Shown: piece by piece, positions 1 to 64,000 of the stretch | Layout: every line of letters starts with the position of its first letter | How positions within the stretch are numbered: position 1 is the first letter of the stretch | NCBI GenBank assembly: GCA_043809315.1 | Contig: JAZDDX010000017.1 | Location: forward strand, 98,075-162,074 | DNA from: Pseudomonadota bacterium | GTDB lineage: Bacteria > Bdellovibrionota_G > JALEGL01 > DATDPG01 | Direction of reading: 5' to 3' | Length of the DNA stretch: 64,000 bases | Translations under genes and position numbers: made by a program | The notes under the pieces: model-generated | What the model saw: the letters and a program-made list of their open reading frames with translations, nothing else | Told to the model about the DNA's origin: nothing | The model's database searches: none

Positions 1-358
1 GAATGACCTCGGGAATCTCCTCTTTCGAGTGGAGGACGAAGGTGACGTCGACCCCCCCCGCCCGAATGACCGTTTCGGCCGAGAACTCCCCGAAACAGAG
101 AACCTCTTCCGCATATCCGCTGTAGCGGAGCGAAAGCGCCTCCCCCACTTCGGCGACTCCCATTCCGACGGCGCCAAGGCGCGCACACTCTCTCGCGATC
201 GTCAGCGTGCCGTGGCCATACCCGTTCGCTTTGACGACCGGCAGGATCCGCGACCCTTTCGGAATCCGCGCCACGATCGCATCCCAATTCTGTTTGAGGG
301 CGCTCAAGTGAATGAGCGTGTGCGTGTCGCGGTGGTGCGCGCTGCGAAACACGGTCAT
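1..358 (-). CDS. alr: Alanine racemase, 5' part (runs off the window start)
   Basis: Not in the ORF track. Manual translation MTVFRSAHHRDTHTLIHLSALKQNW...LPVVKANGYGHG contains the PLP-lysine motif. Its ATG overlaps the kinase stop (ATGA). Confidence 0.93.
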   Translation of the reverse strand, partial: MTVFRSAHHRDTHTLIHLSALKQNWDAIVARIPKGSRILPVVKANGYGHGTLTIARECARLGAVGMGVAEVGEALSLRYSGYAEEVLCFGEFSAETVIRAGGVDVTFVLHSKEEIPEVI

Positions 359-2781
359 GGGATTTTCCCGATGATCTCTTGGATCTCCGCGATGCTCTGG
401 AACCGCTTCTCCGGCTCTTTCTGCATGCAACGGAGGATGATCTCGGAAAACACCTCCGGGACCTGGGAATCCCGGGCTCGCGGATCGGGAGCGGGGGTGT
501 GGAGATGGTGGTAGCCGAGATCCCCGCCGATGAAGGGGAGTTCCCCCAACAGCATTTCGTAGATGCAGATGCCGAGGGAGTAGATGTCGGTCCGGTGATC
601 GATCGGCTTGCCGAGCGTCTGTTCCGGCGACATGAACGACGGGGTGCCGCCGATGATCGACTGCTCGCTCATCAACTCGGTGATCATCTTGGCGAGCCCG
701 AAATCCATGATCTTCACGCTCTTCTGCTGCGTCCACATGATGTTGTTCGTCGTCAGATCCCGGTGAACCACGTTCTTGGAATGGGCGTACGCGAGAGCCG
801 AGAGGAGCTGCCGAAGAACCTCGAGAACGCTCGGGAGGGTGAGCCGTTTCTTGATGCGCAGGATCTCCTTGATCGTCCGTCCGTCGATGAATTCCATTGC
901 GATGTAGTACTGTCCGGCCTGCATTCCGGCGTCGTGCACGATGACGATGTTCGGGTGATTCAGCGCCGCCGCCGCCTTCCCCTCCCGCAGGAACGTCGCG
1001 ACCGCGCGTTCGTTCGTCTTCAGCGATTCCGGCAAGATCTTCAACGCCACGATCCGGTCGAGCGTCATGTCGCGTGCCGTGTAGACGATCCCCATCCCGC
1101 CGCGGCCGATCTCCTTCACCGGCACGTAGCGGGTCGCCTTGACGGAGGTCGATCCGGCCGATTCCGCTCGTGGGAACGCTGCAGTCCCGTCGGTGTCCGC
1201 TCCGGGGGAGGAGATCATCCGCGAATGAAGAGCGATCTTTTCCGTGAGCATTCGCCGGAGGTTCTCCGCTTTTCCGCGCGCTTCGTGCTCGATCCGATCC
1301 TGAACGAGTGCACGCTCCAGGACATCGAGCGCTTTCGACTCGGTCTGGGTCTGTTCCGAGACGACCGCAAGGTTGTAAACAGCGTCGACATCTTCGCTGG
1401 TCAATCTCTCCACCATGCTGACCGCCCGGTCGAGGTACTCTTTCGCCTTCACCGGGTCGCTCTTCAAAAGGAACTTCCCTTTCATCGAGAGAGCCTTGCG
1501 GAACTCCGGATCGTTCTCCCGCACTTTTTCCAGCCACTGCAGAGCGGTTTTCGAATCCCCCTGCCGTCCGAGGCACTCCGCGAGCGAGACGAAATCGCCG
1601 AGCTTCTCGAGAATCGCCGCCTCCCGCTCCGGCAGATTGGCTTTCCGGTAACAGGCGACCGCTTCGCGATAATCCCGGTCCTTTTCAAACGCGTTTCCCG
1701 CTTCTTCGAGCTGGCCAGCATCCCGGTACAGAGAGGCCGCGGAATGGAAATCCTCCCCCCGTTCGTACATCTGGGCCGCCTTGATCGGTTCGTGAAGCTC
1801 CAGATAAAGGTCGGCTGCCCGGGAAAACTCCTCCGCTTCCTGGAACTTGGCGATGGCGCCCTGCGATTCTCCCGCGACTACGAGCCGCTCTCCTTCGAGG
1901 CGTGCGGCGGTTCTCGGATCCCCCGATTTCTCCCAATACTTGGCCGCCTGACTCAGATCCCCCCCTGCTTGGGCCAACTCCCCCGCCTTCTTGAACTCCC
2001 CCGCACCCGCATAGCAGCGGGCCGCATCGGCAGGTCTCGAAAGTTCGGCGAAGAGAGCGGCGGCGCGTTTGAACTCCTTCACGCGTTCCATGTGGTTGGC
2101 GGCCTCGATCCCGATCTCCGCCGCCTCCGGCGATACGACCTCGCTCGCGATCCCGTCGAATCGGGCTTTCACATGATCGAACGCCTTCCCGTAGGCGTCA
2201 CACGATTCCCGGACTTTCTCCATTTTGACGAAGACCCGGGCCGCTTCGAGATATCTCTGAGATCTCAGGAAAGCCCTGGCCGCGAGCGGCAGCTCCCCGC
2301 GCGACAGATAAAGGTCTCCGGCCGCGTCGAGCTTCCCCATCTTTTCAAGACTTGCCTCGGCCCGGTCGTATTGTTTCCGTTCGATATAGAGCGAGGCGGC
2401 TTTCTCGAAATCGCCGGCCCGTTCGTACATGAGAGCCGCCTGATCGCTCTTTTTCTGTTTGAGGTAGACGTCGGCAGCGCGTCCGAACAGGTTCCCTTCT
2501 TGAAAGATGCGGCTTGCGTGATCCAGCTCCCCGGCCTCGAGGAGAAGCTCTCCGGCCTGGGCGTACTCGCCATCCCGTATGAGATCCTGGACTTGTCGAC
2601 GGGCGTAGATCGTTCCGAGGATCGGAATCATTTTCCGGAGGCCGAAGGCGAACCGGCTCATCACAAACCGGTACGTGGCGTAGCCAAGTGCCGCCAGAAC
2701 CAGAAAACGGACGGTCCGGTCCAGCGCGGGATTTGCCGCCAAGTAGTCGAACCCACGCTTCAAAAATTCAGGAGCGGCCAT
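355..2781 (-). CDS. Membrane-anchored TPR/SNAP-like repeat protein with C-terminal Hanks-type Ser/Thr kinase
   Basis: N-terminal hydrophobic helix, many AAxLY/F helical repeats, and kinase motifs GRGGMGIVY, VALK, HRDLTTNN, DFG, GTPSFMSPEQ. Start set at MAAPEF. Confidence 0.9.
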   Translation of the reverse strand: MAAPEFLKRGFDYLAANPALDRTVRFLVLAALGYATYRFVMSRFAFGLRKMIPILGTIYARRQVQDLIRDGEYAQAGELLLEAGELDHASRIFQEGNLFGRAADVYLKQKKSDQAALMYERAGDFEKAASLYIERKQYDRAEASLEKMGKLDAAGDLYLSRGELPLAARAFLRSQRYLEAARVFVKMEKVRESCDAYGKAFDHVKARFDGIASEVVSPEAAEIGIEAANHMERVKEFKRAAALFAELSRPADAARCYAGAGEFKKAGELAQAGGDLSQAAKYWEKSGDPRTAARLEGERLVVAGESQGAIAKFQEAEEFSRAADLYLELHEPIKAAQMYERGEDFHSAASLYRDAGQLEEAGNAFEKDRDYREAVACYRKANLPEREAAILEKLGDFVSLAECLGRQGDSKTALQWLEKVRENDPEFRKALSMKGKFLLKSDPVKAKEYLDRAVSMVERLTSEDVDAVYNLAVVSEQTQTESKALDVLERALVQDRIEHEARGKAENLRRMLTEKIALHSRMISSPGADTDGTAAFPRAESAGSTSVKATRYVPVKEIGRGGMGIVYTARDMTLDRIVALKILPESLKTNERAVATFLREGKAAAALNHPNIVIVHDAGMQAGQYYIAMEFIDGRTIKEILRIKKRLTLPSVLEVLRQLLSALAYAHSKNVVHRDLTTNNIMWTQQKSVKIMDFGLAKMITELMSEQSIIGGTPSFMSPEQTLGKPIDHRTDIYSLGICIYEMLLGELPFIGGDLGYHHLHTPAPDPRARDSQVPEVFSEIILRCMQKEPEKRFQSIAEIQEIIGKIP

Positions 2782-2819
2782 GATGGTGAACGGAACGACG
2801 CTAACCGGCGGCGCCGTTC

Positions 2820-2848
2820 TTGACAAGTCAGGATGCGACCCGTAAAGC
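2820..2848 (+). promoter_or_regulatory. Sigma-70-like promoter of ssb
   Basis: TTGACA-17 nt-TAAAGC. An overlapping divergent TTGTCA-17-TAGCGT on the minus strand faces the kinase gene. Confidence 0.55.
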
Positions 2849-2869
2849 CCCGAAGCGGAAGGAGTTCCC

Positions 2870-3295
2870 ATGGCCGGCAGCGTAAATAAAGTCATTTTGA
2901 TCGGGCATCTCGGGGCCGATCCCGAAATCCGCTACACCCAGGGGGGATCGCCGGTGGCGAACTTGCGTCTGGCGACCAACGAGAGCTGGACGAACAAGAA
3001 CGGCCAGAAAGAGGAACGGACCGAGTGGCACCGCGTCGTGGTCTGGTCCAAGCTGGCCGAGCTCGCCGGGCAGTATCTCACGAAGGGGCGCCAGGTCTAC
3101 GTGGAAGGACGTTTGCAGACCCGTAGCTGGGACGACAAGGACGGGACCAAGCGGTACTCGACCGAGGTTGTTGCGACGAACCTCCAATTTTTGGGGGGCC
3201 CGGGGGATCGAAAGACCGAGTCAGCGAACCTTCCGCCCGACCTGCCTCCACCGCCCGAGAACCTCGGCGGGTCCGACGAGGACATCCCGTTCTAG
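2870..3295 (+). CDS. ssb: Single-stranded DNA-binding protein
   Basis: [17 protein letters not shown]-terminus, EWHRVV, acidic C-terminal DEDIPF; GGAG RBS. Confidence 0.98.
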
Positions 3296-3296
3296 A

Positions 3297-3701
3297 TCAG
3301 TTGCGTCGGGCCGGAAGGTCGCGCGTCTCTATGAGAAACCAGTCTTTCTTTGCCGAATCCCACTGCCAGAGCTGCATCTCCTGGCGGTAGGAAAGGCTCT
3401 GGTCGCTGATCCCGTAATAGCTGAACTCGACGAGCACGGACCCCTTTCTTTTCTCGGGGTCGATCGCGATGTCGGCGATCGAGAAGTCGAACACCCGCCT
3501 GCGGTCGATCTCCCGGCCCATCTTTTCCAGAAGCGTTTTCCGATTCTCGTCGGAGATGAAATGTCCCGCTGCGGCCAGGTTCCCCCACCGGACGGTTTTG
3601 TTGTAGCGGTCGGTCCGGTCGGTCAACATTTCGATACGTCCGGGTCCGCAGCCGAGCGAGAGACAGAGGAGCAGGCCCCCGAGAGGAGTGAATAAACGCA
3701 T
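3297..3701 (-). CDS. Hypothetical lipoprotein
   Basis: Signal peptide with lipobox LSLGC; 134 aa ORF in tandem with upstream genes. Confidence 0.75.
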   Translation of the reverse strand: MRLFTPLGGLLLCLSLGCGPGRIEMLTDRTDRYNKTVRWGNLAAAGHFISDENRKTLLEKMGREIDRRRVFDFSIADIAIDPEKRKGSVLVEFSYYGISDQSLSYRQEMQLWQWDSAKKDWFLIETRDLPARRN

Positions 3702-3710
3702 GAACGGATA

Positions 3711-4415
3711 CTACCCCTTACAGGGGTTGAGGGAGGCGAAAAAGTTTTCGAACGAACTCTGGCGGGCGATGTTGTTCCGCTGATATCCCGGGGATTTCGC
3801 ATTCCCGCAGTCCCCGCTGGGGCAGGGGCCGTACCTGCTTTCGTCCGTCGAAGGGGTCGAAGAATCTGCGTCTTTTCCCGCGCACGTTTCGACGGGTCCG
3901 ACGATCGATTGAAGTTGGGAGCCGGTTAATCCGAGGCTCGGGGCGAAGAAGGAAAGGACGTCTTTCACGAAGAGGTTCAAAAACTCCATCGTGAAGAGCC
4001 CGCCGCCACCGGTGAAGAACTTGATGAGATCGACGCCGGCCTTGGTGATCGCTCCCGTGGGGGTCATCCGGGTGGTCGATGTGATCGCTGATTGGCGGTT
4101 GTTAGCATTCGAGCGGCGGATACGATTCTTGGTTCCCTTGTTTTTGTCGGCGAGATCTTGATCAATTGCCTGTTTTCCTTTCTTCGTGTTCTGCACGGTC
4201 TCCCGTGCGCGGGTTCCGTGGTCGACTCCCCGGTTGACCTCTTTCTTGTCGTAGGTCAGATCCTGCCCCGGCTTCGTGAAGGCGGCGAACGCCGGAGGGC
4301 TTACGAAGATCGATACGGCAAGCAGGAGAGCAAACGTCATCCCCCCCAAAGAGAGCAACATGTATGCCAAGCTTTCCGGAAGCCTCAGGGATAACCCGTG
4401 ATCATCCTTGAACAT
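3711..4415 (-). CDS. Hypothetical exported or membrane-anchored protein
   Basis: Start MFKDD after a GGAGG-like RBS; hydrophobic segment ending in AFA; C-terminal cysteines. Confidence 0.65.
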   Translation of the reverse strand: MFKDDHGLSLRLPESLAYMLLSLGGMTFALLLAVSIFVSPPAFAAFTKPGQDLTYDKKEVNRGVDHGTRARETVQNTKKGKQAIDQDLADKNKGTKNRIRRSNANNRQSAITSTTRMTPTGAITKAGVDLIKFFTGGGGLFTMEFLNLFVKDVLSFFAPSLGLTGSQLQSIVGPVETCAGKDADSSTPSTDESRYGPCPSGDCGNAKSPGYQRNNIARQSSFENFFASLNPCKG

Positions 4416-5727
4416 TTTTGTCCCCCCCTCCGGGTCGGTTCCCGGCCTTTGGGTCCGGTTGAGCCGTTTCTCGGCATTCCGTGAGGAGTTGTCGCGCATC
4501 GGCGAAGGCCGGGTTGATCTCGAGGGTTCGTTCAAAGGCGGTTGCGGCGGCCGCGAACTCCCGACTTTCGAAAAGCGCTCGCCCCCGCTCGAAGTGAACG
4601 TCGGCGTAAGAAGGGTGCTGTTCCGCTGCGATCGTCAGTTCGCGAGCGGCGGCCACCGGCTCTCCGGCATCCATCAGAAGCCTTCCGAGATCGAGACGCG
4701 CCTCGGTATAGTTCCCGTTCAGGCGAAGAGCTTCCTCCAGGCTCTTCCGCGCTTCGCTCGGCCTCTCCGTCGCTTTCTGGAGTTGCGCGAGTTGGTAGTG
4801 CAGATCCGGATATCCTGGATTCTCCTTCACCAGCTTTTCCAGATCGCGGGTCGCCTGTTCCAGGCTTCCGGTCCGGATGAGGGCGCTGACGGCATCCCGA
4901 TCGTCGGGACGGATCTCCGTTGCCCCGATCGACTCGGTGCTTCCGCGCTTCCCAAGTGAACGCACGAGGCCGATCCCGGTGCCGGCCAGGACGAGGAGGA
5001 ACAGAGCGAAGCCGATCCAGACCCAACCGGCGTCCCGCAGGTATCCGGACACGAACCGGATCACCCGGTCCCGTAACGGCAGGGCGGGGGAGGGGACACG
5101 TTCCAAGAGCACAGAGGCCGATGAACGGGAAACTGCCGGCAGGTCGGGCCCGCTCCCCGGTTCGAACTTCGTGAGCTTGTACTCCGTCAGGTGTTCGCGA
5201 ATCCAAATCGGCCCGATCCCTTCGGCCATCCAGATTTCACCAAGCGGGTCCTGTCCCCCCGGGGGCATGTAGGCGATCCGCCAGGCGTGATCAAATTTTC
5301 CAGCCGGGAGATCGACCGGATCGGTCCCCTCGACGAAGAAGTCGAGATCGGCGCCGCTCCAACGAACTCCTTCGCGGAGGGGCCAGGTGAAGAAGACGAG
5401 AGGATGTTCGCAGTCGACCTGCTGCGCGACCGGGTCGATGAGACCGCACTCGATCCACTGGGTTTCGGTCCGGATCACAAGGCGGTCGCGGCCGTCGGTG
5501 CGGCGGAGAACCGCGGCGGGGAGCACGGTCGACCCGAGTTTGAGTTGGGTGAACCCCTCGACGAGCGCGATCCGCGTCGCTCCCGTCTCGGTGACGTAGG
5601 TCCAGCGCGTTCCTTTTTTCAGCGGGTAGGGAGTTTCGGATTTTGGTTCAGCGAGAGCCGGCGGAGACAGGACAAGAAGAGACAAAAGAATCGTCTGGAA
5701 CCAAGCCGTCGCGGCCGGAACGGGCAC
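4402..5727 (-). CDS. Signal peptide, extracytoplasmic beta-rich domain, TM helix and cytoplasmic TPR repeats
   Basis: ALA signal cleavage, YPLKKGTRWTY domain, TM helix WVWIGFALFLLVLAG, TPR repeats NPGYPDLHYQLA and HPSYADVHFERG. Confidence 0.8.
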   Translation of the reverse strand: MPVPAATAWFQTILLSLLVLSPPALAEPKSETPYPLKKGTRWTYVTETGATRIALVEGFTQLKLGSTVLPAAVLRRTDGRDRLVIRTETQWIECGLIDPVAQQVDCEHPLVFFTWPLREGVRWSGADLDFFVEGTDPVDLPAGKFDHAWRIAYMPPGGQDPLGEIWMAEGIGPIWIREHLTEYKLTKFEPGSGPDLPAVSRSSASVLLERVPSPALPLRDRVIRFVSGYLRDAGWVWIGFALFLLVLAGTGIGLVRSLGKRGSTESIGATEIRPDDRDAVSALIRTGSLEQATRDLEKLVKENPGYPDLHYQLAQLQKATERPSEARKSLEEALRLNGNYTEARLDLGRLLMDAGEPVAAARELTIAAEQHPSYADVHFERGRALFESREFAAAATAFERTLEINPAFADARQLLTECRETAQPDPKAGNRPGGGDKNVQG

Positions 5728-5739
5728 GGCAGGAGAGTA

Positions 5740-6909
5740 TCACGTGGTGGTGCCGATTTGAATCCAGAGAACGTTGTCGACGTCTTTGGGGAAGTCCGAT
5801 TTCTGCTTGAAATTCTTCAGCTGATTACCCTGTTTTGCAGACTGCGCTGCCTGCTTTTTCTTGGCTTTGTCCGCTTTTGAGCTCTTCGTTTCATCCGCTT
5901 TGGTCTCGTCGGTTTTTGTCTCGTCCGTCATCGTTTCTTCGGTGGAGACAGTCGTGCCCTCTGGAGTAAAGGAAACGCGCCCAACTTCCCCCTTGGACGG
6001 AACACCGACTTGGAGAACGTAACGGTGCTCGGTGTCGGTCACCCCTCCGTCAAAAGCGTAGAGGTTGAAATTGGCCGTGATGTACTTCGTGTCAGGGTCT
6101 GGCGTCATGTCTTCGAGTAAGTAGATCCGTCCCCCCTGGATGTTGATGCCGTTGTTTCCACAGGGGGAGGAGGAATTATCTTTTGAACCGGTCTGCTCCT
6201 TGCTGCTGGAGCAAAGGTGGGTCCCTTGAACGATCTCGCGCGGATTCGCGTGATCGGAAACCTCGACGAGGACGGCTTCCTCGGGAGTGACCGTTTTTTT
6301 GTCCTTGGTGTTCGAGATGTTGGTCGAAGTGATCTGAAGGTCGTCTTCACCGGTGGCGAACCCGAACTCGTCCCGGTTCTTGACCTGGAACGTCACGCTC
6401 TTTCCCATGACCAGCGCCGAATCGGCACCGTCGGCCGCCATGTCCTTCACGTCGAAGCAGTACCGCTCCCCCGGAATAAGGGGCGGGTCGTCGGAGGTTT
6501 CCGAGTACGGGATGAAGTAGACGTCGGTCTTTCTCTTTTGTGAGCCGTCTTTCGCTTTAGCGTAGTTGAAACTTTCGGTCAGATACCCGTTGATCCCGAC
6601 GCGGGTCTCCTGCTTCTGGGTGCTGGCCGCCGAAGTTCCGCTTCCGGTCGGTGTCGCCGAACCGGCTGGAACCGGCGTATTCGCCTGCACGCAGTTCGAG
6701 AGTTGGAAGTTCCCCTTCTTCTCGATCGTCTTCTTGGAGATCCAGTTGTCGCCGATGAAGACCGTGTGGATGATTACGTTTGGCGGAACGTCGTCGCGGT
6801 CGGCGATGTCCTGGATGTCGGCTTGAAACGGCTTCCGGCAACCGACAAAATTCAGGGTTGCGAGAAGGAGAATCGCCGAAAGAAGCTGTCTGGGCACAGA
6901 CCGGGGCAT
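5740..6909 (-). CDS. Hypothetical lipoprotein
   Basis: Lipobox FVGC after a hydrophobic stretch; Thr/Lys/Glu-rich low-complexity segment near the C-terminus. Confidence 0.75.
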   Translation of the reverse strand: MPRSVPRQLLSAILLLATLNFVGCRKPFQADIQDIADRDDVPPNVIIHTVFIGDNWISKKTIEKKGNFQLSNCVQANTPVPAGSATPTGSGTSAASTQKQETRVGINGYLTESFNYAKAKDGSQKRKTDVYFIPYSETSDDPPLIPGERYCFDVKDMAADGADSALVMGKSVTFQVKNRDEFGFATGEDDLQITSTNISNTKDKKTVTPEEAVLVEVSDHANPREIVQGTHLCSSSKEQTGSKDNSSSPCGNNGINIQGGRIYLLEDMTPDPDTKYITANFNLYAFDGGVTDTEHRYVLQVGVPSKGEVGRVSFTPEGTTVSTEETMTDETKTDETKADETKSSKADKAKKKQAAQSAKQGNQLKNFKQKSDFPKDVDNVLWIQIGTTT

Positions 6910-6926
6910 CGTTCCTAAATAGGATC

Positions 6927-6941
6927 GCAAGGTCCATGCCG
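6927..6941 (-). promoter_or_regulatory. Putative sigma-54 (-24/-12) promoter
   Basis: Minus-strand CGGCATGGACCTTGC (GG-N10-GC) with an AT-rich tract upstream. Confidence 0.55.
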
Positions 6942-7022
6942 GACCAAAATGTTATTATATTAGTATGTTGTATGCATGCTGGGGTGCTCAAAAGGGGACA
7001 GGATCGTCCCAGCTGTGCAAAA

Positions 7023-7253
7023 TTATTCCACGATCTCCAGAACGTACCGCTTGTTTTGCTTTCCGCCGGAGGCGTCGAGAATCGTCCGGATGGCGTTCGC
7101 GTTCGCCCCCTTCTTTCCGATCACCTTCCCGATATCTTCCTTCGCGACCCGAAGTTTCATCACGCAAGTGTAAGTTCCTTGCGACTCCTCAACCTGGACC
7201 TCTTCCGGCTTATCGACGAGCGCTTTCGCAATCATCTCCACGAGTTCCTTCAT
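7023..7253 (-). CDS. khpA: KH-domain RNA-binding protein KhpA
   Basis: [19 protein letters not shown]...[10 protein letters not shown] (GxxG loop); 76 aa. Confidence 0.93.
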
Positions 7254-7330
7254 TGCCGCACCCATCCTCCCACACGGTTCCCGCTCTTAAGACACAAGAG
7301 TTTGATTTTAGTAGCTTTTTCGTCCAACGA

Positions 7331-7399
7331 ATTCTAGCATTCGCTCGTTCGGCGTGGCAAGAAATGCGGTATTGACAAGTTGTCGCGTCGCGTTATATT
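7331..7399. promoter_or_regulatory. Divergent sigma-70-like promoters (khpA and response regulator)
   Basis: Minus strand: TTGCCA-18-TAGAAT with TG extension (7360-7331). Plus strand: TTGACA-16-TATATT (7372-7399). Confidence 0.6.
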
Positions 7400-7421
7400 C
7401 TTCGCGCGGAGGCACTCTGAG

Positions 7422-8840
7422 GTGAACCGAATTCTGATCGTCGACGATGACCCGGAACTCCGGCACTCGCTCCGGGCGGCGTTCGTCGACCTGTACCAGG
7501 TCGATGAGGCCGAAGACGGGAAAAGCGCCGTCGAATGGGTCGACAAGTACGGTTCCCCGAACCTCGTCATCCTCGACATGGACATGCCCCGAATGGGGGG
7601 GATGGAAGCGCTCCGCCAAATCAAACGAAAAGACCCGCGCATCATCATTCTGATCCTGACCGCGTACTCCACCGTTCCGGACGCCGTCGCGGCGATTCGC
7701 GAGGGGGCTTACAACTACCTTTCCAAACCGATCCGTCACGACGACATCCGCCACATGGTCGATCGCGCCCTCAAGGCGCACGAAATGGTGGCGCAGGTCG
7801 CGTACTCCGCCCCGATCTTCAAAGGGGAAATCGGAATTCGCCTCTCGAGCCAGAGCGACGAGATGCGGAAAATCGTGAGCCTGATCGAGAAGGTGGCGAC
7901 GGTCGATACCGCCATTCTCTTCCGCGGTGAGAGCGGGACCGGGAAAGAGGTCCTGGCGCAGGCGATTCACTACAACTCCCTGCGAAAAGACGGGAAATTT
8001 GTCGCGGTCAACTGCAGCGCGATCCCGGAGAACCTGATCGAGAGCGAGCTGTTCGGTCACGAGAAGGGGTCCTTTACCGGCGCCGACCAGCGGAAGATCG
8101 GGAAGTTTCAGTACGCCGAAGGGGGAACGCTGTTCCTGGATGAGATCGGGGACATCTCTCCGGCGATGCAAGTGAAGTTACTCCGTGTGTTGCAGGAGAA
8201 GGTCTTCTCCCCGGTCGGATCGAACCTCGAAGTCCAGACGAACGTCCGGATCATGGCCGCCACGAACCGGAACCTCGAGGATCTGATGGCCAAGGGGATC
8301 TTCCGCGAAGACCTCTACTATCGCCTGAACGTCCTCCCGATCTTCCTTCCGCCGCTCCGCGACCGGAAGGAGGACATCGAGATCCTGATTCAGCACTTCA
8401 TCCGGAAGTTCAATGCCGCCCACAAGAAGACGATCCAGGGGATCGATACGTCGGCGCTGGCCCGAATGAAAGAGTATCAGTGGCCGGGGAACATCCGCGA
8501 ACTGGGAAACGTGATCGAGCATGCTTTCATCATGGAGAGCGGAACGGTTGTGACCGAACTCGCGCTCCCCGAACGGTTGCGCCCGGTCGATGTGGCGCGC
8601 CCGGCGGCCTCGCAGGCGGAGACGAGTTCTCCCGCTGCGCCCTCCGCCGAGCCGCACGCCGAGGGAGAGCTCGATTTCCAGGTCTACAAAGAAAAACTGG
8701 AGAAGGAGTTCATCGTCCGGGCGCTTCAAAAATTCAACGGCCGGATCAACCTGACCAGCGCGCAGACGAACATCCCGAAAAAGACGCTGCTTCGGAAGAT
8801 CGAGAAGTACAAGATCAAGACGGAAGATTTTCGGAAATAA
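7422..8840 (+). CDS. Sigma-54-dependent response regulator (NtrC family: REC-AAA+-HTH)
   Basis: RILIVDDD, LDMDMP, Walker A GESGTGKE, ESELFGHEKGSFTGA, FLDEIGD, WPGNIREL. No adjacent histidine kinase. Confidence 0.95.
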   Translation: MNRILIVDDDPELRHSLRAAFVDLYQVDEAEDGKSAVEWVDKYGSPNLVILDMDMPRMGGMEALRQIKRKDPRIIILILTAYSTVPDAVAAIREGAYNYLSKPIRHDDIRHMVDRALKAHEMVAQVAYSAPIFKGEIGIRLSSQSDEMRKIVSLIEKVATVDTAILFRGESGTGKEVLAQAIHYNSLRKDGKFVAVNCSAIPENLIESELFGHEKGSFTGADQRKIGKFQYAEGGTLFLDEIGDISPAMQVKLLRVLQEKVFSPVGSNLEVQTNVRIMAATNRNLEDLMAKGIFREDLYYRLNVLPIFLPPLRDRKEDIEILIQHFIRKFNAAHKKTIQGIDTSALARMKEYQWPGNIRELGNVIEHAFIMESGTVVTELALPERLRPVDVARPAASQAETSSPAAPSAEPHAEGELDFQVYKEKLEKEFIVRALQKFNGRINLTSAQTNIPKKTLLRKIEKYKIKTEDFRK

Positions 8841-8864
8841 CCCCGGAGCGGTTATAAGGGGCCG

Positions 8865-9722
8865 ATGTTCGGTTCCCGAGTCATAGCCGCCTGGCGCGGC
8901 CGTCTACGACAGCTACTGAGTCGCTCGGAAGAGATTCCCCACGACGATCTCGAGAAACTCCTCTACGAAGCCGATTTCGGTGCCCCGATCGTCGAACGTT
9001 TGATCGATGCGGTTGAGCGATCGAAAGTCCGGGATCCTGACGGGGTTCTGCGTCTCCTCCGTGAAACGACCGTATCGATTCTCCGCGAGATACCGGGAGA
9101 GGTAAAAATACTCCCGATCCCCGGTTCAATCCTCCTGGTCGGTGTGAACGGCGTCGGCAAGACGACGGTTGCCGCGCGCCTCGCCCGCCGCTATCTCGAC
9201 GAGGGGAAGAAAGTCGTTCTCGCAGCGGCCGACACGTTCCGTGCTGGGGCGATCGAACAGCTCAAGATCTGGGGAGGACGGATCGGAGCCGAAGTTGTGG
9301 CCCAAGGTTCAGGGGCCGATCCGGCGGCAGTCGTTTTTGACGCTTGGCAGAGGGCGGTCGCATTGGGAGGGGTGATGGTGGCCGATACCGCGGGGCGAAT
9401 GCACACCAAGGCGCCGCTCCTGGAAGAGCTGAAGAAGATCGTCAAAGTTCTCGGGAAGGACGGGCGGGGAGCACCGCACGAGATCTATCTGATCCTTGAC
9501 GGGACCACCGGGCAGAACGCGATCTCGCAGGCGAAGGAGTTTCTCGCGGCGGTTCCGGTGACTGGACTCGTCGTGACCAAGCTGGACGGCAGTGCGAAAG
9601 GGGGAGCGACCGTTGCCAGTTCTCTGGCGTTGTCGGTTCCGATTCGTTACGTTGGGGTCGGGGAACAGGCGGGGGATCTCGTCCCGTTCGATCCCGTGAA
9701 TTTTTCGGAAGAACTGTTTTAG
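8865..9722 (+). CDS. ftsY: Signal recognition particle receptor FtsY (NG domain only)
   Basis: GVNGVGKTT, DTFRAGA, DTAGR, TKLDGSAKGG. Confidence 0.96.
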   Translation: MFGSRVIAAWRGRLRQLLSRSEEIPHDDLEKLLYEADFGAPIVERLIDAVERSKVRDPDGVLRLLRETTVSILREIPGEVKILPIPGSILLVGVNGVGKTTVAARLARRYLDEGKKVVLAAADTFRAGAIEQLKIWGGRIGAEVVAQGSGADPAAVVFDAWQRAVALGGVMVADTAGRMHTKAPLLEELKKIVKVLGKDGRGAPHEIYLILDGTTGQNAISQAKEFLAAVPVTGLVVTKLDGSAKGGATVASSLALSVPIRYVGVGEQAGDLVPFDPVNFSEELF

Positions 9723-9725
9723 AAG

Positions 9726-11363
9726 ATGCGCGAGTTTTCGTTCATTCATTTTTTCAGTGCGATCTGTTTTTTCTTTTTCGGCCTCCGTCTGGCCGAAGAG
9801 GGGCTTCGCAAGGCGCTCGGCGACGGTCTGCGCACCCAGATCGAAAAGCTCACCCGGAACTCCTTCGCGGCGCTCGTCGTCGGGATCTTCCTGACGGCGA
9901 TCTTCCAGAGTTCCACCGCGACCGTCGTGATGCTCGTCGGCATGGGATCGATCGGGGTCTTAAGCGTTCGACAGGCGACACCGATCGTGCTCGGCGCGGA
10001 TATCGGGACGACACTCCTAGTCCTTCTTCTGGCGGCTTCCGTCCGTCTCGACATCCGGACCATCGCGCTGGGGGCGCTGATCTTCGGGTTCCTTTCCTAC
10101 TTCATCTTTCAACGAAATCGGCCGAAGTTCTTCGCCCAGGCGTTTCTAGGGGCGGGGTTTCTCTTTTACGGTCTCGGCCTCCTGACCGCTGCCGGGGAGC
10201 CTTTGAAAGAGTCCCCCCTCGTCCGGCAGGTCCTCTCGGCGATCGTTTCCAACCCGTGGGTGACGTTCTTCTTCGGGGCGATCCTGACGGCGATTCTGCA
10301 AAAGAGTGCGGCGGTCTTGGGGATCCTTATGTCGTTTGCCGTAGCCGGGCTGCTGAATGTGCAAGAGGCGGTCCCATTCGTTCTTGGCGTGAACCTCGGC
10401 AGCACGACCGGTCCGTTCGCCGCAAGCCTGCGGGCCCAGGCGGATGGAAAGCGGATCGCGTACATCCATGTCGCCCTGAAGGTTATCGGCGTCCTTCTCG
10501 TGATGCCGTTCGCGGCCCTCGTGGGGGACGCGATCGAGGGGGTGTTCAGCGGCGTTTCGTACCAAGTTGCGGCGATCCACATCGGGTTCAACGTTTTACT
10601 CGCCGTTCTGTTCCTGCCTCTCTGCCCCCTGATCTCGAAAGCGGCCGTGCGTTGGATCCACGCACCGGAGGAGGAAAAGGAGTTTTCGGCGAAATACCTC
10701 GACGTTGCCTCGCTCGATTCGCCCGGCTTGGCGTTCGCCAACGTCTTCCGCGAGGTGTTGCGGATGGCCGAGATTGCCCAGGAGATGTGCACCCAGGTGC
10801 TGATCCCGTTCGAAGAGGCGGGGCGGGAAACGATCGAACGGCTGGAAGAGCTCGACGATCAGGTCGACCATCTCGACCGGGAGATCAAGTTCTACCTGGC
10901 GAAAGTGAATCAGGCGCAGCTCGTGGAGAACCAGGGGAGGCGGCAGTTGGAACTCCTGACCCTAACGCACGATCTCGAGCAGATCGGCGATGTCATCAAC
11001 AAGGACATCATGGAATTGGCCGAGAAAAAACGGCGGAAGATTGTCTCGTTCTCCGCGGAAGGGTGGAAGGAGATCCAGGAGTTCCACGACCTGGTGGTGG
11101 AGAACTTCCGCCTGGCGATCACCGCCCTGGCGAGCGGAGATCACGATCTCGGCAAGAAGGTGTTGCGGCACAAGAAACACCTCGCGGAGATCGAGCAGGA
11201 GTTCGCCCAGAGGCATCTTCTGCGGTTGAGCCAGGGGCTGAAAGAGGCGTTCGAGACCTCCTCGATCCACCTGGATCTGCTCAGCAACCTACGAAGGATC
11301 AACTCGATCATCTGCCACCTGGCCTACCCCGTGATCGAACGCAGAACCGCTGCGGAAGAGTAG
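9726..11363 (+). CDS. Na/Pi cotransporter family protein with PhoU domains
   Basis: QSSTAT and GADIGTT motifs, multiple TM helices, C-terminal PhoU-like helices ending ETSSIHLDLL. Confidence 0.92.
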   Translation: MREFSFIHFFSAICFFFFGLRLAEEGLRKALGDGLRTQIEKLTRNSFAALVVGIFLTAIFQSSTATVVMLVGMGSIGVLSVRQATPIVLGADIGTTLLVLLLAASVRLDIRTIALGALIFGFLSYFIFQRNRPKFFAQAFLGAGFLFYGLGLLTAAGEPLKESPLVRQVLSAIVSNPWVTFFFGAILTAILQKSAAVLGILMSFAVAGLLNVQEAVPFVLGVNLGSTTGPFAASLRAQADGKRIAYIHVALKVIGVLLVMPFAALVGDAIEGVFSGVSYQVAAIHIGFNVLLAVLFLPLCPLISKAAVRWIHAPEEEKEFSAKYLDVASLDSPGLAFANVFREVLRMAEIAQEMCTQVLIPFEEAGRETIERLEELDDQVDHLDREIKFYLAKVNQAQLVENQGRRQLELLTLTHDLEQIGDVINKDIMELAEKKRRKIVSFSAEGWKEIQEFHDLVVENFRLAITALASGDHDLGKKVLRHKKHLAEIEQEFAQRHLLRLSQGLKEAFETSSIHLDLLSNLRRINSIICHLAYPVIERRTAAEE

Positions 11364-11372
11364 CAGCGCGCC

Positions 11373-11401
11373 TTGACTTGGCCCTGGCCGGCCGGTAAGA
11401 C
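11373..11401 (+). promoter_or_regulatory. Sigma-70-like promoter of zapA (probably leaderless)
   Basis: TTGACT-17-TAAGAC, 6 nt before the GTG; no Shine-Dalgarno. Confidence 0.55.
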
Positions 11402-11407
11402 CACGGT

Positions 11408-11680
11408 GTGAGCGTGGAAATCAAAATCCTCGGCAAGACCTACTCCATCCGTACCGAATTCGACGAGCGGTTCACGAATCAGACCGCCGATCTCGTCAAC
11501 GGCAAGATGCACGAGCTCGCCGGGAAAGTAGGGCCGGGGGCGCCGGAAAAGATCGCGGTCCTGGCTGCCATGAACTTCGCCGGGGAGCTCTTGAAGCTCC
11601 GCCGGGAGGAGGACGACCGCCGGACGCTGCTTCGGCAGAAAGCCTCCCAGGTCATCAAGCTGATTGATTCCCAAAGGTAA
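11408..11680 (+). CDS. zapA: Cell division protein ZapA
   Basis: VEIKILGKTYSI...KIAVLAAMNFAGELL followed by a coiled coil. Confidence 0.9.
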   Translation: MSVEIKILGKTYSIRTEFDERFTNQTADLVNGKMHELAGKVGPGAPEKIAVLAAMNFAGELLKLRREEDDRRTLLRQKASQVIKLIDSQR

Positions 11681-11692
11681 TCGAAAAACTCC

Positions 11693-12490
11693 TTGAGCCG
11701 TATTCTTCTGATCGGTGACGTGTTCGGCAGGCCGGGCCGTCGGGCTGTGTTTGAAACTCTTCCGGGGTTGATCCGGGAGGAGAAGCTCGATTTTGTGATC
11801 GTGAACGGGGAGAACGCGGCGGGGGGAAAGGGGCTCACCGGCGAGATCTGCGGGCAGTTTTTCGACAGTGGTTGCGACGTCATCACGACCGGAAACCACG
11901 CCCGCGACAAGAAAGAGATCGATCCGTTTTTCGAGTCGGAACCGAGGCTTCTTCGTCCCTCGAACTACCCCGCTTCCGTTCCGGGCACTGGCGCGTTCGT
12001 CGGGACCGGTCGGAACGGAAAGACGATCGCGGTCCTGAACCTGATGGGGATCGTTCATATGGCGGAGCGGATCGATTCACCGTTCCAGACCGTGAAAGAG
12101 CGGATGGAGGAACTTCGCGCCCGAACGCCGGTCGTCATCGTCGACTTCCACGCCGAGGCGACGTCGGAAAAGCGGGCGATGGGGTGGTTCCTGGACGGGA
12201 CCATTTCCGCGCTTCTGGGGACCCACACGCACGTGCCGACGGCGGACGAACAGATTTTGCCTGCGGGAACCGCCTATATCACCGATGTCGGGATGACCGG
12301 GCCCTACGAGTCGGTCATTGGCCTGCGCACCGATCTCGCGCTCGAACGGTTCGTACAGGGAAAAAGAGGGGCATTCGACGTCGGGAAAAAGGATGTGAGG
12401 TTTTGCGGTGTGATCGTCGACGTCGACGACGAGACCGGAAAAGCGCGATCGGTCACGCGGTTCCGGCGGGACTTACTTTTCGCGGTTTAG
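11693..12490 (+). CDS. ymdB: YmdB/TIGR00282-family metallophosphoesterase
   Basis: IGDVFGRPGR, NGENAAGG, TGNH, DFHAEATSEK, GTHTHV, TDVGMTG. Confidence 0.93.
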   Translation: MSRILLIGDVFGRPGRRAVFETLPGLIREEKLDFVIVNGENAAGGKGLTGEICGQFFDSGCDVITTGNHARDKKEIDPFFESEPRLLRPSNYPASVPGTGAFVGTGRNGKTIAVLNLMGIVHMAERIDSPFQTVKERMEELRARTPVVIVDFHAEATSEKRAMGWFLDGTISALLGTHTHVPTADEQILPAGTAYITDVGMTGPYESVIGLRTDLALERFVQGKRGAFDVGKKDVRFCGVIVDVDDETGKARSVTRFRRDLLFAV

Positions 12491-12892
12491 TCTTTTCGAG
12501 ACCGACTCCAGGATCTTGCTTTCGAGAGAGAGATCGCTCGGGATCGTTTTCCAGGCGTCCGCCTGTTCGATCTCCAGTTGCTTGTAGAGCTTCACCACCG
12601 TCGATTGCCCGTCGTATAGGACGGTCCCGGAGAGTCGGTAGCGCGAGCGCTGGAACGGCTGGTAATCCTTCACCATCTCGCTTGCGAAATACCCCCGCTT
12701 CTTTTCGATCACTTCGATCGGGATCATGAAGTCGATTTGCACCGTTTGCGTAACCGCCTTCCAGACCGTGGAGAACGGCTTCGAGTAGGTCCGCATGCTG
12801 GCCGGCACCAGACCGCTCTGCGTCTCCGGGCCGCTTTTCACGCAGGCCGTCGCGAGAAGAAGAACGGGTACGATCCAAGTACGAAACTTCAT
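12473..12892 (-). CDS. Hypothetical lipoprotein
   Basis: MKFRTWIVPVLLLATAC lipobox; last gene of the gatCAB-mtnA-ilvE run. Confidence 0.75.
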   Translation of the reverse strand: MKFRTWIVPVLLLATACVKSGPETQSGLVPASMRTYSKPFSTVWKAVTQTVQIDFMIPIEVIEKKRGYFASEMVKDYQPFQRSRYRLSGTVLYDGQSTVVKLYKQLEIEQADAWKTIPSDLSLESKILESVSKRLNREK

Positions 12893-12894
12893 GG

Positions 12895-13815
12895 TCAACG
12901 AAGGTAGGTGAGCCATTCCTTGTATTTGGCCACGCGGCCGTGGACAATTTCGATGTATTGCTTGGCCATGTTGACCGTGACCGGTCCCGGCTTTCCGGTG
13001 CCGACCGGACGTGCATCGACCTCGCGGACCGGCGTGATCTCGGCGGCCGTTCCGGTCAGGAAGATCTCGTCGGCGTTGTACACGTCGTCGCGGATCAACT
13101 GTTCTTCACGGAACGGAATCCCGTCCTCCTTCAGAAGCTTCATGACCACGTCGCGCGTGAAGCCGGGGAGGATCGATCCGAGGCGCGGCGTGTAGACGAT
13201 GCCGTCCTTCACCAGGAACAGGTTCTCGCCGGTCCCTTCCGCCACGAACCCCTCGGTGTCGAGGAGAAGGGCCTCGTCGCAGCCATTGACCTTCGCATCC
13301 CGCTTGGCGAGAACGGAGTTGGCGTACTGGCCGCAAACCTTCGCCTTCGTGGCGGAGATGTTCCGGTGCAGCCGCGTGTAGCTCGAAATCATCGTCTTGA
13401 TCCCGTTCTTGAACCCTTCGTCGCCGAGATATTTTCCCCATCCCCAGGTGATGACGCCTACTCGGACCGGGTTGTCGAATGCCCAGACCCCGGCTCCCGG
13501 CCCCTCCGAAATAAACGCGATCGGGCGGAGGTACCCTTCCTTGAGCTGGTTCGCTTTCGCCGTCTCGACACAGGCTTCGCAGAGCTTGTTGAGATCGTAC
13601 GGGACGTTCATTGCCACCGACTTGGCGGACTCCAGGAACCGCTTCATATGGTCGCGCAGACGGAAAACGGCGCTTCCTTCGCTTCCGCAATCGTAATAGC
13701 GGATCCCCTCGAATACCCCGACGCCGTAATGAAGCGTGTGCGTGAGGATGTGCACGTTCGCCTGTTCCCAGGGGATCAGTTTCCCGTCCAACCAGATCTT
13801 TTCCGTTTTCTGCAT
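12895..13815 (-). CDS. ilvE: Branched-chain amino acid aminotransferase
   Basis: LHYGVGVFEGIR, AKVCGQYANS, EGTGENLF, GTAAEITPV. Confidence 0.96.
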   Translation of the reverse strand: MQKTEKIWLDGKLIPWEQANVHILTHTLHYGVGVFEGIRYYDCGSEGSAVFRLRDHMKRFLESAKSVAMNVPYDLNKLCEACVETAKANQLKEGYLRPIAFISEGPGAGVWAFDNPVRVGVITWGWGKYLGDEGFKNGIKTMISSYTRLHRNISATKAKVCGQYANSVLAKRDAKVNGCDEALLLDTEGFVAEGTGENLFLVKDGIVYTPRLGSILPGFTRDVVMKLLKEDGIPFREEQLIRDDVYNADEIFLTGTAAEITPVREVDARPVGTGKPGPVTVNMAKQYIEIVHGRVAKYKEWLTYLR

Positions 13816-13862
13816 AAGCTCTCCTCAAACGTGAAGGTAAACCGTCTGTCCGGTTCTTCAAC

Positions 13863-14906
13863 TCATTTTGATTTCGACGCTAGCTTTCGCAATGATTCCG
13901 AATAGGGGGGGCGTGCGATTCCCGCCTCTGTAACGATCGCAGAAACGTATCGTGCCGACGTCACGTCGAACGCCGGATGACGGGCGATCGTCCCGGCCGG
14001 GGCAACCGGTTTTCCTGCGAATTCAGTAACTTCCCTGGGGTCGCGTTCCTCAATCGGGATCTTGTCGCCGGAGGGGCAGGCGAGATCGAGCGTCGAGAGT
14101 GGGGCCACCGCGTAGAACGGGATCCCATTCTCCTTTGCAAGAACGGCGAGGGAATAGGTTCCGATCTTGTTTGCGACGTCGCCGTTCGCCGCGATCCGGT
14201 CGGAGCCGGTGATGACGGCGTCAACCTCTCCTCGGGAAATGAAATGTCCGGCCATGTTGTCGGTGATCAGGGTGTGTGGGATCCCTTCTTTCGAAAGCTC
14301 CCAGGCGGTCAATCGGGATCCCTGCAGGAAGGGACGCGTTTCATCGACCCAAACCGAGATCTTTTTCCCGGCGGCGACGGCGGAGCGGATCACGCCAAGG
14401 GCCGTTCCCCACCCAGCGGTCGCGAGCCCCCCCGCGTTGCAGTGGGTGAGGATTCGCGCCGGGGAGGGGAGTAACGACGCGCCGAACTCCCCCATCCGCT
14501 TGCAGGCGGCGATGTCTTCCTCGCGGATCGCGAGCGCTTCGTTCAAAAGTTGGGTCGCCCACGCTTCCGTCGTTGCAAACGGGCGTTTCGCCAGTTTCTT
14601 CATCCGGTCGATTGCCCAGAAGAGGTTGACCGCTGTCGGCCGGGTCGCCGCGAAGAGCGACGCCCACCGATCGAACGATTCGAGCGCCTTCGGAAGCGGA
14701 AGAGCTCGGTCCATTTTCGCCGCCAGAGCAAGCCCGAGAGCGGCGGTGACGCCGATCGCCGGGGCTCCGCGGACGACCATCGTCCGGATCGCGTCGGCGA
14801 CCTTCGAGGGGTCGTCGTACGAATGGTAGATCTCCTCGGCCGGAAGACGGAGCTGGTCGAGAAGCACTACGCGACTGTCGGTCCAGGTGACGGTTTCAAA
14901 CCCCAC
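13863..14906 (-). CDS. mtnA: S-methyl-5-thioribose-1-phosphate isomerase
   Basis: LLDQLRLP, MVVRGAPAIG, THCNAGGLAT, DETRPFLQG, ANKIGTY. Confidence 0.96.
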   Translation of the reverse strand: MGFETVTWTDSRVVLLDQLRLPAEEIYHSYDDPSKVADAIRTMVVRGAPAIGVTAALGLALAAKMDRALPLPKALESFDRWASLFAATRPTAVNLFWAIDRMKKLAKRPFATTEAWATQLLNEALAIREEDIAACKRMGEFGASLLPSPARILTHCNAGGLATAGWGTALGVIRSAVAAGKKISVWVDETRPFLQGSRLTAWELSKEGIPHTLITDNMAGHFISRGEVDAVITGSDRIAANGDVANKIGTYSLAVLAKENGIPFYAVAPLSTLDLACPSGDKIPIEERDPREVTEFAGKPVAPAGTIARHPAFDVTSARYVSAIVTEAGIARPPYSESLRKLASKSK

Positions 14907-16419
14907 GGCTCAACTCCTCTTTCAGTAGTTGGTTTAGGACGGCCGGATTTGCTTTCCCTTGTGTCGCCTTCATGACTTGTCCGACAAAGAAGCCGAACAT
15001 CTTTTCTTTTCCTGCTCGATATTGCGCGAGCTGGTCGGTATTCGTCGCCAGCACCTTCTGGATTGTTTTGCGGATCGAGTCGGTGTCGGAGATCTGAGTC
15101 AATCCTTTCACTTTCACAATCTCTTGAGCGGCCTTACCCGACTCCGCCATCTCGTCCAGGACATCCTTCGCTATTTTTCCGCTGATCGTTCCTGCGTCGA
15201 TCATCTTTAAGAGGGCGCTGAGATTTTCGGGACGGATCTTCAGTTGTTCGATTGATTCCGTTCGTTCTTTAACGAGACGAAGGATCTCCCCCATGACGTA
15301 GTTGCTGACCGTCTTCGCTTTCTCCGGATTCCCCGGCGCATAAGCGGTGAGCGTCGCCTCAAAATAGTCAGCGACCTCTTTCTCCGCGGTCAGAACGTCG
15401 GCATCGTAGGACGGTAAGGCAAAATCCTTCTCGAATCGTGCGCGACGTTCATTGGGCAATTCAACCCTTCCGGCTGTACGAGCATCTATCGAAGCGGAGA
15501 CCGTCACAGCGTCGGTCAGACTTTGTTCGAGTGGCCTACCCCTCTCATGGAGCCATTTCTCGGGCACGTTTAGGGGCAAGAGATCCGGCTCGGGGAAATA
15601 CCGGTAGTCGTGCGTTTCTTCTTTCGATCGCATCGAGGTGGTGATCCCCTGATCCGGATTCCACAGCCGCGTTTCCTGATGAATCTTCTTACCCGCTTGA
15701 AGTGCCTTTGTCTGGCGGTCGACTTCGTATTCAAGTGCTTTCCGAACGTGCTTGAACGAATTCAGATTCTTGATCTCGACCTTCGTGCCGAACTCCTTCA
15801 CACCCACGGGGCGGAGCGATACGTTCGCATCGCATCGCAAGCTTCCTTCCTCCATGTTCCCGTCGCAGACTTCAATGTACTTCAGTACCTGACGGAGTTC
15901 TTTCAGATAGTCTGAAGCCTCAGCGGGGGAGCGGAGGTCAGGGGCACCGACGATTTCGATCAGGGGAACGCCGCACCGATTGAGGTCCACCAGGCTCCCC
16001 TCCTTCGTCTGGAGGTTGTCGCCGTGGAGGAGTTTCCCCGCATCCTCCTCGAGATGAACGCGGATGATTTTGATCGTTCGAGAACCGTCATCTCCCTTGA
16101 TTTCAATTCTCCCGTTGACCGCAAGGGGCTGGTCAAACTGCGAGATCTGATAGCCTTTCGGAAGGTCCGGATAGAAATAGTTTTTCCGTGCAAATACCGA
16201 GTGCCTATTTATCGTACAATTCAGACTGTTGGCCGCCCACACGGCGAACCGGATGGCCATGGAGTTGACCACCGGAAGGGCACCGGGGAGCCCCAGGCAG
16301 ACGGGGCAGGTGAGCGTGTTCGGTTCGCGACCGAAGAGGTTCTCGCAACGGCAGAACATCTTCGTCTTCGTCTTGAGCTGTGCGTGGACTTCGAGTCCGA
16401 TGATCGTCTCGAAGCTCAC
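14896..16419 (-). CDS. gatB: Asp/Glu-tRNA amidotransferase subunit B
   Basis: IGLEVHAQL, RKNYFYPDLPKGYQISQ, DYRYFPEPDL, C-terminal YqeY-like GQVMKAT. Confidence 0.98.
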   Translation of the reverse strand: MSFETIIGLEVHAQLKTKTKMFCRCENLFGREPNTLTCPVCLGLPGALPVVNSMAIRFAVWAANSLNCTINRHSVFARKNYFYPDLPKGYQISQFDQPLAVNGRIEIKGDDGSRTIKIIRVHLEEDAGKLLHGDNLQTKEGSLVDLNRCGVPLIEIVGAPDLRSPAEASDYLKELRQVLKYIEVCDGNMEEGSLRCDANVSLRPVGVKEFGTKVEIKNLNSFKHVRKALEYEVDRQTKALQAGKKIHQETRLWNPDQGITTSMRSKEETHDYRYFPEPDLLPLNVPEKWLHERGRPLEQSLTDAVTVSASIDARTAGRVELPNERRARFEKDFALPSYDADVLTAEKEVADYFEATLTAYAPGNPEKAKTVSNYVMGEILRLVKERTESIEQLKIRPENLSALLKMIDAGTISGKIAKDVLDEMAESGKAAQEIVKVKGLTQISDTDSIRKTIQKVLATNTDQLAQYRAGKEKMFGFFVGQVMKATQGKANPAVLNQLLKEELSRGV

Positions 16420-17870
16420 GACGGCTCCTTTTCGAAATAGCGTGTCTCCGCTTCGAAGGCGCGACCGGCCCGGAAGAGAGTTCCCTCCTCGAACGGCTTC
16501 CCGACGAACTGCAACCCGAGCGGAAGATTCTGTTTCGTGAACCCGGCCGGCACGACGAGGGCGGGAAGTCCCGCAACCGAGATCGTCACGGTGAAGACGT
16601 CGGAGAGATACATCTCGAGGGGATCGCTCGTCTTGCTCCCGATCTTGAAAGCAGGAGTCGGTGATGTCGGTGTGGCGATCACGTCTACTTTACGGAACGC
16701 ATCGGAAAAATCTTTCCGGATCAACGTTCGGACCTTCTGTGCCTTCAAGTAATAGGCGTCGTAATAGCCGGAGCTCAAGACGAACGTGCCGATCAGGATT
16801 CTCCGGCGGACTTCGGCCCCGAACCCCTCGCTTCTCGACCTGGTGATCAGCTTGCCGATCCCGTCTGCGCCTGAGGTGCGGCGGCTGTACCGGACGCCGT
16901 CGTAGCGGGCGAGGTTCGCCGACGCTTCCGCGGGGGCGATAATGTAGTAGCAGGCGATCCCGTAGTCGGTGTGGGGAAGGGAGATCTCCGCAACGGTTGC
17001 CCCGGATTTCTCCAACACTTTGAGTGCTGCGAGAAAGTTCTCGCGCACTTCGGGAGAAAGCTCCTTCGGAAGATATTCTTTTGGGTATCCGATCTTAAGA
17101 CCGCGGATCGGGGTAATTTCGCTCTTCGCGACCGGAAGAGGGGCGGAGGTCGAATCGAGCGGATCGTGTCCGGCAATTGTCTCGAACAGAGTCTGTGTAT
17201 CGCCCACGGTTCGTGCCATCGGCCCGACCTGATCGAGCGAGGAGGCGAACGCCACGATCCCGTACCGGCTCACGCGCCCGTACGTCGGTTTGAGTCCCAC
17301 GACGTTGCAGAGGGCCGCGGGAAAGCGGACCGAGCCGCCGGTGTCGGTTCCGAGCGCGAGCGGGGTCATACGGGCGGCGAGCGCCGCCGCCGATCCCCCA
17401 CTGCTCCCGCCGGGGACACACGACGGATCCCATGGGTTTCGGACCGGCCCGTACGCGGAGTTTTCGTTCGAGGAGCCCATTCCGAACTCGTCGAGGTTCG
17501 TTTTTCCGAGGAAGACGGCTCCTTGATCGCGCAAGCGCTTCGCGACCGTGCTATCGTACGGCGAGATGAACTTTTCGAGGAATTTACTTCCGGCGGTGGC
17601 GCGGAGGCCTTGCACCAGAATATTGTCCTTGATTGCAATCGGGATCCCCGCGAGCGGTGCTTGAGGTGATCTTCCCTGGAGTAATCTGTCCGCCGCATCC
17701 GCTTGTTCTAAAGCTTCGGTCTTGGCGACGGTCAGGAAGGCATTGAGTTTGGGATTCTTCTTCTCGATCTCAACCAGAAACGATTGTGTCAGTTCGCGAG
17801 AAGAGATCTCTTTCTTGTCGAGAAGTGTGCGTAAGTCGGCGACGGAGCGGTTTCGGAGCGAGGCAGTCAA
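16416..17870 (-). CDS. gatA: Asp/Glu-tRNA amidotransferase subunit A
   Basis: Amidase signature GGSSGGS, GTDTGGSVR, SANLARYDG. Confidence 0.98.
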   Translation of the reverse strand: MTASLRNRSVADLRTLLDKKEISSRELTQSFLVEIEKKNPKLNAFLTVAKTEALEQADAADRLLQGRSPQAPLAGIPIAIKDNILVQGLRATAGSKFLEKFISPYDSTVAKRLRDQGAVFLGKTNLDEFGMGSSNENSAYGPVRNPWDPSCVPGGSSGGSAAALAARMTPLALGTDTGGSVRFPAALCNVVGLKPTYGRVSRYGIVAFASSLDQVGPMARTVGDTQTLFETIAGHDPLDSTSAPLPVAKSEITPIRGLKIGYPKEYLPKELSPEVRENFLAALKVLEKSGATVAEISLPHTDYGIACYYIIAPAEASANLARYDGVRYSRRTSGADGIGKLITRSRSEGFGAEVRRRILIGTFVLSSGYYDAYYLKAQKVRTLIRKDFSDAFRKVDVIATPTSPTPAFKIGSKTSDPLEMYLSDVFTVTISVAGLPALVVPAGFTKQNLPLGLQFVGKPFEEGTLFRAGRAFEAETRYFEKEPS

Positions 17871-17871
17871 C

Positions 17872-18183
17872 TTACTCTTTCTCTCCGATCATTCGGGGGA
17901 CCTGAAAGAAGTTGTCCTGTCGGGCGGGGGCGTTCTCAAGCGCCTTCTCCGGCGAAAACGATTCCTTCGGTTGATCATCGGCTAACGGAGTTCCGGCACT
18001 CACGCCAGAAGGAAGAACCTGCGTCGTTGGTTCGATTCCGTCGGTCGGGAGCCCGTTCAGCTTCTCGATGTATCCGACGATCTCGTTAAACTCCCGCAGA
18101 CGTTCCGGGATCTCCTTTTCGGGCAGGTCCAAGTGGGCCAACTTGGCGACATGCAAGATCTTTTCACGCGTATAGTTCGCCAC
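17872..18183 (-). CDS. gatC: Asp/Glu-tRNA amidotransferase subunit C
   Basis: HVAKLAHL...ALENAP...FFQVPRMI; directly upstream of gatA. Confidence 0.93.
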   Translation of the reverse strand: MANYTREKILHVAKLAHLDLPEKEIPERLREFNEIVGYIEKLNGLPTDGIEPTTQVLPSGVSAGTPLADDQPKESFSPEKALENAPARQDNFFQVPRMIGEKE

Positions 18184-18265
18184 GGGGATTGGCTACCATA
18201 CCCCGTCCGCAAGCGCCAGTTGAGCGCTTGTCAGCATCCGTAGGTTGTGGTACGTCGCGTCAACC

Positions 18266-19024
18266 ATGAACTTCTTTCAGCTCGTCATGGGGTTCTTTTT
18301 GGTTTTCCTAGGTCTCTTCGGATCCGTCTCGGCCAAGGAGGGGCAGACGAACTTCTATTATGGGATCAGCAAACCGGTCTGGGAGAAACCGAGCGCGGGA
18401 TATGTCGCGAACAACAATAAGATTCTTTTCAAGGCCAACTACCTGATTGAAACGCAAGATGTCGAAAGGACCTCGGCGATTCAGGACAATTTCAAGGTGT
18501 TCGCGGGCCTCATATCCCACACAAATCTGTGGTTTCTTAGTCGTATGAGACTCGAAATGGTGGTTGATGCGAAGCGCACGGGCACGATCGTTCTTGGGAT
18601 CGTTCCTTGGAAAAGCGACCGAGAAGCCATTGCTGGCCACATCGTTAATGTAAATGTTGCTGGACCGACAGAAGATCGGTGGCAGGCGCTTTCCTGTGAG
18701 ATCGATCTCTCGAACTTTCCCGACGGGTTCTATAAAACTCTTCTCTACGTGAAATCGAACGACGGAATGACGACGATGATCGGCGATGTATTCCTCAGTG
18801 CTGCCAACGGATCGCTTCACGAACTTCTCGAGAAGAACATTCCCGATGCGACCGTTTTGAAAACCAAGATGGCCGTCTACGATCCATTTCTTCTCGCATC
18901 GGTAGGACAGCTGGCGTCGGACGCCAGGGAGTCATTGCACCGGGTCGTTGGTCCCGAGAAAGAGCCAACATTCCAATGCGCTTGGTCCTCGAGGCACGTG
19001 GAGCCGCCTAGGGTCGAGAAGTGA
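18266..19024 (+). CDS. Hypothetical secreted protein
   Basis: Signal peptide ending VSA; more AT-rich than the flanks; TTGTCA-17-TACGTC upstream. Confidence 0.65.
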   Translation: MNFFQLVMGFFLVFLGLFGSVSAKEGQTNFYYGISKPVWEKPSAGYVANNNKILFKANYLIETQDVERTSAIQDNFKVFAGLISHTNLWFLSRMRLEMVVDAKRTGTIVLGIVPWKSDREAIAGHIVNVNVAGPTEDRWQALSCEIDLSNFPDGFYKTLLYVKSNDGMTTMIGDVFLSAANGSLHELLEKNIPDATVLKTKMAVYDPFLLASVGQLASDARESLHRVVGPEKEPTFQCAWSSRHVEPPRVEK

Positions 19025-19090
19025 TAGGTCGCTTTTTCACCCCCTCCTTGCCGTCCGCAGCTCCGTCTTCGCCTGCGCTATCTGGTTAGC

Positions 19091-19125
19091 CATTAAATAG
19101 TATGTATAAAAGTATGTATTTAATG
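19091..19125. promoter_or_regulatory. Putative operator/promoter of the BrnT-BrnA module
   Basis: Inverted repeat CATTAAATA...TATTTAATG overlapping two AGTATGTAT direct repeats; TATACT follows. Confidence 0.55.
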
Positions 19126-19148
19126 ATATACTAGAAATTGGATCGGCC

Positions 19149-19442
19149 ATGGATTTCGTGGTTGGAATCTTTGAGTGGGACGTCGAAAAGGAACGCGGGA
19201 ACGTTGAGAAACACGGCGTTGATTTTCTGATGGCCATGCAGGCTTTTCTCGACGAAGAGAGGCTGATCGCAACGGATGAGCTGCATAGTGAACGGGAGCC
19301 GAGATTCTTCTGCGTGGGACAGGCGAAGGGACAAGTTCTGACGGTCCGGTTTACAAGAAGGGGTCGTAGGATCCGGATTCTGGGGGCCGGTTATTGGAGA
19401 AAGGGGAGAGCATTATATGAAAAAGCGAACTCAAAGAGATGA
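19149..19442 (+). CDS. BrnT-family ribonuclease toxin
   Basis: FEWDVEKERGNVEKHGVDF, HSEREPR, LTVRFTRR, IRILGAGYWRKGR. Confidence 0.9.
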   Translation: MDFVVGIFEWDVEKERGNVEKHGVDFLMAMQAFLDEERLIATDELHSEREPRFFCVGQAKGQVLTVRFTRRGRRIRILGAGYWRKGRALYEKANSKR

Positions 19443-19650
19443 GAATCAGCCTGTCGGGAAGCTGACGATCGTCGAGGATTTTCTCCCTCCTCCGGAAAAA
19501 CTCGTGGCTGCGAGTGAGCGGGTGAAGGTTACGATCGCTGTTGATTCGACCACCATTCGATTCTTCAAGGCGGCAGCCAAGAAGGCGGGTTCGAAATACC
19601 AGCGGATGATTCGCGAAGTTCTGAACGGCTACGCGCGAAGATACGCCTGA
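19417..19650 (+). CDS. BrnA/CopG-like RHH antitoxin
   Basis: DFLPPPEKL, VKVTIAVD...FFK...KYQRMIR; overlaps the toxin gene. Confidence 0.85.
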   Translation: MKKRTQRDENQPVGKLTIVEDFLPPPEKLVAASERVKVTIAVDSTTIRFFKAAAKKAGSKYQRMIREVLNGYARRYA

Positions 19651-19744
19651 CTCGGCTTCAGGAGCGCCTCTCCTTTGCCGTTTACAACTCCCGTTCTGGC
19701 TGCCAAGATTCGCGCCTACAAGTCTTAAACGGGAGGATACTCAC

Positions 19745-20323
19745 ATGCGTTTCGGAACGATTTGGATGGCAATTCTGGGACTCGCGTTGATCGGGTGTGT
19801 GGCGGAGACGAACCGGGTCGACATCGCGACCGACGAGGGGGGGGATACCGAGACCTCGAGCAAGGATCTCGTGACGGTCGCGCAGAACATGTCGCGGTCG
19901 CTGGTTCAGCTGCCGCAGATCTCGAGCGCCAAAACCCCGCCGCGGATCGCGTTTGCCGACGTCAAGAACGAGACGAACGAGATCATCAACAAGAACATGT
20001 TCATCGAGAAGATGCGCACACTTCTTCTGAAGAACGCGGGCGGACGGATGATCTTCCTGGATCGTGAAATCAGCGAACAGATCTCGACCGAACGAAACTC
20101 GAAGCGGAGCGGCCAGCTGGGAAGTTCCGGCTCCAAGATCCGCTCCGGCGCCGACTTCTTCCTGACCGGCAAACTCTCCTCGATCGACAAGCAGGCCGGA
20201 GGAAAACGCTCGACTTATACCCGGTATGCGTTCCGCCTGACCGACGCCGAATCGTCCGACATCCTCTGGGAGGATGAGTACGAGGTAAAGAAGGTCGGAT
20301 CGGCCGGTTGGTACGATCGTTAA
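19745..20323 (+). CDS. LpoB-like lipoprotein (PBP activator / CsgG-like fold)
   Basis: Lipobox LIGC; VKNETNE, GADFFLTGKL, LTDAESSDILW. Confidence 0.75.
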   Translation: MRFGTIWMAILGLALIGCVAETNRVDIATDEGGDTETSSKDLVTVAQNMSRSLVQLPQISSAKTPPRIAFADVKNETNEIINKNMFIEKMRTLLLKNAGGRMIFLDREISEQISTERNSKRSGQLGSSGSKIRSGADFFLTGKLSSIDKQAGGKRSTYTRYAFRLTDAESSDILWEDEYEVKKVGSAGWYDR

Positions 20324-20327
20324 GACG

Positions 20328-21479
20328 TTGAGGTTTCTCGCCGCAGCTCTCCTGCTGTTGCTGCTCGGCTGCAGCACGCAGCTGTCGCCGTCGACCGTTC
20401 GGGCCTATTACTCCTGCAACTACGGGCCGGTCGTATCCGAACTCAAGGCGAAGGCGAAGGAGGATGGGAAGGATTATGCCCTCTACAACCTCAATCTCTT
20501 GAGCGCCGCTCAGGGAGCCGGGGATCGGGAGACCGCGAAACAAGCCTTCCTGAACGCGCAACGCCTCATGTGGAGTACGGAGGCGGGGAAGGGACGGGGG
20601 ACCGCGAGCCTGGTTTCCGCGGAATCGATCAAGATCTTCAAAGGGGAGCCGTTCGAAAAATCGATGGCGGCAATCTACGGCGGGATCCTTTTCTTCAATG
20701 AAGGGGACTTCGATAACGCCCGCGCCTCGTTTGGTAAGGCGACGATGGCGATCCAGCAGAAGGAGGAACACCCGAACGACTTCGCCGTGGCGTACTTCCT
20801 TCAGGCATTGTCGTTCCTGAAGAACGGAGACACGGACAACGCGAAGATCGCATTGGAACGAGCTAAAAAGGCCTACCCGAACAATCCGTATCTCGACGTG
20901 AGGAAGCTCAAGTCGAGCAATGCCTTCTTCGTGATCGAACTCGGACGTGGACCGGAAAGGTTTCGGACCGGTCCCGGGGCGAGCCTGGCCGATTGGCGCC
21001 GTCGCTCGTACCCCGAACAAGGGGCGGCGGTCTTTGTGGATGACGAGGAGGTCGGCCGGGCGCAGGAGGCGGGGGACCTGACCTACCAGGCGACTACAAA
21101 GGGATGGATGAAGAAAGACACGGTCCAGGTCACCAAAGGGGTGATGAGGGATGCCTCGATCGTGACCGCCGTCGTCGCGGCCGATGTCGCGGCCAATGCG
21201 AAAAACAAGAAGGATCGCGAGACCGCCGCGTGGGTCGCCCTGGGAGCGGGGCTCTTCGCCCTGGCGAACCAGTCTCAGGCGGACATCCGCCAGTGGGAGT
21301 TCCTTCCGGACCGGCTCCATGTCGCTGCAGTCCGTCTGTCCCCCGGTCCGCATAGGCTCAGGGTGGTTTTTTATGGAACCGGAGGGGTTCCGATTTCCGG
21401 ATATGACAAGACCTGGTATTACAACCCTGCGGCCCCCGACGAGGAGAAGATTTTCCTGGTTCGGAGCGGTCCTTGTTGA
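20328..21479 (+). CDS. TPR-containing lipoprotein (COG3014-like)
   Basis: Lipobox LLGC; FKGEPFEK, TPR helices, ADIRQWEFLP. Confidence 0.75.
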   Translation: MRFLAAALLLLLLGCSTQLSPSTVRAYYSCNYGPVVSELKAKAKEDGKDYALYNLNLLSAAQGAGDRETAKQAFLNAQRLMWSTEAGKGRGTASLVSAESIKIFKGEPFEKSMAAIYGGILFFNEGDFDNARASFGKATMAIQQKEEHPNDFAVAYFLQALSFLKNGDTDNAKIALERAKKAYPNNPYLDVRKLKSSNAFFVIELGRGPERFRTGPGASLADWRRRSYPEQGAAVFVDDEEVGRAQEAGDLTYQATTKGWMKKDTVQVTKGVMRDASIVTAVVAADVAANAKNKKDRETAAWVALGAGLFALANQSQADIRQWEFLPDRLHVAAVRLSPGPHRLRVVFYGTGGVPISGYDKTWYYNPAAPDEEKIFLVRSGPC

Positions 21480-21493
21480 AAGAGGAGGTTTCC

Positions 21494-21892
21494 ATGCGTT
21501 CGAAAATCGTGGCGTTCGCCGTCGTATCGTTCCTGGCCCTCGCATGCGGGCCGTACAAGCCGGGGGTGAACACCGCCCCGATGCAAGAGAAGGAGAAGAT
21601 CGTCCTTCTCGACCACGGCCTCACCTACTATCTGAATTTCGTCAAGGAGGGGATCTCGCGCCTTCCGGGCGGGCAGCTCCAGGTGAAGCTCGAGGTGGAG
21701 AACAAGAGGGACAAGGATGTCTGGACCGATGTCCAGGTGATCTTCCGCGGGGAGGACGGGTTCGAGATCGAGAAGACCGACTGGCAGCCGTTCCTCTTCC
21801 ACCGCCGGACGGTGACACTCTACCAGCAGAACTCGCTGAACACGGGCGCCGCCGACTACCGGATCCTGATCCGGGACGCGAAGAGTAACTGA
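21494..21892 (+). CDS. YcfL/DUF1425-like lipoprotein
   Basis: AGGAGG RBS, lipobox ALAC, DGFEI...W...ADYRILI beta-sandwich pattern, LpoB-like context. Confidence 0.7.
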   Translation: MRSKIVAFAVVSFLALACGPYKPGVNTAPMQEKEKIVLLDHGLTYYLNFVKEGISRLPGGQLQVKLEVENKRDKDVWTDVQVIFRGEDGFEIEKTDWQPFLFHRRTVTLYQQNSLNTGAADYRILIRDAKSN

Positions 21893-21897
21893 CGGCC

Positions 21898-22581
21898 ATG
21901 AGACGCCTAGCGATCGTATCGGCGGCAATCGCCGCCGTGGTTCTCTGCGGTTGTCACAAGAAGCCAATCCCGTACTCCACTCCGCCGCCGGTCACGGTCC
22001 GACCGACGCAGCCACCTGCGGGGGTGGACTACACGCAGACGCTTTTGACGGGGAAGATCTTCCAAAAGCGGGTGGCGGTGGCCCGTTTCGTGGACAACCG
22101 TCCGGTCGAGGGAAGCCCGTTTGGGCAAAAGAAACAGCTCGACGTGGTAGGCCCGGGAATCGCGATTCACCAGGAGGAGCTGGTTCCCGAAAGCGACGAA
22201 CCGAACAACTCGTTCACGCCGAAGCTGATCGACGCTCTCTCCCGGACACGACGGTTCATGCTCGTCGAGCGGAAAGACATCAACGCGATCCTGCGCGAAA
22301 ACTCGTTCGGCGAAACGAAGTGGGCCGACAAGGAGAAAAGTTCCCGGGTCGGAAAGATTCTGGGCGCGGAGGTGATCGTCACCGGTTCGATCGGGCGGAA
22401 TGAGAATCCCCAAACACGCGCCGAGGGTCCGCTTCAGCTGTTGCTCCGGATGTACGAGACCGAGACCGGCCGGATCATTGGCACGGCCAAGGGGAACGGG
22501 CGGACCGAGGAAGAGATGATCGACAAAGCCGTGACCGAGATCATCGGAATGATGGAGCAGACCGATGGTCCGTCGAAATAG
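21898..22581 (+). CDS. CsgG/HfaB-family lipoprotein
   Basis: Lipobox LCGC; RVAVARF, RFMLVER, GKILGAEVIVTGSI, ETETGRI. Confidence 0.8.
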   Translation: MRRLAIVSAAIAAVVLCGCHKKPIPYSTPPPVTVRPTQPPAGVDYTQTLLTGKIFQKRVAVARFVDNRPVEGSPFGQKKQLDVVGPGIAIHQEELVPESDEPNNSFTPKLIDALSRTRRFMLVERKDINAILRENSFGETKWADKEKSSRVGKILGAEVIVTGSIGRNENPQTRAEGPLQLLLRMYETETGRIIGTAKGNGRTEEEMIDKAVTEIIGMMEQTDGPSK

Positions 22582-22594
22582 GGCGACGATTCGG

Positions 22595-23332
22595 ATGCCG
22601 TATCCTGTGTTCTATCGGGTCTTTTTCTTGTTCCCGTTTCTATTAACCGCTTTCTCAGCCTGTGTTTCTACCGATACGGTTAAATCGTCCAAAGTCGATT
22701 TTGACACCATTAACGCGAAATACACGCTCTTCCAAACTCAGGACACCGGTCGAGAAGTGACGGTTAAGTTGGAATTCCGAGTCGGAGGAACCACTGGAAC
22801 GACGGTCGAGTTTGACGAAGGGGAGAAGTTCCTCGTCAACGGTGAAACCATTCCATTCTATCTAGGTGGGACGAGCGCGATCAATACGGAGGGGAGTTAT
22901 TACCAACGCGTGATCGAACTTGATGACGCGACAGAGACCCTCGACATCACGTTTATGGATAAACAAGCCGTGGAACACAAGGAAGTGGTCAGTCGGGCAC
23001 GACCCGTTGCCTTCACATCTGTATCGGATGGAGATGCCATCGATATTACGAAACCCCTACAGATCACGTTTGCTCCAGCCATCGAGGCATCAGGTGAACT
23101 GGACTGGAGAGATACCGTGGACAACAAAGGTAACTACCAGGATCATATATCGACGGATACAGGTTCAGGAACGTTTGATTTCTCGGCTCAAAACATCACC
23201 GGGAAGAACGTGATTGCCGTATTCTTGAAAGCAAGAGTTTCCAAAACCTCGTCTGTGCCTCCGGAGGGGTTTGTCCAAGGAAGCGTAAGCTCCGGCTACG
23301 AAACCAAGACGCTGACCCTCCACCTGCCGTAA
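22595..23332 (+). CDS. Hypothetical lipoprotein
   Basis: Lipobox FSAC; beta-rich; more AT-rich than the neighbours. Confidence 0.65.
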   Translation: MPYPVFYRVFFLFPFLLTAFSACVSTDTVKSSKVDFDTINAKYTLFQTQDTGREVTVKLEFRVGGTTGTTVEFDEGEKFLVNGETIPFYLGGTSAINTEGSYYQRVIELDDATETLDITFMDKQAVEHKEVVSRARPVAFTSVSDGDAIDITKPLQITFAPAIEASGELDWRDTVDNKGNYQDHISTDTGSGTFDFSAQNITGKNVIAVFLKARVSKTSSVPPEGFVQGSVSSGYETKTLTLHLP

Positions 23333-23437
23333 GGCAAAGGATCAGACTGACCCGAGACAGACGAGGGATCCCCGACGGGACCGCCCCGAGAGTCCGTCGC
23401 AATAGCCGGCGCTGGACATCGGCCTACAATGTAGTTT

Positions 23438-23664
23438 GTGATCTTCGGGTGGGATCCGGATAAGGCGCACAGCTGTCGATCGTCGATCCTTCTTTTTCGG
23501 ACAAGGAGGAGAGATGGGTGACAGTCGGGCGTTCGGCGGACCGTCGGGTGCTCTTGGTGGTCCACACGTACCGGATTCGCGTGGGTGAGGATGAGATCAT
23601 TCGAATCATTTCGGCACGATCGGCGACTCGAAAGGAGGGAACACAGTATGAAGAAGGAATATGA
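23438..23664 (+). pseudogene. BrnT-family toxin pseudogene (internal deletion with frameshift)
   Basis: GTG-IFGWDPDKAH in one frame, then LSIVDPSFSDKEERWVTVG...VLLVVHTY...IRIISARSATRKE in another from ~23473. The NxxKHGxxF segment is missing. Confidence 0.8.
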
Positions 23665-23863
23665 TTTCTCAAAAGGGGTTCGGGGACGGTTCCACAGACC
23701 CAAGAAGATCCAGAAAACCATTCGGATCGACGAAGGGGTGCTGAAATTCTACCAGAGGCTTGCGAAGAAGGTGGGAGTGCCCTACCAGACATTGATCAAC
23801 CTAACCTTGCGTAAATTCTCGGCGGAACGAGGACTTCTCATCATCAACGCCGAAAAGGCCTGA
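23648..23863 (+). CDS. BrnA-family antitoxin
   Basis: AAGGAGG RBS; MKKEYDFSKG, TIRIDEGVL, VPYQTLIN. Confidence 0.9.
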   Translation: MKKEYDFSKGVRGRFHRPKKIQKTIRIDEGVLKFYQRLAKKVGVPYQTLINLTLRKFSAERGLLIINAEKA

Positions 23864-23876
23864 AAGGGTTCGGTGA

Positions 23877-24662
23877 TCATGAAAAGAACCGTATCGCAAG
23901 GGGCGCGAAGAGAAGCAGGAAGACGACCGGGAAGATCAGACCGATCAACGGAGCCAGGAGTTTGATCGGCGCCCGCTGGGCCGTCTCCTCCGCTTGCCGA
24001 TATAATTCCCGCCGCAGACTCTCCGACTGAAGACGGAGTAATCCGCCGAGGCTTGAACCCAATTCCTCCGACTGGGATACGGAGGTTGAAAGAAGTTGAA
24101 GAGGTGCCACCCCGGTCCGTTCCGCCAGCCTTGCAAACGACCGGCTTCGCGTGGCCCCAACCCGAATCGACCGTAGTGTGATCTCGAACTCCTCTCGCAG
24201 CGGGTTCGGTCGGTCCCTCACAATCACTTCTTCAATTGCAGCAATCAGGTCGAGCCCCGCCTCGAGTGCCAGCGTGATCAGATCCAAATAATACGGGAGA
24301 TTCAGGAGAATCGATCGTTGCCGTTTCTGAATGGCTCGTCGCAGTTGGAGACGCGGCCAGAGGACACCGAGAACGCCGAGTGTGATCGGGAGCAGAGTGG
24401 GGGAGCCGAGAAGAGTCAACAGAACTCCAAATACCAAGCCGCCGATGCCCGCGAAGATCTGTCGCAAAATGAAACGAGATTCCTTCCCGGGCGTTCCGGC
24501 GCGCTCGAGCAATACCGTGAGGTGCGAACGATAACGGGAATTGATTTCGATTCGGTGATGAATGGAGCGACAGGTGCGCGTGGTGAATTTACTGAAGTCG
24601 AGATTTCGTAACGCAAGCCATGAACCGAAGCCCAGTAGAATCGCCGCGAGCCCTAGGCTCAC
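23877..24662 (-). CDS. tadC: TadC-like inner-membrane platform protein (T2SS F family)
   Basis: LPYYLDLITLALEAGL, AQRAPIKLLAPL; its GTG overlaps the tadB stop. Confidence 0.85.
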   Translation of the reverse strand: MSLGLAAILLGFGSWLALRNLDFSKFTTRTCRSIHHRIEINSRYRSHLTVLLERAGTPGKESRFILRQIFAGIGGLVFGVLLTLLGSPTLLPITLGVLGVLWPRLQLRRAIQKRQRSILLNLPYYLDLITLALEAGLDLIAAIEEVIVRDRPNPLREEFEITLRSIRVGATRSRSFARLAERTGVAPLQLLSTSVSQSEELGSSLGGLLRLQSESLRRELYRQAEETAQRAPIKLLAPLIGLIFPVVFLLLFAPLAIRFFS

Positions 24663-25513
24663 TGAAGTGGCTCCGCGCGGCTGATCTTGTGGATCCAGAT
24701 CCCACCGATCGTGAGGGCGACTGCCGCAACGAGAAGCAGAAGCCGGCCCCCACCGCTCTCGAAGAGAGGGGCGAGGTACTCCGGTGCCATGAGCTGAAGG
24801 ATCGCGGTCAGCGCAACCGGCATCGCGATCGCCACCCAAGCTTGGAGTCTTCCCTGCGCGGTCAGAGTGGCGACGCGATCGCGGAGTGCGGCGCGAGCCA
24901 GGACCGTCTGCGCCACGCGGTCGAACGCCTCCGCGAGGTTCGAGCCGGCGCGCGTCGAGATCTGAACCGCCCGGACCATGATCTCCAGATCGCGGAACGG
25001 ATACCGTTCGGCGAAGTGATCCAACGCCGCTTCGAGTGGAACCCCGAGGCGAACCTCTTTCAAGACGAGCTCGAACTCCTGCGAAATGGGAGGGGAGGCA
25101 GTTTCGCTCAACGCTTCGAGCGCTCGTTCGAACGTGTGCCCTGCGCGAAGCGTGGCCGAAAGGGTCGGAAGAACGGTCTGGAGCTGTCGTTCGAGCTTCC
25201 TTTGGCGGGAGGATTGAACCCATCGAATCAGGCGTTCCGGCCCGAACCAGATCGCGGGGAGCAATAGAACGAGGGGAATCGCGGATCGAAGAAGGAGCGA
25301 ACCGGAGATCGCGACGAAGAGGCCGGTTCGCAGGAGCTTTTTCATTCTCGTGGGTTCGATGAAAAAGAACTCCTTTGCGAGACCGATTTCGACCAGCTTG
25401 AGCCGGTCCCGTTCGAGTCCAGCGAAGCGCTTCTCGAGCGATCGTTGCATCGGGCGGACCAAGAGGGAGAGGGTGAGTCCGAAACAGAGGATGCTAAGCC
25501 ACAGCATGGGCAA
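24659..25513 (-). CDS. tadB: TadB-like inner-membrane platform protein
   Basis: LRAGH, EVRLGVPLE, GSNLAEAF, TLTAQGRL. Confidence 0.88.
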   Translation of the reverse strand: MPMLWLSILCFGLTLSLLVRPMQRSLEKRFAGLERDRLKLVEIGLAKEFFFIEPTRMKKLLRTGLFVAISGSLLLRSAIPLVLLLPAIWFGPERLIRWVQSSRQRKLERQLQTVLPTLSATLRAGHTFERALEALSETASPPISQEFELVLKEVRLGVPLEAALDHFAERYPFRDLEIMVRAVQISTRAGSNLAEAFDRVAQTVLARAALRDRVATLTAQGRLQAWVAIAMPVALTAILQLMAPEYLAPLFESGGGRLLLLVAAVALTIGGIWIHKISRAEPLQ

Positions 25514-26747
25514 ATGCCTCCCGCTCCTGCGGGGAAAGATGTTCCGCGAACCGTGGCAACCGGTGGCACGATTCGAGGTTGCTGTTTCCGGGCGACCGGT
25601 GAAACAGATTCTGCGTCACGATCGTCCCCTCCTCGGTGCCGCAGACTTCCGTGATCTGCGTGATGGCGCGAGTCCCGTCCCGCTGGCGGGCGACGAAGAC
25701 GATCAAGTCAAGGGCTCCGGCGATCTGATCCCGGATCGCTCGGAGGGGGAGGTCGAGACCGGCCATCAGGACCATCGTCTCGATCCGGAGAAGAGAATCG
25801 CGCGGCGAGTTCGCGTGGGCGGTCGTCATCGAACCGTCGTGCCCGGTGTTCATCGCCTGCAGCATGTCGAGAGCCTCGCCTCCGCGGCACTCCCCCACCA
25901 CAATCCGGTCCGGGCGCATCCGGAGGGCGTTCCGGACCAGATCGCGGATCGTGATCTCGCCCCGCCCCTCGACGTTCGGCGGACGAGCCTCGAGCGAGAT
26001 GACGTGATCTTGCGGCAGGCGGAGTTCGGCGGCGTCCTCGATGGTCACAATCCGCTCGCCGGACGGAATGAATCCGGCGAGGGCGTTCAAGAGCGTCGTC
26101 TTCCCCGATCCCGTTCCACCGGCGATCAGGAGGTTCCGCCGGCCCCGAACGCATGCTTCGAGAAACGTCGCGGCTACCTTCGAGATCGATCCGAGGTCGA
26201 TCAGCGTCGCGATCGAAAGGGGGTCGCGGGAGAACTTCCGGATCGTGAGGATGGGACCGTTCAGGGAAAGTGGGGGGATGATGACGTTGACGCGCGACCC
26301 GTCGGCGAGGCGGGCATCGACCATCGGGGATGATTCATCGATTCGGCGGGAGAGGGGGGCCACGATTCGCGCGATTACCGCACGAAGCGAGCTCTCGCCG
26401 GCGAATGGGGCTCCCGTCCGTTCGATTCGTCCGTTCCGTTCGACAAAGACATCACTCGGGCCGTTCACCATGATCTCCGTGACCGACGGATCCCGGAGAA
26501 GACGCTCGATCGGTCCCAAACCGATGATCTCGTCGACCAGCTCCGCTACGAATGAGGAATCTTCCGCGAGCGACCCGACCGGGGAGAACCGAGCGAGCGT
26601 TTCGCGCACCGCCGCGCCGATCTTCGTGCGGAGGAGTTCCCCCCGGAGTTGCGTTTCATCGGAACGACGCAGATCGGCGATCTCGATCATATGGGCGTGG
26701 ACGTGGTGGCGAGCTTTCTCCCGGATCTCTTGCGCCGTCGTTTCCAT
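25494..26747 (-). CDS. tadA: TadA/CpaF pilus assembly ATPase
   Basis: [55 protein letters not shown]. Confidence 0.95.
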
Positions 26748-26749
26748 GC

Positions 26750-28135
26750 TCAATCGAGAATCGAGAATTCGATCTCCTCGGCCGCCTTCTGATCCGCGGC
26801 GTGGGCCCGTCGGATCGCGTTTTTCGGTTCGGTGGCCTCCGCTGCTCCGGGATGGGGGGTTAAGAAAACCAGGAACTCGCTCTCGTTGTTTTGGAACTGC
26901 CGGCTCTTGAACAGCTCCCCCAGGATCGGAATATGGCCGAAGAACGGGATCTTCGAGACGTTCTTACTCGACCGGTTTTCGATCAGGCCGCCCAGAACCA
27001 CTGTTTCCCCGAGGTTCAGGTCAGCTGAAGTCTTCACGTTGTGTTCGAGAAAGGCGGGGAACCCTTGCACCGCTTTCGAATAATCGACGTCGCTGATCTT
27101 TGATTCGATCTCCATCGAGACGTGCCGGGAACGATCGACGGTTGCTTTCACCTGGAGCTGGATCCCGTACGGCTTGAAGATGACGTTCGCGGTCCGCTCG
27201 GAGACCAGAGGGATCGGAACCTCCCCCCCGGCCATGAAAGAGGCGGGGGATCCACTGCGGCAGAGGAGTTTCGGGTTGGCGAGGATCCGGGCGAACCCTT
27301 TCTCGATCAGACCGAGAAGGGAGGCGGTCGCCCCTTCCCCGATCGTCACGCTGGAAGATGGGGCTCTCCCCTGGAGGGTGAATGTTCCCGCAGCGTCGAT
27401 CTGCCCCGGTAACCGAAGTCCCGCCTTCAGCGCCGAGCTTCGATGCACCTCCATCATCTTGACGTCGACGAAGAGCAGTCGATCCGGTTCGAGTCCGACG
27501 GTGAGGTGGTTCGAGATCTTGCTGAAGATCGATCGGGCGATCCGGAACGCGCGATCCGCGTCTGTTGGTCGCGCCGCCTCCCCTTCGAGAAAAAGCGTGT
27601 CCCCCGCGGGATGGACCGCCACGCCGGTCACACCGGCGGCGGCGAGGGCCGCGGCGATCTCCCTGGCGAAATATTCCAGCGCTCGCGGATGGACGACCGT
27701 CAGATTAACCACGCCAGGGTGGAGGGCGACGACCTTCCCGACCCGTTCCAGATCCTTGCTTCGGTACAGCTGACCGTCGATCACGACCCGTCCGCCGTTG
27801 GCCCGAACGACCACTCCCTCGATGCCAGCCAAGAGACGGCGAACCTCGTCGAGGAGCGACTGTCCCATGCCGGTCACGCGAATGAGGTACGATCTCTTCT
27901 GTCCCGACTTCGACCAGAGGATCAGGTCCGTTGACCCGATCGCGACGCCGGTGACGATTACCTGACCGCTTTCCGGGACGGCTCGGATATCGGCGACGCG
28001 CGGATTCCCGATCGCGGCCCTCCGAAGATCAGGTGCCGCAACGACCTGCTGCCGCCCCGGGGAGAGGTGAATTACGTCACCCGCCGATGCGACGGATGGG
28101 GCGAAAAGGCTTAAGATGACGAGCCAGGGTTTCAA
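26750..28135 (-). CDS. rcpA: RcpA/CpaC secretin with BON-like domains
   Basis: AIGNPRVAD N-domain, ILANPKL, FMAGGEVPIP, IPILGELFKS. TTG start inferred. Confidence 0.88.
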   Translation of the reverse strand: MKPWLVILSLFAPSVASAGDVIHLSPGRQQVVAAPDLRRAAIGNPRVADIRAVPESGQVIVTGVAIGSTDLILWSKSGQKRSYLIRVTGMGQSLLDEVRRLLAGIEGVVVRANGGRVVIDGQLYRSKDLERVGKVVALHPGVVNLTVVHPRALEYFAREIAAALAAAGVTGVAVHPAGDTLFLEGEAARPTDADRAFRIARSIFSKISNHLTVGLEPDRLLFVDVKMMEVHRSSALKAGLRLPGQIDAAGTFTLQGRAPSSSVTIGEGATASLLGLIEKGFARILANPKLLCRSGSPASFMAGGEVPIPLVSERTANVIFKPYGIQLQVKATVDRSRHVSMEIESKISDVDYSKAVQGFPAFLEHNVKTSADLNLGETVVLGGLIENRSSKNVSKIPFFGHIPILGELFKSRQFQNNESEFLVFLTPHPGAAEATEPKNAIRRAHAADQKAAEEIEFSILD

Positions 28136-28148
28136 CGACGTAACGGAA

Positions 28149-28165
28149 TGGCAATGATGATGCCA
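28149..28165. promoter_or_regulatory. Palindromic site reading as a sigma-54 promoter on both strands
   Basis: TGGCA-ATGATGA-TGCCA. Minus: TGGCATCATCATTGC. Plus: TGGCAATGATGATGC. Both are GG-N10-GC. Confidence 0.6.
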
Positions 28166-28225
28166 AAGGGCGGGAGAGCTAACTTCGCGATATTCGGGGG
28201 AGACGACCGGCACGAGTCGCCTGGA

Positions 28226-29062
28226 ATGCGGACCTTCGGGACCGGAATCCGGACTCTGCTCGTCTTCTTCCTGGTCCTCGGGACGGCTCACGCCTCCTCC
28301 GACGCCACGAAACGAGCGGTCGCGATCCTGGCGGCGAACTTCGATCAGGGGAGTCCCGAGATTCAGAAAAAGCTCTTACGCGAGATCGGCCTTCTCCGGG
28401 CCGACGAGTCGATTCCGTTCCTCGCGTCGGTCGCATTGAGCGAGTCGCTCGAGAACGAGATCCGGCGGGATGCACTCAAATCGATGCTGGCGGTTGACGG
28501 GTCGAAGTATCGCCCGGTCCTCGATGCGCTCAAGTCGACCGAGATCCAGACGCCGGCCGTGGTCTCGGCTCTTTTCGACATCGGTGATCCGCGCTTCGCC
28601 GAGCTGTTCGTCCGACGCGCGCTCACTCCCGATCTTCCGGAGCGCGATCTCCGGAGCGCGATCGTGAACGCCCTCGATTTCTGGGACGGTCAGGGGAAGA
28701 ATCATCCCCCGTTCGAACTCTGGCGGAAGACGAAAGCCTCGGAACAGCTGATCGCCGTCGAGGAAGAGAGCGTCGGGACGAGGCGCCTCCGGGCGGTCCA
28801 GGCGATGGGATGGGTTCGGGGCGACGGCGCCACGAACGCCCTGATCCGCCTCCTCGACTTCTCCGACCCTCAAATCGTCGCCGCTGCGATCGAAGGACTG
28901 GGGCATCGGGGGAAGGACGCCTCCCCCGCACTGGGGCGGTTCCTGATGAAGACCCAATCGGCGGAACTTCGCAGATTGGCGGTTGAATCTCTCTCCAAGA
29001 TCGGTACTCAGGCGTCGAAACGAGCCTTAAAAGCGTATCGGTCGAAGAGGACGGCCCCTTAG
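28226..29062 (+). CDS. Secreted HEAT-repeat protein
   Basis: Signal peptide ending AHA; repeats IRRDALKSM, IVAAAIEGLG, LRRLAVESLSKIG. Confidence 0.75.
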   Translation: MRTFGTGIRTLLVFFLVLGTAHASSDATKRAVAILAANFDQGSPEIQKKLLREIGLLRADESIPFLASVALSESLENEIRRDALKSMLAVDGSKYRPVLDALKSTEIQTPAVVSALFDIGDPRFAELFVRRALTPDLPERDLRSAIVNALDFWDGQGKNHPPFELWRKTKASEQLIAVEEESVGTRRLRAVQAMGWVRGDGATNALIRLLDFSDPQIVAAAIEGLGHRGKDASPALGRFLMKTQSAELRRLAVESLSKIGTQASKRALKAYRSKRTAP

Positions 29063-29628
29063 TTCGCTTCCCCTTGGGGCACGGAGGCGAGGGCGCTGAC
29101 GTCGACCCCGAGCTTCTGGATCGAGCGGGTCCAGAGCGTCTGCGCGGCGGAATCGAAGATCAGCTCCCGGTCGATCGGGGCGGTGAGCCAGCTCGCGGCG
29201 GCGATCTCCTGCTCCAGCTGCCCCGCTCCCCATCCGGCATATCCGAGGAAAAGGCGGAACCGCGGCGGGTTCGGGTTCTTCTGCTCCTCCATCAGCGCAC
29301 GGAGGACTTCCGACGAGCCGCTCAAGAAAAGCCCGCTCTCGATTTCGAGCCCTTGCGACGCGAGGGACAGGCTCTCGTGGACGACGAACCCCCGCTCGTT
29401 CTGGACCGGTCCCCCCCAATACGCCTGGATCGTCGACGGCCCTTCGATCGGTTTCCCGTCGTGCACCAGTTGGGTCACCGAAATCCCGAGCGGGCGGTTC
29501 AGGATCACCCCCATCGCCCCCTCTTTCGTGAACTCGGAGAGAAGGCTGGTCGTGCGGAAGAAGTTCGGGTCGGCCAGCTGGGGCATCGCGATCAACAAGC
29601 AGCACCGTTTCTCGGGGGAATCCGGCAA
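29059..29628 (-). CDS. YqgE/AlgH (DUF179) family protein
   Basis: LLIAMPQLADPNF, GAMGVILNRP, GGPV, LGYAGWGAGQLEQEI. Confidence 0.93.
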   Translation of the reverse strand: MPDSPEKRCCLLIAMPQLADPNFFRTTSLLSEFTKEGAMGVILNRPLGISVTQLVHDGKPIEGPSTIQAYWGGPVQNERGFVVHESLSLASQGLEIESGLFLSGSSEVLRALMEEQKNPNPPRFRLFLGYAGWGAGQLEQEIAAASWLTAPIDRELIFDSAAQTLWTRSIQKLGVDVSALASVPQGEAN

Positions 29629-29725
29629 GGCCCGTCCAGCCTATCGCGTTTCCCCGCCGGGACCAACCCCCGGGATCGTGAAAGGATTTGACGCCGACAC
29701 AGTGGAAACGATAGAGGTGAGTGGC

Positions 29726-30886
29726 TTGAAAAAACTACCCATCGCATTCACGCTCCTGTCCGCGGCATTGCTCGTCGCGGCATGCAGCTCGTCCAAGAAA
29801 ACCGAAACGCCGGTCGCTCCCGCCTCGAACGGGGAGATCCTCGTTGCCGAGGTCGACTCGTTCACAGGGTCGCAGTCCTTTTTTGGCACCTTCTCGCGGT
29901 CGGGGATCCAACTGGCGATCTCCCAGACGAACGACGCCGGGGGGGTCGGCGGGAGGAAGATCCGTCTGGTGACCGTCGACGATCAGGGGAAGCCGGAAAT
30001 GACCGAAGCGGTCGTGAAAAAGCTGATCAAAGAGCAGAAGGTTGTCGCGGTTCTGGGGGCTTCGGCCAGTTCCCGGTCGCTCGCGATGGCGCCGTTGCTT
30101 CAGAAGGCGGGGATCCCGATGATCACCCCCGCCTCGACAAACCCGGAGGTGACCGGCGCGGGGGATTACATCTTCCGCACCTGCTTCATCGATACCTTCC
30201 AGGGTTCGGTGATGGCGAAATTCGTGCGCGAGAACCTCAAGGCGAAAAAGGTCGCGATCCTGCGGGACAGCGACAGCAAGTACAGTCTCGGGTTGGCAGA
30301 GTTTTTCAAAGACCGGTTCGTCGCGATGGGGGGGCAGATCGTCGCGGACGAAGCGTATAAGGCGGGGGATGTCGATTTCAAACGGCAGCTGACGGCAATT
30401 CGCCCGAAAGCGCCGGACGTGATCTACGTGCCGGGGTATTACACCGACGTGGCGAACATCATCCCGCAAGCCCGTACCATGAAAATTTCGGCGACCTTCG
30501 CGGGGGGGGACGGTTGGGATTCGAATGAGCTGTACAAGATCGGGGAGGGGTCGACTGCCCCGAGCTATTTCACGAACCATTACGCGCCGGGAAGCACGGA
30601 CCCGGTGCATCTGAAGTTCGCAACGGCGTACAAGGCGAAGTTCCGGACCGATTCGAACGCGGACGCCGCTCTCGGGTATGACGCCGCCACGGTTCTTTTC
30701 GACGCCATGAAACGGGCGAAGAGCCTTTCCGGGCCCGATCTGCGCGACGCCATCGCACAGACGAAGAACTTTCCCGGTGTCACCGGCGTCATCACGCTCG
30801 ACGCGAACCGGGACGCGATCAAGTCGGTCGTGATCTTCAAGGTCCAAGGGAAGAAGACCGAGTTTATCGAGTCGATTGCCCCGTAG
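29726..30886 (+). CDS. Branched-chain amino acid ABC transporter substrate-binding lipoprotein (LivJ/K-like), orphan
   Basis: Lipobox VAAC; DDQGKP, TPASTNP, YIFRTCFID, GGDGW, ALGYDA. No permease genes nearby. Confidence 0.9.
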   Translation: MKKLPIAFTLLSAALLVAACSSSKKTETPVAPASNGEILVAEVDSFTGSQSFFGTFSRSGIQLAISQTNDAGGVGGRKIRLVTVDDQGKPEMTEAVVKKLIKEQKVVAVLGASASSRSLAMAPLLQKAGIPMITPASTNPEVTGAGDYIFRTCFIDTFQGSVMAKFVRENLKAKKVAILRDSDSKYSLGLAEFFKDRFVAMGGQIVADEAYKAGDVDFKRQLTAIRPKAPDVIYVPGYYTDVANIIPQARTMKISATFAGGDGWDSNELYKIGEGSTAPSYFTNHYAPGSTDPVHLKFATAYKAKFRTDSNADAALGYDAATVLFDAMKRAKSLSGPDLRDAIAQTKNFPGVTGVITLDANRDAIKSVVIFKVQGKKTEFIESIAP

Positions 30887-30896
30887 GGCGATCCGG

Positions 30897-31736
30897 CTAC
30901 CAATCGATCGGCTGGACGCTCCGGTCGGGAACGAACTTCGTGACGAGTCTCAGCAGAAAGTTGTGTTCGTTCTTCTTAAACTCCTCATCCGAAACGTACG
31001 CGGTGACTTTGCCGTTCCGGGTCCCTCGATAGAATTCGACGGAACGGAGCTCGATGTAGTTGATGTCGACGTCGACGATCCCGCGATTCCCGAAGACGCC
31101 GAACAGATCAACACCGGTGAAGTAACGCGCCACCAGGTTCCCATCCCCGAGCCGCTTCAGCTGGAACGAAAAGCGGTTCCGGAAGATCAATTTCTGCGCA
31201 TGCTGGCAGAGACCGTTCCGGTAGAGGCGGAACCCTTCCCCGTTGTTGAGCGGCAGGAAGATGTCGCTCCCGTCGAAGAACACTTCGTAGCGGGGTTGTT
31301 CACGATCGTACCGCTCGATCTTCACCTCACAGATCCGGTTCGGGAGATCCGTGGTCCGGAAGACGGCCGAAGCGAGGAGGACGTCGCGAACCGCCGTCGC
31401 ATCGAGCGTGACGACGTTCCCGAACTCTTTCGGAAGGTATTGGGCGATGAGATAGAGGAGCGAGTAAAACTGCTCCATCTTGGTTTTTACCTTCGTTGTG
31501 TCGAACGTGGTCCGGACTTCGTCGGCGGTCGGAACGGTGAGCTCGAACGCCGGTTTCCCCTCTTTGGTTTTCAATTTACCCAAAGCTTCGAGGATCACCG
31601 GGACCGAAACCGGAGCCGGCACCGTGACGGCGGCTTCCGAGCCGCCGAGGCAGAGCTTCTCGTCCGTGATGGGAACCCCCGCGGCACCGGGCGGCAGCGC
31701 CAGAAGGGAAAGAAGCAACAGTGCCGTCTTGAGCAT
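30897..31736 (-). CDS. Hypothetical secreted protein
   Basis: Signal peptide; 279 aa with host-like codon usage. Confidence 0.7.
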   Translation of the reverse strand: MLKTALLLLSLLALPPGAAGVPITDEKLCLGGSEAAVTVPAPVSVPVILEALGKLKTKEGKPAFELTVPTADEVRTTFDTTKVKTKMEQFYSLLYLIAQYLPKEFGNVVTLDATAVRDVLLASAVFRTTDLPNRICEVKIERYDREQPRYEVFFDGSDIFLPLNNGEGFRLYRNGLCQHAQKLIFRNRFSFQLKRLGDGNLVARYFTGVDLFGVFGNRGIVDVDINYIELRSVEFYRGTRNGKVTAYVSDEEFKKNEHNFLLRLVTKFVPDRSVQPIDW

Positions 31737-31782
31737 CGTTCGGGTCTATATCACGGACGGGGCTATTCTCGATGCAGGATAT

Positions 31783-31801
31783 ATGTCATACTATATGACA
31801 T
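31783..31801 (+). promoter_or_regulatory. Inverted-repeat operator overlapping the -10 box and start codon
   Basis: ATGTCATA-cta-TATGACAT; TACTAT lies 5 nt before ATG 31800. Confidence 0.6.
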
Positions 31802-32339
31802 GAGAATAGTAAGGACCCTGGCGGAAGATCGAGCGGGTCACCTCTGGCTGAAAGTCAGGGGGGAGGGAAGGGCCTGTCGGGTTGTGACGGTGATGGACGC
31901 GTGCGCGCTCCTGGGTCGGAGTCGTCGGCAGATCTACCGGTATCTCGAGTCGAGACAGCTGGAACCCAAGGGAAGGCTGGGTCAGGAACTTCTGGTCGAT
32001 GCCGATTCGCTCTCCCGGATCGCCGCCGGGGCGCGCTCGAATCGGCCTCTTCCGGCGGGGTTTCAAAGTCATTTTCCTGAATATCGCGTGCGGGATCTTC
32101 ACCCGTCCCGGGACCGTACGGTCGTCCTGTCGAGACTGCTCGAGCACGGGACGTACGAGGACCTTCGGTGGATGTGCCGCCGCTACTCTCGGGCGACGCT
32201 TCGTGCCTTCGTGAAGGGAGAAGGCGCACGGCTTCTCTCGAAGCGAAGCGCGAACTTCTGGGGTGTGATCTTCGGGGTGAAGTCCGCAGCTCCCTCCGGA
32301 CGTGATCTTGGTCTCGACCCGTGGAGGAAGAGGATATGA
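31800..32339 (+). CDS. HTH plus DUF6922-like putative antitoxin
   Basis: HTH VMDACALLGRSRRQIYRY; C-terminal F-x-EY...VLSRLLEHG...LRW...Y pattern; ATGA-coupled to the next gene. Confidence 0.7.
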   Translation: MRIVRTLAEDRAGHLWLKVRGEGRACRVVTVMDACALLGRSRRQIYRYLESRQLEPKGRLGQELLVDADSLSRIAAGARSNRPLPAGFQSHFPEYRVRDLHPSRDRTVVLSRLLEHGTYEDLRWMCRRYSRATLRAFVKGEGARLLSKRSANFWGVIFGVKSAAPSGRDLGLDPWRKRI

Positions 32340-32974
32340 AATTCTTCGAAGAGGTGGTCGATCGGGCAACGATCGAAGCGGCGAAGAGTCTGGGGGCGGC
32401 TCTGGGGGAGCGATTCTATCTGGCCGGAGGGACTGCGATCGCGCTGCAGCTGCGACACCGGATCTCTCTGGATCTGGATCTCTTTTCCGGGACGAACGAA
32501 CTGCGCGACCGGGACCGGGATTCGATCTTACGCGCTCTTCGCCCGGCGGGTGGTTTGGAGGTGGTGGAGAATAGCGAAGGAACGCTGAACCTGCGGATCG
32601 ATGGCGCGGCCGTGAGCCTCTTCCATTACCCCTATCCGCTCGTGCACGTGGTGGCCGGCAAGTGGCAAGGGCTTCCGGTGGCCGATCTTCGGGACATCGG
32701 AGCGATGAAGTTGAGCGCGGTGGTCGGGCGGGGGTCGAAAAAAGATTTTATCGATCTCTTCTTCTTGGCGAAAAAACTGGGGCTTCGGGCGTCGTTGGAA
32801 ACCGCGGAGGGGAGATTCCGTGATCATCCCGGGTTTACGATTGCGGCCCTGAAGGCCCTAGTCTATTTCGAGGACGCCGAAAAAGAGTCGATGCCGCGGA
32901 TGAGGAAGCCGGCCGACTGGGAAGAGATGAAGCGGTTTTTCCGGCGGGAGGTCCGCGCACTCTTTAGGCCGTAG
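32336..32974 (+). CDS. AbiEii/AbiGii-family nucleotidyltransferase toxin
   Basis: FYLAGGTAIALQLRHRISLDLDLF, DIGAMKL, RGSKKDFIDL, KALVYFEDAE. Confidence 0.9.
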   Translation: MKFFEEVVDRATIEAAKSLGAALGERFYLAGGTAIALQLRHRISLDLDLFSGTNELRDRDRDSILRALRPAGGLEVVENSEGTLNLRIDGAAVSLFHYPYPLVHVVAGKWQGLPVADLRDIGAMKLSAVVGRGSKKDFIDLFFLAKKLGLRASLETAEGRFRDHPGFTIAALKALVYFEDAEKESMPRMRKPADWEEMKRFFRREVRALFRP

Positions 32975-32978
32975 AAGA

Positions 32979-33069
32979 TGGTGCCGGGAGCCGGACTCGA
33001 ACCGGCATGACCCCGTAAAGGGTCTCGGGATTTTAAGTCCCGTGCGTCTACCAATTTCGCCACCCCGGC
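32979..33069 (-). tRNA. tRNA-Leu(TAA)
   Basis: GCCGGGG acceptor stem, CGGGA-CTTAAAA-TCCCG anticodon arm, long variable arm, GGTTCGAGTCC T arm, encoded CCA. Confidence 0.97.
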
Positions 33070-33117
33070 ACGCTTGAAATTATTGAACTATTTTACTTTC
33101 CTCCAAACTACAAGTTC
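33029..33117. repeat. att site, left copy (5' half of tRNA-Leu plus upstream region)
   Basis: 41 bp identical to 39681-39721, then 48 bp with 4 mismatches. Confidence 0.95.
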
Positions 33118-33122
33118 CGTCT

Positions 33123-33142
33123 GTGTCCGTTTTGGTGTCCAC
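33123..33142. repeat. Putative integrase arm-binding site, left
   Basis: GTGTCCGTTTTGGTGTCCAC, identical to 39532-39551; contains two GTGTCC units. Confidence 0.75.
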
Positions 33143-33148
33143 TTTTTG

Positions 33149-33964
33149 TCAGAAACGAGCCGTCCTATCCCCTATGCTTGTGGTCAACCGAACCAGGCGA
33201 CGGCCCCACACACATGGTCGTTTTAGCCCGAAGAAGAGATACCAGAACACAAAGTAGTTAGATCCGATCAGGAGTATCAGAAACTCCCTCCAATTTGGAA
33301 GGCGTTGGATTTGTTCGCCGAACTGAGACGTGCCAGACGAATAGGTTCGAATTGCCAGGTTCTCAAAGTTCTTTGGATACTGAAACTCGATCCCACTTTT
33401 ATCACTGTATCGAATCCTATCCACGTACGACCAAACTTTGGGATTGGGGGGCCACTCTCCTGGTCGTCTGAATGTTCCGTACATACTGACCCGAAACCAA
33501 TCGAGCAGCCATTCGCGAACCCAAACGAGGCCAAGGCTCCTTATAATCTGAAGGGATCTTCCTCGTTCCATGAGGCTTTCTAGGTCTTCTACTGCCTTCT
33601 TCTTTCTCTCTTCCTCAGCCGATACCACTTCTGGTTCCTTGCCTTTAGTTCGTGCACCTCGGGCCGAGCCTACAATCTGGATGTCTTCCGTTGCATCATC
33701 ATAATCTGGACTTCTTCTGAGGAGGCTCCTTACAGGAAAACAGAGAATGGCGAGCACGAAGACCGTCGTAAACAGGATCAAGTACCAGAAATCGCGATCA
33801 TCGCTCCATCGAAGTAGGAGCCTCTTAAGCCACAAGGGTACGAACCACCGAATCCGAAGCGTCCGGAAAATTGTTGGGACATCTTTCGCGACAGTGAAAT
33901 ACCCGAAGAAGATTGCAAACAGTTCCCAGGGGGGCCACGTAACTGATTTCCTGCTTTTGGGCAT
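33149..33964 (-). CDS. Hypothetical membrane protein (element cargo)
   Basis: 271 aa with about three hydrophobic helices; AT-rich; directly downstream of the integrase. Confidence 0.65.
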   Translation of the reverse strand: MPKSRKSVTWPPWELFAIFFGYFTVAKDVPTIFRTLRIRWFVPLWLKRLLLRWSDDRDFWYLILFTTVFVLAILCFPVRSLLRRSPDYDDATEDIQIVGSARGARTKGKEPEVVSAEEERKKKAVEDLESLMERGRSLQIIRSLGLVWVREWLLDWFRVSMYGTFRRPGEWPPNPKVWSYVDRIRYSDKSGIEFQYPKNFENLAIRTYSSGTSQFGEQIQRLPNWREFLILLIGSNYFVFWYLFFGLKRPCVWGRRLVRLTTSIGDRTARF

Positions 33965-33990
33965 TTAGCGTCTCCCCAATCGCCTAGCGT

Positions 33991-35049
33991 TTAGTGTTTC
34001 GAGTTTGCGATTTCAGCAGGGACCGTACTCTGTTGCGGTCGCACATCAACCGTTTTCAGAAAGTCCCGCAAATCGCCTTCTGTGAGGTTTGTGTATCGAT
34101 CAAAGACCTTCCGCGTCTTGTGGCCGGAAATTGCCATTATCGCCTTTTCTGGGATCCCCCGCTTAACCCAGCGGGTTACTGCCATGTGCCGGAGGTCATG
34201 AAAGTGGAAGTTTTCGATCTGCGCTCGGTCACAAGCACGCAAGAACCCCTCTCGAATCGAACGAATACGATGCCCGTTCCGATGGAACACGTAAGGGCAG
34301 TGGAGAAGGCGGATCTTCGCAGAGATAATCTGCGAGAGGCGGGAGTTGATCGGGATTGTGCGGCGAGTTCGTGTCTTGGTGTCGTCAGCGGTGAGCCGAA
34401 TAAACCCCTGCTTCAAGTCCACTCTGTCCCAAGTCAGGTTGAGAATTTCACCTAGCCGCATCGCCGTTTCGTAGCCAACCTCAATAATGGTACGGGTGAG
34501 GGGAGGTGCCGAGTCTAGGAGGTGGCCATACTCCTCTTCAGTCAGAATCCTCTCGCGTTGCAGATGATCCTCGTTGAACAAACGCACGGAGTGAATCGGG
34601 TTTCTTTCCAGTTTCCCGTCTCGGACGAGTCGGCCGAACATCGCCTTGAGGCAAGCCAACTCTCGGTTGATCGTGCTGACGGCAACGGGTGTTCCCATCC
34701 TGGTGGTTTGGTTCCGCCGTGCCTCTTTATATCGTTCGATCTCGGAAGGGAGGATGTCGCGGACCTTTCGTTGCCCGAAATGCCGAACGAGGCGTCGGCA
34801 GATGTTGATGTCGCTTGCATGAGAACGCTTTCGAGCAGTGTTTTGAAGGTAGTCCTTCGCCATTTCATCCAAGGTAAGATTCGACAGAATCTTCTTGTCG
34901 AATATCCGGTTCTCCTTGATCTCGACCTTTCTCTTGGCAAGCGCCTTCTCTGCTTCTCGCTTCGTGGTCGGACCCAGGCTTTCCCGGAATCGCCGACCGT
35001 TGACGCGATAATCAAGCATCCAATTCCTATTCTTTCTGAAAACGCCCAT
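33991..35049 (-). CDS. int: Tyrosine recombinase / phage integrase
   Basis: N-terminal arm-binding domain, STINRELACL, TAMRLGEI (R), KT (K), HFHDLRH (HxxR), ISGHKT (H), RY (Y). Confidence 0.97.
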   Translation of the reverse strand: MGVFRKNRNWMLDYRVNGRRFRESLGPTTKREAEKALAKRKVEIKENRIFDKKILSNLTLDEMAKDYLQNTARKRSHASDINICRRLVRHFGQRKVRDILPSEIERYKEARRNQTTRMGTPVAVSTINRELACLKAMFGRLVRDGKLERNPIHSVRLFNEDHLQRERILTEEEYGHLLDSAPPLTRTIIEVGYETAMRLGEILNLTWDRVDLKQGFIRLTADDTKTRTRRTIPINSRLSQIISAKIRLLHCPYVFHRNGHRIRSIREGFLRACDRAQIENFHFHDLRHMAVTRWVKRGIPEKAIMAISGHKTRKVFDRYTNLTEGDLRDFLKTVDVRPQQSTVPAEIANSKH

Positions 35050-35065
35050 AACGTACCTCCGACGG

Positions 35066-35758
35066 TTAGACTCCCGTTTTTTTCCGTCCTACCGAGTAAT
35101 TCTTCGCGTATAATCTATTTTGATACTTGTTATATGTCTCTCGGTTCTTCTCTCGCCAGGCATAGATGCGGTCCTTTTTCACTTTGGACTTGCACTCGTT
35201 CGAGCATCTCATGGCTCCTCTTCTGCTCTTGCTGACGAAGATTCGATTGCAGACATCGCATGTGTGAAGGAGTGCCATGGGGAAGTTGTTGAGGGCATCG
35301 GAAAAGAGTTTCTTTGCGCGAAATACCTTATCTTCGGTCGCTGTGATTTGATGCACCATGCCCTTCACTAGGTAGAACTCGGTGCTGATGGTTTCACGGG
35401 GGCGCGGTGGAAAGTCGGCAACTTCCCCAAGAAAAGACCAGCCAACAACATCCCTCGTGTAGTCCCTTGGTCCAGTGATCAGCCGCAGGACGCTGCGCAT
35501 CCAAGCCTGGAGTTCCCTAATCTCTTTAACGTTAAATGCATTTGGGCGTTGATCCCAGAGCATGTCTCCCGGCACCCGATGTAATAGGCCGTCGAATAAC
35601 CATGCTTTCGTGATCCTTTTGTTCTTCTCGAAGGGGATGCGCCCAGTGCCGCCTGACGGGCACTTGTCGTCCAATACCTCCTTCAGATGGTCTTCGGGGC
35701 AGTTGATGAACTGCGCATAGAACCGAATCCGGTCTTCCTTCGGTGTTGGCGCTTGCAT
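35066..35758 (-). CDS. Protein with C-terminal CGNR-like zinc finger
   Basis: CDVCNRIF...RCSNEC followed by a basic helix; co-oriented upstream of int. Confidence 0.7.
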   Translation of the reverse strand: MQAPTPKEDRIRFYAQFINCPEDHLKEVLDDKCPSGGTGRIPFEKNKRITKAWLFDGLLHRVPGDMLWDQRPNAFNVKEIRELQAWMRSVLRLITGPRDYTRDVVGWSFLGEVADFPPRPRETISTEFYLVKGMVHQITATEDKVFRAKKLFSDALNNFPMALLHTCDVCNRIFVSKSRRGAMRCSNECKSKVKKDRIYAWREKNRETYNKYQNRLYAKNYSVGRKKTGV

Positions 35759-35916
35759 TTATAGTTTCCTAAAGACGGCGAACTGGGGTGATGCCTGAAA
35801 CATCAAAAAGTGATGGAAGAACACGGAAGCGCCTTCAAAAAACCCTGAGGGGGTTGTATGGTCAAAATCGTAGTTGCACATAAATGATAACAACATACAA
35901 CTATGGAGGCGAATCG

Positions 35917-36114
35917 ATGTCAACAGAAAAGAGGGAACCTGAACCGTTGGTAGATATTGCCGCAGCGGCTAGGTTCCTGGCCGTGCGTGAGAATACGATT
36001 CGGATTTGGTGCTGCGAAGGGAAGCTTAAACCTTTAAGGGCCGGACGGCGTCTGCGCTTCCGTCTGAGCGACCTAGTAAGATGGGCGGAGGGCATAAGCG
36101 ATGTTCAATCCTGA
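35917..36114 (+). CDS. Excisionase-like HTH (MerR/HTH_17) protein
   Basis: GGAGG RBS; AAARFLAVRENTIRIW...GRRLRFRLSDL. Confidence 0.85.
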   Translation: MSTEKREPEPLVDIAAAARFLAVRENTIRIWCCEGKLKPLRAGRRLRFRLSDLVRWAEGISDVQS

Positions 36115-36292
36115 TGACAAGACGACCCCTTTCGATCTTGATTTCTCCGTTCGCGAACTAATCTCGCGGCGACTGAAGAAGCTCCAAGCCGTCTACGAAC
36201 TTCAAAAGCCCTCATTCATTCGGAGACATCTGCATCAACTTGAAGTTCTGACAGATATTTTGTTTGGCTCGGACGATCGAACAGCCGATTAA
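36101..36292 (+). CDS. Small hypothetical protein
   Basis: 63 aa; overlaps both neighbours. Confidence 0.55.
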   Translation: MFNPDDKTTPFDLDFSVRELISRRLKKLQAVYELQKPSFIRRHLHQLEVLTDILFGSDDRTAD

Positions 36293-36738
36293 TGTCCGAG
36301 GCGTTCTTTATGATTCCCCGTCAATGGTACGAGGACGGCTCCCTGTTTTCGGGAAGCGGGGCCAGGGTCCTCCTGGCGCTGGCGAAAAGAGCGAACCACG
36401 GTGCTCCCAAATCCTACCGGGGAAGCTGGATCAATAAGGGGGAGCTGGTAGTGGGAACAAAGGAGTTGGCTCGGGAAGTTCAAGTTCCGCGATCGACCGT
36501 GTACCGGCACTTGAAGCGGTACGAAAGAGACGGGAAATTGAGACTGAAGGCGGGACGCGACAAAACGCTGGTTTCCATCGTTGATTTCGCCACTTACAGA
36601 GACGCACCAGCAAGAAATGGCACACCGATTGAGACTCAAGGTGAGACACCACCCGAGACATCGGCCGGGAACAAACAAGAGAGAAAGAACAATAAGATGG
36701 TCGCAGCTTCGGAGATTTCGGTGTGGCCACGACTTTAA
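36292..36738 (+). CDS. Phage-type replication initiator-like winged-HTH protein
   Basis: LAKRANH, INKGELV...ELAREVQVPRSTVYRHLKRY...TLVSIVDF; internal 12-bp periodic repeats. Confidence 0.65.
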   Translation: MSEAFFMIPRQWYEDGSLFSGSGARVLLALAKRANHGAPKSYRGSWINKGELVVGTKELAREVQVPRSTVYRHLKRYERDGKLRLKAGRDKTLVSIVDFATYRDAPARNGTPIETQGETPPETSAGNKQERKNNKMVAASEISVWPRL

Positions 36739-37700
36739 TTCCGAAAACCATCACAGCGAAGGAGGTAGACCGATGGCAACCACCATACGAAAGGAGTCCG
36801 ATTGCTGTCGGGGACATCTCCAATTCGGTCGTCCACATCCGCGAACTGTTCGACCACGTGATCAATGCACGGACAGCTAATCCTGAGACGACCTACGGAC
36901 ATCCAACCCAATGCTGGCCTGTGTTCGCGCGAGCATTTGGAGGACTTCGGCCTGGTGAACTGACAGTCGTGACGGCTGAAACGGGTGCGGGCAAGACCAC
37001 GTTCGCTCTGAATTGGGCGGCTGACTATGCCCGACCTGGTACGAACGGAGTGTTCTATGTCTCCTTGGAAATGTCGAAACAGGCAACTGCCGAAAAACTC
37101 GCTCAGCTTATCCACCGGAAGCCTGTCCGGGAGTTCGACCAAGGGACCAACTTCACTGATTTGAGGGCGGTTAGGGAGGTGTTCGACCGCCTAAACTTTT
37201 GGTTCTTTGATCATTACGGCCGAGTTAAAACAGATCGCCTATTCAAAGCGATTTGGTACGCAGTCTGTGAGAAGAAAACGCGGCTGGTTGTGATCGACCA
37301 CCTCGCCTATCTCGTCCACCAGGACAGGGCCGAAAATCAGACCATTGCAGTCGAAAACACGATGCGGGACCTGGCACTGGTCGCGAATCAAACAGGTTCA
37401 ACAATTCTTCTCGTCGTTCATCCGAGAAAAGGGACGCCTGATGAAAAACGACGACCTCTTGAGCTAGATGACCTGAAGGGATCTTCGGCAATCTCTCAGG
37501 AGGCTTCCAACGTCCTTTCGCTGTTTCGGCCGGACCGCACTAAATCCGAAACGTATCTGTTCTTCTTAAAGATTCGGTCCCACCACTTCGCTCATTCATT
37601 GGGCGGGGGAATCCGGTTCAACTTCAATCCCAGAAGCCTTTGGCTGGAAGAAGAGTCGAAGGAGATCGAGTTTCGGGGAGGTCGAAATCATGGGGTTTAA
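36723..37700 (+). CDS. SF4 (DnaB/T7 gp4/Twinkle-like) helicase without primase domain
   Basis: GLRPGELTVV, Walker A AETGAGKT, SLEM, VIDHL, VVHPRK, DLKGSSAISQEA. Confidence 0.88.
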   Translation: MATTLIPKTITAKEVDRWQPPYERSPIAVGDISNSVVHIRELFDHVINARTANPETTYGHPTQCWPVFARAFGGLRPGELTVVTAETGAGKTTFALNWAADYARPGTNGVFYVSLEMSKQATAEKLAQLIHRKPVREFDQGTNFTDLRAVREVFDRLNFWFFDHYGRVKTDRLFKAIWYAVCEKKTRLVVIDHLAYLVHQDRAENQTIAVENTMRDLALVANQTGSTILLVVHPRKGTPDEKRRPLELDDLKGSSAISQEASNVLSLFRPDRTKSETYLFFLKIRSHHFAHSLGGGIRFNFNPRSLWLEEESKEIEFRGGRNHGV

Positions 37701-38019
37701 GAGCCCGGAGACTCGCCGAGCCTACCACCGTGAGTACAAGCGACTTCACAGGGGTGGGGTTTGTCAAACCCCCGGTCAAACCCAGGTCCCGACGGAATTT
37801 CGGATAAAAACGGCAAAAGACATTCTCGATTTATTGGCAGAACAGATCGAGGTAATTCGAGGAGATTCGACGATCAGCTCAACCGAACGCGCGCGTACGA
37901 TCGGCTACCTCGCGGGAATTTCATTGAGGGCAGTGGAGGCAGCAGACCTAGCGGTAAGAGTAGAGGCCATTGAAGCAGTGTTCAAGAATAGAAAGGCTTT
38001 TACAGATGAAGCTAAGTAA
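37690..38019 (+). CDS. Hypothetical helical protein
   Basis: GGAGG RBS; 109 aa; C-terminal coiled coil DLAVRVEAIE. Confidence 0.7.
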   Translation: MGFKSPETRRAYHREYKRLHRGGVCQTPGQTQVPTEFRIKTAKDILDLLAEQIEVIRGDSTISSTERARTIGYLAGISLRAVEAADLAVRVEAIEAVFKNRKAFTDEAK

Positions 38020-38536
38020 CGATTGCTACCAGGAACTCGACGCCAAGGAACGGTGGCGACTAGCCTTGGCTGCCAGAACACGCAATGACCTGCGCGAATA
38101 TCGCCGCCTTCAAGATACGTGTCCTTATTGTCAGGTTGTAAAAGAAGATCCCGAGTTTACCTGGCTCATGGGGCGGAGTCGCGACATCGGTGCCGTTTTC
38201 ACGATCTATTGGCTTAGGATTGCGCTTTGGAAAGCAGAACTGTGCTGGTGCCTCGCGGAAATCGAGCAGATCGAATCATCGGATAACCAACTGAGAAAAC
38301 GTGCGGCTGATCGCTTGGATTCGGTGATTTCAAAGGAAAAAGGACTTCACGAGGGGCTAGAAAAGTTCTGTCAAGCCATAGGAATCCAAGCAAATGCCCT
38401 TCTTTGTATCTACCCTGATGTGGCGGAAGGTTACGCTGAGACGACTAGCCGGATACCCCCCGAAGTCATTGCGGACCCAACGGCGGTAAACACAGTCTAC
38501 GACCAGTTCATGGAAATCTGGAAAGGTCTGCCTTGA
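38006..38536 (+). CDS. Hypothetical protein
   Basis: Overlaps the previous gene; helical, 176 aa. Confidence 0.65.
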   Translation: MKLSNDCYQELDAKERWRLALAARTRNDLREYRRLQDTCPYCQVVKEDPEFTWLMGRSRDIGAVFTIYWLRIALWKAELCWCLAEIEQIESSDNQLRKRAADRLDSVISKEKGLHEGLEKFCQAIGIQANALLCIYPDVAEGYAETTSRIPPEVIADPTAVNTVYDQFMEIWKGLP

Positions 38537-38574
38537 ATACGACCCCGGCTGATTAACCGGGCGCTAAGCCAAAT

Positions 38575-38799
38575 CTACTTTGCCTCGAAATCGAGCAGCT
38601 TACCCAGGGGTACGCCAATGGTTTGGGCGATCTTTGCCAACGTGACAATTTGTGGATTTACTAGGCCGTTTTCGATTTTCGATAGTGTCCCGCGCGAAAA
38701 TCCGGCCTCCAAATAGACGCGATCTTGGCTATAACCCCTTGACTTGCGAACCTTTGCGATATGTTTCCCCAGACGCGCAAGAAATGTCGTCGTGTTCAC
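38575..38799 (-). CDS. XRE-family HTH regulator
   Basis: LGKHIAKVRKSRGYSQ...TLSKIENGLVNP...TLAKIA. Start could extend to 38820. Confidence 0.88.
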   Translation of the reverse strand: MNTTTFLARLGKHIAKVRKSRGYSQDRVYLEAGFSRGTLSKIENGLVNPQIVTLAKIAQTIGVPLGKLLDFEAK

Positions 38800-38893
38800 T
38801 ACATGATTCTGAGACGGCAAACATTCGACTCTCTTCCTATAGGAAGGTAAAAAGAAGGAAGGTCTTGAGAATAGCAGATACTCGGGGGTTCAG

Positions 38894-39277
38894 ATGACAA
38901 GAACGAAGATCATTTTTGCGTTCATGGCGCTTTCGCTCCTCGCCGGATGTGGCGCCACCATCGTTTCGACAAAGCGAAACCTCTCCAACGATCCAAATGC
39001 CCCCGTGGCCTCAGGTCCTGATGGAGGCGAGATCAAGTTCTTGAACGAGGGACTAAGGGAATCGGTTGCGCAGGAGCAGCGGCAAGACGCCTACCGCCAA
39101 ATGAAGGATTATTGTCATGGACCGTACAAGATCGTCTCCGAAGAAACCAAATGGGAGCCGTATTCAGTGTCGGCCTGGGTTAACCCGACTCCTGCGCATG
39201 TCGTACACGTCAAATTTGAGTGCCTACCGGAAGGAGTCACAACCACCGATGGAAAGACGTCCAATCCTAAGGAGTAG
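38894..39277 (+). CDS. Hypothetical lipoprotein
   Basis: Lipobox LAGC; internal Cys pair (YCHG...FEC). Confidence 0.75.
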   Translation: MTRTKIIFAFMALSLLAGCGATIVSTKRNLSNDPNAPVASGPDGGEIKFLNEGLRESVAQEQRQDAYRQMKDYCHGPYKIVSEETKWEPYSVSAWVNPTPAHVVHVKFECLPEGVTTTDGKTSNPKE

Positions 39278-39482
39278 GAACCTAGTTGTCGCGCTGTTCT
39301 TTCTGATGGGGTGCGGAAGCGACGATAAAACCCCCGCTTGCGATGCAGCTTGCCAAGAGAGCCTTTGCCGGGATGGGTACTCAATATGTTACGACGGGTG
39401 TCAAATCGGTGGAGTAGATTTCTCGTGCCTGGCGGCGTGTGACAAAAAATGGTGTGCGTGCAGTGCAAAAGGTTGTTCATGA
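39249..39482 (+). CDS. Small cysteine-rich lipoprotein (77 aa)
   Basis: MERRPILRSRNLVVALFFLMGC followed by 10 more Cys in about 55 residues. Confidence 0.65.
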   Translation: MERRPILRSRNLVVALFFLMGCGSDDKTPACDAACQESLCRDGYSICYDGCQIGGVDFSCLAACDKKWCACSAKGCS

Positions 39483-39531
39483 AAAAAACAAAACGAAGGA
39501 CCCCAAGGCGATCTTCTTCCCCTCCCTGGAA

Positions 39532-39551
39532 GTGTCCGTTTTGGTGTCCAC
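39532..39551. repeat. Putative integrase arm-binding site, right
   Basis: Exact copy of 33123-33142. Confidence 0.75.
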
Positions 39552-39680
39552 ATTCGGCAGATTTCAGCGAATTTCGATGAAGAATGGCGAACGGTGGTTT
39601 AGGGAGGAAGTCGAGGCTAGAAAAGGCGTTTAGAGGGATTCGGGTCGACCTTCGCGGGGTTACAAAAACGCGGTCGGGTC

Positions 39681-39769
39681 GATTTTAAGTCCCGTGCGTC
39701 TACCAATTTCGCCACCCCGGCGCACTTGAAATTATTGAACTATTTTACTTTCTTCCAAACCACAAGTTC
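39681..39769. repeat. att site, right copy (displaced 5' fragment of tRNA-Leu plus upstream region)
   Basis: Matches 33029-33117; the tRNA fragment stops just after the anticodon loop. Confidence 0.95.
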
Positions 39770-39885
39770 TGACCACTGCGAGAACGTCCAAGAAGCGCAA
39801 TTGCCTCCATAAAGGCGCTCTGCAATTATTTCAGAGCCTGACCCCGTAAACACGCTCTAACTATTGAATATCGTTACCTACTTGC

Positions 39886-39902
39886 CGGTATGAACCGTGC
39901 AT
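39886..39902 (+). promoter_or_regulatory. Putative sigma-54 promoter
   Basis: CGGTATGAACCGTGCAT (GG-N10-GC) with an AT-rich, IHF-like tract upstream. Confidence 0.4.
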
Positions 39903-39919
39903 AATCATAAAGAATCATC

Positions 39920-42811
39920 ATGAGGAAGAGGATTTGGGTTCTGGTTCTTCTCCTGGCCGGCTGTTCCAGCGGGATGGGAGATGCTGCCAAAACCGATGTT
40001 GGCAACGGCGACGGCACTGCCGTCCCTACCGTCGACGTCACCAATGGGGTTCTTCCTCTTTCTTCACTCTGCGGGAACGGCGTCGTCGATTCGGGGGAGA
40101 AATGCGATCCGTTGTTCGGATGCCCTCACGAATGTCCCCAGACCGATTCCTGCCGGAAACCGAAACTCGTCGGGGACCCTTGGCGTTGCAGCGCGGAGTG
40201 TGCGTACGACGCCATCACCGCATGCGCGAATGACGACGGATGTTGCGCGGCAGGGTGCACCAGGGAGAACGACAACGACTGTTTCAAATACTACGTCGAC
40301 GCGAACGGCGGGTCCGATTCGAACAACGGACTCGCGCCCGACAAGGCCTGGAAGACGATCGCCAAGGTGAACGGTTCTTCGCTGGTTGCCGGGGATTCGG
40401 TCGGATTCAAACGAGGTGAGACCTGGCGGGAAACGCTCGTCATTCCGTCCTCCGGAGCCACGGGGAACCGGATCGTCTTCGGAGCGTACGGGAACGGGGA
40501 GAAGCCGCTGATCAACCCGACGACCCGAGTCCAGAGCTGGAGGGTATCGAGTGGAAACGTCTGGGAGGCCGATGTCAGCTCTCCGATGCGGCAGCTCCTG
40601 TTCGACGGCGAACTCCTTCCACTCGCCCATGATCCAAACGGTGATTTTCATACGATCGACGTCGACAGCCCGATCGGGACTTCCCTTGTGGACGCCGGCA
40701 TCGCATCCCATGCGGCGGAACTGACCGACGCCACCGTCTGCATCCGGACGGTCGATTGGGAGATCGAGGAACGAAAGGTCACGTCGTTCGACGCCGGAAC
40801 GAATACGCTCAATTTCGACACCGCCGTCCGGTACGCGGTCAACGCCGGTCGTGGCTATTACCTTGAAAACCGGAGGTGGATGCTCGACTCGGCCGGGGAG
40901 TGGTTCTTCGATGCCGGGGCGGGGCGTCTCTACCTCTGGCCCCCCGGGAACGTGAATCCGAACGAACACACAGTCGAGGTCTCCCCGCTCAACACGACCA
41001 GCGCGGTCGCGAAGGAGGAGGTCGGGATCTACGGCGTCAATCGACGATACATCACCGTAAGCGATCTCGCCGTGCGCAGCGCCGCCCGAATTGGCGCTTA
41101 TTTTCAAGACGCCGGTTTCCTCCGCTTAGCCCACCTCGACATCCGATCGATCGGAGGGAACGCAGTCCCCGATCCGGGCTATCTCTGGGGACGAGGGATC
41201 TACGTCAATCGGACGCCGTCGACGGCCGCTGAACCGAGCACGATCGAAGGGAACGTGATCGAAAACACCGTACGCGAAGGGATCTACATCGACGGCTCCC
41301 CGTCCGTCCAAATTCTTCACAATACCGTCCGGAATCCGGGGGCCGTCGGCCTTCCGAGACGAAGTTCCGCCGGAATCGTCGCGGGGAGCGGATCGACCGG
41401 CGCCTTGGTCGAGGGGAACGAGGTCACGAACGCCGGCCTGATGGGGATCGGGTTCTCGGCGGCCAACATCGTGATCCGCCGGAACGTCGTCAACCGCGCC
41501 TGCTCCGTCCTGATGGACTGCGGCGGGATCTACACATGGAATGGCATCGAGACGGACCTGGGCCGTTCGGGGGGCACCATCGAACGAAACGTCGTCATGA
41601 ACTCGATCGGGAACCCAACCGGTACGGGGAGAACCACGTATGGCGCCCACGGCATCTACTTCGACAACCGGAGCAACGGGCTCACGGTTCGGGAGAACGC
41701 GTCGATCCGGAACCGCCGAGCCGGGATCTATTTCAGCAACAACTTCGACGACACGATCTTGAAAAACAACTTGTACGGCAACGACGTGGCCGGGATGAGG
41801 TTCGGCGAACATGGGTGGGACGGAATGGCCGATTTCGGTCCCGGCTTTGTGCACGGGAACAACGCCAGCGGAAACGTCCTCTTTTCGACATCGGCCGAAA
41901 GTTTGGGCCTTCAGGTCGAGAGCGATTTCGATCCTCCTCATGTCGCGGAGTTCGCTGGGAACGCGTACGTCCAGCCGTACAATCGGGTGCGTGCGGTCTC
42001 CACCATCCGAAGCTCCCCATGGCTGGAGCAGTTCTTCATGTTGTCGGGATGGCAATCGTTGACCGGAAACGACCCGACCGGGTGGACGACGGACGCTTTT
42101 TACGAAGTCGTCCCGTTTGTGGCTCGAACGATCGCCGGACCGGAGATCATTGCAAACGGCACTTTCAATGCGGACGTTTCAAGCTGGCGTACCTGGCCGG
42201 CGGATCTTCCGCACGAATGGGTTTCCGACTGCGGGCTGAACGGGGGGTGCTACAAGGGGACCAAGCGCGCGGATACCGGGTCGGTACAGGAGCTCGGATA
42301 CGCCGGTCCGTTCGGCGTCACGAAAGACCGGACGTATCTTCTCCGCTTCAGCGCTCGCGCGAGCAAATACGAGCGGGTTCGCGTGAACCTCATGATGCAC
42401 GAATCTCCGTGGAGCACCCTCTGGACCGACACGTTGGCGATCGGCCCGTTCCGATCGGAGCACGCGTTTATCGTCAAAAGCGCGCAGACCCTGCAAGCGC
42501 GACTTCAATTTCAGAGCGGTCCGACCACGGGGGTCGATTACTATTTCGACAACGTGACGCTCAAAGAGGCCTCGGACATCACCTACAACGAGACCTGGGA
42601 TGACAGCCGGATTCTCTTCAACGCCTCGAGCGTCGAACGGACGTTGCCGTTGGGTGAACCGTATTGCGATCTCCAGGGAAACGTCGTCAGCGGAAGCGTC
42701 CCTCTCGGCGCGTTCGAATCGCAAGTACTTCTCTCCTGTTTCTGCAACCGGGACGGGGGCTGCAACAACCGCGAAACCAAGGACACGTGTCCTTCCGATT
42801 GCGGCGGTTGA
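39920..42811 (+). CDS. Large lipoprotein: Cys-rich repeats, right-handed beta-helix (pectate-lyase-like) and CBM4/9-like module
   Basis: Lipobox LAGC; CGNGVVDSGEKCD; YYVDANGGSDSNNG...AWKTI; GIY...IxxN repeats; IANGTFN...YFDNV. Confidence 0.85.
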   Translation: MRKRIWVLVLLLAGCSSGMGDAAKTDVGNGDGTAVPTVDVTNGVLPLSSLCGNGVVDSGEKCDPLFGCPHECPQTDSCRKPKLVGDPWRCSAECAYDAITACANDDGCCAAGCTRENDNDCFKYYVDANGGSDSNNGLAPDKAWKTIAKVNGSSLVAGDSVGFKRGETWRETLVIPSSGATGNRIVFGAYGNGEKPLINPTTRVQSWRVSSGNVWEADVSSPMRQLLFDGELLPLAHDPNGDFHTIDVDSPIGTSLVDAGIASHAAELTDATVCIRTVDWEIEERKVTSFDAGTNTLNFDTAVRYAVNAGRGYYLENRRWMLDSAGEWFFDAGAGRLYLWPPGNVNPNEHTVEVSPLNTTSAVAKEEVGIYGVNRRYITVSDLAVRSAARIGAYFQDAGFLRLAHLDIRSIGGNAVPDPGYLWGRGIYVNRTPSTAAEPSTIEGNVIENTVREGIYIDGSPSVQILHNTVRNPGAVGLPRRSSAGIVAGSGSTGALVEGNEVTNAGLMGIGFSAANIVIRRNVVNRACSVLMDCGGIYTWNGIETDLGRSGGTIERNVVMNSIGNPTGTGRTTYGAHGIYFDNRSNGLTVRENASIRNRRAGIYFSNNFDDTILKNNLYGNDVAGMRFGEHGWDGMADFGPGFVHGNNASGNVLFSTSAESLGLQVESDFDPPHVAEFAGNAYVQPYNRVRAVSTIRSSPWLEQFFMLSGWQSLTGNDPTGWTTDAFYEVVPFVARTIAGPEIIANGTFNADVSSWRTWPADLPHEWVSDCGLNGGCYKGTKRADTGSVQELGYAGPFGVTKDRTYLLRFSARASKYERVRVNLMMHESPWSTLWTDTLAIGPFRSEHAFIVKSAQTLQARLQFQSGPTTGVDYYFDNVTLKEASDITYNETWDDSRILFNASSVERTLPLGEPYCDLQGNVVSGSVPLGAFESQVLLSCFCNRDGGCNNRETKDTCPSDCGG

Positions 42812-42815
42812 CCGC

Positions 42816-44087
42816 CTACTTCCGGATCCCGCGAAGAGTCTTCCCAACTCGTTTGGACCAGCGTCCGTCGAGACGCTTTTCCTTGGGTCGGGGGTCGGTC
42901 CCTTTCGTATCGAGTTCCTCGCGCCGAAGTTCCGACTCCCGAACAGCGTTCACTGCCCCCTTCGGTGGTGACATCTCTGTGAAAATATCCCTCGGGTTCG
43001 GACGTTCTATCATCTTCTCGTTCGGTTGCCGCGGCAGAGGGTAGGGGTTGTTCTTCACCGTTTGTGTGATTCGGACCCAATCCAGGAGCGTCATCGGATT
43101 GCCTGGCCTCGGATTTCCCTTCCCCGGAACCTTCCATTCGACGGACGGTTGACCGAGAGTGGTCTTCTCCGCCACGAGTTTCGAGGGGTCCAGGTCCACA
43201 CCGTCGGCTGCGGCGAGCCGAAGGAACCCGCTGACCTTCCCCGGATCGGCGTCGATCGAGAAGGTCAGATCTTCCGTCGGTTCCAGGATGAAGCGTTGTT
43301 TTCCCGTCGTCGAACCGTCGCTGAGAATTCCTCCCTCCCGAGCGAGTTTAACGAGATCGTTCCAACGCACTTCCTCCGGCCGTGTATCTCCCAGGATTTC
43401 GGCGACGAAATCTTTGTAGCCGTTCATTCGCAGATACTCACCGAACGAGATCGTTTTCGGAATCGTTTCGACCGAAACCATTTCGATCGGAACCCACTCC
43501 ACCTTCAACTCCGGTCCTTCGAGGTGTTCAATCAGGGTGACCCGGGTCAAGAGCTCCATCTGAAGGTTCGGATTCACTCCGTCGAAATGCCGGGTTGTCT
43601 GGACGAGCCAATAGGCCCACTCAGGTGTCGCCGAGCAGACGATTTCGTTTTTCCCTCTATGGTCGGAAAAAATGAATTTCTTTTCTCCTGGTTTTGGTCT
43701 CGTGCTGCCGAACCGAATATCCCGGAGCTTGTATTCGAACGTCGACCAGGAGGCGTCAAAAAAACCGACAGAGAATCCCGTGTTCGACAGAATGACATCG
43801 CTCGGCAGAGAGATGCCACCCCCGACGAAGACTTTCTGCCATTGGAGCCAACGTTGAAGCAGGGGAACCCCATCGACGCCGCCCGCCCCCACGGGATGTC
43901 GAATGAGAGGTTTGTGAGCTTCGGTCCCTGTTTTGATTAGCTCCTGGAGGGTCGGATAATCCTCCGGTACGATCTTGTCGGTGTAATCGAAGCGTTGTTG
44001 AGAAAAACCGCTGGTGGCGAACGTGAGAACAAACCCCGACGCCAAAACTCCCGCGGCCCTTACGAGACGAATCCCCCCTTGGACCAT
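42816..44087 (-). CDS. Hypothetical secreted protein
   Basis: Signal-like N-terminus; TATAAT just upstream; long ORF with no recognised motif. Confidence 0.65.
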   Translation of the reverse strand: MVQGGIRLVRAAGVLASGFVLTFATSGFSQQRFDYTDKIVPEDYPTLQELIKTGTEAHKPLIRHPVGAGGVDGVPLLQRWLQWQKVFVGGGISLPSDVILSNTGFSVGFFDASWSTFEYKLRDIRFGSTRPKPGEKKFIFSDHRGKNEIVCSATPEWAYWLVQTTRHFDGVNPNLQMELLTRVTLIEHLEGPELKVEWVPIEMVSVETIPKTISFGEYLRMNGYKDFVAEILGDTRPEEVRWNDLVKLAREGGILSDGSTTGKQRFILEPTEDLTFSIDADPGKVSGFLRLAAADGVDLDPSKLVAEKTTLGQPSVEWKVPGKGNPRPGNPMTLLDWVRITQTVKNNPYPLPRQPNEKMIERPNPRDIFTEMSPPKGAVNAVRESELRREELDTKGTDPRPKEKRLDGRWSKRVGKTLRGIRK

Positions 44088-44236
44088 CTTTCCCCCCCAA
44101 CCCATTATATTTCACCTCTTTACGGCTCTTGCAACCCGCAAAGAGTCGAAAAAAGAATTGCATATCATCCATGAGCGCAGTGCGTCAATGGGTCGAGTAT
44201 TTGTTCGTAACTAATTTATATCAAAGAATAAAACGA

Positions 44237-45484
44237 TCAGAACTTGTATGAACCTCCCAGCAACACGGCGTAGTTACGCTGCTCGACGTCGATCCGGTTC
44301 ATCTGGTTGTCAATCCCTTCCCCCCAACCGAAGCTGATCGTGGTGCCGAGGGTGATCGATGTCTTTTCGGTGTCGAGGCTTAACGAAGCCGCGAGGCCGA
44401 GGAAGTCGACGTGGTCCGCCTGTCCCCCCACGCCGGTGCGGATGTCGGGGGCGGAGGAGAAGTCGCTGAAGAACCCGAGACGGAGCGGGATGTTCGGGTA
44501 CACGTAATACTCGCTCCCGACGCTGAAGTTGTAGATCGTCTCCCGCTCGATTTCGGTCCCGGCCGCGTTCCGGAATGGCGCGAAGCTGTCCCCGGGGTGA
44601 ACCAGGAGATCGGCCGCGACGAGCCAGTTCCCCTTCTTGAGATAGGCCGCTCCGAGCGTCACCGTTTGCGGGATCGGATAGTTCGGATTCAGGTTCCGGT
44701 TGTCGGTGATCGTCGTGTCGACGTTGGTGGTCGTCTTGTCCTGGGCAATCGTGGAAGTGAAGACCGAACCGCTGGCGTGAAGATGGATCGAGGGGGGCTG
44801 ATAGGTGAGACCGAGCCAGAGGTTTTCGACGGGGGAATACCGGAGTCCGACCTTCCCGACGAGGTTCCCGGCCGACTGCGTTTCCAGGAGGAACCCTTGC
44901 CCGAGCGTTGTCGCGTCGTTCTGGTAGATGAACGCCATGCTCTTGGCCTGGCGCAGGGAATAGAACACCGAAGCGCCGAGAGAGAAGCGATCGCTGACCC
45001 GCCGGGCGTACGATGGCCCGATGAGGAGCGTCCGGTCCTGGATCGACCGGGTGAGGAGAGCCTGTCCCCCCGTGACGTTGAAGTCGACCCGTCCGAACAG
45101 ATCGACCTGCTCCGTCACGACGACGTTCAGGCCGACCGCATCCTTCGCGTCATGCGTGAACCGTTTCACGAAGCTCGCCACCGCGGGGATCGAGTTGTAC
45201 GAGTCCTGGGTCAGATCGGCTGAATCACCGGCGAACTTGAGCGCCTTGGATCGCGACCCGCGTGTCAGGCGGTAGAGGTTCGCGGCGACCGAAAGGGAGG
45301 TCTGGTCGACGAAGGCGAGCCCCGCCGGGTTGTAGTATCCCCCTTCGCCGCTGTCGGAGAGAGCCGTGTACGCCCCTCCCAGACCGACAGCCCGTTCCCC
45401 GACCAGGATCGGCCGGTAGTTGAACGTTCCAGCCCATGCCGGAATCGAGGGAAGGAGACAGAGGAGGAGAAGGAATCTTCTCAT
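44237..45484 (-). CDS. FadL/OmpP1-family outer-membrane beta-barrel
   Basis: AWA signal, GERAVGLGGAYTALS, YYNPAGLA, C-terminal SYKF. Confidence 0.85.
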   Translation of the reverse strand: MRRFLLLLCLLPSIPAWAGTFNYRPILVGERAVGLGGAYTALSDSGEGGYYNPAGLAFVDQTSLSVAANLYRLTRGSRSKALKFAGDSADLTQDSYNSIPAVASFVKRFTHDAKDAVGLNVVVTEQVDLFGRVDFNVTGGQALLTRSIQDRTLLIGPSYARRVSDRFSLGASVFYSLRQAKSMAFIYQNDATTLGQGFLLETQSAGNLVGKVGLRYSPVENLWLGLTYQPPSIHLHASGSVFTSTIAQDKTTTNVDTTITDNRNLNPNYPIPQTVTLGAAYLKKGNWLVAADLLVHPGDSFAPFRNAAGTEIERETIYNFSVGSEYYVYPNIPLRLGFFSDFSSAPDIRTGVGGQADHVDFLGLAASLSLDTEKTSITLGTTISFGWGEGIDNQMNRIDVEQRNYAVLLGGSYKF

Positions 45485-45599
45485 AGAAATACGCATAACG
45501 CCCTCGGAAGGGTCCGGTCAAAGAATCGATTCGAGGACTCGAGGGTCCGGAAACTGGACTCGGTGTTCCGTCGGAAGCGTTGTGGACCGTTCCGGCCGC

Positions 45600-45615
45600 T
45601 GGCCGGAAATTTGCA
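45600..45615 (+). promoter_or_regulatory. Putative sigma-54 promoter of the FHA genes
   Basis: TGGCCGGAAATTTGCA, close to the TGGC-N8-TTGCA consensus; ends 13 nt before ATG 45629. Confidence 0.65.
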
Positions 45616-45628
45616 CGAGGGTCCGGGT

Positions 45629-46654
45629 ATGTGGAGGGAGGATCTCGAGGTCGTTCGAGTCGACGGGAAACCGGGAGGAACGTGGCGGGTGCCGTTCCCT
45701 CGCCGGCGAATTTCCATCGGTCGCGGGGTATCGAACGACATCATCTTGCTCGACCCTTCGGTCCCCCTCCATGCCGTGATCACCGGCCGCGACGACGGAC
45801 CGTTCGAGGTCGGCCCGTACCGATGCCGGGCGAGGCGTTGTTTCTCTCTTCCGACTCTCGTCGGGATGGCGATCTTCTCCCTGTCGCTGACGTTCGCGAC
45901 GTCGATCTTCCTCGGGCAGCCTGCGGTACGTTTCTCGGAAACTGAGCCGTCCGAGGTTCCCCTACCGGCTCGCGGGAGCTATGGGCGGTTGGAGGAGGGG
46001 AGGTCGGTCTCCCGGCTGTCGTTCCGTTTCGAACATTCCGGAAGGGACGGCGTCCTTCTGCACTACATCCCGGGCGGGCTCACCGATTCCTCTGCGCTGT
46101 CGATCGAACTGAACGGAGTTCCGATCGGTTTCGTCCCCGTCTGTCCCGGGGACTGGGGGATCGAACAGCGACTGATGTTGCCGCTCTCGGGGGTCCGGCT
46201 CGGGTGGAACCGGATCTCATTCTCGATGCGGAGTCCGGAATCGGCGCCGTCGCGCTGGGGACTCCGGGGCCTGTATGTAACGGCGGTCCCTCTGGACCGG
46301 ATCGTCGGGGAGGATGCCGACTCCCTCCTTGCGGCGGCCGATCGTCTCTTGCGGGAGGGGGGGGAGAGCCCCGGCCGCCTTGCCGAGGCCGGGAGACTGG
46401 TCAATCGGGCGATCGAGCGGTTTCAAGTCGGCGACGGCCCCCTGCCGGCCCGTGCAATCGTGCTCCGGCGCGGGATCGACAGGGCTCGAAACGATCTCTA
46501 CGACGCTTTCATGGCGGAGGCCCGCCGAGCGTCCAGGCTCGGCGATCGGGAGCGGGCGAAAGGGATCTATGCGCAGCTCCTCTCCGGGTTCACGGAGGTG
46601 GGGGATTCGCGCCGAAGAAAGATCACGTACGCCTTGGAGGAACTCACCCGATGA
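45629..46654 (+). CDS. FHA domain, TM helix and extracytoplasmic domain protein
   Basis: ISIGRGVSNDIILLDPSVPLHAVI (FHA GR...S..H), TM helix, beta domain, helical C-terminus. Confidence 0.75.
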   Translation: MWREDLEVVRVDGKPGGTWRVPFPRRRISIGRGVSNDIILLDPSVPLHAVITGRDDGPFEVGPYRCRARRCFSLPTLVGMAIFSLSLTFATSIFLGQPAVRFSETEPSEVPLPARGSYGRLEEGRSVSRLSFRFEHSGRDGVLLHYIPGGLTDSSALSIELNGVPIGFVPVCPGDWGIEQRLMLPLSGVRLGWNRISFSMRSPESAPSRWGLRGLYVTAVPLDRIVGEDADSLLAAADRLLREGGESPGRLAEAGRLVNRAIERFQVGDGPLPARAIVLRRGIDRARNDLYDAFMAEARRASRLGDRERAKGIYAQLLSGFTEVGDSRRRKITYALEELTR

Positions 46655-47538
46655 ACGAGCCGGTCCTGACCCGTTGGCTCTTTCTCCGGCGGGCGACCGG
46701 AGAACGTCTCGTGCGCGCGCGCTTTTTCGGGCGATCGGGAACGCTCACGCTGACAGGGGAGGAAGATCCCTGTTGGTTCGTCCGTCTCGGAGAGGGACGA
46801 CTCCGGCTCACGGTTCCGGAGGCCCTCGCTGCGTGCCTTTACGAACCGGGGGTTGTGCTGTGGAGGTCTTCTCCCGAATCGGCGCCGGAAGAGGCCCCCC
46901 GACGGCATCTCCCGTCTCTTCTGACGTTGTTGATCGTCTGTCTTTGTCTTCTCTGGATCGTTCGGATCGCCGTCTCAACGTCCTCCGCGCCGCGTTCCGC
47001 GAATCATCCGCACATTCCGGTTCGGTCGGTCGCGGGTATCGCGAAGCAGCCATCTCCTCTTCCGATGGCCGCGATTCGACGTTTGCCGGTTCCGGTCCGT
47101 CGCCGTACCGATCGTCGACTGCTTACCTCCGTTCTCAAGGCGTTCACGTCCGGCGATCTTGCGCGGGCCGAAGCGATCCTCGAGACGGCGGAAGCCGGGA
47201 ACGACGGCCGGATGCCGTATGGCCTGCGGAAGGCGGCCCGGGAGGTCCGGTATGCGGCATGCCGGCAGGCGTTTGAACGGGGGAATTGGGGAAGCGCATC
47301 CCGTGCATGCGAACGGACGGTCCGGGAGTTTCACCACGCGGGGTCACGGGAAATTCTCAGCCGGATCGAGGAGCGCGCGCGGAGGCTGTTCCTCGAAGGG
47401 TATGTCATGGAGGATCGGAATCCGTCCGCGGCATTGCGTCGCTATCGGGAGGTTCTGTCGATCGCTCCGGCGGGAGGAACCTACCGATCGAAAGCGGCCG
47501 AGAAACTCCGGACACTCGCGCGGACTCGCACAAATTGA
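46651..47538 (+). CDS. Single-pass membrane protein with C-terminal TPR-like helices
   Basis: ATGA-coupled; TM LLTLLIVCLCLLWIV; Pro-rich linker; ARRLFLEGYVME..NP..A...YREVL. Confidence 0.7.
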   Translation: MNEPVLTRWLFLRRATGERLVRARFFGRSGTLTLTGEEDPCWFVRLGEGRLRLTVPEALAACLYEPGVVLWRSSPESAPEEAPRRHLPSLLTLLIVCLCLLWIVRIAVSTSSAPRSANHPHIPVRSVAGIAKQPSPLPMAAIRRLPVPVRRRTDRRLLTSVLKAFTSGDLARAEAILETAEAGNDGRMPYGLRKAAREVRYAACRQAFERGNWGSASRACERTVREFHHAGSREILSRIEERARRLFLEGYVMEDRNPSAALRRYREVLSIAPAGGTYRSKAAEKLRTLARTRTN

Positions 47539-47572
47539 ACGAGGAACATCGATCTGACACAATCAACGCGGC

Positions 47573-49387
47573 GTGAAGAAGAACATCCTGATTCTTGCCC
47601 CCCGGAACATGAACGAGGTGCTCCGGGTCGAGAAGGCGCTGTTCGCGTTCGAATTCGACACCCTCCGGGTGATCACGATCAAAGACGCCCTCTACCGCGC
47701 GGCGAACGAGATGTTCTCGTCGATCCTCTGTGTCGACTCGGTCGACAGCTCTCTCCAGCGCGCCCTCACGGCCGGGTTGGCCGATTCGCCGCTCGGCGCA
47801 GTGACGCCGGTCGTGGTGTTGGGGGAGGGGAGCGGGCCTGCCGAACGGTCGGCGCTCACGTCGATCCTGGACCAGTATTTTCCTCTTTCGACAGATCCCG
47901 AGGTGATTGCGGAGTTCTGCAACGAGACCCACAAGCTCCGGGTCGAAAAAGCGAAGCGCGGGACACTGGGGACGATCTCCGTACCGCAGATCCTGAACCA
48001 CGGAGCGCGCGTCCGGATGACCGGGTCGGTCGTCGTCGAATGCCGGGATGAGAAGTGCATCGTTTTTTTCGAAAACGGGTCGGTCGTTTTCGCCTCGTCG
48101 AACCGGGACGAAAACCGATTCGGGGAATTCCTCGTCGCGCAGGGGGTGATCACGAAGGATGTGTACAGTCACGCCAGCCGTCTCCTTCGGCAGACGGGAA
48201 AGCGGTTCGGGAACATCCTCGTCGAGGAGGGGGTGATCAAGCCGCAGGTGCTCAAGACCCTGATCCAGTCGCAGGTCAAGCACATCATCTACACCGTCTT
48301 CGACTGGATCGAGGGGGAGTTCTACATCCTGTTCGACGACAAGACGGGGCAGGCGGAACCGGTCGCCAAGTTCGACGTTACGTCGCTCGTTCTGGAGGGG
48401 ATCCGCTTCCGGTTCTCCGAAGAGAAGCTGAACCGGATCTTCGCCCCGTTCGACCAGCGGGTGTCGATGGCGATCTCGCTCAAAGAGGCGCAGCGGCAGA
48501 TCCAGCTCGGGAAGAACGAGCTCGACTTCTTGAAGGTGGTCGGAGAAGGGCGCCCGATCGGCGATTTTCTCCATCTGAAATCGTTCAGCCGCGGGGAGAG
48601 CCTCAAGCTCTTGTACGCCTTCAAGGTTCTGGGCCTCTTGAGCTTCGAGCGAATCGCGCGGACCGAACCGGTGGTCGACGCGAGCGCGAAGGGGACCGAC
48701 CGGGCGCAGGCGATGAACGAACTGTTCCGCTCGAAGATCGGTCCGCTCGTCCCGGAGACGACAGCTCCGGAGGGAATCCCCATCCCCGAGGAGGCGCCTC
48801 CCGTCCCCCGACGCGTTCGGTATTTCTATTCGGTCCTCGGCGCCACCGCCCTCTCGGTATTCGTCCTGATCGTGACGTTCGTTGATCCACGTACCTGGCG
48901 GAACGGGAACACGTACGAAACGGTTCCGTTGCTGAAGCCGACCGCCGTTCCGACGGCGGCCCCGACTCCCACCGAGATTCCGACCGTGGTCGTCCAACCG
49001 ACGCAGATCCCCGAGGTGCTCCGACTGGTGGCGGTCGCGTCGGCGGAGCGGAATTCCGGGGAGCTGGAACGTGCGCTCGCCACTTACCGAAAGGCACAGC
49101 GTTTGAAACCGGGGAGCATCGAGATTGCGATGGCGATCGGAGACGTGCTGTTGGACCTCGACCGGAGCGAAGAGGCGAAGGCCGCGTTCGAGGAGGTGGT
49201 GCGCCTGGAGCCGCTCAACGCGCGCGCCTACCTGGCACTCGGGACGATCCACCTGATGCAGGACGATAAAAAGAAAGCGGCGGAAGCGCTCCAGAAATAC
49301 CTGACGCTGGTGAAACGGACGTCCCAGAATCTTTCTCAGGTCACGGAAGCCCAGAAGGTCCTTCACAGCATCGAGGCGGAAAAATGA
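47573..49387 (+). CDS. Degenerate receiver-like, DUF4388 (PatA-N-like), TM and TPR protein
   Basis: RGTLGTISVPQIL...TG, FFENGSVVFASSN, RFGNILVEEG, VFDWIEGEF, PT-rich linker, TPRs. TTGAAC-17-CACAAT upstream. Confidence 0.82.
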   Translation: MKKNILILAPRNMNEVLRVEKALFAFEFDTLRVITIKDALYRAANEMFSSILCVDSVDSSLQRALTAGLADSPLGAVTPVVVLGEGSGPAERSALTSILDQYFPLSTDPEVIAEFCNETHKLRVEKAKRGTLGTISVPQILNHGARVRMTGSVVVECRDEKCIVFFENGSVVFASSNRDENRFGEFLVAQGVITKDVYSHASRLLRQTGKRFGNILVEEGVIKPQVLKTLIQSQVKHIIYTVFDWIEGEFYILFDDKTGQAEPVAKFDVTSLVLEGIRFRFSEEKLNRIFAPFDQRVSMAISLKEAQRQIQLGKNELDFLKVVGEGRPIGDFLHLKSFSRGESLKLLYAFKVLGLLSFERIARTEPVVDASAKGTDRAQAMNELFRSKIGPLVPETTAPEGIPIPEEAPPVPRRVRYFYSVLGATALSVFVLIVTFVDPRTWRNGNTYETVPLLKPTAVPTAAPTPTEIPTVVVQPTQIPEVLRLVAVASAERNSGELERALATYRKAQRLKPGSIEIAMAIGDVLLDLDRSEEAKAAFEEVVRLEPLNARAYLALGTIHLMQDDKKKAAEALQKYLTLVKRTSQNLSQVTEAQKVLHSIEAEK

Positions 49388-50421
49388 AACATCTGCTGAT
49401 CGCCCCCATTCTCTTATCGGTCGCCTGTGCCCCGTCGATCCATACGATCGGAGAGATGCCGCAAGAATCGACCTGTCTGGCGATCGTGCCGTTCGAGACG
49501 AAATACGATCTGGAGGCGAGCGACGACCCGATCTCCCCCCTTCTGGCCGAACGGCTCCTGAAACGGGGGGCGCGCGGGGTTCTGGGGCCGCACGAGCTTT
49601 CGCAGCTCTTCGTCGCTGCGCACGACCGACTTCCTCCGTTTGTCGACCCGTTCTGGGTCCGGACGATCGGGAACCGGGTCGGCGTCGACACGGTGGTCTT
49701 CGGTTCTTTTTCAAAAATTCCGCTCACGCTGACGGAAAAAGACCGGCGGGAGAAGTTTCTGATCTCGATCGATGCTTATGGGATGGATGTGAAGAGCGGG
49801 GAGATCCGATGGACCTTCGGCGCGCGGGAGATGGTGCTGGGGACCGAACTCCCCTCGAAGCTTCGGCAGCATTCCGAAACGATGGCGTCGGATATCCTAA
49901 GCGGTCGTTCCGGCGCGTTTACCAAAATTAATTGCTGGCAGGCGCCGACCGGGGGGGCGGAGATCGAGAAGCCGGTGACGACGCCCCAGGAAGCGACGCC
50001 GAAGCCGGTGGAAGTGACACTCACGAAAGAGGAGCGGGCGACACTCACAATGTTGATGCGTCCGTCCGGGTTTGCGATCGACGCTTCGCTTTTCGAAGGG
50101 CGTGAGGACCGCCTGACCGCCGACGGCGTGCGGATGCTGGGACGAGTCAAGGCGGCGCTCGCGGCGAAGGAAGCCCCGAAGCAGATTCGGATCGAAGCGC
50201 ATATCGATGCCACGAAAGATTCAGCCCGCGATCTGTCGGCGTCGAAACGGCGGGCGGAGATGGTCAAGAGGTATCTCACCGATCTGGGCGTGGGGGGGAC
50301 CCGTCTGGACGCCGCCGGTTTCGGAGGGGCTCGTCCGATGGTTCCGAATCTGAGCCGGAAGAGCCGGGAGTTGAACCGGAGAACGGTTCTGATTCCCGTG
50401 ATACCGCCCCGGAAGCCATGA
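49384..50421 (+). CDS. Lipoprotein with C-terminal OmpA-like peptidoglycan-binding domain
   Basis: Lipobox SVAC; LAIVPF N-domain; IRIEAHID, LSASKRRAEMVK, GFGGARP, NRR. Confidence 0.82.
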   Translation: MKHLLIAPILLSVACAPSIHTIGEMPQESTCLAIVPFETKYDLEASDDPISPLLAERLLKRGARGVLGPHELSQLFVAAHDRLPPFVDPFWVRTIGNRVGVDTVVFGSFSKIPLTLTEKDRREKFLISIDAYGMDVKSGEIRWTFGAREMVLGTELPSKLRQHSETMASDILSGRSGAFTKINCWQAPTGGAEIEKPVTTPQEATPKPVEVTLTKEERATLTMLMRPSGFAIDASLFEGREDRLTADGVRMLGRVKAALAAKEAPKQIRIEAHIDATKDSARDLSASKRRAEMVKRYLTDLGVGGTRLDAAGFGGARPMVPNLSRKSRELNRRTVLIPVIPPRKP

Positions 50422-51041
50422 TCCCGCTGCGGGACGAGAACCCGACCAAGCGGTTCCCTTGGATCACCCTTCTCCTGATCGGGGTGAATGTCGGGGTCTT
50501 CCTCGATCAGGGGTTTCTCGGTGCGCATCGGTTCGATTGGTACGTCGAGCATTACGGTGTGATTCCGGCGGCGCTGATCGGTCGCAACGGCTGGCACGAT
50601 ATCCCGACGCTATTTTCTGGGATGTTCATGCACGGCGGGTTCCTGCACCTGCTCGGGAACATGTGGTTCCTTTGGATCTTCGGCGACAACGTGGAGGAGA
50701 AACTCGGGAAGACGAAGTTCCTGATCTTCTATCTGACGGTCGGGCTGCTCGCGACGCTTGCGCATGTCGCCGCCGCTCCGGGGTCGAAGCTCCCGCTGGT
50801 CGGTGCGAGCGGAGCGATCGCGGGGGTCCTGGGAGCCTATTTTCTCTTCTTCCCGTTCCACCGGATCCTGACTCTCGTTCCGATCTTCGTCTTCATCACG
50901 ACGATTCGGATCCCGGCGATGGTCTTCCTTGGCCTCTGGTTCCTGATGCAGATCGCTTACTCTTCGTTCGGCGGGAACGTCGCTTGGTGGGCGCACATCG
51001 GCGGCTTCTTATCCGGTCTTCTTCTGGCGAAGCTCTTTTGA
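50418..51041 (+). CDS. Rhomboid intramembrane serine protease
   Basis: MIPLRDENP, HLLGNMWFLWIFGDNVE, GASGAI, AHIGGF. Confidence 0.95.
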   Translation: MIPLRDENPTKRFPWITLLLIGVNVGVFLDQGFLGAHRFDWYVEHYGVIPAALIGRNGWHDIPTLFSGMFMHGGFLHLLGNMWFLWIFGDNVEEKLGKTKFLIFYLTVGLLATLAHVAAAPGSKLPLVGASGAIAGVLGAYFLFFPFHRILTLVPIFVFITTIRIPAMVFLGLWFLMQIAYSSFGGNVAWWAHIGGFLSGLLLAKLF

Positions 51042-52208
51042 TCAAGGATTGAACGATTTCCAAACCGTCTGGAGAAGGGAGTCGGTCTCACCCGCCGGGG
51101 TGTAATCCTCGGTTAGTTGCCAGATGATCACGCCCCCGATACCGGACGATTGCGCGTACGCCCCCTTAGCCGCAATCGAGCGCCGGTCCTCGTACGTGAT
51201 GTACGTGCATCCCCTCGAACCGGTCGGTGAGGAGAACGAGAGATACGGGACCTCCGCGATCGTGTCGTAAACATAGTTCGCGGCGTTGTAATATGACTTC
51301 ATGATCATGTCGTAACTCATCGCGAGGTCGTACCCGAGGATCGAGGCCCCGCCCCAGTCCTGCGGGGGGCCCGTGACCGGCGATCCGACGCAGTCGCCGT
51401 AGAACGGGATCCCGATTCCAAGCTTTCCCGCAGGGACTCCCGCCGCGACGTAGGCCGCAACGGTACTCATCGCCGAGGTCGGATGATCCGACTCTTCCCC
51501 TTGGAGCGGGGAGTTGTGCCAGGTCACCCATCCGCCCCATGGGCCCATCATGTCGTACGTCATCAAGTTCATCTGATCGAGGACGGCTCCGAGCTGGCTG
51601 TAGAAGGTCGCCGTTGCACCGCTGAACGCGCCTCCATTGATGTTGTGGTATCCGAGGGCGGAGGTCACGATCAGCCCCGATTTGGCCGCCTTGAGGTCAT
51701 TCACCAGAGAGATCATGTTCGACCGGTCCGGTTCCGAGGAGGGGGGCTGCTCCCAATCGATGTCGATTCCGTCCGCCCCCGTCGAGTTGACGATCGTGAT
51801 CAGGTTCGTGACGAACTTTGAGCGGTTGGCGGAGGAGACCGCTCCCGGGAATCCGTCGCTGTCGAAAGCGCCGCCGACGGAGAGAATGAACTTCTTCCCC
51901 GCGGCATGAGCATGTTGGGCGAAGGAGCTTGCCTGCGAGAGCGAGTTTCCGACCGTTCCGTCCGAGTTCGGGATCAGAAACGACAGGGCGAGATGGCTCA
52001 GCGAGGCGTAATTGACGTTGGCCGGGGTAACGTTGTCGGCGATGAGGTTGATGTACGGCATGACCCACCTCGCGCCGGTGGTTCCGCCCGGAAGTGGAGT
52101 TCCTGTTGGTCCAGGCGTCGGGGTGGGGGTTCCTGATCCACTCTTCGTGGTTCCGCAGGCGGCGATCAGGGCGAGAACGCAGACGAACGGAAGAGTGGTC
52201 TTATTCAT
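51042..52208 (-). CDS. GH18 chitinase-like glycoside hydrolase, lipoprotein
   Basis: Lipobox IAAC, PT linker, SVGG, catalytic DGIDIDWE, MTYD, GIPFYG, GGVIIW. Confidence 0.92.
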   Translation of the reverse strand: MNKTTLPFVCVLALIAACGTTKSGSGTPTPTPGPTGTPLPGGTTGARWVMPYINLIADNVTPANVNYASLSHLALSFLIPNSDGTVGNSLSQASSFAQHAHAAGKKFILSVGGAFDSDGFPGAVSSANRSKFVTNLITIVNSTGADGIDIDWEQPPSSEPDRSNMISLVNDLKAAKSGLIVTSALGYHNINGGAFSGATATFYSQLGAVLDQMNLMTYDMMGPWGGWVTWHNSPLQGEESDHPTSAMSTVAAYVAAGVPAGKLGIGIPFYGDCVGSPVTGPPQDWGGASILGYDLAMSYDMIMKSYYNAANYVYDTIAEVPYLSFSSPTGSRGCTYITYEDRRSIAAKGAYAQSSGIGGVIIWQLTEDYTPAGETDSLLQTVWKSFNP

Positions 52209-52260
52209 ATTCGGTAGAGCGAAGTTTATCCGAGGGACAGTCGTGTGTCCCCATTTTGGG

Positions 52261-52698
52261 TCACGCCGCTTTTCGGCGGAAGAGATCTTTCACGTCGATC
52301 TCAAGAGCTTGGCAAACCTGTTGGAGTTTTCGAATTGTCGGGTTGCTCCGGCGTGGATCTTCCAACCGTTGGTACTCCCCGATCGAGACGTTCATCCGTT
52401 CAGCTACGGCCCGCATCGTCTGCCCTTTTCTTTTCCGGATGGCGCGAAGTGTAACGGCGACCGCAACCGCGATTTCCGGCTCGATCCAGTGAATGTTTCG
52501 TCCCTTCCGTTTGAGGTCAGGGCGTCGGATCGGTTCGTCGTACTCCAGGCGGACTTCCAACACACCGGTCAAAGCTTCCTTGGCCATCTGTTTGGCGTGA
52601 TCGAGACTCTTTCCCTCGGTCAGGCAGCCGGGAAGATCGGGGAACTCGACCCAATACCCGCGTTTGGTTCTTCGGAAGATGGCAGGATAGGCGATCAT
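52261..52698 (-). CDS. hicB: HicB antitoxin with C-terminal XRE HTH
   Basis: YPAIF...YWVEFPDLPGCLTEG; HTH with YQRLEDP...NPT. Confidence 0.92.
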   Translation of the reverse strand: MIAYPAIFRRTKRGYWVEFPDLPGCLTEGKSLDHAKQMAKEALTGVLEVRLEYDEPIRRPDLKRKGRNIHWIEPEIAVAVAVTLRAIRKRKGQTMRAVAERMNVSIGEYQRLEDPRRSNPTIRKLQQVCQALEIDVKDLFRRKAA

Positions 52699-52699
52699 C

Positions 52700-52891
52700 T
52701 CATTTCCTTTTCAGGCCAGCGGTCTTAAGAATCTTGCGCTCCAAGCCTGTCCCGAGAGAGCGATTCCCGTGAACCGGAACTGATATTTCGAAAGCGCCTT
52801 TCTTCATGATGTGATGTGACCCTTTCACGCGAGCGAGTTCCCAACCGTGCTGATGGAGGAGTCGTACGATCTCCTTCCCGCTTAACGGCAC
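52700..52891 (-). CDS. hicA: HicA mRNA interferase toxin
   Basis: SGKEIVRLL..HGW...RVKGSHH...VPVHG...ILK. Confidence 0.92.
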   Translation of the reverse strand: MPLSGKEIVRLLHQHGWELARVKGSHHIMKKGAFEISVPVHGNRSLGTGLERKILKTAGLKRK

Positions 52892-52906
52892 TGCGTACCT
52901 TTTAGA

Positions 52907-52924
52907 TTATATATTAACATATAA
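52907..52924. promoter_or_regulatory. Near-perfect palindrome, putative HicB operator
   Basis: TTATAT-a-TTAA-c-ATATAA just upstream of hicA, overlapping a minus-strand TATAAT. Confidence 0.55.
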
Positions 52925-52960
52925 ATGGAAGACCCGGGTGGCATATCCGGAGTTGTATTG

Positions 52961-52976
52961 AGCAGGTTCCGTGCCG
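52961..52976 (-). promoter_or_regulatory. Putative sigma-54 promoter
   Basis: Minus-strand CGGCACGGAACCTGCT (GG-N10-GC) preceded by IHF-like TTTCAACAGGTT. Confidence 0.45.
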
Positions 52977-53069
52977 GGTCGAACCTGTTGAAATTATTCG
53001 GTAGCGTCAATAGAAGGGTCCGGAATCCGAACCCGGGGGCTTAAAAAAGACTACTCGGATCGAAGCGCG

Positions 53070-54339
53070 TCAGGGTGTTCCCGGGTTTGCTGGGGCGGGG
53101 TTCTGCTCCGCGAGGCGTTGGTGGGCAATCTTGCAGAGATCGCAGCCGGCTTGCTTTCCTTTGAGCGAAGTTTCTACGAGCGCGAACTCACGCGATGCTT
53201 TTTCCTTCTGTCCGATGGTCTCGAGGATTCGCGCGAGAAGAAAATGGAGGGCATGAGCCTCATCCGGGTTGGCTTTACGGAGTTTCTTCTCCATCCGCCC
53301 GATGAGGGCTGCCGGGTCGATCTTCTTTTCCGTAACCAGTTTGAGATAGCCGTCTAATGCTTTTGCCGAAACCAGGGCGACGGACTCAAACATTGCGTCT
53401 TCTTCCTGCCCCAACTCCACGACGGCCCGATGGGAGGTGTCCAGGTCCAACATCTCCTCCGGTCTTGGGCTGAGGACCTCGGAAGGGAACTCCAGAAACA
53501 CCCGCTCGAAGTAGTCCTGCGCATGGGAAGTGTTTTCGTCGACCAGGCTGGCCTCGCCCAAGACCGTCAAGAAATAGGCCTGAAACCCTCCTCCGGGGAT
53601 GGCCTTCGTCGTCTTCCGAATCAGATCCGATCGTGTGGCAGGGTCGATACGGTCGATGTTCTCTGCGATTCCACGGATGCTCTCCAATATGTAGCTCCAG
53701 GTCCAATCAGTGCTATCGCACCCGAAATCGGAGTTCAGCGGATCCGAAAGGTATGTGAGGTAGGATTGGGCCGCCTTCGAAAACTGTTTCTTCCCGGCTT
53801 GCGCGGTTGCCAGTGAGAAGTTGGCGAACGGTCGTGTGTGTCCTAAGGCTTCATTGCATCCCTTCGGCCCTCCGGCCTGAAAAGACTCGTCGGATTTCGC
53901 CAAGAGCTTCTTGGCGGCCTGTTCCAACACATCAAAGTTTTTTTAAGTGCTCCGCGTACGTAGCGAGTTCGACAAACGAAGCGGTCTTCTTCGCGTCCCA
54001 AGCGGTCTTTGGGTCGTCGAACCGTGAGAGTAGAGTCTGAAGGCCCTTCTTCGCCTTTTCGACGAGCGGCTTTGGAAGCGGGGCAAGCTGGCGGATCGCC
54101 AAAAAGGCGGAAACCCGAATCTCGGGCAAGGGGTCCAAGAGAGCATCGACGAGAAGAGGAGCAATTTTGTCCTTCTGGTCCTTCATTTTTGCGAGCTCGT
54201 CAGCGGCTTCACTTCGGATGATGGGATCCGGGTTTTTGAAAGCTTGAATGAGGCGAGCAACCTCGTCCGGCTTTTCTGTTGCAGGAGCAAGCGGGATCGA
54301 GAGAAAGAGCCCAAGGAGAACGAACGAGGCTCGTCGCGT
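53070..54339 (-). pseudogene. Secreted HEAT/TPR protein gene with ACG at the start position and a frameshift at an A7 tract
   Basis: AGGAGGT-cttt-ACG, then RRASFVLLGLFLSIPL signal peptide and HEAT repeats. Removing one A from A7 (53938-53944) fuses ORFs 53932-54186 and 53070-53930. Confidence 0.7.
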
Positions 54340-54348
54340 AAAGACCTC

Positions 54349-55368
54349 CTACAAAAGCGTACCCTGATCGCGCGGCTTCGCCGCGATGTTCAGGTGCTGA
54401 TAGGCAAGAAGCGTGGCGACGCGGCCGCGCGGTGTGCGGCTTATGAATCCACGCTGGAGAAGGAACGGCTCGTAGACCTCCTCGATCGTGTCGCTCTCCT
54501 CGCTGATCGCACTCGCGATCGTATCGAGGCCGACCGGCCCGCCGGCGAACTTCTCGATGATCGTCAGGAGAATCTTCCGGTCCATCGAATCGAACCCCTC
54601 GCGGTCGACCTCCAGGAGGTCGAGGCCGGCGCGGGCCGCTTCGAGGTCGATGATTCCCTTCCCTTTCACCTGGGCGAAGTCACGTGTCCGCTTCAATAGA
54701 CGGTTCGCGACCCGCGGCGTGCCGCGCGCCCGTCGAGCGATCTCTTCCGCCGCCCCCGGGTCGATCTTGACCGAAAGGATTCTCGCCGAACGAAGAATGA
54801 TCTTCACGAGATCGGTTGGTTCGTAGAAGTCGAGACGTTCGGTGACGCCGAACCGGTCCCGAAGCGGCGAGGTGAGAAGCCCGGTGCGGGTCGTCGCTCC
54901 GACCAACGTGAATGGATTGAGATCGATCTTGACCGTCCGTGCGGCGGGCCCTTGCCCGATCAGGATGTCGAGGCGGAAATCTTCCATTGCTTGATAGAGC
55001 ATCTCCTCGACGACCCGGTTCATCCGGTGGATCTCGTCGACGAAGATCACGTCGCGCGGTTCGAGGTTCGTGAGGATCGCTGCGAGGTCGCCGGCCTTCT
55101 CGATCACCGGCCCCGACGTCGATTTCATCCCGACACCGAGTTCGTTCGCGATGATGTAGGCGAGCGTCGTCTTCCCGAGTCCCGGAGGGCCGCAGAATAG
55201 AGTGTGATCCATCGCCTCCGAGCGGTTCTTCGCCGCTTGGATGAAGATCTTCAGCTTCTCGACGATCTTCGTCTGGCCGACGTATTCGGTGAGATGCCGC
55301 GGCCGGAGCGTCAGCTCGACGCTGTTGTCTTCGGGCAACGCACGGGGGTTCAAGGCTCGCTCTTCCAT
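54349..55368 (-). CDS. ruvB: Holliday junction helicase RuvB
   Basis: LRP...[34 protein letters not shown]. Confidence 0.98.
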
Positions 55369-55370
55369 CG

Positions 55371-55964
55371 TTACCTCGCGAGGACCTTCAGGGTTTCTTT
55401 CAGCATCCGGTCAAAGGAGTTGAACTTCGAGAGTTCGATCCGTCCGACCGCCGCCTCCGCCTCGAACCGTTTGTATCCGAGGTTCAAGAGGGCCGAGACC
55501 ACCTCCATCTCCGGTGAATCCGGTTCGATCCGACCGATCACCGCTCCTGCTGAAACCGCGAACCCTTTCAGTTTTTCCGCCAGTTCTAAGACCAGACGCT
55601 CGGCCGTCTTTTTTCCGATCCCGGGAGTCCGCTGGAGGGTGCCGGTGTCTTTCCGTTGGATCGCGACGACCAGGTTGTCGGTCGGCATCGCCGAAAGGAT
55701 CGCAAGCGCCGTCTTTGCCCCGACGCCACTGACGGTCAGGAGTTGATGGAAAAGCTCGCGGTCGTTCGACGTCAGGAACCCGAATAATTGGAGGGCATCT
55801 TCTCGGACATGCGTGTGAATGAACAACTCCACCTTCGCGCCGAGGGTGCCGATCCGTGGAAGGGCGGGGGCGGGCACGAGCACTTCATACCCCACTCCGC
55901 CGACTTCGATCGTAATCCGTTCCCCCGTGACATGCCGGACGGTTCCTGAGAGCCAACCGATCAT
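55371..55964 (-). CDS. ruvA: Holliday junction DNA-binding protein RuvA
   Basis: [35 protein letters not shown]. Confidence 0.97.
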
Positions 55965-56524
55965 TCGACCTCCCGGCCGATTCTACCCCGGAGCGCGGCG
56001 GTTCTCACCTCGGAACGATGAATTCTTTCGTGGGTCCGGGCGGAGTTGAGGTGGCAGAGGGCGACGGCCAGGGCGTCGGTCCGGTCGTGGATCGTTTCGT
56101 TCTCCTCGCGGGGGATCCGGAAGAGGCGGCCGATCATCTCGGCGGTCTGCTCTTTGCTGGCCCGTCCGTACCCGACGACGGCCCGCTTCACCTCCATCGG
56201 GGAGTATTCGTAGACCGGGATCCCGTGCTGGGCGGCGACGAGGAGTGCCACCCCGCGCGCATGTGCGAGCGAGACGACCGATCGGACGTTCTTGGCGAAA
56301 AATACCGCTTCGACGGCGACCGCCGTCGGGGATGTCTCGCGGATGACCTTGGAGAGCTGGTCGTGGATGGCGAGCAGGCGTCGCTCGAACGGGCCTTTGG
56401 AAGGGGCTTTGAGGACACCGCTCGTCAGATGAATCAAACGGCTTCCGACCTGCGTGATGACACCGAATCCGGTGATATGGCTTCCGGGGTCGATCCCCAG
56501 GACGATCGCGCGGTCAGCCTCCAA
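55961..56524 (-). CDS. ruvC: Crossover junction endodeoxyribonuclease RuvC
   Basis: LGIDPG, AVEAVF, ARGV, GYGRASKEQ, DALAVA. Confidence 0.97.
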   Translation of the reverse strand: MEADRAIVLGIDPGSHITGFGVITQVGSRLIHLTSGVLKAPSKGPFERRLLAIHDQLSKVIRETSPTAVAVEAVFFAKNVRSVVSLAHARGVALLVAAQHGIPVYEYSPMEVKRAVVGYGRASKEQTAEMIGRLFRIPREENETIHDRTDALAVALCHLNSARTHERIHRSEVRTAALRGRIGREVE

Positions 56525-57260
56525 TGCTCTCCATGATCTCGTCGGGGATGTCGGAGTTGGTGTAGACGTGCTGGACGTCGTCGTTGTCCTCCAGTTCCGT
56601 AACGAGCTTCACCATGTTTTCCGCGTTTTTTCCCTCGATCCGGATCGTGTTTTTCGGGAGCTTTGCGATTTCGGCTAACACGAAGGTAACCTTCTTTTCC
56701 TCGAGCTTTTTCTTAACCCCCTCGTACTCGCGCGGCTCGGTAACGATCTCGAAGTTATCCCCGGCGTCGCGGACGTCTTCGGCACCGGCGTCCAGTGCGA
56801 GCTCCATCAGCGCGTCTTCGGTTGTCTTCTCTTTGGAGACGGCAAGCACTCCTTTGGTCTCGAAGTTCCAGGCGACGCAGCCGTTCTCCCCCAGGTTCCC
56901 GTTGTGGGCGGTGAAGGCGTGCCGGATCTCGGCGATGGTCCGATGTTTGTTGTCGGTCAATACGTCGACAATGACCGCCGCCCCGCCGGGGCCGTACCCT
57001 TCATACGTGATCTCCTCGTAGCTCACCCCTTCGAGCTCGCCGGTCCCTTTTTTGATCGCCCGTTCGACGTTGTCGCCCGGCATGTTCTGCTGACGGGCTA
57101 GTGTGATCGCCGCGCGGAGGCGGGAGTTGACGTTCGGGTCGCCGCCGCCGCGGGCGGCGACGGTGATCTCCTTGATCAATTTGGTGAAAATCTTCCCCTT
57201 TTTGGCGTCTGCCAGCCCTTTTTTCCGCTTGATGGTGCTCCAACGAGAATGTCCCGACAT
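56514..57260 (-). CDS. yebC: YebC/PmpR family protein
   Basis: MSGHSRWSTIKRKK, YEGYGPGG, LEDNDDVQHVYTN. Confidence 0.97.
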   Translation of the reverse strand: MSGHSRWSTIKRKKGLADAKKGKIFTKLIKEITVAARGGGDPNVNSRLRAAITLARQQNMPGDNVERAIKKGTGELEGVSYEEITYEGYGPGGAAVIVDVLTDNKHRTIAEIRHAFTAHNGNLGENGCVAWNFETKGVLAVSKEKTTEDALMELALDAGAEDVRDAGDNFEIVTEPREYEGVKKKLEEKKVTFVLAEIAKLPKNTIRIEGKNAENMVKLVTELEDNDDVQHVYTNSDIPDEIMESIGG

Positions 57261-57334
57261 GGGGAGCGGATTACCTCAACATCAGGCGGAAGGCAACGCT
57301 TGTGATCCCCTTTACCCTCTGATACTTGGCCCCC

Positions 57335-58198
57335 GTGCAGCTTCTGGAGCGGGCGTTCGCCAAGATCAATCTGATCCTCCGGGTCTACGACCGCCGGCCG
57401 GACGGGTTCCACCGGATTGAAACCTTGATGCTCAAAGTCGGTCTGTCCGACGAGATCGAACTCTCGATCGACGAGGGGAGCGAAATCACCGTCACGGTCG
57501 AGGATGCTCCAGATCTGAACGGCAAAGAGAACATCGCCTACCGCTCCGCCTGCGCCTATCTCGAGGAAGCCAGGCTTCGGAAGTCAGTTTCGATCGCAAT
57601 CCAGAAGCAGATCTTCATCGCAGCCGGCCTTGGTGGGGGGAGCAGCGATGCCGCTTCGGTCCTCCTGGCCCTGGAGAGCTGTTTTCGGAAGCTCGGTCCG
57701 GCGAAACTGAGGGAACTGGGGGCCCATTTGGGGAGCGACGTCCCGTTTTTTTTGCAACCGACCGATCTGGCGCTCGGAATCGGGCGGGGGGAGAAGATCG
57801 TCCCGTTCGGAAACCTCCCAAAACGCCCGGTTCTGCTCGTCAACCCGGGGTTCCCGGTCTCGACCAAAACCGCCTACGAACTCCTCGCTCGTCCGTTGAC
57901 TTCGGATGGGGGGGATGGTAGTACCCTCGCCTTCGCGCGGGGACCGGAAAAGTGGAGTGATCTTACGGGGTTACTCGAGCCCCGCAACGATCTCCAGGGA
58001 GTGGTGGAACGGCTTCATCCCGAGATTGCTGCGATCCGGAAACAACTCTCGGATCTCGGAGCGTCGATTTCGCAGATGAGCGGAAGCGGCGGGACGGTTT
58101 TCGGGTTGTTCGATGATTGGAATCTGGCGCGGTCGGCCGAGCGCGAGGTAAAAGGAAGCTGGAAAGCGGTATTGGCGGAAACAGGAGGCACGGCGTAA
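57335..58198 (+). CDS. ispE: 4-diphosphocytidyl-2-C-methyl-D-erythritol kinase
   Basis: AKINLIL...[31 protein letters not shown]. Confidence 0.96.
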
Positions 58199-58213
58199 CG
58201 AAATACGAGCCAT

Positions 58214-58288
58214 TGGGGCGTCGACAAGTGGTAAGTCAACGGCCTTTGGAGCCGTCATTCGGAGGTTCGAATCCTCCCGCCCCAGCCA
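58214..58288 (+). tRNA. tRNA-Gln(TTG)
   Basis: TGGGGCG/CGCCCCA acceptor stem, ACGGC-CTTTGGA-GCCGT anticodon arm, GGTTCGAATCC, CCA; usual ispE-tRNA-prs context. Confidence 0.97.
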
Positions 58289-58307
58289 GTTTGAGAATGA
58301 GAGTCGC

Positions 58308-59246
58308 ATGAGAGAAATGAAAATATTTGCCGGGAACTCGAATCTCTCCTTGGCCAAGAAGATCTGCACGTACCTGGGGAGTCCTCTGGGGACGGCGGTG
58401 GTCAAGAGTTTCAGCGACGGCGAGACCTGGGTTGAGATTGACGAGAACGTCCGTGGGAAGGACGTTTTCATCATCCAATCCACCTCGACCCCGGCCAACG
58501 ATCACCTGATGGAACTCCTCGTGATGATCGACGCGTTCAAGCGGGCGTCGGCCGAGCGGATCACCGCGGTGATTCCGTACTACGGCTACGCACGGCAGGA
58601 CCGGAAGGTCGCTCCGCGCACGCCGATCACCTCGAAGCTCGTGGCCGATCTGCTGACCTCCGCCGGAACGAACCGGGTTCTGGCGATCGATCTCCACGCG
58701 GCGCAGATCCAGGGGTTCTTCAACATCCCGTTCGATCACCTCTACGCCACACCGGTTCTTCTGGATTTCATCCAGTCGATCGGCGGCGGCGAGATCGCGA
58801 TCGTCTCCCCGGATGCGGGGGGCGTGGAGCGTGCGCGGGCGTATGCGAAGAGGCTGAATGCTTCGTTGGCGATCATCGACAAGCGGCGGATCGGGCCGAA
58901 CGTGTCCGAAGTGATGAACGTCATCGGAGAAGTGCGGGGGAAGGTCGCCGTCATCGTCGACGACATCATCGACACGGCGGGGACGCTTACCCAGGCGGTT
59001 CCGGTCCTTCTGGACCGCGGAGCCACCAAGGTTTTCGGTGCGGGTACGCACGCGGTGCTGTCGGGGCCGGCGATCGAGCGGATCAACGAGTCCCCCCTCA
59101 CGGGGATCGGAGTCACCGACACGATCCAGGCACGCGGGGCCGCCGCGACGTGCAAGAAGATTCAATTGTTGTCGGTCGCCGAGCTTCTGGGTGAAGCGAT
59201 CCGCCGGATCCACAACGAGGATTCGGTCAGTACTTTGTTTGTCTAA
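58308..59246 (+). CDS. prs: Ribose-phosphate pyrophosphokinase
   Basis: [44 protein letters not shown]. Confidence 0.98.
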
Positions 59247-59257
59247 AGGAGTCCGCC

Positions 59258-60085
59258 ATGGAAAAGCGTGAGTTGAATGTGGAAGCGAGAAACGTCGGCA
59301 AAGGAGAGACGCATAAGCTCCGTGCCGAGGCGAAGATCCCGGCGGTGTTCTACGGGCCGTACGTCGAAAAGGCGGTCCCGTTGGCAGTGACGTCGACTGA
59401 ACTGTCCAAGGCCCTTGCGGGCGGATCGAATCCGCTCCTTACGCTGCGTGCGAAAGGGCTGGCCGGCATCGATGGGAAAATGGCCATGGTTCGCGATGAG
59501 CAGTTCCACCCGGTCACGATGAAGCGGGTTCACGTCGACTTCATCGAGGTCCGGATGGACGAGGAGATCAAGGTCGAGGTTCGGATCATCCTGACCGGCA
59601 AGGCGGCGGGGGTCGCGGAAGGCGGGATTCTTCAGCAGAGCCTTCGCGAACTCGAAGTCTTCTGTCTCCCGGCGGCGGTTCCGGAGAAGATCGAGGTGGA
59701 TGTCAGCTCCCTCACCATCGGCGACTCGCTGCACATCAGCGATATCACCCTTCCAAAGGGGGTGAGACCGGTTTCGGCGATCAACTACACTCTTGCTGCG
59801 GTGGTTCCGCCCGAGAAGGAAGAGGTCGCCCCGGTGGTTGCAGCCGAGGGTGTGGAGCCGGCGTTGGTCGGTGCGGAAGGCGCGGTCGAAGGTGCGGCTC
59901 CGGCCGAAGGTGCGGCTCCTGGCGCAGCCCCCGCAAAGGGCGCGGCTCCTGGCGCAGCTCCCGCGAAAGCAGCTCCTGGTGCGGCTCCGGCAAAAGGTGC
60001 AGCTCCTGGCGCAGCCCCTGCGAAGGGCGCGGCCCCGGCAGCGAAGGCTGAACCGGCCCGAGTCGAGAAAAAGAAGAAGGAATGA
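59258..60085 (+). CDS. rplY: 50S ribosomal protein bL25/Ctc with Ala/Pro-rich tail
   Basis: IPAVFYG, QFHPV...HVDF, GVAEGGILQ, IEVDVSSLTIGDSLH. Confidence 0.96.
   Translation: MEKRELNVEARNVGKGETHKLRAEAKIPAVFYGPYVEKAVPLAVTSTELSKALAGGSNPLLTLRAKGLAGIDGKMAMVRDEQFHPVTMKRVHVDFIEVRMDEEIKVEVRIILTGKAAGVAEGGILQQSLRELEVFCLPAAVPEKIEVDVSSLTIGDSLHISDITLPKGVRPVSAINYTLAAVVPPEKEEVAPVVAAEGVEPALVGAEGAVEGAAPAEGAAPGAAPAKGAAPGAAPAKAAPGAAPAKGAAPGAAPAKGAAPAAKAEPARVEKKKKE
59891..60037 (+). repeat. Degenerate coding tandem repeat (GAAP / GAAPAK)
   Basis: About ten GAAP-type units in the bL25 tail. Confidence 0.85.
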
Positions 60086-60636
60086 GGCTCGTCGTCGGGC
60101 TTGGGAACCCCGGTTCGGAGTACCAGTACACCCGGCACAATCTCGGGTTCCTGACGATCGACGCCTTTTTCGATCGGATCGGAAAACAGAAAGCCAAGAA
60201 AGTCGTCAACGCCTTCGTCGTCGAACGCGGAGATCTCTGGTTCGCCAAACCTCTCACGTTCATGAACGAGAGTGGGAGGTCGGTCGCGAAGCTCGCCGAG
60301 CGCGCGTCAGCATCCCCGAACGAAACGCTCATCATCCACGACGACGCCGACCTCGAGCCGGGGCAGATCAAACTCAAGAAGGGTGGGGGATCGGGGGGGC
60401 ACAACGGCCTCGAGTCGATCTTCGCCGAGTGGCAGACGCAGGAATTCTGGCGTTTACGGATCGGGATCGGGAAAAACCCGAATCAGGAACTAGCCGATTT
60501 TGTCCTGGAACCGATTTCCTTCAAGAAATTGAAGCCGGTTGCCGAGGCGGCTGCTGATGCGCTCGAGAAGATTTTTGAGCTCGGCCCGGAAAAAGCGATG
60601 AACGCGATCAACGCTCGGGTCAGTAATACAGAATAG
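60082..60636 (+). CDS. pth: Peptidyl-tRNA hydrolase
   Basis: LVVGLGNPG, TRHNLGF, KPLTFMNESG, GGHNGL, RLRIGIG. Confidence 0.97.
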   Translation: MRLVVGLGNPGSEYQYTRHNLGFLTIDAFFDRIGKQKAKKVVNAFVVERGDLWFAKPLTFMNESGRSVAKLAERASASPNETLIIHDDADLEPGQIKLKKGGGSGGHNGLESIFAEWQTQEFWRLRIGIGKNPNQELADFVLEPISFKKLKPVAEAAADALEKIFELGPEKAMNAINARVSNTE

Positions 60637-60642
60637 ACGCGC

Positions 60643-60671
60643 TTGCTTGTGGTGCCGCTTTTTGCTACAAG
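60643..60671 (+). promoter_or_regulatory. Sigma-70-like promoter of the rpsF operon
   Basis: TTGCTT-17-TACAAG with TG extension. Confidence 0.5.
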
Positions 60672-60681
60672 CAGCCCGCTT

Positions 60682-60727
60682 TTCCTCGCTCCGGACAATA
60701 GGGTTTCGGAGCAAACCCATGAGGAGG
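60682..60727 (+). ncRNA. Putative S6:S18 ribosomal-protein leader (cis-regulatory RNA)
   Basis: TTCCTC pairs with the SD GAGGAG; inner stem GCTCCG/CGGAGC; 3' internal loop AAACCCAT contains CCR. Confidence 0.7.
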
Positions 60728-60731
60728 TTTC

Positions 60732-61412
60732 GTGAAGAAGTACGATACGGTTGCGATTCTTCGTCCCGACGCTACGGACGAATACATCGCCGGACTCACC
60801 AAAAAAGTCGAAAAAGTCATCACCACCAAGCCCGGGGAACTCTTGAAGAAAGAGGACTGGGGGATGAAGAAGCTTGCCTACGAGGTGAAGAAACAGAAAC
60901 AGGGTCGGTATCTCTACTGGCACTACAGCCAGGCCGAGAAGGCGCCGGCCGAGGTCGACAAGAAGCTCCGCTTCGAAGAGAACGTCATGCGGTTCGTGAC
61001 GGTGGTGATCGAAGAGAAGACCACCTTCGCCAAGAAAGCCGCCCAACTCGCCAAAGGGACGATGGAGAAAAAGGAACCGTCCGACGGCGACGAGGGGGGG
61101 CCTCGGAAGAGACGGGGACGCGGCCAAGAGAGGCTGACCAAGGTCGATTATAAGGATGCGGCGTTCCTCTCCCGGTTCATCAACGAGCGCGGGAAGATCC
61201 TTCCCCGCCGGATCTCGGGGGTTGATGCCGTTTCGCAGCGCGCGGTGGCGGCTGCCATCAAATTGGCGCGCCAGCTTGCGATCCTGAGCTACACCGAGGG
61301 GTTCTTTACGACCAGTCAAGAGGATCGGGACCGAGATCGCGATCGAGACCGTGACCGGGATCGGGACCGAGATCGCGACCGCGATCGTGGCGAGAGGGGG
61401 GTCGAAGCGTGA
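60732..61412 (+). CDS. rpsF-rpsR: Fused 30S ribosomal proteins bS6-bS18 with (DR)11 tail
   Basis: Residues ~1-95 are S6 ([29 protein letters not shown]). The same frame continues without a stop into S18 ([37 protein letters not shown]). Confidence 0.93.
61323..61388 (+). repeat. Coding repeat (GAY CGN) x11 = (Asp-Arg)11
   Basis: Eleven hexamer units with varied synonymous codons. Confidence 0.95.
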
Positions 61413-61858
61413 AAGTCATTCTCTTAGAGACGGTAAGCAACCTCGGGATGACCGGTGACATCGTCACCGTGAAGCCCAGATACGCGCGGAACTTTCTCCT
61501 TCCGAGGAAAAAGGCGATCGCGGCAGATGCGAGAAGCGTGAAGCACGTCGAGCATCAGAAGCTCGTTCTCGAACACAAGATGAAGAGAGCCAAGAAGGCA
61601 GGCGAGGAGATCCGGAAGACTCTCGAGGCGAAGCCGATCACGATCAAACGTAAGGCGGGGGAAAACGAGAAGTTGTTCGGGGCGGTCACGGCGATCGACA
61701 TCGAGAAATCGCTGGCCGGTGCCGGCGTCATCGTCAGCCGCAAAGGGATCAGCTTGTCGGAGCCGATCAAGAAGCTCGGCACGTACGAAGTCCCCGTCAA
61801 GCTCGACGGTGGCGTCGACGTGAAGATAACGGTTGAGGTCGCGGCCGAACAGGCTTAG
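61409..61858 (+). CDS. rplI: 50S ribosomal protein bL9
   Basis: [42 protein letters not shown]. Confidence 0.97.
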
Positions 61859-61868
61859 TGGAGACGTG

Positions 61869-63215
61869 ATGGCTCCCGAGAGCACATCCCGGATCCCCCC
61901 ACAGAACCTCGAAGCCGAACAATCGGTTCTCGGTGCGATCCTCCTCGACAATGAGGCGGCACACGACGTAACCGAGATCCTCCGGCCGGAGGACTTCTAC
62001 AAGGAAGCTCACCGGCATATCTTCGAGGCGGTGCTGGGTCTTCTCGAACGGAACGAACCGGCCGATCTCGTCACGCTCACCAACGAACTGAAGAAACAGG
62101 GAGAACTCGAATCGATCGGCGGTGCCGCCTATCTGGCGACGCTGGTCGAGGCGGTCCCGACCTCCGCGAGCGTCCTCCATCATGCCCGGATCGTGAAGGA
62201 CAAGGCGACCGTGCGCGAGATCATCCGCGCGGCGAGCGAAATCGCCGAGAACGGATACGAAGGTGGGACCGAGGTGGCGGAGTTCCTCGATCAGGCGGAA
62301 CGGGTCATTTTCCAGGTCTCGGACCGGAACAATCGGAACGCCCTTCTTCCCCTTTCCGAAGCGGTCAAAGATTCATTCATCCAGATCGAGAAGGCGTACG
62401 AGCGGAAGAATCTGATCACCGGGCTTTCGACCGGGTTCAAGGAGATCGACAAGTTCACGTCGGGGTTACAACCCTCCGATCTCATCATCGTGGCGGGGCG
62501 CCCTTCGATGGGGAAGACCTCGCTCTGCCTCAACATCGCCCAGCACGCATCGCTGCACGAGAAGATCCCGGTGGCGGTCTTCTCCCTCGAAATGGCGCGG
62601 GAGCAGCTGGCGATGCGGCTCCTCTGTTCGGACGCGCGGATCGATTCGAACCGGGTCCGGACCGGGATGCTGAGTGAGGACGAGTGGATGCGCCTCACCA
62701 GCAGTGCCGGGACTCTGTCGGAGTCCTCGATCTACATCGACGATACGGCCCAACTGTCGACGTTCGAGATGCGGGCGAAGGCGAGAAGACTCAAGATCGC
62801 GAAAGGTCTCGGCCTTGTCGTCGTCGATTATCTGCAGCTGATGACGGCCCGGGGGAAGGTGGAGAGCCGGGAGCGGGAGATCTCCGACATCTCGCGTTCG
62901 CTCAAAGCGATGGCAAAAGAGTTGAAGGTACCGGTGATCGCCCTCTCGCAGCTCAACCGGGCGGTGGAGTCGCGGAACGACAAGCGGCCGCAGCTGTCCG
63001 ACCTGCGGGAGTCGGGGGCGATCGAACAAGACGCCGACATCGTCGGCTTCATCTACCGCGACGAAGTGTACAACAAAGACAGCCCCGACAAGGGGATCGC
63101 GGAGTTCGCGATCGTCAAACACCGGAACGGGCCGATCGGGACGGCGCGCCTGACCTTCATCCCGGAGTACACGCGGTTCGAGAACCTGGCGTTCGAGTAC
63201 GCCGAAACGAAGTAA
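61869..63215 (+). CDS. dnaB: Replicative DNA helicase DnaB
   Basis: PPQNLEAEQSVLG, AGRPSMGKT, FSLEM, VDYLQLM, LSQLNR, DLRESGAIEQDAD. Confidence 0.98.
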   Translation: MAPESTSRIPPQNLEAEQSVLGAILLDNEAAHDVTEILRPEDFYKEAHRHIFEAVLGLLERNEPADLVTLTNELKKQGELESIGGAAYLATLVEAVPTSASVLHHARIVKDKATVREIIRAASEIAENGYEGGTEVAEFLDQAERVIFQVSDRNNRNALLPLSEAVKDSFIQIEKAYERKNLITGLSTGFKEIDKFTSGLQPSDLIIVAGRPSMGKTSLCLNIAQHASLHEKIPVAVFSLEMAREQLAMRLLCSDARIDSNRVRTGMLSEDEWMRLTSSAGTLSESSIYIDDTAQLSTFEMRAKARRLKIAKGLGLVVVDYLQLMTARGKVESREREISDISRSLKAMAKELKVPVIALSQLNRAVESRNDKRPQLSDLRESGAIEQDADIVGFIYRDEVYNKDSPDKGIAEFAIVKHRNGPIGTARLTFIPEYTRFENLAFEYAETK

Positions 63216-63219
63216 CGTT

Positions 63220-64000
63220 TCAGAGAAGTTTCGTCTGCGCCGGCAACGCGGCGGCGATCCCGTACTCCGTCATCTTCCGCCGGAGCGTGTTCCGGTTGAT
63301 CCCAAGAACTTGCGCCGCGCGGACCTGGTTCCCGCTCGTCTGACGCAGGACCAGCGTGAAGAGGGGGCGCTCGACTCGTTCCAGAACCATCGGATGGAGA
63401 TCTTTCAGGTGTTCGACGCCGAACTTCCGGAAGAGGGCGCCCAACCGCTCCTCGATCAGTCCTTCGAGCGCCTGTTCCTCCCCTTCGATCGCTTGATCCG
63501 GGCGTGACAGGAAGGGGGCCAGGGAGCGGACCGAGATCCGGGTCGAGCCCGCGAGGACGCTGGAGGCGAAAAGGACCCCCTCCAACTCGCGGAGGTTCCC
63601 GGGCCAGTGATGTTCTTGAAGAAGCTTGACCGCGTCCTCGGCGATTCCGGCGTTCCGGACACCGAACTCCCTCGCCAGGCGATCGAGGGCCGAGCGTACG
63701 ATCAGCGGAAAGTCACTTTTCCGCTCCCGGAGTGGCGGGATGAAGAGCGCCGATCTTTTTAGAAGCTTGGCAAGATCGGCGTGGAGCAGGCGCTTGGCCG
63801 GGTCGGATCCACCGGGGGCCTGGATCGTGAATAGGCAGCGGGCGTCCATCTTGACCCGGTCCCCTCCGCCGAGAGGGGAAAAGTTCCGGTTCACGATTGC
63901 GTGCGCCAGCTTCTGTTGGAGGCGACGTGGCAGGTTCTCCACCTCGTCGAAGAGGACCGTTCCGCCACCGGCCATCGCGAAGATCGATCGGGCCGGGGAT
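63220..64000 (-). CDS. Sigma-54-interaction-like / Fis-HTH transcriptional regulator, 3' part (AAA+ looks degenerate)
   Basis: GGTVLFDEV, IPPLRER, WPGNLREL, GNQVRAAQVLGINRNTLRRK. The frame is open to the window edge. Confidence 0.88.
   Translation of the reverse strand, partial: SPARSIFAMAGGGTVLFDEVENLPRRLQQKLAHAIVNRNFSPLGGGDRVKMDARCLFTIQAPGGSDPAKRLLHADLAKLLKRSALFIPPLRERKSDFPLIVRSALDRLAREFGVRNAGIAEDAVKLLQEHHWPGNLRELEGVLFASSVLAGSTRISVRSLAPFLSRPDQAIEGEEQALEGLIEERLGALFRKFGVEHLKDLHPMVLERVERPLFTLVLRQTSGNQVRAAQVLGINRNTLRRKMTEYGIAAALPAQTKLL

Follow-up and report, generated by a model that had tools for sequence, protein, structure and literature searches.

How did an integrase-bearing island come to lie upstream of an intact tRNA-Leu(TAA) gene, and whose DNA now stands in front of that tRNA? 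The question arises from a 6,652-bp island in the 64,000-nt stretch of DNA analysed here (the window), where the repeat that brackets the island continues for 48 bp beyond the 5' end of the tRNA. The favoured reading, to which we give a probability of roughly 0.6, is that a tyrosine-integrase element recombined, in reverse orientation, at the anticodon loop of 7 bases, and that 48 bases left by an earlier sister element already stood at the site it entered.

The direct repeat is 89 nt long (33029-33117 and 39681-39769; 85/89 identical, spacing 6,652). It covers tRNA positions 1-41, that is, up to the 7-nt anticodon loop (positions 33-39) and 2 nt beyond, plus 48 nt of upstream DNA. All four mismatches (33070/39722, 33072/39724, 33101/39753 and 33109/39761) are transitions within the 48 upstream bases, and the tRNA portion is identical at 41 of 41 bases; the duplication described in the initial annotation is thus confirmed. 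Because the repeat represents the 5' part of the tRNA and its upstream DNA on the minus strand, the island lies on the 5' side of the tRNA. The features at the borders are as follows.

32979..33069, minus strand: intact tRNA-Leu(TAA) (tRNA call; Rfam RF00005, 58.9 bits)
33031..33037, minus strand: 7-nt anticodon loop, the putative strand-exchange (overlap) region, from the sequence and the fragment ends in relatives
33029..33117, minus strand: repeat copy at the integrase end, the tRNA-restoring junction (repeat analysis)
39681..39721, minus strand: displaced 5' tRNA fragment, positions 1-41 (repeat analysis and genome search)

Only these two copies of the repeat exceed 90% identity in the whole genome (blastn; E 3e-41 and 9e-36). 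The tRNA is the sole Rfam match in 32800-40200, and the displaced fragment lies outside annotated genes and is not called as a tRNA. With a GC content of 0.52, the island is poorer in G and C than its 5-kb flanks (0.62 and 0.59).

Eleven open reading frames occupy the island.

33149..33964, minus strand: 271-aa ORF (ORF271) with hydrophobic stretches and no family match, cargo between the integrase and the attachment site (family searches)
33991..35049, minus strand: tyrosine integrase, 352 aa (PF00589, PF24624, phrog_1)
35066..35758, minus strand: 230-aa ORF with a C-terminal Cys cluster, weak PHROG matches only
35884..36114, plus strand: excisionase-like HTH_17 protein, 76 aa (phrog_66, PF12728; TIGR01764 below cut-off)
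36101..36292, plus strand: 63-aa ORF, no family match in PHROGs, Pfam or NCBIfam
36292..36738, plus strand: winged-HTH protein, 148 aa, resembling a phage DnaD-like helicase loader or replication initiator (phrog_2514, E 1.8e-10)
36723..37700, plus strand: DnaB-like helicase, 325 aa (PHROGs, Pfam)
37690..38019, plus strand: conserved hypothetical protein, 109 aa (0.96-0.97 to Atlas clusters, without a common Pfam family)
37970..38536, plus strand: 188-aa ORF, no family match in PHROGs, Pfam or NCBIfam
38575..38820, minus strand: Xre-family HTH regulator, 81 aa (PF01381)
38894..39277, plus strand: 127-aa ORF with a signal-like start, no family match in PHROGs, Pfam or NCBIfam

The integrase matches PF00589 with 85 bits, while the Xer and integron integrase models stay far below their cut-offs. 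Tyrosine integrases use the catalytic set R-K-H-R-H/W-Y, and R198, K225, H284, R287, H310 and Y319 are invariant in an alignment with nine relatives. The DnaB-like helicase is 84% identical to its counterpart in a second element of the same genome, which sits at tRNA-Trp (contig C3). Atlas gave no usable match for ORF271, and we take the 127-aa ORF to contain a lipobox-like motif. A primase domain was sought in the island ORFs in PHROGs, Pfam and NCBIfam, with no match; packaging or capsid-interference genes likewise gave none in these collections, five ORFs having no family and one weak matches only.

Two further features point to the mode of recombination.

33123..33145, no strand assigned: paired repeat of arm type, 89 bp away from the centre of the loop, putative arm sites of the integrase (repeat and pattern search)
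39532..39554, no strand assigned: second paired repeat of arm type, 132 bp away from the centre of the loop (repeat and pattern search)

These are the sole matches to the arm-repeat pattern genome-wide, and the pattern is conserved in the closest sister element, that of genome G002, which resides at tRNA-Trp and encodes an integrase 56% identical to that of the island. With the catalytic residues and with paired repeats on both sides of a 7-bp overlap, the arrangement would be of the lambda type, the repeats being putative sites of integrase binding.

The four mismatches of the repeat give no position for the crossover within the 41 identical bases. The position of the crossover was addressed by comparison with relatives. 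Among 240 loci fetched, 27 had no plus-strand match at E 1e-10 and another 163 lacked a tRNA within 2.5 kb. In the remaining 50, the tRNA was downstream and convergent in 26, downstream and co-oriented in 15, and otherwise placed in nine. A tree of 40 rows was built from 36 of these loci (tRNA at most 300 nt downstream, ORF of at least 230 aa) and four integrases from G000, G002 and G012. Eight of the 12 co-oriented relatives examined carry a 5' fragment that ends at, or at most 5 nt from, the 3' edge of the loop. No clean 5' fragment turned up in the other four: G045 yielded none in a genome search and in 60 kb upstream, G046 and G049 none with queries taken from other genomes, and the sole match in G048 is an 82% copy of the integrase end together with the 5' half. 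In convergent relatives, a 3' fragment starts at positions 28-33 in 5 of 11, as it does in the tRNA-Trp element of this genome; the convergent loci L022 and L034 gave 5'-side matches. The 5' fragments thus end, and the 3' fragments begin, at the anticodon loop, where the two classes overlap, in support of the crossover that had been proposed there.

The survey of integrase homologues suggested alongside the initial annotation recovered the 5'-fragment layout in 15 of the 40 tree rows, 26 of the 40 labels being based on orientation alone. The layout requires eight changes over the 40 labelled rows, at least five of these changes being forced by starred branches, and integrases that are 76% identical show opposite layouts. 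The same 5' layout also occurs at tRNA-Trp, -Arg and -Thr in relatives. Within this group of integrases orientation is labile, and it has no tie to TTA decoding. As to the reach of the sampling, the G002 integrase, the closest, comes from a search of the 16 other genomes of the phylum, and no locus in three collections held a full-length integrase at least 45% identical to that of the island or its eight closest relatives, of which P0002, P0003 and P0005-P0009 lack a known context. Neither a same-genus genome nor an empty site was present among 40 relatives and these 16 genomes, and members of the family share flanking genes alone.

Integration could then proceed as follows. The free circle would carry the arm repeats, the spacer and the tRNA's 5' half on its integrase side, and therefore the tRNA would be rebuilt at the integrase-side junction, while the 5' half already at the site would end up at the opposite border. 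In the intact tRNA, the element would account for positions 1 to about 39 and the host for the 3' half. The geometry agrees with the earlier proposal that the DNA upstream of the intact tRNA was supplied by the element. Transcription of the rebuilt tRNA would start in element DNA: the spacer may hold a weak promoter, or transcripts may read through from the integrase/ORF271 unit, which has the same orientation.

The origin of the 48 upstream bases is the more difficult part of the question.

33070..33117, minus strand: AT-rich (31% GC) 48-bp spacer between arm repeat and core, promoter role putative, colinear with the element-side arm of G002
39722..39769, minus strand: host-side copy of the spacer, 44/48 identical, with no arm repeats before it, likely a relic of an earlier sister

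In a gapless alignment that takes the arm repeat as its anchor, the G002 element side matches the island at 24/32 bases of the arm region and 24/48 of the spacer (binomial P 0.0012), and at 18/22 in the part proximal to the tRNA, a 22-nt window that was picked after viewing the alignment. The same 22 nt match the host side of G002 at 9/22, the upstream regions of tRNA-Leu(TAA) in five relatives at 9-13/22, and those of 43 other tRNAs of this genome at no more than 12/22. The likeness to G002 is limited to positions -26 to -5, with only 6/22 matches from -48 to -27. In a shuffle test against the 48-bp block, one alone of 15 other element spacers reached even 49/1000.

The initial annotation had the element supply the promoter region of the tRNA and took the right-hand copy for the original host upstream region. 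That the 48 bp is a captured host promoter, or the right-hand copy the original host region, is not supported: G002 matches at 18/22, against at most 12-13/22 for host regions, and the promoter scores are low. The initial model less its TTA part, in which the host's own tRNA-Leu(TAA) promoter region was captured into the attachment site, so that the tRNA keeps its usual promoter, and the G002 element descends from a leucine-targeting ancestor, is unlikely. In its favour, it would explain the long identity block in a single step, the right-hand copy stands where host DNA is expected, and no other trace of an old element was found upstream: a third tRNA fragment, an arm repeat and an integrase remnant were sought in 39770-64000 and none rose above background. 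Against it, the number of upstream bases shared is just 0-7 in all eight relatives that have a 5' fragment, and the block is missing upstream of tRNA-Leu(TAA) in five relatives. A parallel from G041 also speaks for an element origin of such blocks. There, a cassette without an integrase lies at tRNA-Arg(ACG), and an element-type 24-mer precedes the intact gene as well as the 5' fragment; the two 24-mers match an integrase-bearing sister at another tRNA at 21/24 and 19/24, and the sister's own host flank matches at 6/24. Base composition was dropped as proof of element origin, and AT-richness alone is indecisive, because in G003 and G004 the DNA upstream of tRNA-Leu(TAA) has 38% and 36% GC.

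Also in favour of the captured-promoter version, the host-side copy contains a -35/-10-like pair with 9/12 matches, ending 9 nt before the tRNA; the generic sigma-70 scan that located it returned three sites in total versus 3.6 expected by chance. Against it, a promoter model trained on the host scored the two copies at 3.0 and 3.7, below the median of same-base shuffles (5.4; the 95th percentile of random 70-mers is 5.8), whereas 32 of 39 host regions scored at least 4.0. By this model, both copies appear to fail to match the genome's tRNA promoter pattern at the usual distance.

The block is colinear with the arm of a sister element, and eight of eight relatives that have a 5' fragment share at most seven upstream bases; on these grounds we regard the host-side copy as a probable relic left by an earlier sister and not as the original promoter. 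Under this favoured reading, an earlier element of the same kind would have inserted and later been lost down to position -48; its arm repeats would have gone with it, and the target that stayed behind could be used again, as it then was by the present element. The failure to find any further remnant of that element in 39770-64000 counts against this reading. With such a remnant at the site, excision would return a tRNA that still has element-type DNA upstream.

The order of spacer, 5' half and arm at the right junction resembles a truncated free-circle site, and might therefore be read as the remnant of a head-to-tail tandem of the same element whose upstream copy was deleted, or else the repeat as an assembly artefact. 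Both are very improbable. Four transitions in 48 bp beside an identical tRNA part fit a sister element or an old event better, and family relatives carry matching flanking genes on both sides of the tRNA.

The duplicated upstream region had also suggested control over TTA decoding. In that scenario, of which bldA is the model, integration and excision would switch the promoter of the sole tRNA-Leu(TAA). The gene does have the only TAA anticodon among the 45 tRNAs called, the genome being 96% complete. Among the leucine codons TTA is the rarest (2.1%), and its frequency in the island ORFs is about double that in the host (8 in 1,959 codons versus 2.07 per 1,000). Yet 652 of 1,048 long host ORFs contain TTA, which is therefore not restricted to a regulated gene set, and in the island neither the integrase nor the DnaD-like protein nor the Xre regulator uses it. 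Only four bases distinguish one upstream copy from the other, so excision would alter little, and the layout recurs at other tRNAs, as described above. Such a switch has only the slimmest chance of being correct, and the claim was not borne out.

A more far-reaching version of the favoured reading is tentative and somewhat doubtful as a whole. It holds that the host may permanently lack a native tRNA-Leu(TAA) promoter, that a domesticated piece of an attachment arm drives the tRNA and serves sister elements as a landing site, and that the integrases of the group flip so readily that enzymes 76% identical rebuild opposite tRNA halves. An integrase group in which the reverse layout, rare elsewhere, is common and flips often offers natural pairs for studying what determines orientation at an anticodon stem-loop that is nearly symmetric, and by what route a rebuilt tRNA acquires its promoter. 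At such sites, earlier elements can leave long upstream identity behind as a relic, and so it should not be taken as the original host promoter or used to draw the island border without an empty site.

Among known systems, phage satellites such as PICIs are small and carry an integrase, an excisionase/AlpA-like protein, a regulator and a primase-replicase module with no virion genes; their definition includes packaging or capsid-interference genes and dependence on a helper. The island resembles them in its small size and in its integrase, excisionase-like protein, HTH regulator and putative replication module, and its ORFs gave no virion-gene match in PHROGs, Pfam or NCBIfam. It differs in combining a DnaD-like protein with a DnaB helicase and no primase match, in its size of 6.6 kb, and in that no terminase or capsid-modifying gene was detected and no helper is known. 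An integrative mobilizable element with its own relaxase is defined by the relaxase gene, and this assignment was rejected, as none of the 11 island ORFs matched a relaxase in PHROGs, Pfam or NCBIfam.

The pTN3-like integrases of Thermococcales also target the 5' half of a tRNA (tRNA-Leu for pTN3), and the integrase promoter drives expression of the rebuilt tRNA, according to the available text of a review (PMC8371274). In these archaeal "suicidal" integrases, the attachment site splits the integrase gene (PMC8371274). Here, the integrase is intact, flanked by arm-type repeats and ends about 0.9 kb from the attachment site, which rules out this type. Klebsiella islands upstream of arg2 are likewise bacterial, upstream of a tRNA gene and bounded by a 5' repeat; as presented in the accessible part of the preprint (bioRxiv 10.1101/2020.11.02.365908), their repeats comprise the acceptor stem, D-stem and D-loop, and the islands belong mainly to one subclade, whereas the present element targets the anticodon loop, and its layout turns up at scattered points in the tree.

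The 5'-fragment class has been traced to work by Zhao and Williams from 2002, cited in both PMC6563490 and PMC1635311, and accounts for 159 of 3,919 islands in Islander in the sections available (Hudson, Lau and Williams, PMC4383910). The layout is thus already catalogued, if rare there, and the island is therefore a tidy example rather than a new mechanism. It combines a full tRNA with an end fragment in the same replicon and orientation, the 5' fragment lying upstream of the tRNA and outside any Pfam domain or other tRNA, with a PF00589 integrase that is neither Xer nor integron and a length within 2-200 kb. A literature search, beyond whose reach the key papers on this class lay, found no description of repeated orientation flipping or relic spacers, and a term search of the searchable text of PMC9897764, PMC11476347 and PMC12884075 gave nothing about 5' layouts. 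The displaced upstream fragment, the internal tyrosine integrase and the anticodon-centred site are shared with the Islander class as set out in the sections available (PMC4383910); unlike that class, the identity here extends 48 bp past the tRNA 5' end, and the 5' layout makes up 15 of 40 tree rows, 26 of the 40 labelled by orientation alone, in the island's integrase group versus about 4% in Islander. As in tRNA-dependent lysogeny, the host would rely on element DNA for an essential tRNA; in that system, as far as the accessible text describes it, the phage carries a separate tRNA gene and nothing is rebuilt (PMC10865867), whereas here the tRNA would be rebuilt at the junction.

The island of 6,652 bp lies between two direct repeats of 89 nt (33029-33117 and 39681-39769), which are identical at 85 of 89 positions and differ by four transitions, all within the 48 bases upstream of the tRNA gene. 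Each copy comprises tRNA positions 1-41 and the 48 nt preceding the gene, which places the island on the 5' side of tRNA-Leu(TAA). The repeat coordinates and the minus-strand tRNA thus agree with the geometry given in the initial annotation, namely an island upstream of the intact tRNA with the 5' half and upstream DNA duplicated. No further repeat copy above 90% identity is present elsewhere in the genome, and the GC content of the island, 0.52, is below that of the flanks (0.62 and 0.59). The island is a genuine, apparently intact reverse-orientation tRNA island of an already known class, organised as follows.

32979-33069, minus strand: tRNA-Leu(TAA)
33070-33117: element-side copy of the 48-bp upstream block, within the 54-bp spacer from the tRNA to the arm-type repeats
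33123-33145: paired arm-type repeats, tRNA-proximal
after these repeats: 271-aa ORF without family
facing the tRNA, in the same orientation: tyrosine integrase, 352 aa
next beyond the integrase, outward from the tRNA: 230-aa ORF
beyond this ORF, divergent: excisionase-like HTH_17 protein, DnaD-like protein, DnaB-like helicase and unknown ORFs
then: Xre regulator and lipoprotein-like ORF
39532-39554: second arm repeat
39681-39769: right repeat, with the 5' tRNA fragment and the host-side copy of the block (39722-39769)

The catalytic residues of the integrase are invariant across nine aligned proteins, and the arm-repeat pattern has only two matches in the whole genome. No match to a capsid, terminase or relaxase was found among the 11 island ORFs. 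The island resembles a satellite-type integrative element in its working, a likeness that stops short of assignment to the PICIs. On the same strand as the tRNA, 70 bp past the right repeat, a 12-base exact match to the tRNA variable arm occurs (39839-39850); such matches are found in 19 of 21,978 genome windows of 220 bp, and this one is possibly due to chance.

An integrase alignment was used to fetch 240 loci, of which 213 gave a usable match and 50 had a tRNA or tmRNA gene no more than 2.5 kb away. At these 50 loci, the RNA gene is downstream and convergent in 26, downstream and co-oriented, as in the island, in 15, and placed otherwise in nine. Whether integrase orientation predicts the fragment type was tested on 12 co-oriented loci (G002, from the same family as the source genome, and 11 others) and 11 convergent loci. 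A 5' fragment is present at eight of the former: tRNA-Trp in G002, Arg-CCT in G047 and G043, Arg-TCT in G042, Arg-TCG in G041, Leu-TAA in G044, and Thr-TGT in G050 and G051, the last differing in its first 5 nt. One locus is ambiguous (G048), and no fragment was found at three. The layout that the initial annotation proposed to seek among integrase homologues is thus recurrent. Convergent loci yielded a 3' fragment (at least 90% identity, beginning at tRNA positions 28-33) in five of 11 cases, no fragment in four, and 5'-side matches in two (L022 and L034, the latter of 24 nt). In L022, the tRNA-Asn 5' fragment (1855-1889) lies about 100 bp upstream of the intact gene, with a convergent integrase downstream, and may be what a deleted element of the 5' layout left behind. 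Since 5' and 3' fragments overlap at the anticodon loop, comparison of their ends places the crossover there, as first proposed.

On a tree of 47 rows, several on long branches, 40 could be labelled by layout (15 and 25). Layout requires eight changes among them, of which starred branches force at least five; the mean after shuffling is about 12. The 14 fragment-verified rows alone require four changes. Opposite layouts occur in integrases that are 76% identical. tRNA-Trp is used both ways: G002 has the 5' layout there, and this genome the ordinary 3' one, in a sister element on contig C3 (10794-13475) whose 3' fragment lies on contig C15. This sister shares 84% identity with the island in the helicase, 32% in the integrase and 39% in the DnaD-like gene. 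The closest source-named integrase is labelled Bdellovibrionota, and its sequence start matches the G002 integrase. The G002 element (L265:9629-17578) is the closest sister; integrase and excisionase-like genes are common to both, and it differs in its replication ORF (588 aa) and, by inspection, a collagen-like cargo ORF.

The right-hand copy of the 48-bp block had been taken for the original host upstream region and promoter. This assignment is not borne out by the comparisons, in which the proximal part of the block resembles the G002 element side more closely than host upstream regions. Identity upstream of the tRNA extends over merely 0-7 nt in the eight relatives with a 5' fragment, so such elements normally bring unrelated upstream DNA. 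Gapless comparison of the element sides of the window and G002 gives 24/32 matches in the arm region and 24/48 in the spacer (P 0.0012). The spacer matches are 18/22 in the proximal 22 nt, a stretch picked after inspection, and 6/22 in the distal 22 nt. The same proximal stretch matches the G002 host side at 9/22, the upstream regions of tRNA-Leu(TAA) in five relatives at 9-13/22, and the sequences preceding 43 other tRNA genes of this genome at no more than 12/22. The proximal block recurs in the host-side copy, but the arm repeats do not (4/32). On the simplest reading of these sequences, the block is probably element DNA, and its host-side copy would have been left by an earlier sister element. 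Against this reading, no remnants of an earlier element are visible in 39770-64000, most other element spacers are unlike the block, and the genomes searched, none of them of the same genus, offered no empty site. A parallel is found in G041, a 16-Mb assembly that may be mixed: a cassette of 4.8 kb without an integrase lies upstream of tRNA-Arg(ACG) (L348, C19:2269379-2274313), and the intact gene and the 5' fragment are each preceded by an element-type spacer of 24 nt. These spacers match the spacer of an integrase-bearing element at another tRNA at 21/24 and 19/24, and that element's own host flank gives 6/24. The points worth keeping are that orientation is labile among these integrases and that the spacer is probably a relic.

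Transcription of the rebuilt tRNA has to come from element DNA. A generic scan picked out a sigma-70-like site (9/12) in the host-side copy, but yielded three sites against 3.6 expected. A promoter model built from 39 regions preceding tRNA and tmRNA genes in this genome scored the two copies at 3.0 and 3.7. Of these 39 regions, 32 reach at least 4.0 when held out of training; random 70-mers have a 95th percentile of 5.8, and shuffles of the same bases a median of 5.4. A promoter within 33070-33117 is no better supported than read-through from the integrase unit, which has the same orientation as the tRNA. For pTN3-like integrases, a review (PMC8371274) describes such read-through. A putative transcript from the right end would run antisense to the lipoprotein-like ORF and sense to the Xre gene, between which the scan detected no minus-strand terminator-like site.

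The initial annotation also suggested that the element could control TTA decoding. The gene is indeed the only tRNA with a TAA anticodon among the 45 called in the genome (96% complete), as had been considered. TTA accounts for 2.1% of leucine codons (a frequency of 2.07 per 1,000 codons), yet 652 of 1,048 long ORFs contain it; eight occur among the 1,959 codons of the island and none in the integrase. The two upstream copies differ at just four bases, and relatives use the 5' layout at many tRNAs. On these grounds, a decoding switch finds no support. A degenerate second tRNA-Leu(CAA) with mismatched stems, called only at a relaxed ARAGORN threshold, lies at the end of contig C8 (32011-32099). 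On the same contig, an AT-rich region with no integrase nearby precedes tRNA-Pro(GGG) at 15843 and holds an IHF-like motif.

Directly past the tRNA 3' end lies an AbiEii-family gene (PF08843, 32321-32974), preceded by an ORF. In the relatives G004 and G008, a 279-aa gene follows the tRNA after 0.4-0.7 kb and no AbiEii match was seen there, so the AbiEii region may be a separate insertion. In G003 (L268:5749-7281), the orientation of tRNA-Leu(TAA) with respect to the 279-aa neighbour is opposite to that in this genome, G004 and G008. Just past the right repeat, a gene (39920-42811) encodes a beta-helix protein of 963 aa that has a signal-like start. No homologue was found near the tRNA in five relatives, and the gene is therefore possibly cargo of an older insertion; its GC3 of 0.76, well above that of the island genes, counts against this.

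The 5' layout is an already catalogued class. The Islander report (PMC4383910) gives a 5' fragment in 159 of 3,919 islands, and the present island has the features selected by the filters described there for this class. Recombination at the 5' side is termed considerably rarer in PMC6563490, citing Zhao and Williams 2002. The Klebsiella arg2 islands, as described in a preprint (bioRxiv 10.1101/2020.11.02.365908), are another bacterial case of the 5' class, to which this island adds one more.

Follow-up and report, generated by a model that had tools for sequence, protein, structure and literature searches.

A 6.65-kb mobile element of low GC content spans positions 33029-39769 of the window, the whole stretch of 64,000 nt (64 kb) that was analysed. 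It is best explained as an intact integrative, self-replicating mini-element that is packaged by a helper phage, a reading to which we assign a probability of roughly 0.45. Judged from its genes, the element is very probably an integrative replicon; its phage-satellite lifestyle is proposed more tentatively, with the odds somewhat against it. The original prediction had placed a satellite-like element at 33991-38536. The core genes do lie there, but the att repeats and the GC profile show that the whole element is wider. GC inside it falls to 0.49-0.55, compared to 0.58-0.65 in the flanks, and this dip is bracketed by 89-nt direct repeats with a spacing of 6652 nt. The two repeats, attL and attR, are identical at 85/89 positions. 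All four mismatches are in the 48-nt part upstream of the tRNA, while the tRNA portion is identical at 41/41 positions. The features of the element are listed in Table 1.

Table 1. Coordinates of the element's features within the window, with the basis for each assignment.
Feature	Position	Strand	Basis or remark
tRNA-Leu(UAA), integration target	32979..33069	-	ARAGORN; Rfam tRNA 58.9 bits
attL, 89-nt repeat	33029..33117		41 nt tRNA 5' half + 48 nt upstream with promoter-like -10/-35
20-mer GTGTCCGTTTTGGTGTCCAC, candidate arm-type Int site, P' side of attP	33123..33142	+	repeat count
271-aa hydrophobic/membrane ORF, putative gene, cargo	33149..33964	-	no known family
int, tyrosine integrase	33991..35049	-	PF00589 6e-24, PF24624; phrog_1 1.4e-66
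zn230, 230-aa ORFan, C-terminal Zn ribbon + basic tail	35066..35758	-	CxxC...CxxxC
Divergent intergenic control region, zn230/xis	35759..35916		sequence
xis, excisionase/AlpA-like HTH_17, likely start 35917	35884..36114	+	PF12728 2.7e-11; phrog_66 1.2e-7
s63, 63-aa ORF	36101..36292	+	overlaps xis by 14 nt
wHTH, replication initiator/helicase-loader candidate	36292..36738	+	phrog_2514 1.8e-10
SF4 helicase, stand-alone DnaB C-terminal domain	36723..37700	+	DnaB_C PF03796 5e-22
o109, ~104-aa three-helix family	37690..38019	+	33 homologues, 53-66% identity
o188, helical ORFan, 176 aa from ATG 38006	38006..38536	+	syntenic partner of o109
XRE/Cro-CI type HTH regulator	38575..38820	-	PF01381 4.5e-13
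127-aa lipoprotein, cargo	38894..39277	+	signal peptide, lipobox LLAGC; no family
Small Cys-rich lipoprotein	39249..39482	+	within ORF 39117-39482; lipobox FLMGC
20-mer copy 2, candidate arm-type Int site, P side	39532..39551	+	repeat count
attR, second 89-nt copy	39681..39769		displaced tRNA 5' half = 39681-39721

Of the 45 tRNAs that ARAGORN found in the assembly, the target gene alone is a tRNA-Leu(taa), so it must remain functional, and its Rfam score is normal. The tRNA part of attL extends from 2 nt past the 7-nt anticodon loop (TTTTAAG), where the att repeat starts, to the 5' end of the tRNA. In attR, a promoter-like TTGGAA-16-AATAAT is present on the minus strand (39758..39731). The 20-mer is found exactly twice in the window, whereas two or more copies were seen in 0/100 shuffles. 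In the circular form its copies flank the att core and are likely to be arm sites. Int and the HTH_17 protein Xis would recombine attP with the anticodon-loop region of the tRNA gene. The element would bring the tRNA's 5' half together with its promoter, in place of the usual 3' half, and the host's original 5' half and promoter would be displaced to attR. Since the 5' half and promoter are borne by the element, the functional tRNA would be a hybrid transcribed from element sequence. By integrating at the tRNA 5' half, the element uses the anticodon-loop site in mirror image, which is rare. In the anticodon-loop class of Williams 2002, as outlined in a review (PMC8371274), the identity block begins at the symmetric anticodon stem-loop, the part of the tRNA brought by the element is the 3' one, and the tRNA's original promoter is retained. 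The identity block of the tRNA-Leu element also begins at the anticodon stem-loop, but the repeat comprises the 5' half and 48 nt of promoter region rather than the 3' part. Replacement of the 5' half and promoter is described in the same review as seldom encountered in bacteria (PMC8371274).

The genes that had been predicted for the core are present at or near the expected positions (ORFs, Pfam, PHROGs). The Int translation has a visible R (AMRLGE), HxxR (HDLRH) and Y (DRYTN), together with an N-terminal region of the arm-binding type. The likely ATG of xis is preceded at 8 nt by GGAGG, and its product matched TIGR01764 at 2.7e-5, under that model's cut-off. Matches to zn230 were confined to the C-terminus (phrog_3794 and HNH-endonuclease PHROGs, 1e-3 to 5e-5), with three weak partial matches among 1.84 billion representatives, and its AF2 single-sequence model was unusable (pLDDT 37.6). 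The gene is divergent from the xis operon, the position expected of a satellite master regulator. Control may be exerted by the XRE protein and via the divergent region between zn230 and xis. The genes xis, s63, wHTH, helicase, o109 and o188 form a six-gene operon in which neighbours overlap by 1-16 nt. All ORFs of the element are intact, with no pseudogenes and no frame breaks. The 271-aa ORF had no match in Pfam, PHROGs, NCBIfam or PADLOC and no usable match in the ESM Atlas (low recognition), and no family was found for s63 in Pfam, PHROGs or NCBIfam. The small lipoprotein probably starts at an internal ATG after AAGGAG (39231). As predicted, no capsid, portal, tail, relaxase or T4SS gene was recognised in 12/12 ORFs using Pfam, PHROGs, NCBIfam and PADLOC; terminase families were also absent.

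The wHTH protein matched phrog_2514, annotated as 'DnaD-like helicase loader', and less strongly phrog_270, replication initiation (7e-4). The helicase has the Walker A motif GAGKT, and D192/H193 are invariant in the helicase alignment. It was matched to the primase/helicase phrog_239 (2e-52) through only the C-terminal half of that family, positions 320-602 of 801, and DnaB-N and primase domains were absent in Pfam and PHROGs. After excision, the wHTH initiator/loader and SF4 helicase encoded by the element would copy the circle, and the host would presumably supply the priming; iterons or an origin were not found. Within the phylum the helicase is accessory, present in 1/17 genomes. Its distant relatives (25-36% identity) are mostly on ~40-kb phage contigs of IMG/VR, and among 96 loci related to it int was also present in 16 and an xis match in two.

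A sibling element is located at tRNA-Trp in the same genome. It is at least 6.5 kb long and is bounded by a 48-nt repeat of the tRNA 3' half that begins 3 nt before the Trp anticodon. The sibling conforms to the anticodon-loop class, including the ordinary 3' part of the tRNA. Identity between the two elements is 33% for int, 34% for xis, 38.5% for wHTH and 84% for the helicase. The precise att repeats, intact ORFs, overlapping operon and tRNA-Trp sibling bear out the claim that this is a separate element equipped with replication genes of its own. Two related elements were found elsewhere. A tmRNA island of ~9.7 kb in another genome of the phylum (G016) encodes int, AlpA and a DnaG/DUF3987 primase-helicase, along with o109 and an o188 homologue. 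A circular record deposited as a plasmid of cultured Thermaerobacter, 6886 nt after removal of a 1570-nt assembly overlap, has int, MerR, PrimPol-D5 and a TerS-like gene, with o109 directly after. The N-terminal domain of the TerS-like product matched phrog_6299 (1.2e-14), and the product shares 32.5% identity with an M. smithii virus protein annotated as 'putative terminase small subunit'. Cores found always within full prophages would have marked the element as a deletion remnant. Instead, 3/3 o109 loci with readable DNA are 6.6-9.7-kb int-bearing elements that lack capsid, portal and TerL, each with a different replicase, and none of the closer relatives was located in a full prophage.

The products of o109 and o188 had been put forward as packaging or helper-interference factors. 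With the structure model of o109 (pLDDT 78), Foldseek retrieved nothing from PDB or BFVD at E<=0.001, and Pfam, PHROG and PDB-sequence searches gave no match. For o188, only the protein itself was retrieved among 5.8 billion proteins; a single distant homologue, 20% identical over its full length (E 6e-11), is encoded in G016 directly after the o109 homologue. No family or fold, TerS, Ppi, Sid and Psu included, was matched by either product. Relatives of o109 were not found among 2.9 million IMG/VR contigs or 50,697 phage records. This absence is weak evidence, since marker-based virus catalogues tend to miss such elements. The synteny of o109 and o188 across replicase types and the position of the Thermaerobacter o109 after a TerS-like gene are circumstantial evidence for a packaging role. 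The conserved o109-o188 pair is the best candidate for a helper-interaction or packaging function.

As it has no capsid, packaging-motor or conjugation genes, the element probably hitch-hikes to spread, on a phage or some other vehicle. It may be packaged by a helper phage, by analogy with the minimal satellites PICMI and VEIMEs; the accounts of both document satellites in which terS, sid, ppi and capsid genes are missing (PICMI preprint; VEIME paper, PNAS). No resident helper was seen, as the 96%-complete MAG yielded no match to capsid, TerL or portal families (PF05065, PF03354, PF04860, PF03237). Phage-independent spread is the strongest rival, although we consider it unlikely. The element would then be an integrative, plasmid-like replicon, a small plasmid moved by vesicles, transformation or lysis like cargo-type tycheposons, and o109-o188 would serve maintenance or copy control. 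The lack of packaging genes, the lipoprotein and membrane cargo, and the plasmid status of the Thermaerobacter relative that shares o109 are consistent with this, as is the enrichment in vesicles of int/xis/primase-helicase elements at tRNAs outlined in the tycheposon preprint. However, scans of the element with Pfam, PHROGs, NCBIfam and PADLOC revealed no family for partition, toxin-antitoxin function or copy control, and the TerS-like gene beside o109 in the Thermaerobacter circle points to capsids rather than vesicles. It is less probable still that the element is an integrative mobilisable element without its own relaxase, conjugated in trans via an unrecognised oriT. Two contigs of the same MAG fit such a scenario: on one (C4) int and xis adjoin a TraG-D_C/TrwB-type coupling protein, and on the other (C24) int adjoins a Replic_Relax protein. 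In contrast, relaxase, coupling protein and T4SS genes are absent from the element, PF03135, PF02534 and PF03432 were unmatched in the whole genome, and the pairing of a DnaB-type helicase with an initiator is characteristic of the replication modules of phages or satellites. A decayed prophage or immobilised island remnant that retains int and replication genes would agree with the phage contigs that carry most of the helicase's distant relatives, but is very improbable given near-perfect att repeats that restore the tRNA, a compact and unbroken operon, two independent elements of like small size in one genome, and o109 relatives also in 6.9-9.7-kb elements.

Helper-mediated packaging of an intact replicon remains our preferred explanation. 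The original prediction also raised a possible undescribed satellite family. No described family was matched by testable markers, but capsid-less minimal satellites, PICMI and VEIMEs, are already described, so a new family is only possible. A broader and rather unlikely extension is that o109-o188 is the hallmark of an undescribed, cross-phylum family of minimal satellites of ~6.5-10 kb. Their replicases (SF4 helicase/wHTH, DnaG-DUF3987 or PrimPol-D5) and integrases would be swapped around a module that redirects or exploits helper packaging without a terS, sid or ppi homologue. In this genome, the extension would add an Int lineage that uses the dyad-symmetric anticodon loop in either orientation, taking the 3' half at Trp and the 5' half with promoter at Leu. 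Small elements that combine an integrase and a replicase but lack structural genes are increasingly recognised as abundant parasites of phages and vectors of genes, and few such families are defined outside marine and clinical bacteria. The element is a cleanly bounded example from a poorly known phylum (17 species-level genomes), and the o109-o188 module, found with three unrelated replicases, gives a specific candidate for the hijacking or packaging role in minimal satellites. The element is also a bacterial case in which an essential tRNA present in single copy has its 5' half and promoter replaced, beside a sibling integrase that uses the 3' half. If the two integrases do use the same symmetric core in opposite orientations, they would offer a tractable system for the evolution of att-site usage.

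PICIs are defined by an end-placed integrase and by divergent regulator and xis/replication arms, and are ~10-15 kb in size; the tRNA-Leu element is smaller. Its arms are PICI-like, as predicted, with int and zn230 leftward, xis, s63, wHTH, helicase, o109 and o188 rightward and no structural genes. Where PICIs have a primase/replication-initiator (pri-rep) module, its replication module consists of a wHTH initiator-like protein and an SF4 helicase that has no primase domain. Unlike in PICIs, terS, ppi, cpm and rpp were not recognised (Pfam and PHROG, 12/12 ORFs). The P4-like core used by SatelliteFinder is psu, sid, delta, eps and the alpha primase, none of which was recognised in the element by Pfam, PHROGs or NCBIfam. 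The G016 relative has an int-AlpA-primase layout, which is typical of Gram-negative PICIs. Integrative mobilisable and conjugative elements differ, as no relaxase or coupling protein was found in the tRNA-Leu element (Pfam, PHROGs, NCBIfam). The closest known kinds are PICMI, VEIMEs and tycheposons. According to its preprint, PICMI (phage-inducible chromosomal minimalist islands of Vibrionaceae) is likewise small and carries int, a regulator of the AlpA/Xis type, a replication gene and accessory cargo, lacking terS, sid, ppi and capsid genes. It integrates at the 3' end of fis with an int/alpA/prim core, whereas the tRNA-Leu element uses a tRNA 5' half and has the wHTH protein and SF4 helicase in place of a primase. 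PICMI has been shown to be packaged as concatemers by a virulent helper; for the tRNA-Leu element a helper and packaging are proposed. VEIMEs (virion-encapsidated integrative mobile elements, from marine settings), as portrayed in the PNAS paper, are also small and integrase-bearing, with replication genes, many ORFans and no major capsid gene, and some carry HNH-like or TerS-like genes. They are defined by concatemers in virions, whereas the likeness here is one of gene content. Tycheposons (Prochlorococcus and other marine bacteria), in the description given by their preprint, share a tRNA-targeting tyrosine recombinase, an excisionase and a module of primase/helicase genes, DnaB-type helicases among them; they occur in PICI-like or cargo forms, and have attachment sites described as partial tRNAs. 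What defines them is a recombinase clade of their own together with hallmark profiles, and the tRNA-Leu element resembles them in architecture only. Archaeal elements of the pTN3/TKV4 type, as reviewed in PMC8371274, also use the tRNA 5' half as attB, and expression of the restored tRNA starts from sequence that the element brought. Their integrases are 'suicidal' and of the SSV type, with att inside int. By contrast, the tRNA-Leu element has an intact int and an intergenic att, and it brings along a copy of the tRNA's native promoter.

Between about 33000 and 40000 of the window the GC content falls from 0.58-0.65 to 0.49-0.55. A repeat search revealed an 89-nt direct repeat framing this stretch, with 85 of 89 positions identical between the two copies and a distance of 6652 nt between them. 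The GC dip and the repeats indicate that the mobile element also takes in mem271 (a hydrophobic 271-aa ORF), an XRE regulator and two lipoprotein ORFs. The left copy, attL, overlaps tRNA-Leu(UAA). The tRNA part of the repeat, 41 nt that are identical in both copies, starts 2 nt past the anticodon loop (plus-strand TTTTAAG) and reaches the 5' end of the gene; the repeat then extends a further 48 nt upstream, and the four mismatches all fall there. A promoter scan of the right copy, attR, detected TTGGAA-16-AATAAT on the minus strand (39758..39731), a promoter-like pair with the right spacing for the displaced tRNA 5' end at 39721; the corresponding -35 element in attL is TTGGAG. This suggests that the duplicated block is the tRNA's 5' half together with its promoter. 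The element lies upstream of tRNA-Leu. Elements integrated at tRNA genes usually lie downstream of the tRNA and carry its 3' part.

No second tRNA-Leu(taa) gene is present among the assembly's 45 tRNAs, so the function of this tRNA must be kept. The block of identity ends at the dyad-symmetric anticodon stem-loop, and only with exchange at that end would the element have to bring along the 5' half and promoter. Together these two points lead us to place the crossover within the anticodon loop and to propose that the functional tRNA is a hybrid transcribed from sequence that the element carries. Use of a tRNA 5' half is described for pTN3-like archaeal integrases in a passage of a review of archaeal tyrosine recombinases (PMC8371274). 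The 20-mer GTGTCCGTTTTGGTGTCCAC is present in exactly two copies in the window, at 33123 and 39532 (0 of 100 shuffles gave two or more), and these would flank the core on both sides in the excised circle; they are likely arm-type sites for the N-terminal domain of the integrase.

The flanks of the element carry two further genes. On the side of tRNA-Leu where islands usually insert, an AbiEii-type toxin gene of host-like GC (32321-32974, plus strand; PF08843, 3e-15) ends 5 nt from the tRNA 3' end, with an AbiEi-like partner probably just upstream (the upstream ORF ends at 32339). About 150 nt beyond attR starts a gene for a 963-aa NosD-like right-handed beta-helix protein of secreted/lipoprotein type (39920-42811, plus strand; PF13229), which before insertion was divergent from the tRNA-Leu promoter region.

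The original prediction had listed leftward integrase and Zn-finger genes and a rightward series of xis, small ORF, wHTH, primase-less SF4 helicase and two helical ORFs, with no recognisable capsid, portal, tail, relaxase or T4SS gene. All listed genes were recovered by ORF listing and Pfam, PHROGs, NCBIfam and PADLOC profiles, and these profiles detected none of the missing families, nor a terminase, in any of the 12 ORFs that lie in the low-GC block.

Features of the tRNA-Leu(UAA) element and their best family matches
Feature	Position	Strand	Match or remark
tRNA-Leu(UAA)	32979-33069	-	Rfam 58.9 bits
attL	33029-33117
attR	39681-39769
mem271, hydrophobic 271-aa ORF	33149-33964	-
Tyrosine integrase	33991-35049	-	PF00589 6e-24; phrog_1 1.4e-66
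zn230, 230-aa ORF	35066-35758	-	matches confined to C-terminal CxxC...CxxxC region and basic tail
Excisionase-type HTH_17 protein (xis)	35884/35917-36114	+	PF12728 2.7e-11
63-aa ORF	36101-36292	+	no family matched
wHTH protein	36292-36738	+	phrog_2514 'DnaD-like helicase loader' 1.8e-10; phrog_270 'replication initiation protein' 7e-4
Helicase, 325 aa	36723-37700	+	PF03796 5e-22; phrog_239 2e-52
o109	37690-38019	+	no family assigned
o188	38006-38536	+	no family assigned
XRE regulator	38575-38820	-	PF01381 4.5e-13
Lipoprotein	38894-39277
Second lipoprotein ORF, Cys-rich	start inferred at 39249

In the ORF listing, each of the six genes from xis to o188 shares 1-16 nt with its neighbour, the signature of one intact, translationally coupled operon. 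In the alignment with the primase/helicase family phrog_239, the helicase covers just positions 320-602 of 801, the helicase half. An exhaustive phmmer search of 1.84 billion representatives with the Zn-ribbon protein zn230 returned four proteins at E<=0.001, namely itself and three partial C-terminal matches; its single-sequence AF2 model was unusable (pLDDT 37.6), and the ESM Atlas gave no usable match for mem271. Iteron and tandem-repeat searches of the element for an origin of replication yielded nothing convincing, and tRNA-Leu was the sole Rfam match. The element is precisely bounded, intact and accessory, with genes for integration, excision, replication and regulation and without transfer genes.

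Among the 17 species-level genomes of the phylum, the helicase was found only in the assembly that holds the window (2.42 Mb, 44 contigs, 96% complete), which has two copies. The second, 84% identical to the first, is on contig C3 in the order tRNA-Trp(CCA), int, helicase, wHTH, HTH_17 xis, contig end. The 3' part of this single-copy tRNA, beginning 3 nt ahead of the anticodon and ending 2 nt beyond the tRNA, has an identical 48-nt copy on contig C15 at 3222-3269. The low-GC sequence before it (C15:1-3221) encodes a 179-aa ORF, a secreted protein, two paralogous lipoproteins, an XRE regulator and a 196-aa ORF, whose match to DUF5681 (E 0.002; 19.1 bits, below the cut-off of 27.5) is at most a weak lead. 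Bounded by the 48-nt repeat, the two parts (C3:10794-14115 and C15:1-3269) form a sibling element of at least 6.5 kb without structural genes and with the ordinary 3'-half arrangement. It thus seems that two homologous integrases of this genome act at the anticodon loops of different single-copy tRNAs, with opposite polarity. Identity between the two elements is 33% for int, 34% for xis, 38.5% for the wHTH protein and 84% for the helicase; the divergence of the initiator relative to the helicase fits two compatible replicons with a common helicase type.

Other contigs of this genome also carry mobile DNA. Contig C4 (9.5 kb, GC 0.54) encodes an integrase, an HTH_17 protein, a TraG-D_C/TrwB-type coupling protein, a DUF6088/AbiEi gene and HipBA, and C24:1-9000 has an integrase gene adjoining that of a Replic_Relax protein, plus an AbiEii gene. 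Searches of the genome for VirB4, PF02534 and the relaxase family PF03432 were negative.

The helicase family is rare in the sequence collections searched. A total of 43 proteins matched at E<=0.001, of which 23, the window's own included, are stand-alone helicases of ~300 aa with 34-84% identity; these were aligned, leaving out a 191-aa fragment and weaker or longer matches. The closer homologues P0003-P0006 are 50-69% identical. IMG/VR gave only helicases at 25-36% identity, mostly on ~40-kb phage contigs; they are ordinary phage helicases. Searching genome and metagenome contigs (9/64 and 3/64 parts) with the alignment returned, among the matches listed, distant relatives alone (22-40% identity). 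The 96 related loci, mostly IMG/VR viral contigs with a few genome or metagenome loci among the matches listed, comprise 78 with the helicase alone, 16 that also have int and 2 with a xis match; genes for wHTH, o109, o188 and zn230 were found at none of those listed.

The product of o109 belongs to a well-conserved family of ~104 aa. It has 33 homologues at 53-66% identity (31 were aligned with the window's protein after two short fragments were dropped). o188 matched only itself among 5.8 billion clustered proteins. The o109 family is present in one PLSDB record and two of the 17 genomes of the phylum, and absent from 50,697 phage records. An AF2 model of o109 from the 32-row alignment (pLDDT 78) shows a basic helix at the N-terminus and, after it, a long helical hairpin; Foldseek searches of PDB and BFVD with it gave nothing at E<=0.001, and the family profile matched no PDB sequence, no other protein of the two elements and not the 196-aa protein of the sibling. 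The ESM Atlas model of o188 is poor (pLDDT 0.54), and its matches are just coiled-coil look-alikes at TM<=0.5.

Each of the three o109 loci with readable DNA is a small element that has an integrase but no capsid, portal or TerL gene. Besides the window element, one is 'plasmid unnamed2' of Thermaerobacter sp. FW80 (NZ_CP037897.1), a circular record deposited at 8456 nt, whose exact terminal overlap of 1570 nt implies a true unit of 6886 nt. It encodes an integrase, a MerR regulator, an HTH protein, a PrimPol-D5 primase-helicase, a 259-aa ORF and a 136-aa TerS-like protein, whose N-terminal part matches phrog_6299 'terminase small subunit' (1.2e-14) and is 32.5% identical to a putative small terminase of a Methanobrevibacter smithii tailed virus. 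Directly after this gene come the o109 homologue (54%) and then a 99-aa ORF. Rfam found no tRNA fragment on the circle; a long hairpin is at 2810-2891. Over 81 nt (window 37714-37794, circle 461-541) the o109 genes retain 80% DNA identity despite the phylum-level distance between hosts.

The third locus is a ~9.7-kb island of another genome of the phylum (locus L106, G016:C10:158500-178499, about 5371-15088), situated at the tmRNA 3' end between copies of a 21-nt repeat (20/21). Its genes are those for an integrase, a 222-aa ORF, AlpA (PF05930, 1e-21), a DnaG-Zn-ribbon/Toprim/DUF3987 primase-helicase and an o109 homologue (52%). A 181-aa protein, whose gene overlaps the end of the o109 homologue, aligns with o188 over the full length (20% identity, E 6e-11), and is followed by SNase-type nuclease, HTH, Hypoth_Ymh and ClpP-like SDH protease genes. 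Close inside each end of the island lies a copy of the 15-mer CCCCATAGTTGCCCC. The gene order at these loci suggests that o109-o188 is a conserved module that follows the replicase gene, whichever of three unrelated replicases the element has. The proposal of the original prediction that the two products are packaging or interference factors was not supported: the sole pointers are synteny and, in the Thermaerobacter circle, the TerS-like neighbour.

Collectively, these data suggest an element that would recombine through Int and Xis at the anticodon loop of tRNA-Leu, replicate in a plasmid-like manner with the wHTH protein and the SF4 helicase while the host provides priming, be regulated from the divergent zn230/xis region and by the XRE protein, and spread horizontally by hitch-hiking. 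As the vehicle we favour packaging by a helper phage, because minimal satellites with such a logic are documented (passages of the PICMI preprint and the VEIME paper describe some without terS, sid, ppi and capsid genes) and an o109-bearing relative has a TerS-like gene. Against this, no capsid, TerL or portal family was matched in the metagenome-assembled genome, o109 is in no IMG/VR virome record (140 pattern matches, none confirmed), and other contigs of the genome have an integrase beside a TraG/TrwB-type coupling protein or a Replic_Relax protein. Spread in vesicles or like a plasmid, as proposed for tycheposons in part of the tycheposon preprint, fits equally well. The remaining alternative, already named in the original prediction, that such a core is a deletion remnant of a full prophage, is unlikely, since the att sites are intact, the operon is compact and elements of this small format recur.

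The element differs from PICIs, as packaging and interference genes were not found, and on the points that could be tested it is neither a P4-like satellite nor a PICMI. Functionally it resembles PICMI, VEIMEs, PICI-like elements and tycheposons. What would distinguish it is the apparent replacement of a tRNA 5' half and promoter, beside a sibling that uses a 3' half, the predicted pairing of a separate wHTH initiator with an SF4 helicase that lacks a primase domain, and a putative o109-o188 module common to several replicase types and phyla.

Follow-up and report, generated by a model that had tools for sequence, protein, structure and literature searches.

Ribosomal proteins bS6 and bS18 encoded in one open reading frame across most of a bacterial class

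Ribosomal proteins S6 and S18 are a textbook pair that must come together before binding rRNA and that, once paired, represses its own mRNA. According to the available text of PMC3895269, the two proteins heterodimerise before rRNA binding, and S18 gains its solubility from S6. The published rpsF leader, as described in the available portions of three reports (PMC3854524, PMC3895269, and PMC4647458), comprises a hairpin and a bulge whose CCR adjoins the SD, with the SD itself held in helix H1. The CCR bases are contacted by S18 residues K71/R74 in T. thermophilus and K60/R63 in E. coli (available portions of PMC3854524 and PMC4647458).

The same proteins take part in the anti-SD sequestration of Bacteroidia, which involves bS21, bS18, and bS6. 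The available sections of PMC7797042 describe a bS21 with a weakly basic C-terminus and a signature Tyr54, together with signature residues in bS18 (Phe50, Asn56, Gln58, and Lys/Arg37) and in the C-terminal helix of bS6 (Trp100, Arg103, and Lys107).

In the 64,000-nt stretch of DNA analysed here (the window), S6 and S18 occupy one open reading frame (ORF), within the gene order L25/Ctc, pth, fused gene, rplI, dnaB (Table 1). A literature search returned no description of a bacterial S6–S18 fusion; the supplementary alignments of PMC3854524 and PMC3895269, which lay outside that search, might list such genes. The terms “fusion”, “fused”, and “S18” have zero occurrences in PMC3353972, as do “S18”, “bS18”, and “rpsR” in the available part of PMC7203096. 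The architecture is nevertheless already visible in databases and is recurrent, and its class-wide occurrence is modestly surprising.

Table 1. Positions of the fused gene, its parts, its leader, and comparable ORFs (window coordinates unless a locus or contig is named)
Feature	Position	Strand	Details
Candidate rpsF-leader-like RNA (S6:S18 complex-binding motif type)	60683..60734	+	Covariance model, conservation in class
Leader helix H1	CCUC 60684–60687 with GAGG 60721–60724		Predicted to sequester the SD
Leader hairpin H2	60688–60694 with 60706–60712
Leader 3′ bulge AAACCCAU	60713–60720	+	8 nt, contains CCA
SD GAGGAGG	60721–60727	+	Start GTG at 60732
Fused rpsF-rpsR ORF	60732..61412	+	226 aa plus stop, GTG start, single open frame
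bS6 domain, residues 1–95	60732..61016	+	Pfam, pLDDT, Foldseek
Linker, residues 96–133	61017..61130	+	S6 C-terminal tail, then basic S18 N-terminal tail
bS18 core, residues 134–190	61131..61301	+	Invariant K177 and R180; Pfam, PDB S18 chains
C-terminal tail, residues 191–226	61302..61409	+	(DR)n dipeptide repeat; DNA repeat 61323–61387
rplI (bL9)	61409..61858	+	Pfam L9_N and L9_C; start overlaps the stop of the fused gene (GTGA)
Fused ORFs in other phyla	L119 (G231), L121 (G289), L124 (G363), G128:C245:333–815		Unrelated genomes, differing linkers

Anatomy and authenticity of the fused frame

Ribosomal_S6 (PF01250) matched residues 3–91 of the fused protein (E = 1.7e-24, 86.3 bits, profile positions 1–89 of 90) and Ribosomal_S18 (PF01084) matched residues 136–185 (E = 6.6e-21, 74.6 bits, profile positions 3–52 of 52), both above the curated Pfam cut-offs of 27 and 21 bits, respectively. 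The ORF call and these matches agree with the earlier note on this DNA, which had described a single 226-aa ORF with a complete S6, a linker of ∼40 residues, S18, and a C-terminal extension. Its Cys-free S18 core likewise holds, as the 226-aa translation has no cysteine anywhere, and so does its GTGA overlap with rplI: the TGA stop lies at 61410–61412, rplI opens with GTG at 61409, and L9_N aligns from rplI residue 1. This stop/start overlap of 4 nt is found in 6 of the 12 fused genomes.

In a PDB chain alignment, residue 4 of B. subtilis S18 pairs with residue 119 of the fused protein, approximately where a basic S18 N-terminal tail (PRKRRGRG) begins within the linker; the part of the linker that corresponds to the S6 C-terminal tail contains a predicted helix (99–109). 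Because B. subtilis S18 aligns from so early a residue, the chain comprises S6 in full, C-terminal tail included, and S18 in full, basic N-terminal tail included.

AlphaFold2, run on an alignment of 24 sequences, gave pLDDT values of ∼94 for residues 1–95 and ∼88 for the S18 core (pTM 0.63), and values <50 for residues 96–106 and 109–132 of the linker, which is thus predicted to be disordered over ∼40 residues. By Foldseek, the S6 part resembles S6 chains (E down to 4e-10; target-normalised TM-score 0.78–0.92 in the top ten), and PDB S18 chains align to the S18 part with E down to 1.7e-15. No chain covering both domains was present among the best 60 of 123 PDB matches.

The joining and terminal segments vary considerably. 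Linkers across the class are 21–50 aa long, K/E-rich, and poorly conserved. The DNA of the (DR)n tail is a tandem repeat with periods of 6, 12, and 18, and this tail is confined to the window's genome, relatives of 66–74% identity having short tails. Other tails in the class are low-complexity and lineage-specific (e.g. an HS/HG repeat in G005 and a 13-residue duplication in G007), and two metagenome relatives carry EGR/ERG repeats in theirs. Within the S18 core, all 24 fused sequences share K177, A179, and R180 without exception.

Upstream of the L25–pth–rpsFR–rplI–dnaB cluster lies a tRNA gene (58214–58285, +; Rfam tRNA, 62.3 bits). The L25/Ctc gene (59258–60085, +), whose stop overlaps the pth start, encodes L25p at 6–95 and TL5_C at 103–185 (Pfam). 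It also has a C-terminal tail of ∼90 residues with A/P/G/K-rich repeats (GAAPGAAPAK...), so that two ribosomal proteins in the window, this one and S18 with its (DR)n, have expanded low-complexity tails.

A run of seven G at 61094–61100 lies inside the linker, and because of it assembly error was put to the test. An assembly or sequencing artefact, such as an indel in this run or a lost stop, would also fit a source genome that is a metagenome-type assembly of 44 contigs (2.42 Mb, 96% complete). In that whole genome, however, there is one S6 match and one S18 match, both within the fused ORF and neither in a separate gene; the fused ORF is the cell's sole source of bS6 and bS18. Each of four relatives (G003, G004, G007, and G008) likewise has a single S18 match, located in the fused ORF.

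The linker is also spanned, gap-free, by a contig of 579 nt that comes from a different study (run X3, record 17), which aligns to 60828–61396 at ∼89% identity with 63 differences. Of the 16 listed differences in 61010–61148, 13 affect the third base of a codon in the fused frame, the list omitting another 32 differences; this bias shows that the linker is translated in the fused frame in this near relative. Over the C-terminal tail, record 24 of X4 aligns to 61223–61390 with three differences and no gaps.

The same fused frame recurs in twelve independent genomes, among them a genome assembled as one contig (G004), and ten further metagenome proteins, with 57–72% identity to the fused protein, carry both Pfam domains. 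As a control, both domains stood in one open frame at 0 of 80 named other-phylum loci with adjacent rpsF and rpsR, among the matches listed. The S6–S18 fusion is real and not an assembly error, an artefact being improbable in the extreme. The earlier note's view of the fusion as a real trait of the lineage is borne out by the sole-copy status of the ORF and by its presence in 12 of the 13 matching class genomes.

A fused ORF could nonetheless yield separate proteins, either through an internal start at Met111 or through proteolytic cleavage of the linker after folding or assembly. The earlier note had proposed that free S18 could arise from the in-frame ATG at 61062–61064 (Met111), which lies in the linker behind AAAGGGA-CG. 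This residue is close to where an ancestral S18 start would be, given the pairing of B. subtilis residue 4 with residue 119, and in some close relatives the KRRGRG motif is immediately preceded by a Met. The AAGGGA, however, is only 2 nt from the ATG, and Met111 itself is shared by the window with just two of its seven closest metagenome relatives (P0003 and P0007; absent in P0001, P0004, P0006, P0008, and P0009) and is not conserved across the class.

Linkers were parsed in 8 of the 12 fused genes (G003, G011, G008, and G013 left out), and two of these eight, in G007 and G009, contain no in-frame ATG, GTG, or TTG. Because Met111 is unconserved and these two linkers lack start codons, free S18 produced by internal initiation is unlikely as a general feature, and the proposal of a start at 61062 did not hold. 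Cleavage is a possible fate for a linker that is predicted to be disordered and is poorly conserved. Against separate proteins stands the third-position bias in the near relative, which shows translation in the fused frame. We regard the production of two separate proteins, by either route, as improbable overall.

Distribution in the class and beyond the phylum

The class to which the window's genome belongs comprises 15 species genomes in a single order and four families. Thirteen of these gave a match, and in 12 of them, representing all four families, the fused frame is uninterrupted (38–53% identity). The two without a match are G012 (92% complete, 340 contigs), which has no S18 at all, and G014 (58% complete). 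The phylum as a whole has 17 species genomes, and the two outside the class (G015 and G016) have separate rpsF and rpsR.

Within the class, the two genes are separate only in G002, which belongs to the same family as the window's genome (L013, G002:C125, ∼1492–2188). Its S6 gene ends in TAA, after which a GGAGGAGG SD and an ATG open S18 in the +1 frame, and this S18 bears a long extension at its N-terminus and, unlike all fused relatives, the motif GCRFC. The fusion is therefore not obligatory in the lineage. A tree of the S6 and S18 domains places G002 outside the 12 fused sequences, as their sister (UFBoot 95, SH-aLRT 90), and monophyly of its taxonomic family was rejected (p-AU 0.0097; 150 columns, one long outgroup row dropped). 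Because of this placement and this rejection, G002 has either kept the ancestral split state or split again.

Public records label the relatives' proteins “Bdellovibrionales bacterium” or “Oligoflexia bacterium” and name them plain S6 or S18. These names are an annotation problem, as the records in question hold fused proteins.

Beyond the class, we surveyed 401 genomes, 384 of them from other phyla. Fused ORFs are present in at least 4 of these 384 (G231, G289, and G363, which were verified, and G128, from the table alone), and two of the four retain a CxxC-type motif. Among the best 150 representatives at 50% identity, 84 contain both S6 and S18, including some possible frameshift artefacts (P0158, P0168, P0184, and P0228). 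One two-domain cluster of 11 members is labelled Bacteriovoracaceae bacterium. A distinct two-domain group (P0176, P0182, P0194, P0222, P0234, and P0217) has PDWKDP/DWKNP instead of DYKD in its S18 part, and the Bacteriovoracaceae cluster falls within it.

These other database fusions share with the window's protein the order of S6 then S18 in one ORF, but their linkers are unrelated, many retain a CxxC motif, and they are only 28–35% identical to it. Because of the unrelated linkers and low identity, they most likely represent independent events. In 12 of 18 loci inspected, rpsF and rpsR share a reading frame and only one stop codon separates them, in a search that itself favours same-frame pairs; one substitution would therefore be enough to fuse them, which explains the recurrence. 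The fusion is nearly class-wide, but it is a modest variant because similar fusions occur sporadically elsewhere.

The leader RNA and Shine–Dalgarno use

Directly 5′ of the start, the class shares the pattern CCUCGC – hairpin – GC – AAACCCA – GGAGG, and all 13 leader sequences agree at its ACC(C)A and GAGG columns. Ten of the 13 single-sequence MFE folds contain a CCUC:GAGG helix that encloses the hairpin, with an 8-nt 3′ bulge containing CCA. A covariance model built from five sequences (R1) matches 12 of the 13 class loci, missing G006, and gives six weak matches in other phyla (E 0.045–0.85), all of them just upstream of rpsF. When the sequences are aligned by fitting them to this model, base pairing holds in 99.3% of cells and compensatory changes occur in 6 of the 11 pairs, a result that none of 500 shuffles equalled. 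An Rfam scan of 58000–64000 at E ≤ 1 returned only a tRNA and no leader family.

On the protein side, K177 and R180 correspond, by ungapped offsets, to the CCR-contacting residues K71/R74 of T. thermophilus and K60/R63 of E. coli.

Between pth and this leader lies a terminator-like hairpin with a T-run (60639–60664, +), consisting of GCGCTTGCTTGTGGTGC and then CGCTTTTTGC. A promoter search of 60400–62000 yielded no sigma-70-like candidate.

The earlier note had further linked the fusion to SD-less starts. On a related reading, the linker and tail would alter the shape of the platform and make the anti-SD less accessible, as happens in Bacteroidia, which would explain weak SD use. The SD data argue against both. 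All 12 fused genes have strong, GGAGG-type SDs. At the canonical spacing of −14 to −7, GGAG/GAGG enrichment is 3.0-fold in the source genome, and three relatives with the fusion reach 4.1- to 4.6-fold; the proposed link to SD-less starts was not upheld. No 16S rRNA was found in the source genome, and relatives were used instead: the 16S rRNA 3′ ends of three of them with the fusion (G004, G007, and G008) are canonical (...GGATCACCTCCTTT). Bacteroidia also keep a canonical anti-SD, so the 16S 3′ end does not discriminate.

What favours restricted access is the modest SD use seen in a crude count, in which SD-bearing first-start ORFs make up 19–26% in the class against 7–12% in the control interval, with 25–43% in four other-phylum genomes. 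The count took the first in-frame start of ORFs ≥ 150 aa and applied a GC3 filter to GC-rich genomes. The same level is seen, however, in G016, which has separate genes and lies in the same phylum (30% vs 15% in the control, n = 40 ORFs); G002 contributed only 11 ORFs. This hints at a modest reliance on SD that is phylum-wide and independent of the fusion. SD-like motifs precede only about a quarter of first-start ORFs in the class and G016, a lower level than in three of the four other-phylum genomes.

The platform proteins themselves resemble those of Bacteroidia in part. By both sequence and fold, the PDB chain most similar to the S6 part is F. johnsoniae bS6, and the match extends into the C-terminal helix of that protein, where F99 pairs with Trp100 and K102 corresponds, by extrapolation, to Arg103. 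By offset, F145 and N151 correspond to bS18 Phe50 and Asn56, two of the four Bacteroidetes-specific bS18 residues. R153 and Q132, however, do not match the other two, Gln58 and Lys/Arg37, and F99, F145, and N151 are confined to the window's closest relatives and do not extend to the fused class at large. The bS21 (66 aa) has an ordinary basic C-terminal stretch (RRKKKSLLARKRSVKR) in place of the Bacteroidia signature. Restriction of anti-SD access as the explanation for weak SD use is accordingly a very unlikely one.

A narrower proposal is limited to the window's genus-level group, in which the tether and its flanks might have taken on a role in managing the 3′ tail of 16S rRNA, so that they tune SD-dependent initiation. 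The helix following S6 (F99, K101, and K102) and S18 residues F145 and N151 would then mimic part of the Bacteroidia anti-SD pocket, the charged (DR)n tail would lie at the mRNA exit side, and the fused gene, with its strong SD and its leader control, would sense free platform protein in the manner of rpsU in Flavobacteria. We hold this to be highly doubtful.

A proposed tethered heterodimer and its described counterparts

We consider it very probable that the locus encodes a genuine rpsF-rpsR fusion acting as a single-chain S6:S18 heterodimer, whose assembly and autoregulation resemble those of the two separate chains. The S6 stop codon would have been lost, joining the whole of bS6 to the whole of bS18 and giving one chain of ∼25 kDa in which the heterodimer is covalently tethered. 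The two folded domains would dock together and, in the manner of the usual dimer, attach to the central domain of 16S rRNA once S15 has primed it, with the disordered linker remaining on the platform surface. Such a fusion would enforce 1:1 stoichiometry and keep S18 joined to the partner that it needs for solubility.

The fused protein would also bind the leader RNA of its own gene, K177 and R180 of S18 reading the bulged CCA; bound in this way, it would hold the SD in helix H1 and turn translation off. The sequences show the ORF, its conservation and sole-copy status, the leader structure, and the invariant contact residues; from these we infer that the ORF is translated as one chain, that this chain enters the 30S subunit, and that it controls its own synthesis. 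Since the fused ORF is both sole-copy and lineage-wide, ribosomes in this class should carry a single-chain bS6–bS18.

A natural single chain occurring class-wide would mean that S6–S18 pairing can be hard-wired without loss of viability, and the fused protein offers a ready-made tethered construct for studies of assembly and autoregulation. The single-chain S6–S18 is a neat variant that overturns nothing.

Compared with Bacteroidia anti-SD sequestration, as far as the available sections of PMC7797042 describe it, the locus involves the same proteins on the same platform face and shows a partial residue likeness (F99, F145, and N151). What defines the Bacteroidia system, its bS21 signature and a lack of SD across the genome, is absent here.

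The leader is comparable with its published counterpart, the rpsF leader or S6S18CBM, in the available portions of the reports on it (Matelska 2013, PMC3854524; Fu 2014, PMC3895269; Babina 2015, PMC4647458). Both have a hairpin of variable length, and in both H1 pairs with the SD and the element stands immediately upstream of the rpsF start. The 3′ bulge here is 8 nt long and holds a conserved CC-purine just 5′ of the SD, the bulged loop of the published motif being 8–23 nt. The two differ in spacing, the CCA lying 0–1 nt before GAGG/GGAGG here and 2–3 nt in the published motif (available text of PMC3854524), and in the regulator, which here would be a single chain and in the published system is a two-chain complex.

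A further close counterpart is the canonical bS6:bS18 heterodimer, formed by the separate products of rpsF and rpsR and represented by the S15–S6–S18–rRNA complex (PDB 1G1X). Both domains are complete here too, and the locus keeps the rpsF-rpsR-rplI-dnaB order, the leader RNA, and the S18 Lys/Arg that read the CCR. In contrast to the canonical pair, the fused gene encodes one polypeptide, in which a stretch predicted to be disordered connects the C-terminus of S6 with the N-terminal tail of S18; its S18 N-terminal motif lacks cysteine, whereas the split relative G002 keeps GCRFC; and it ends in a low-complexity C-terminal tail that varies among lineages.
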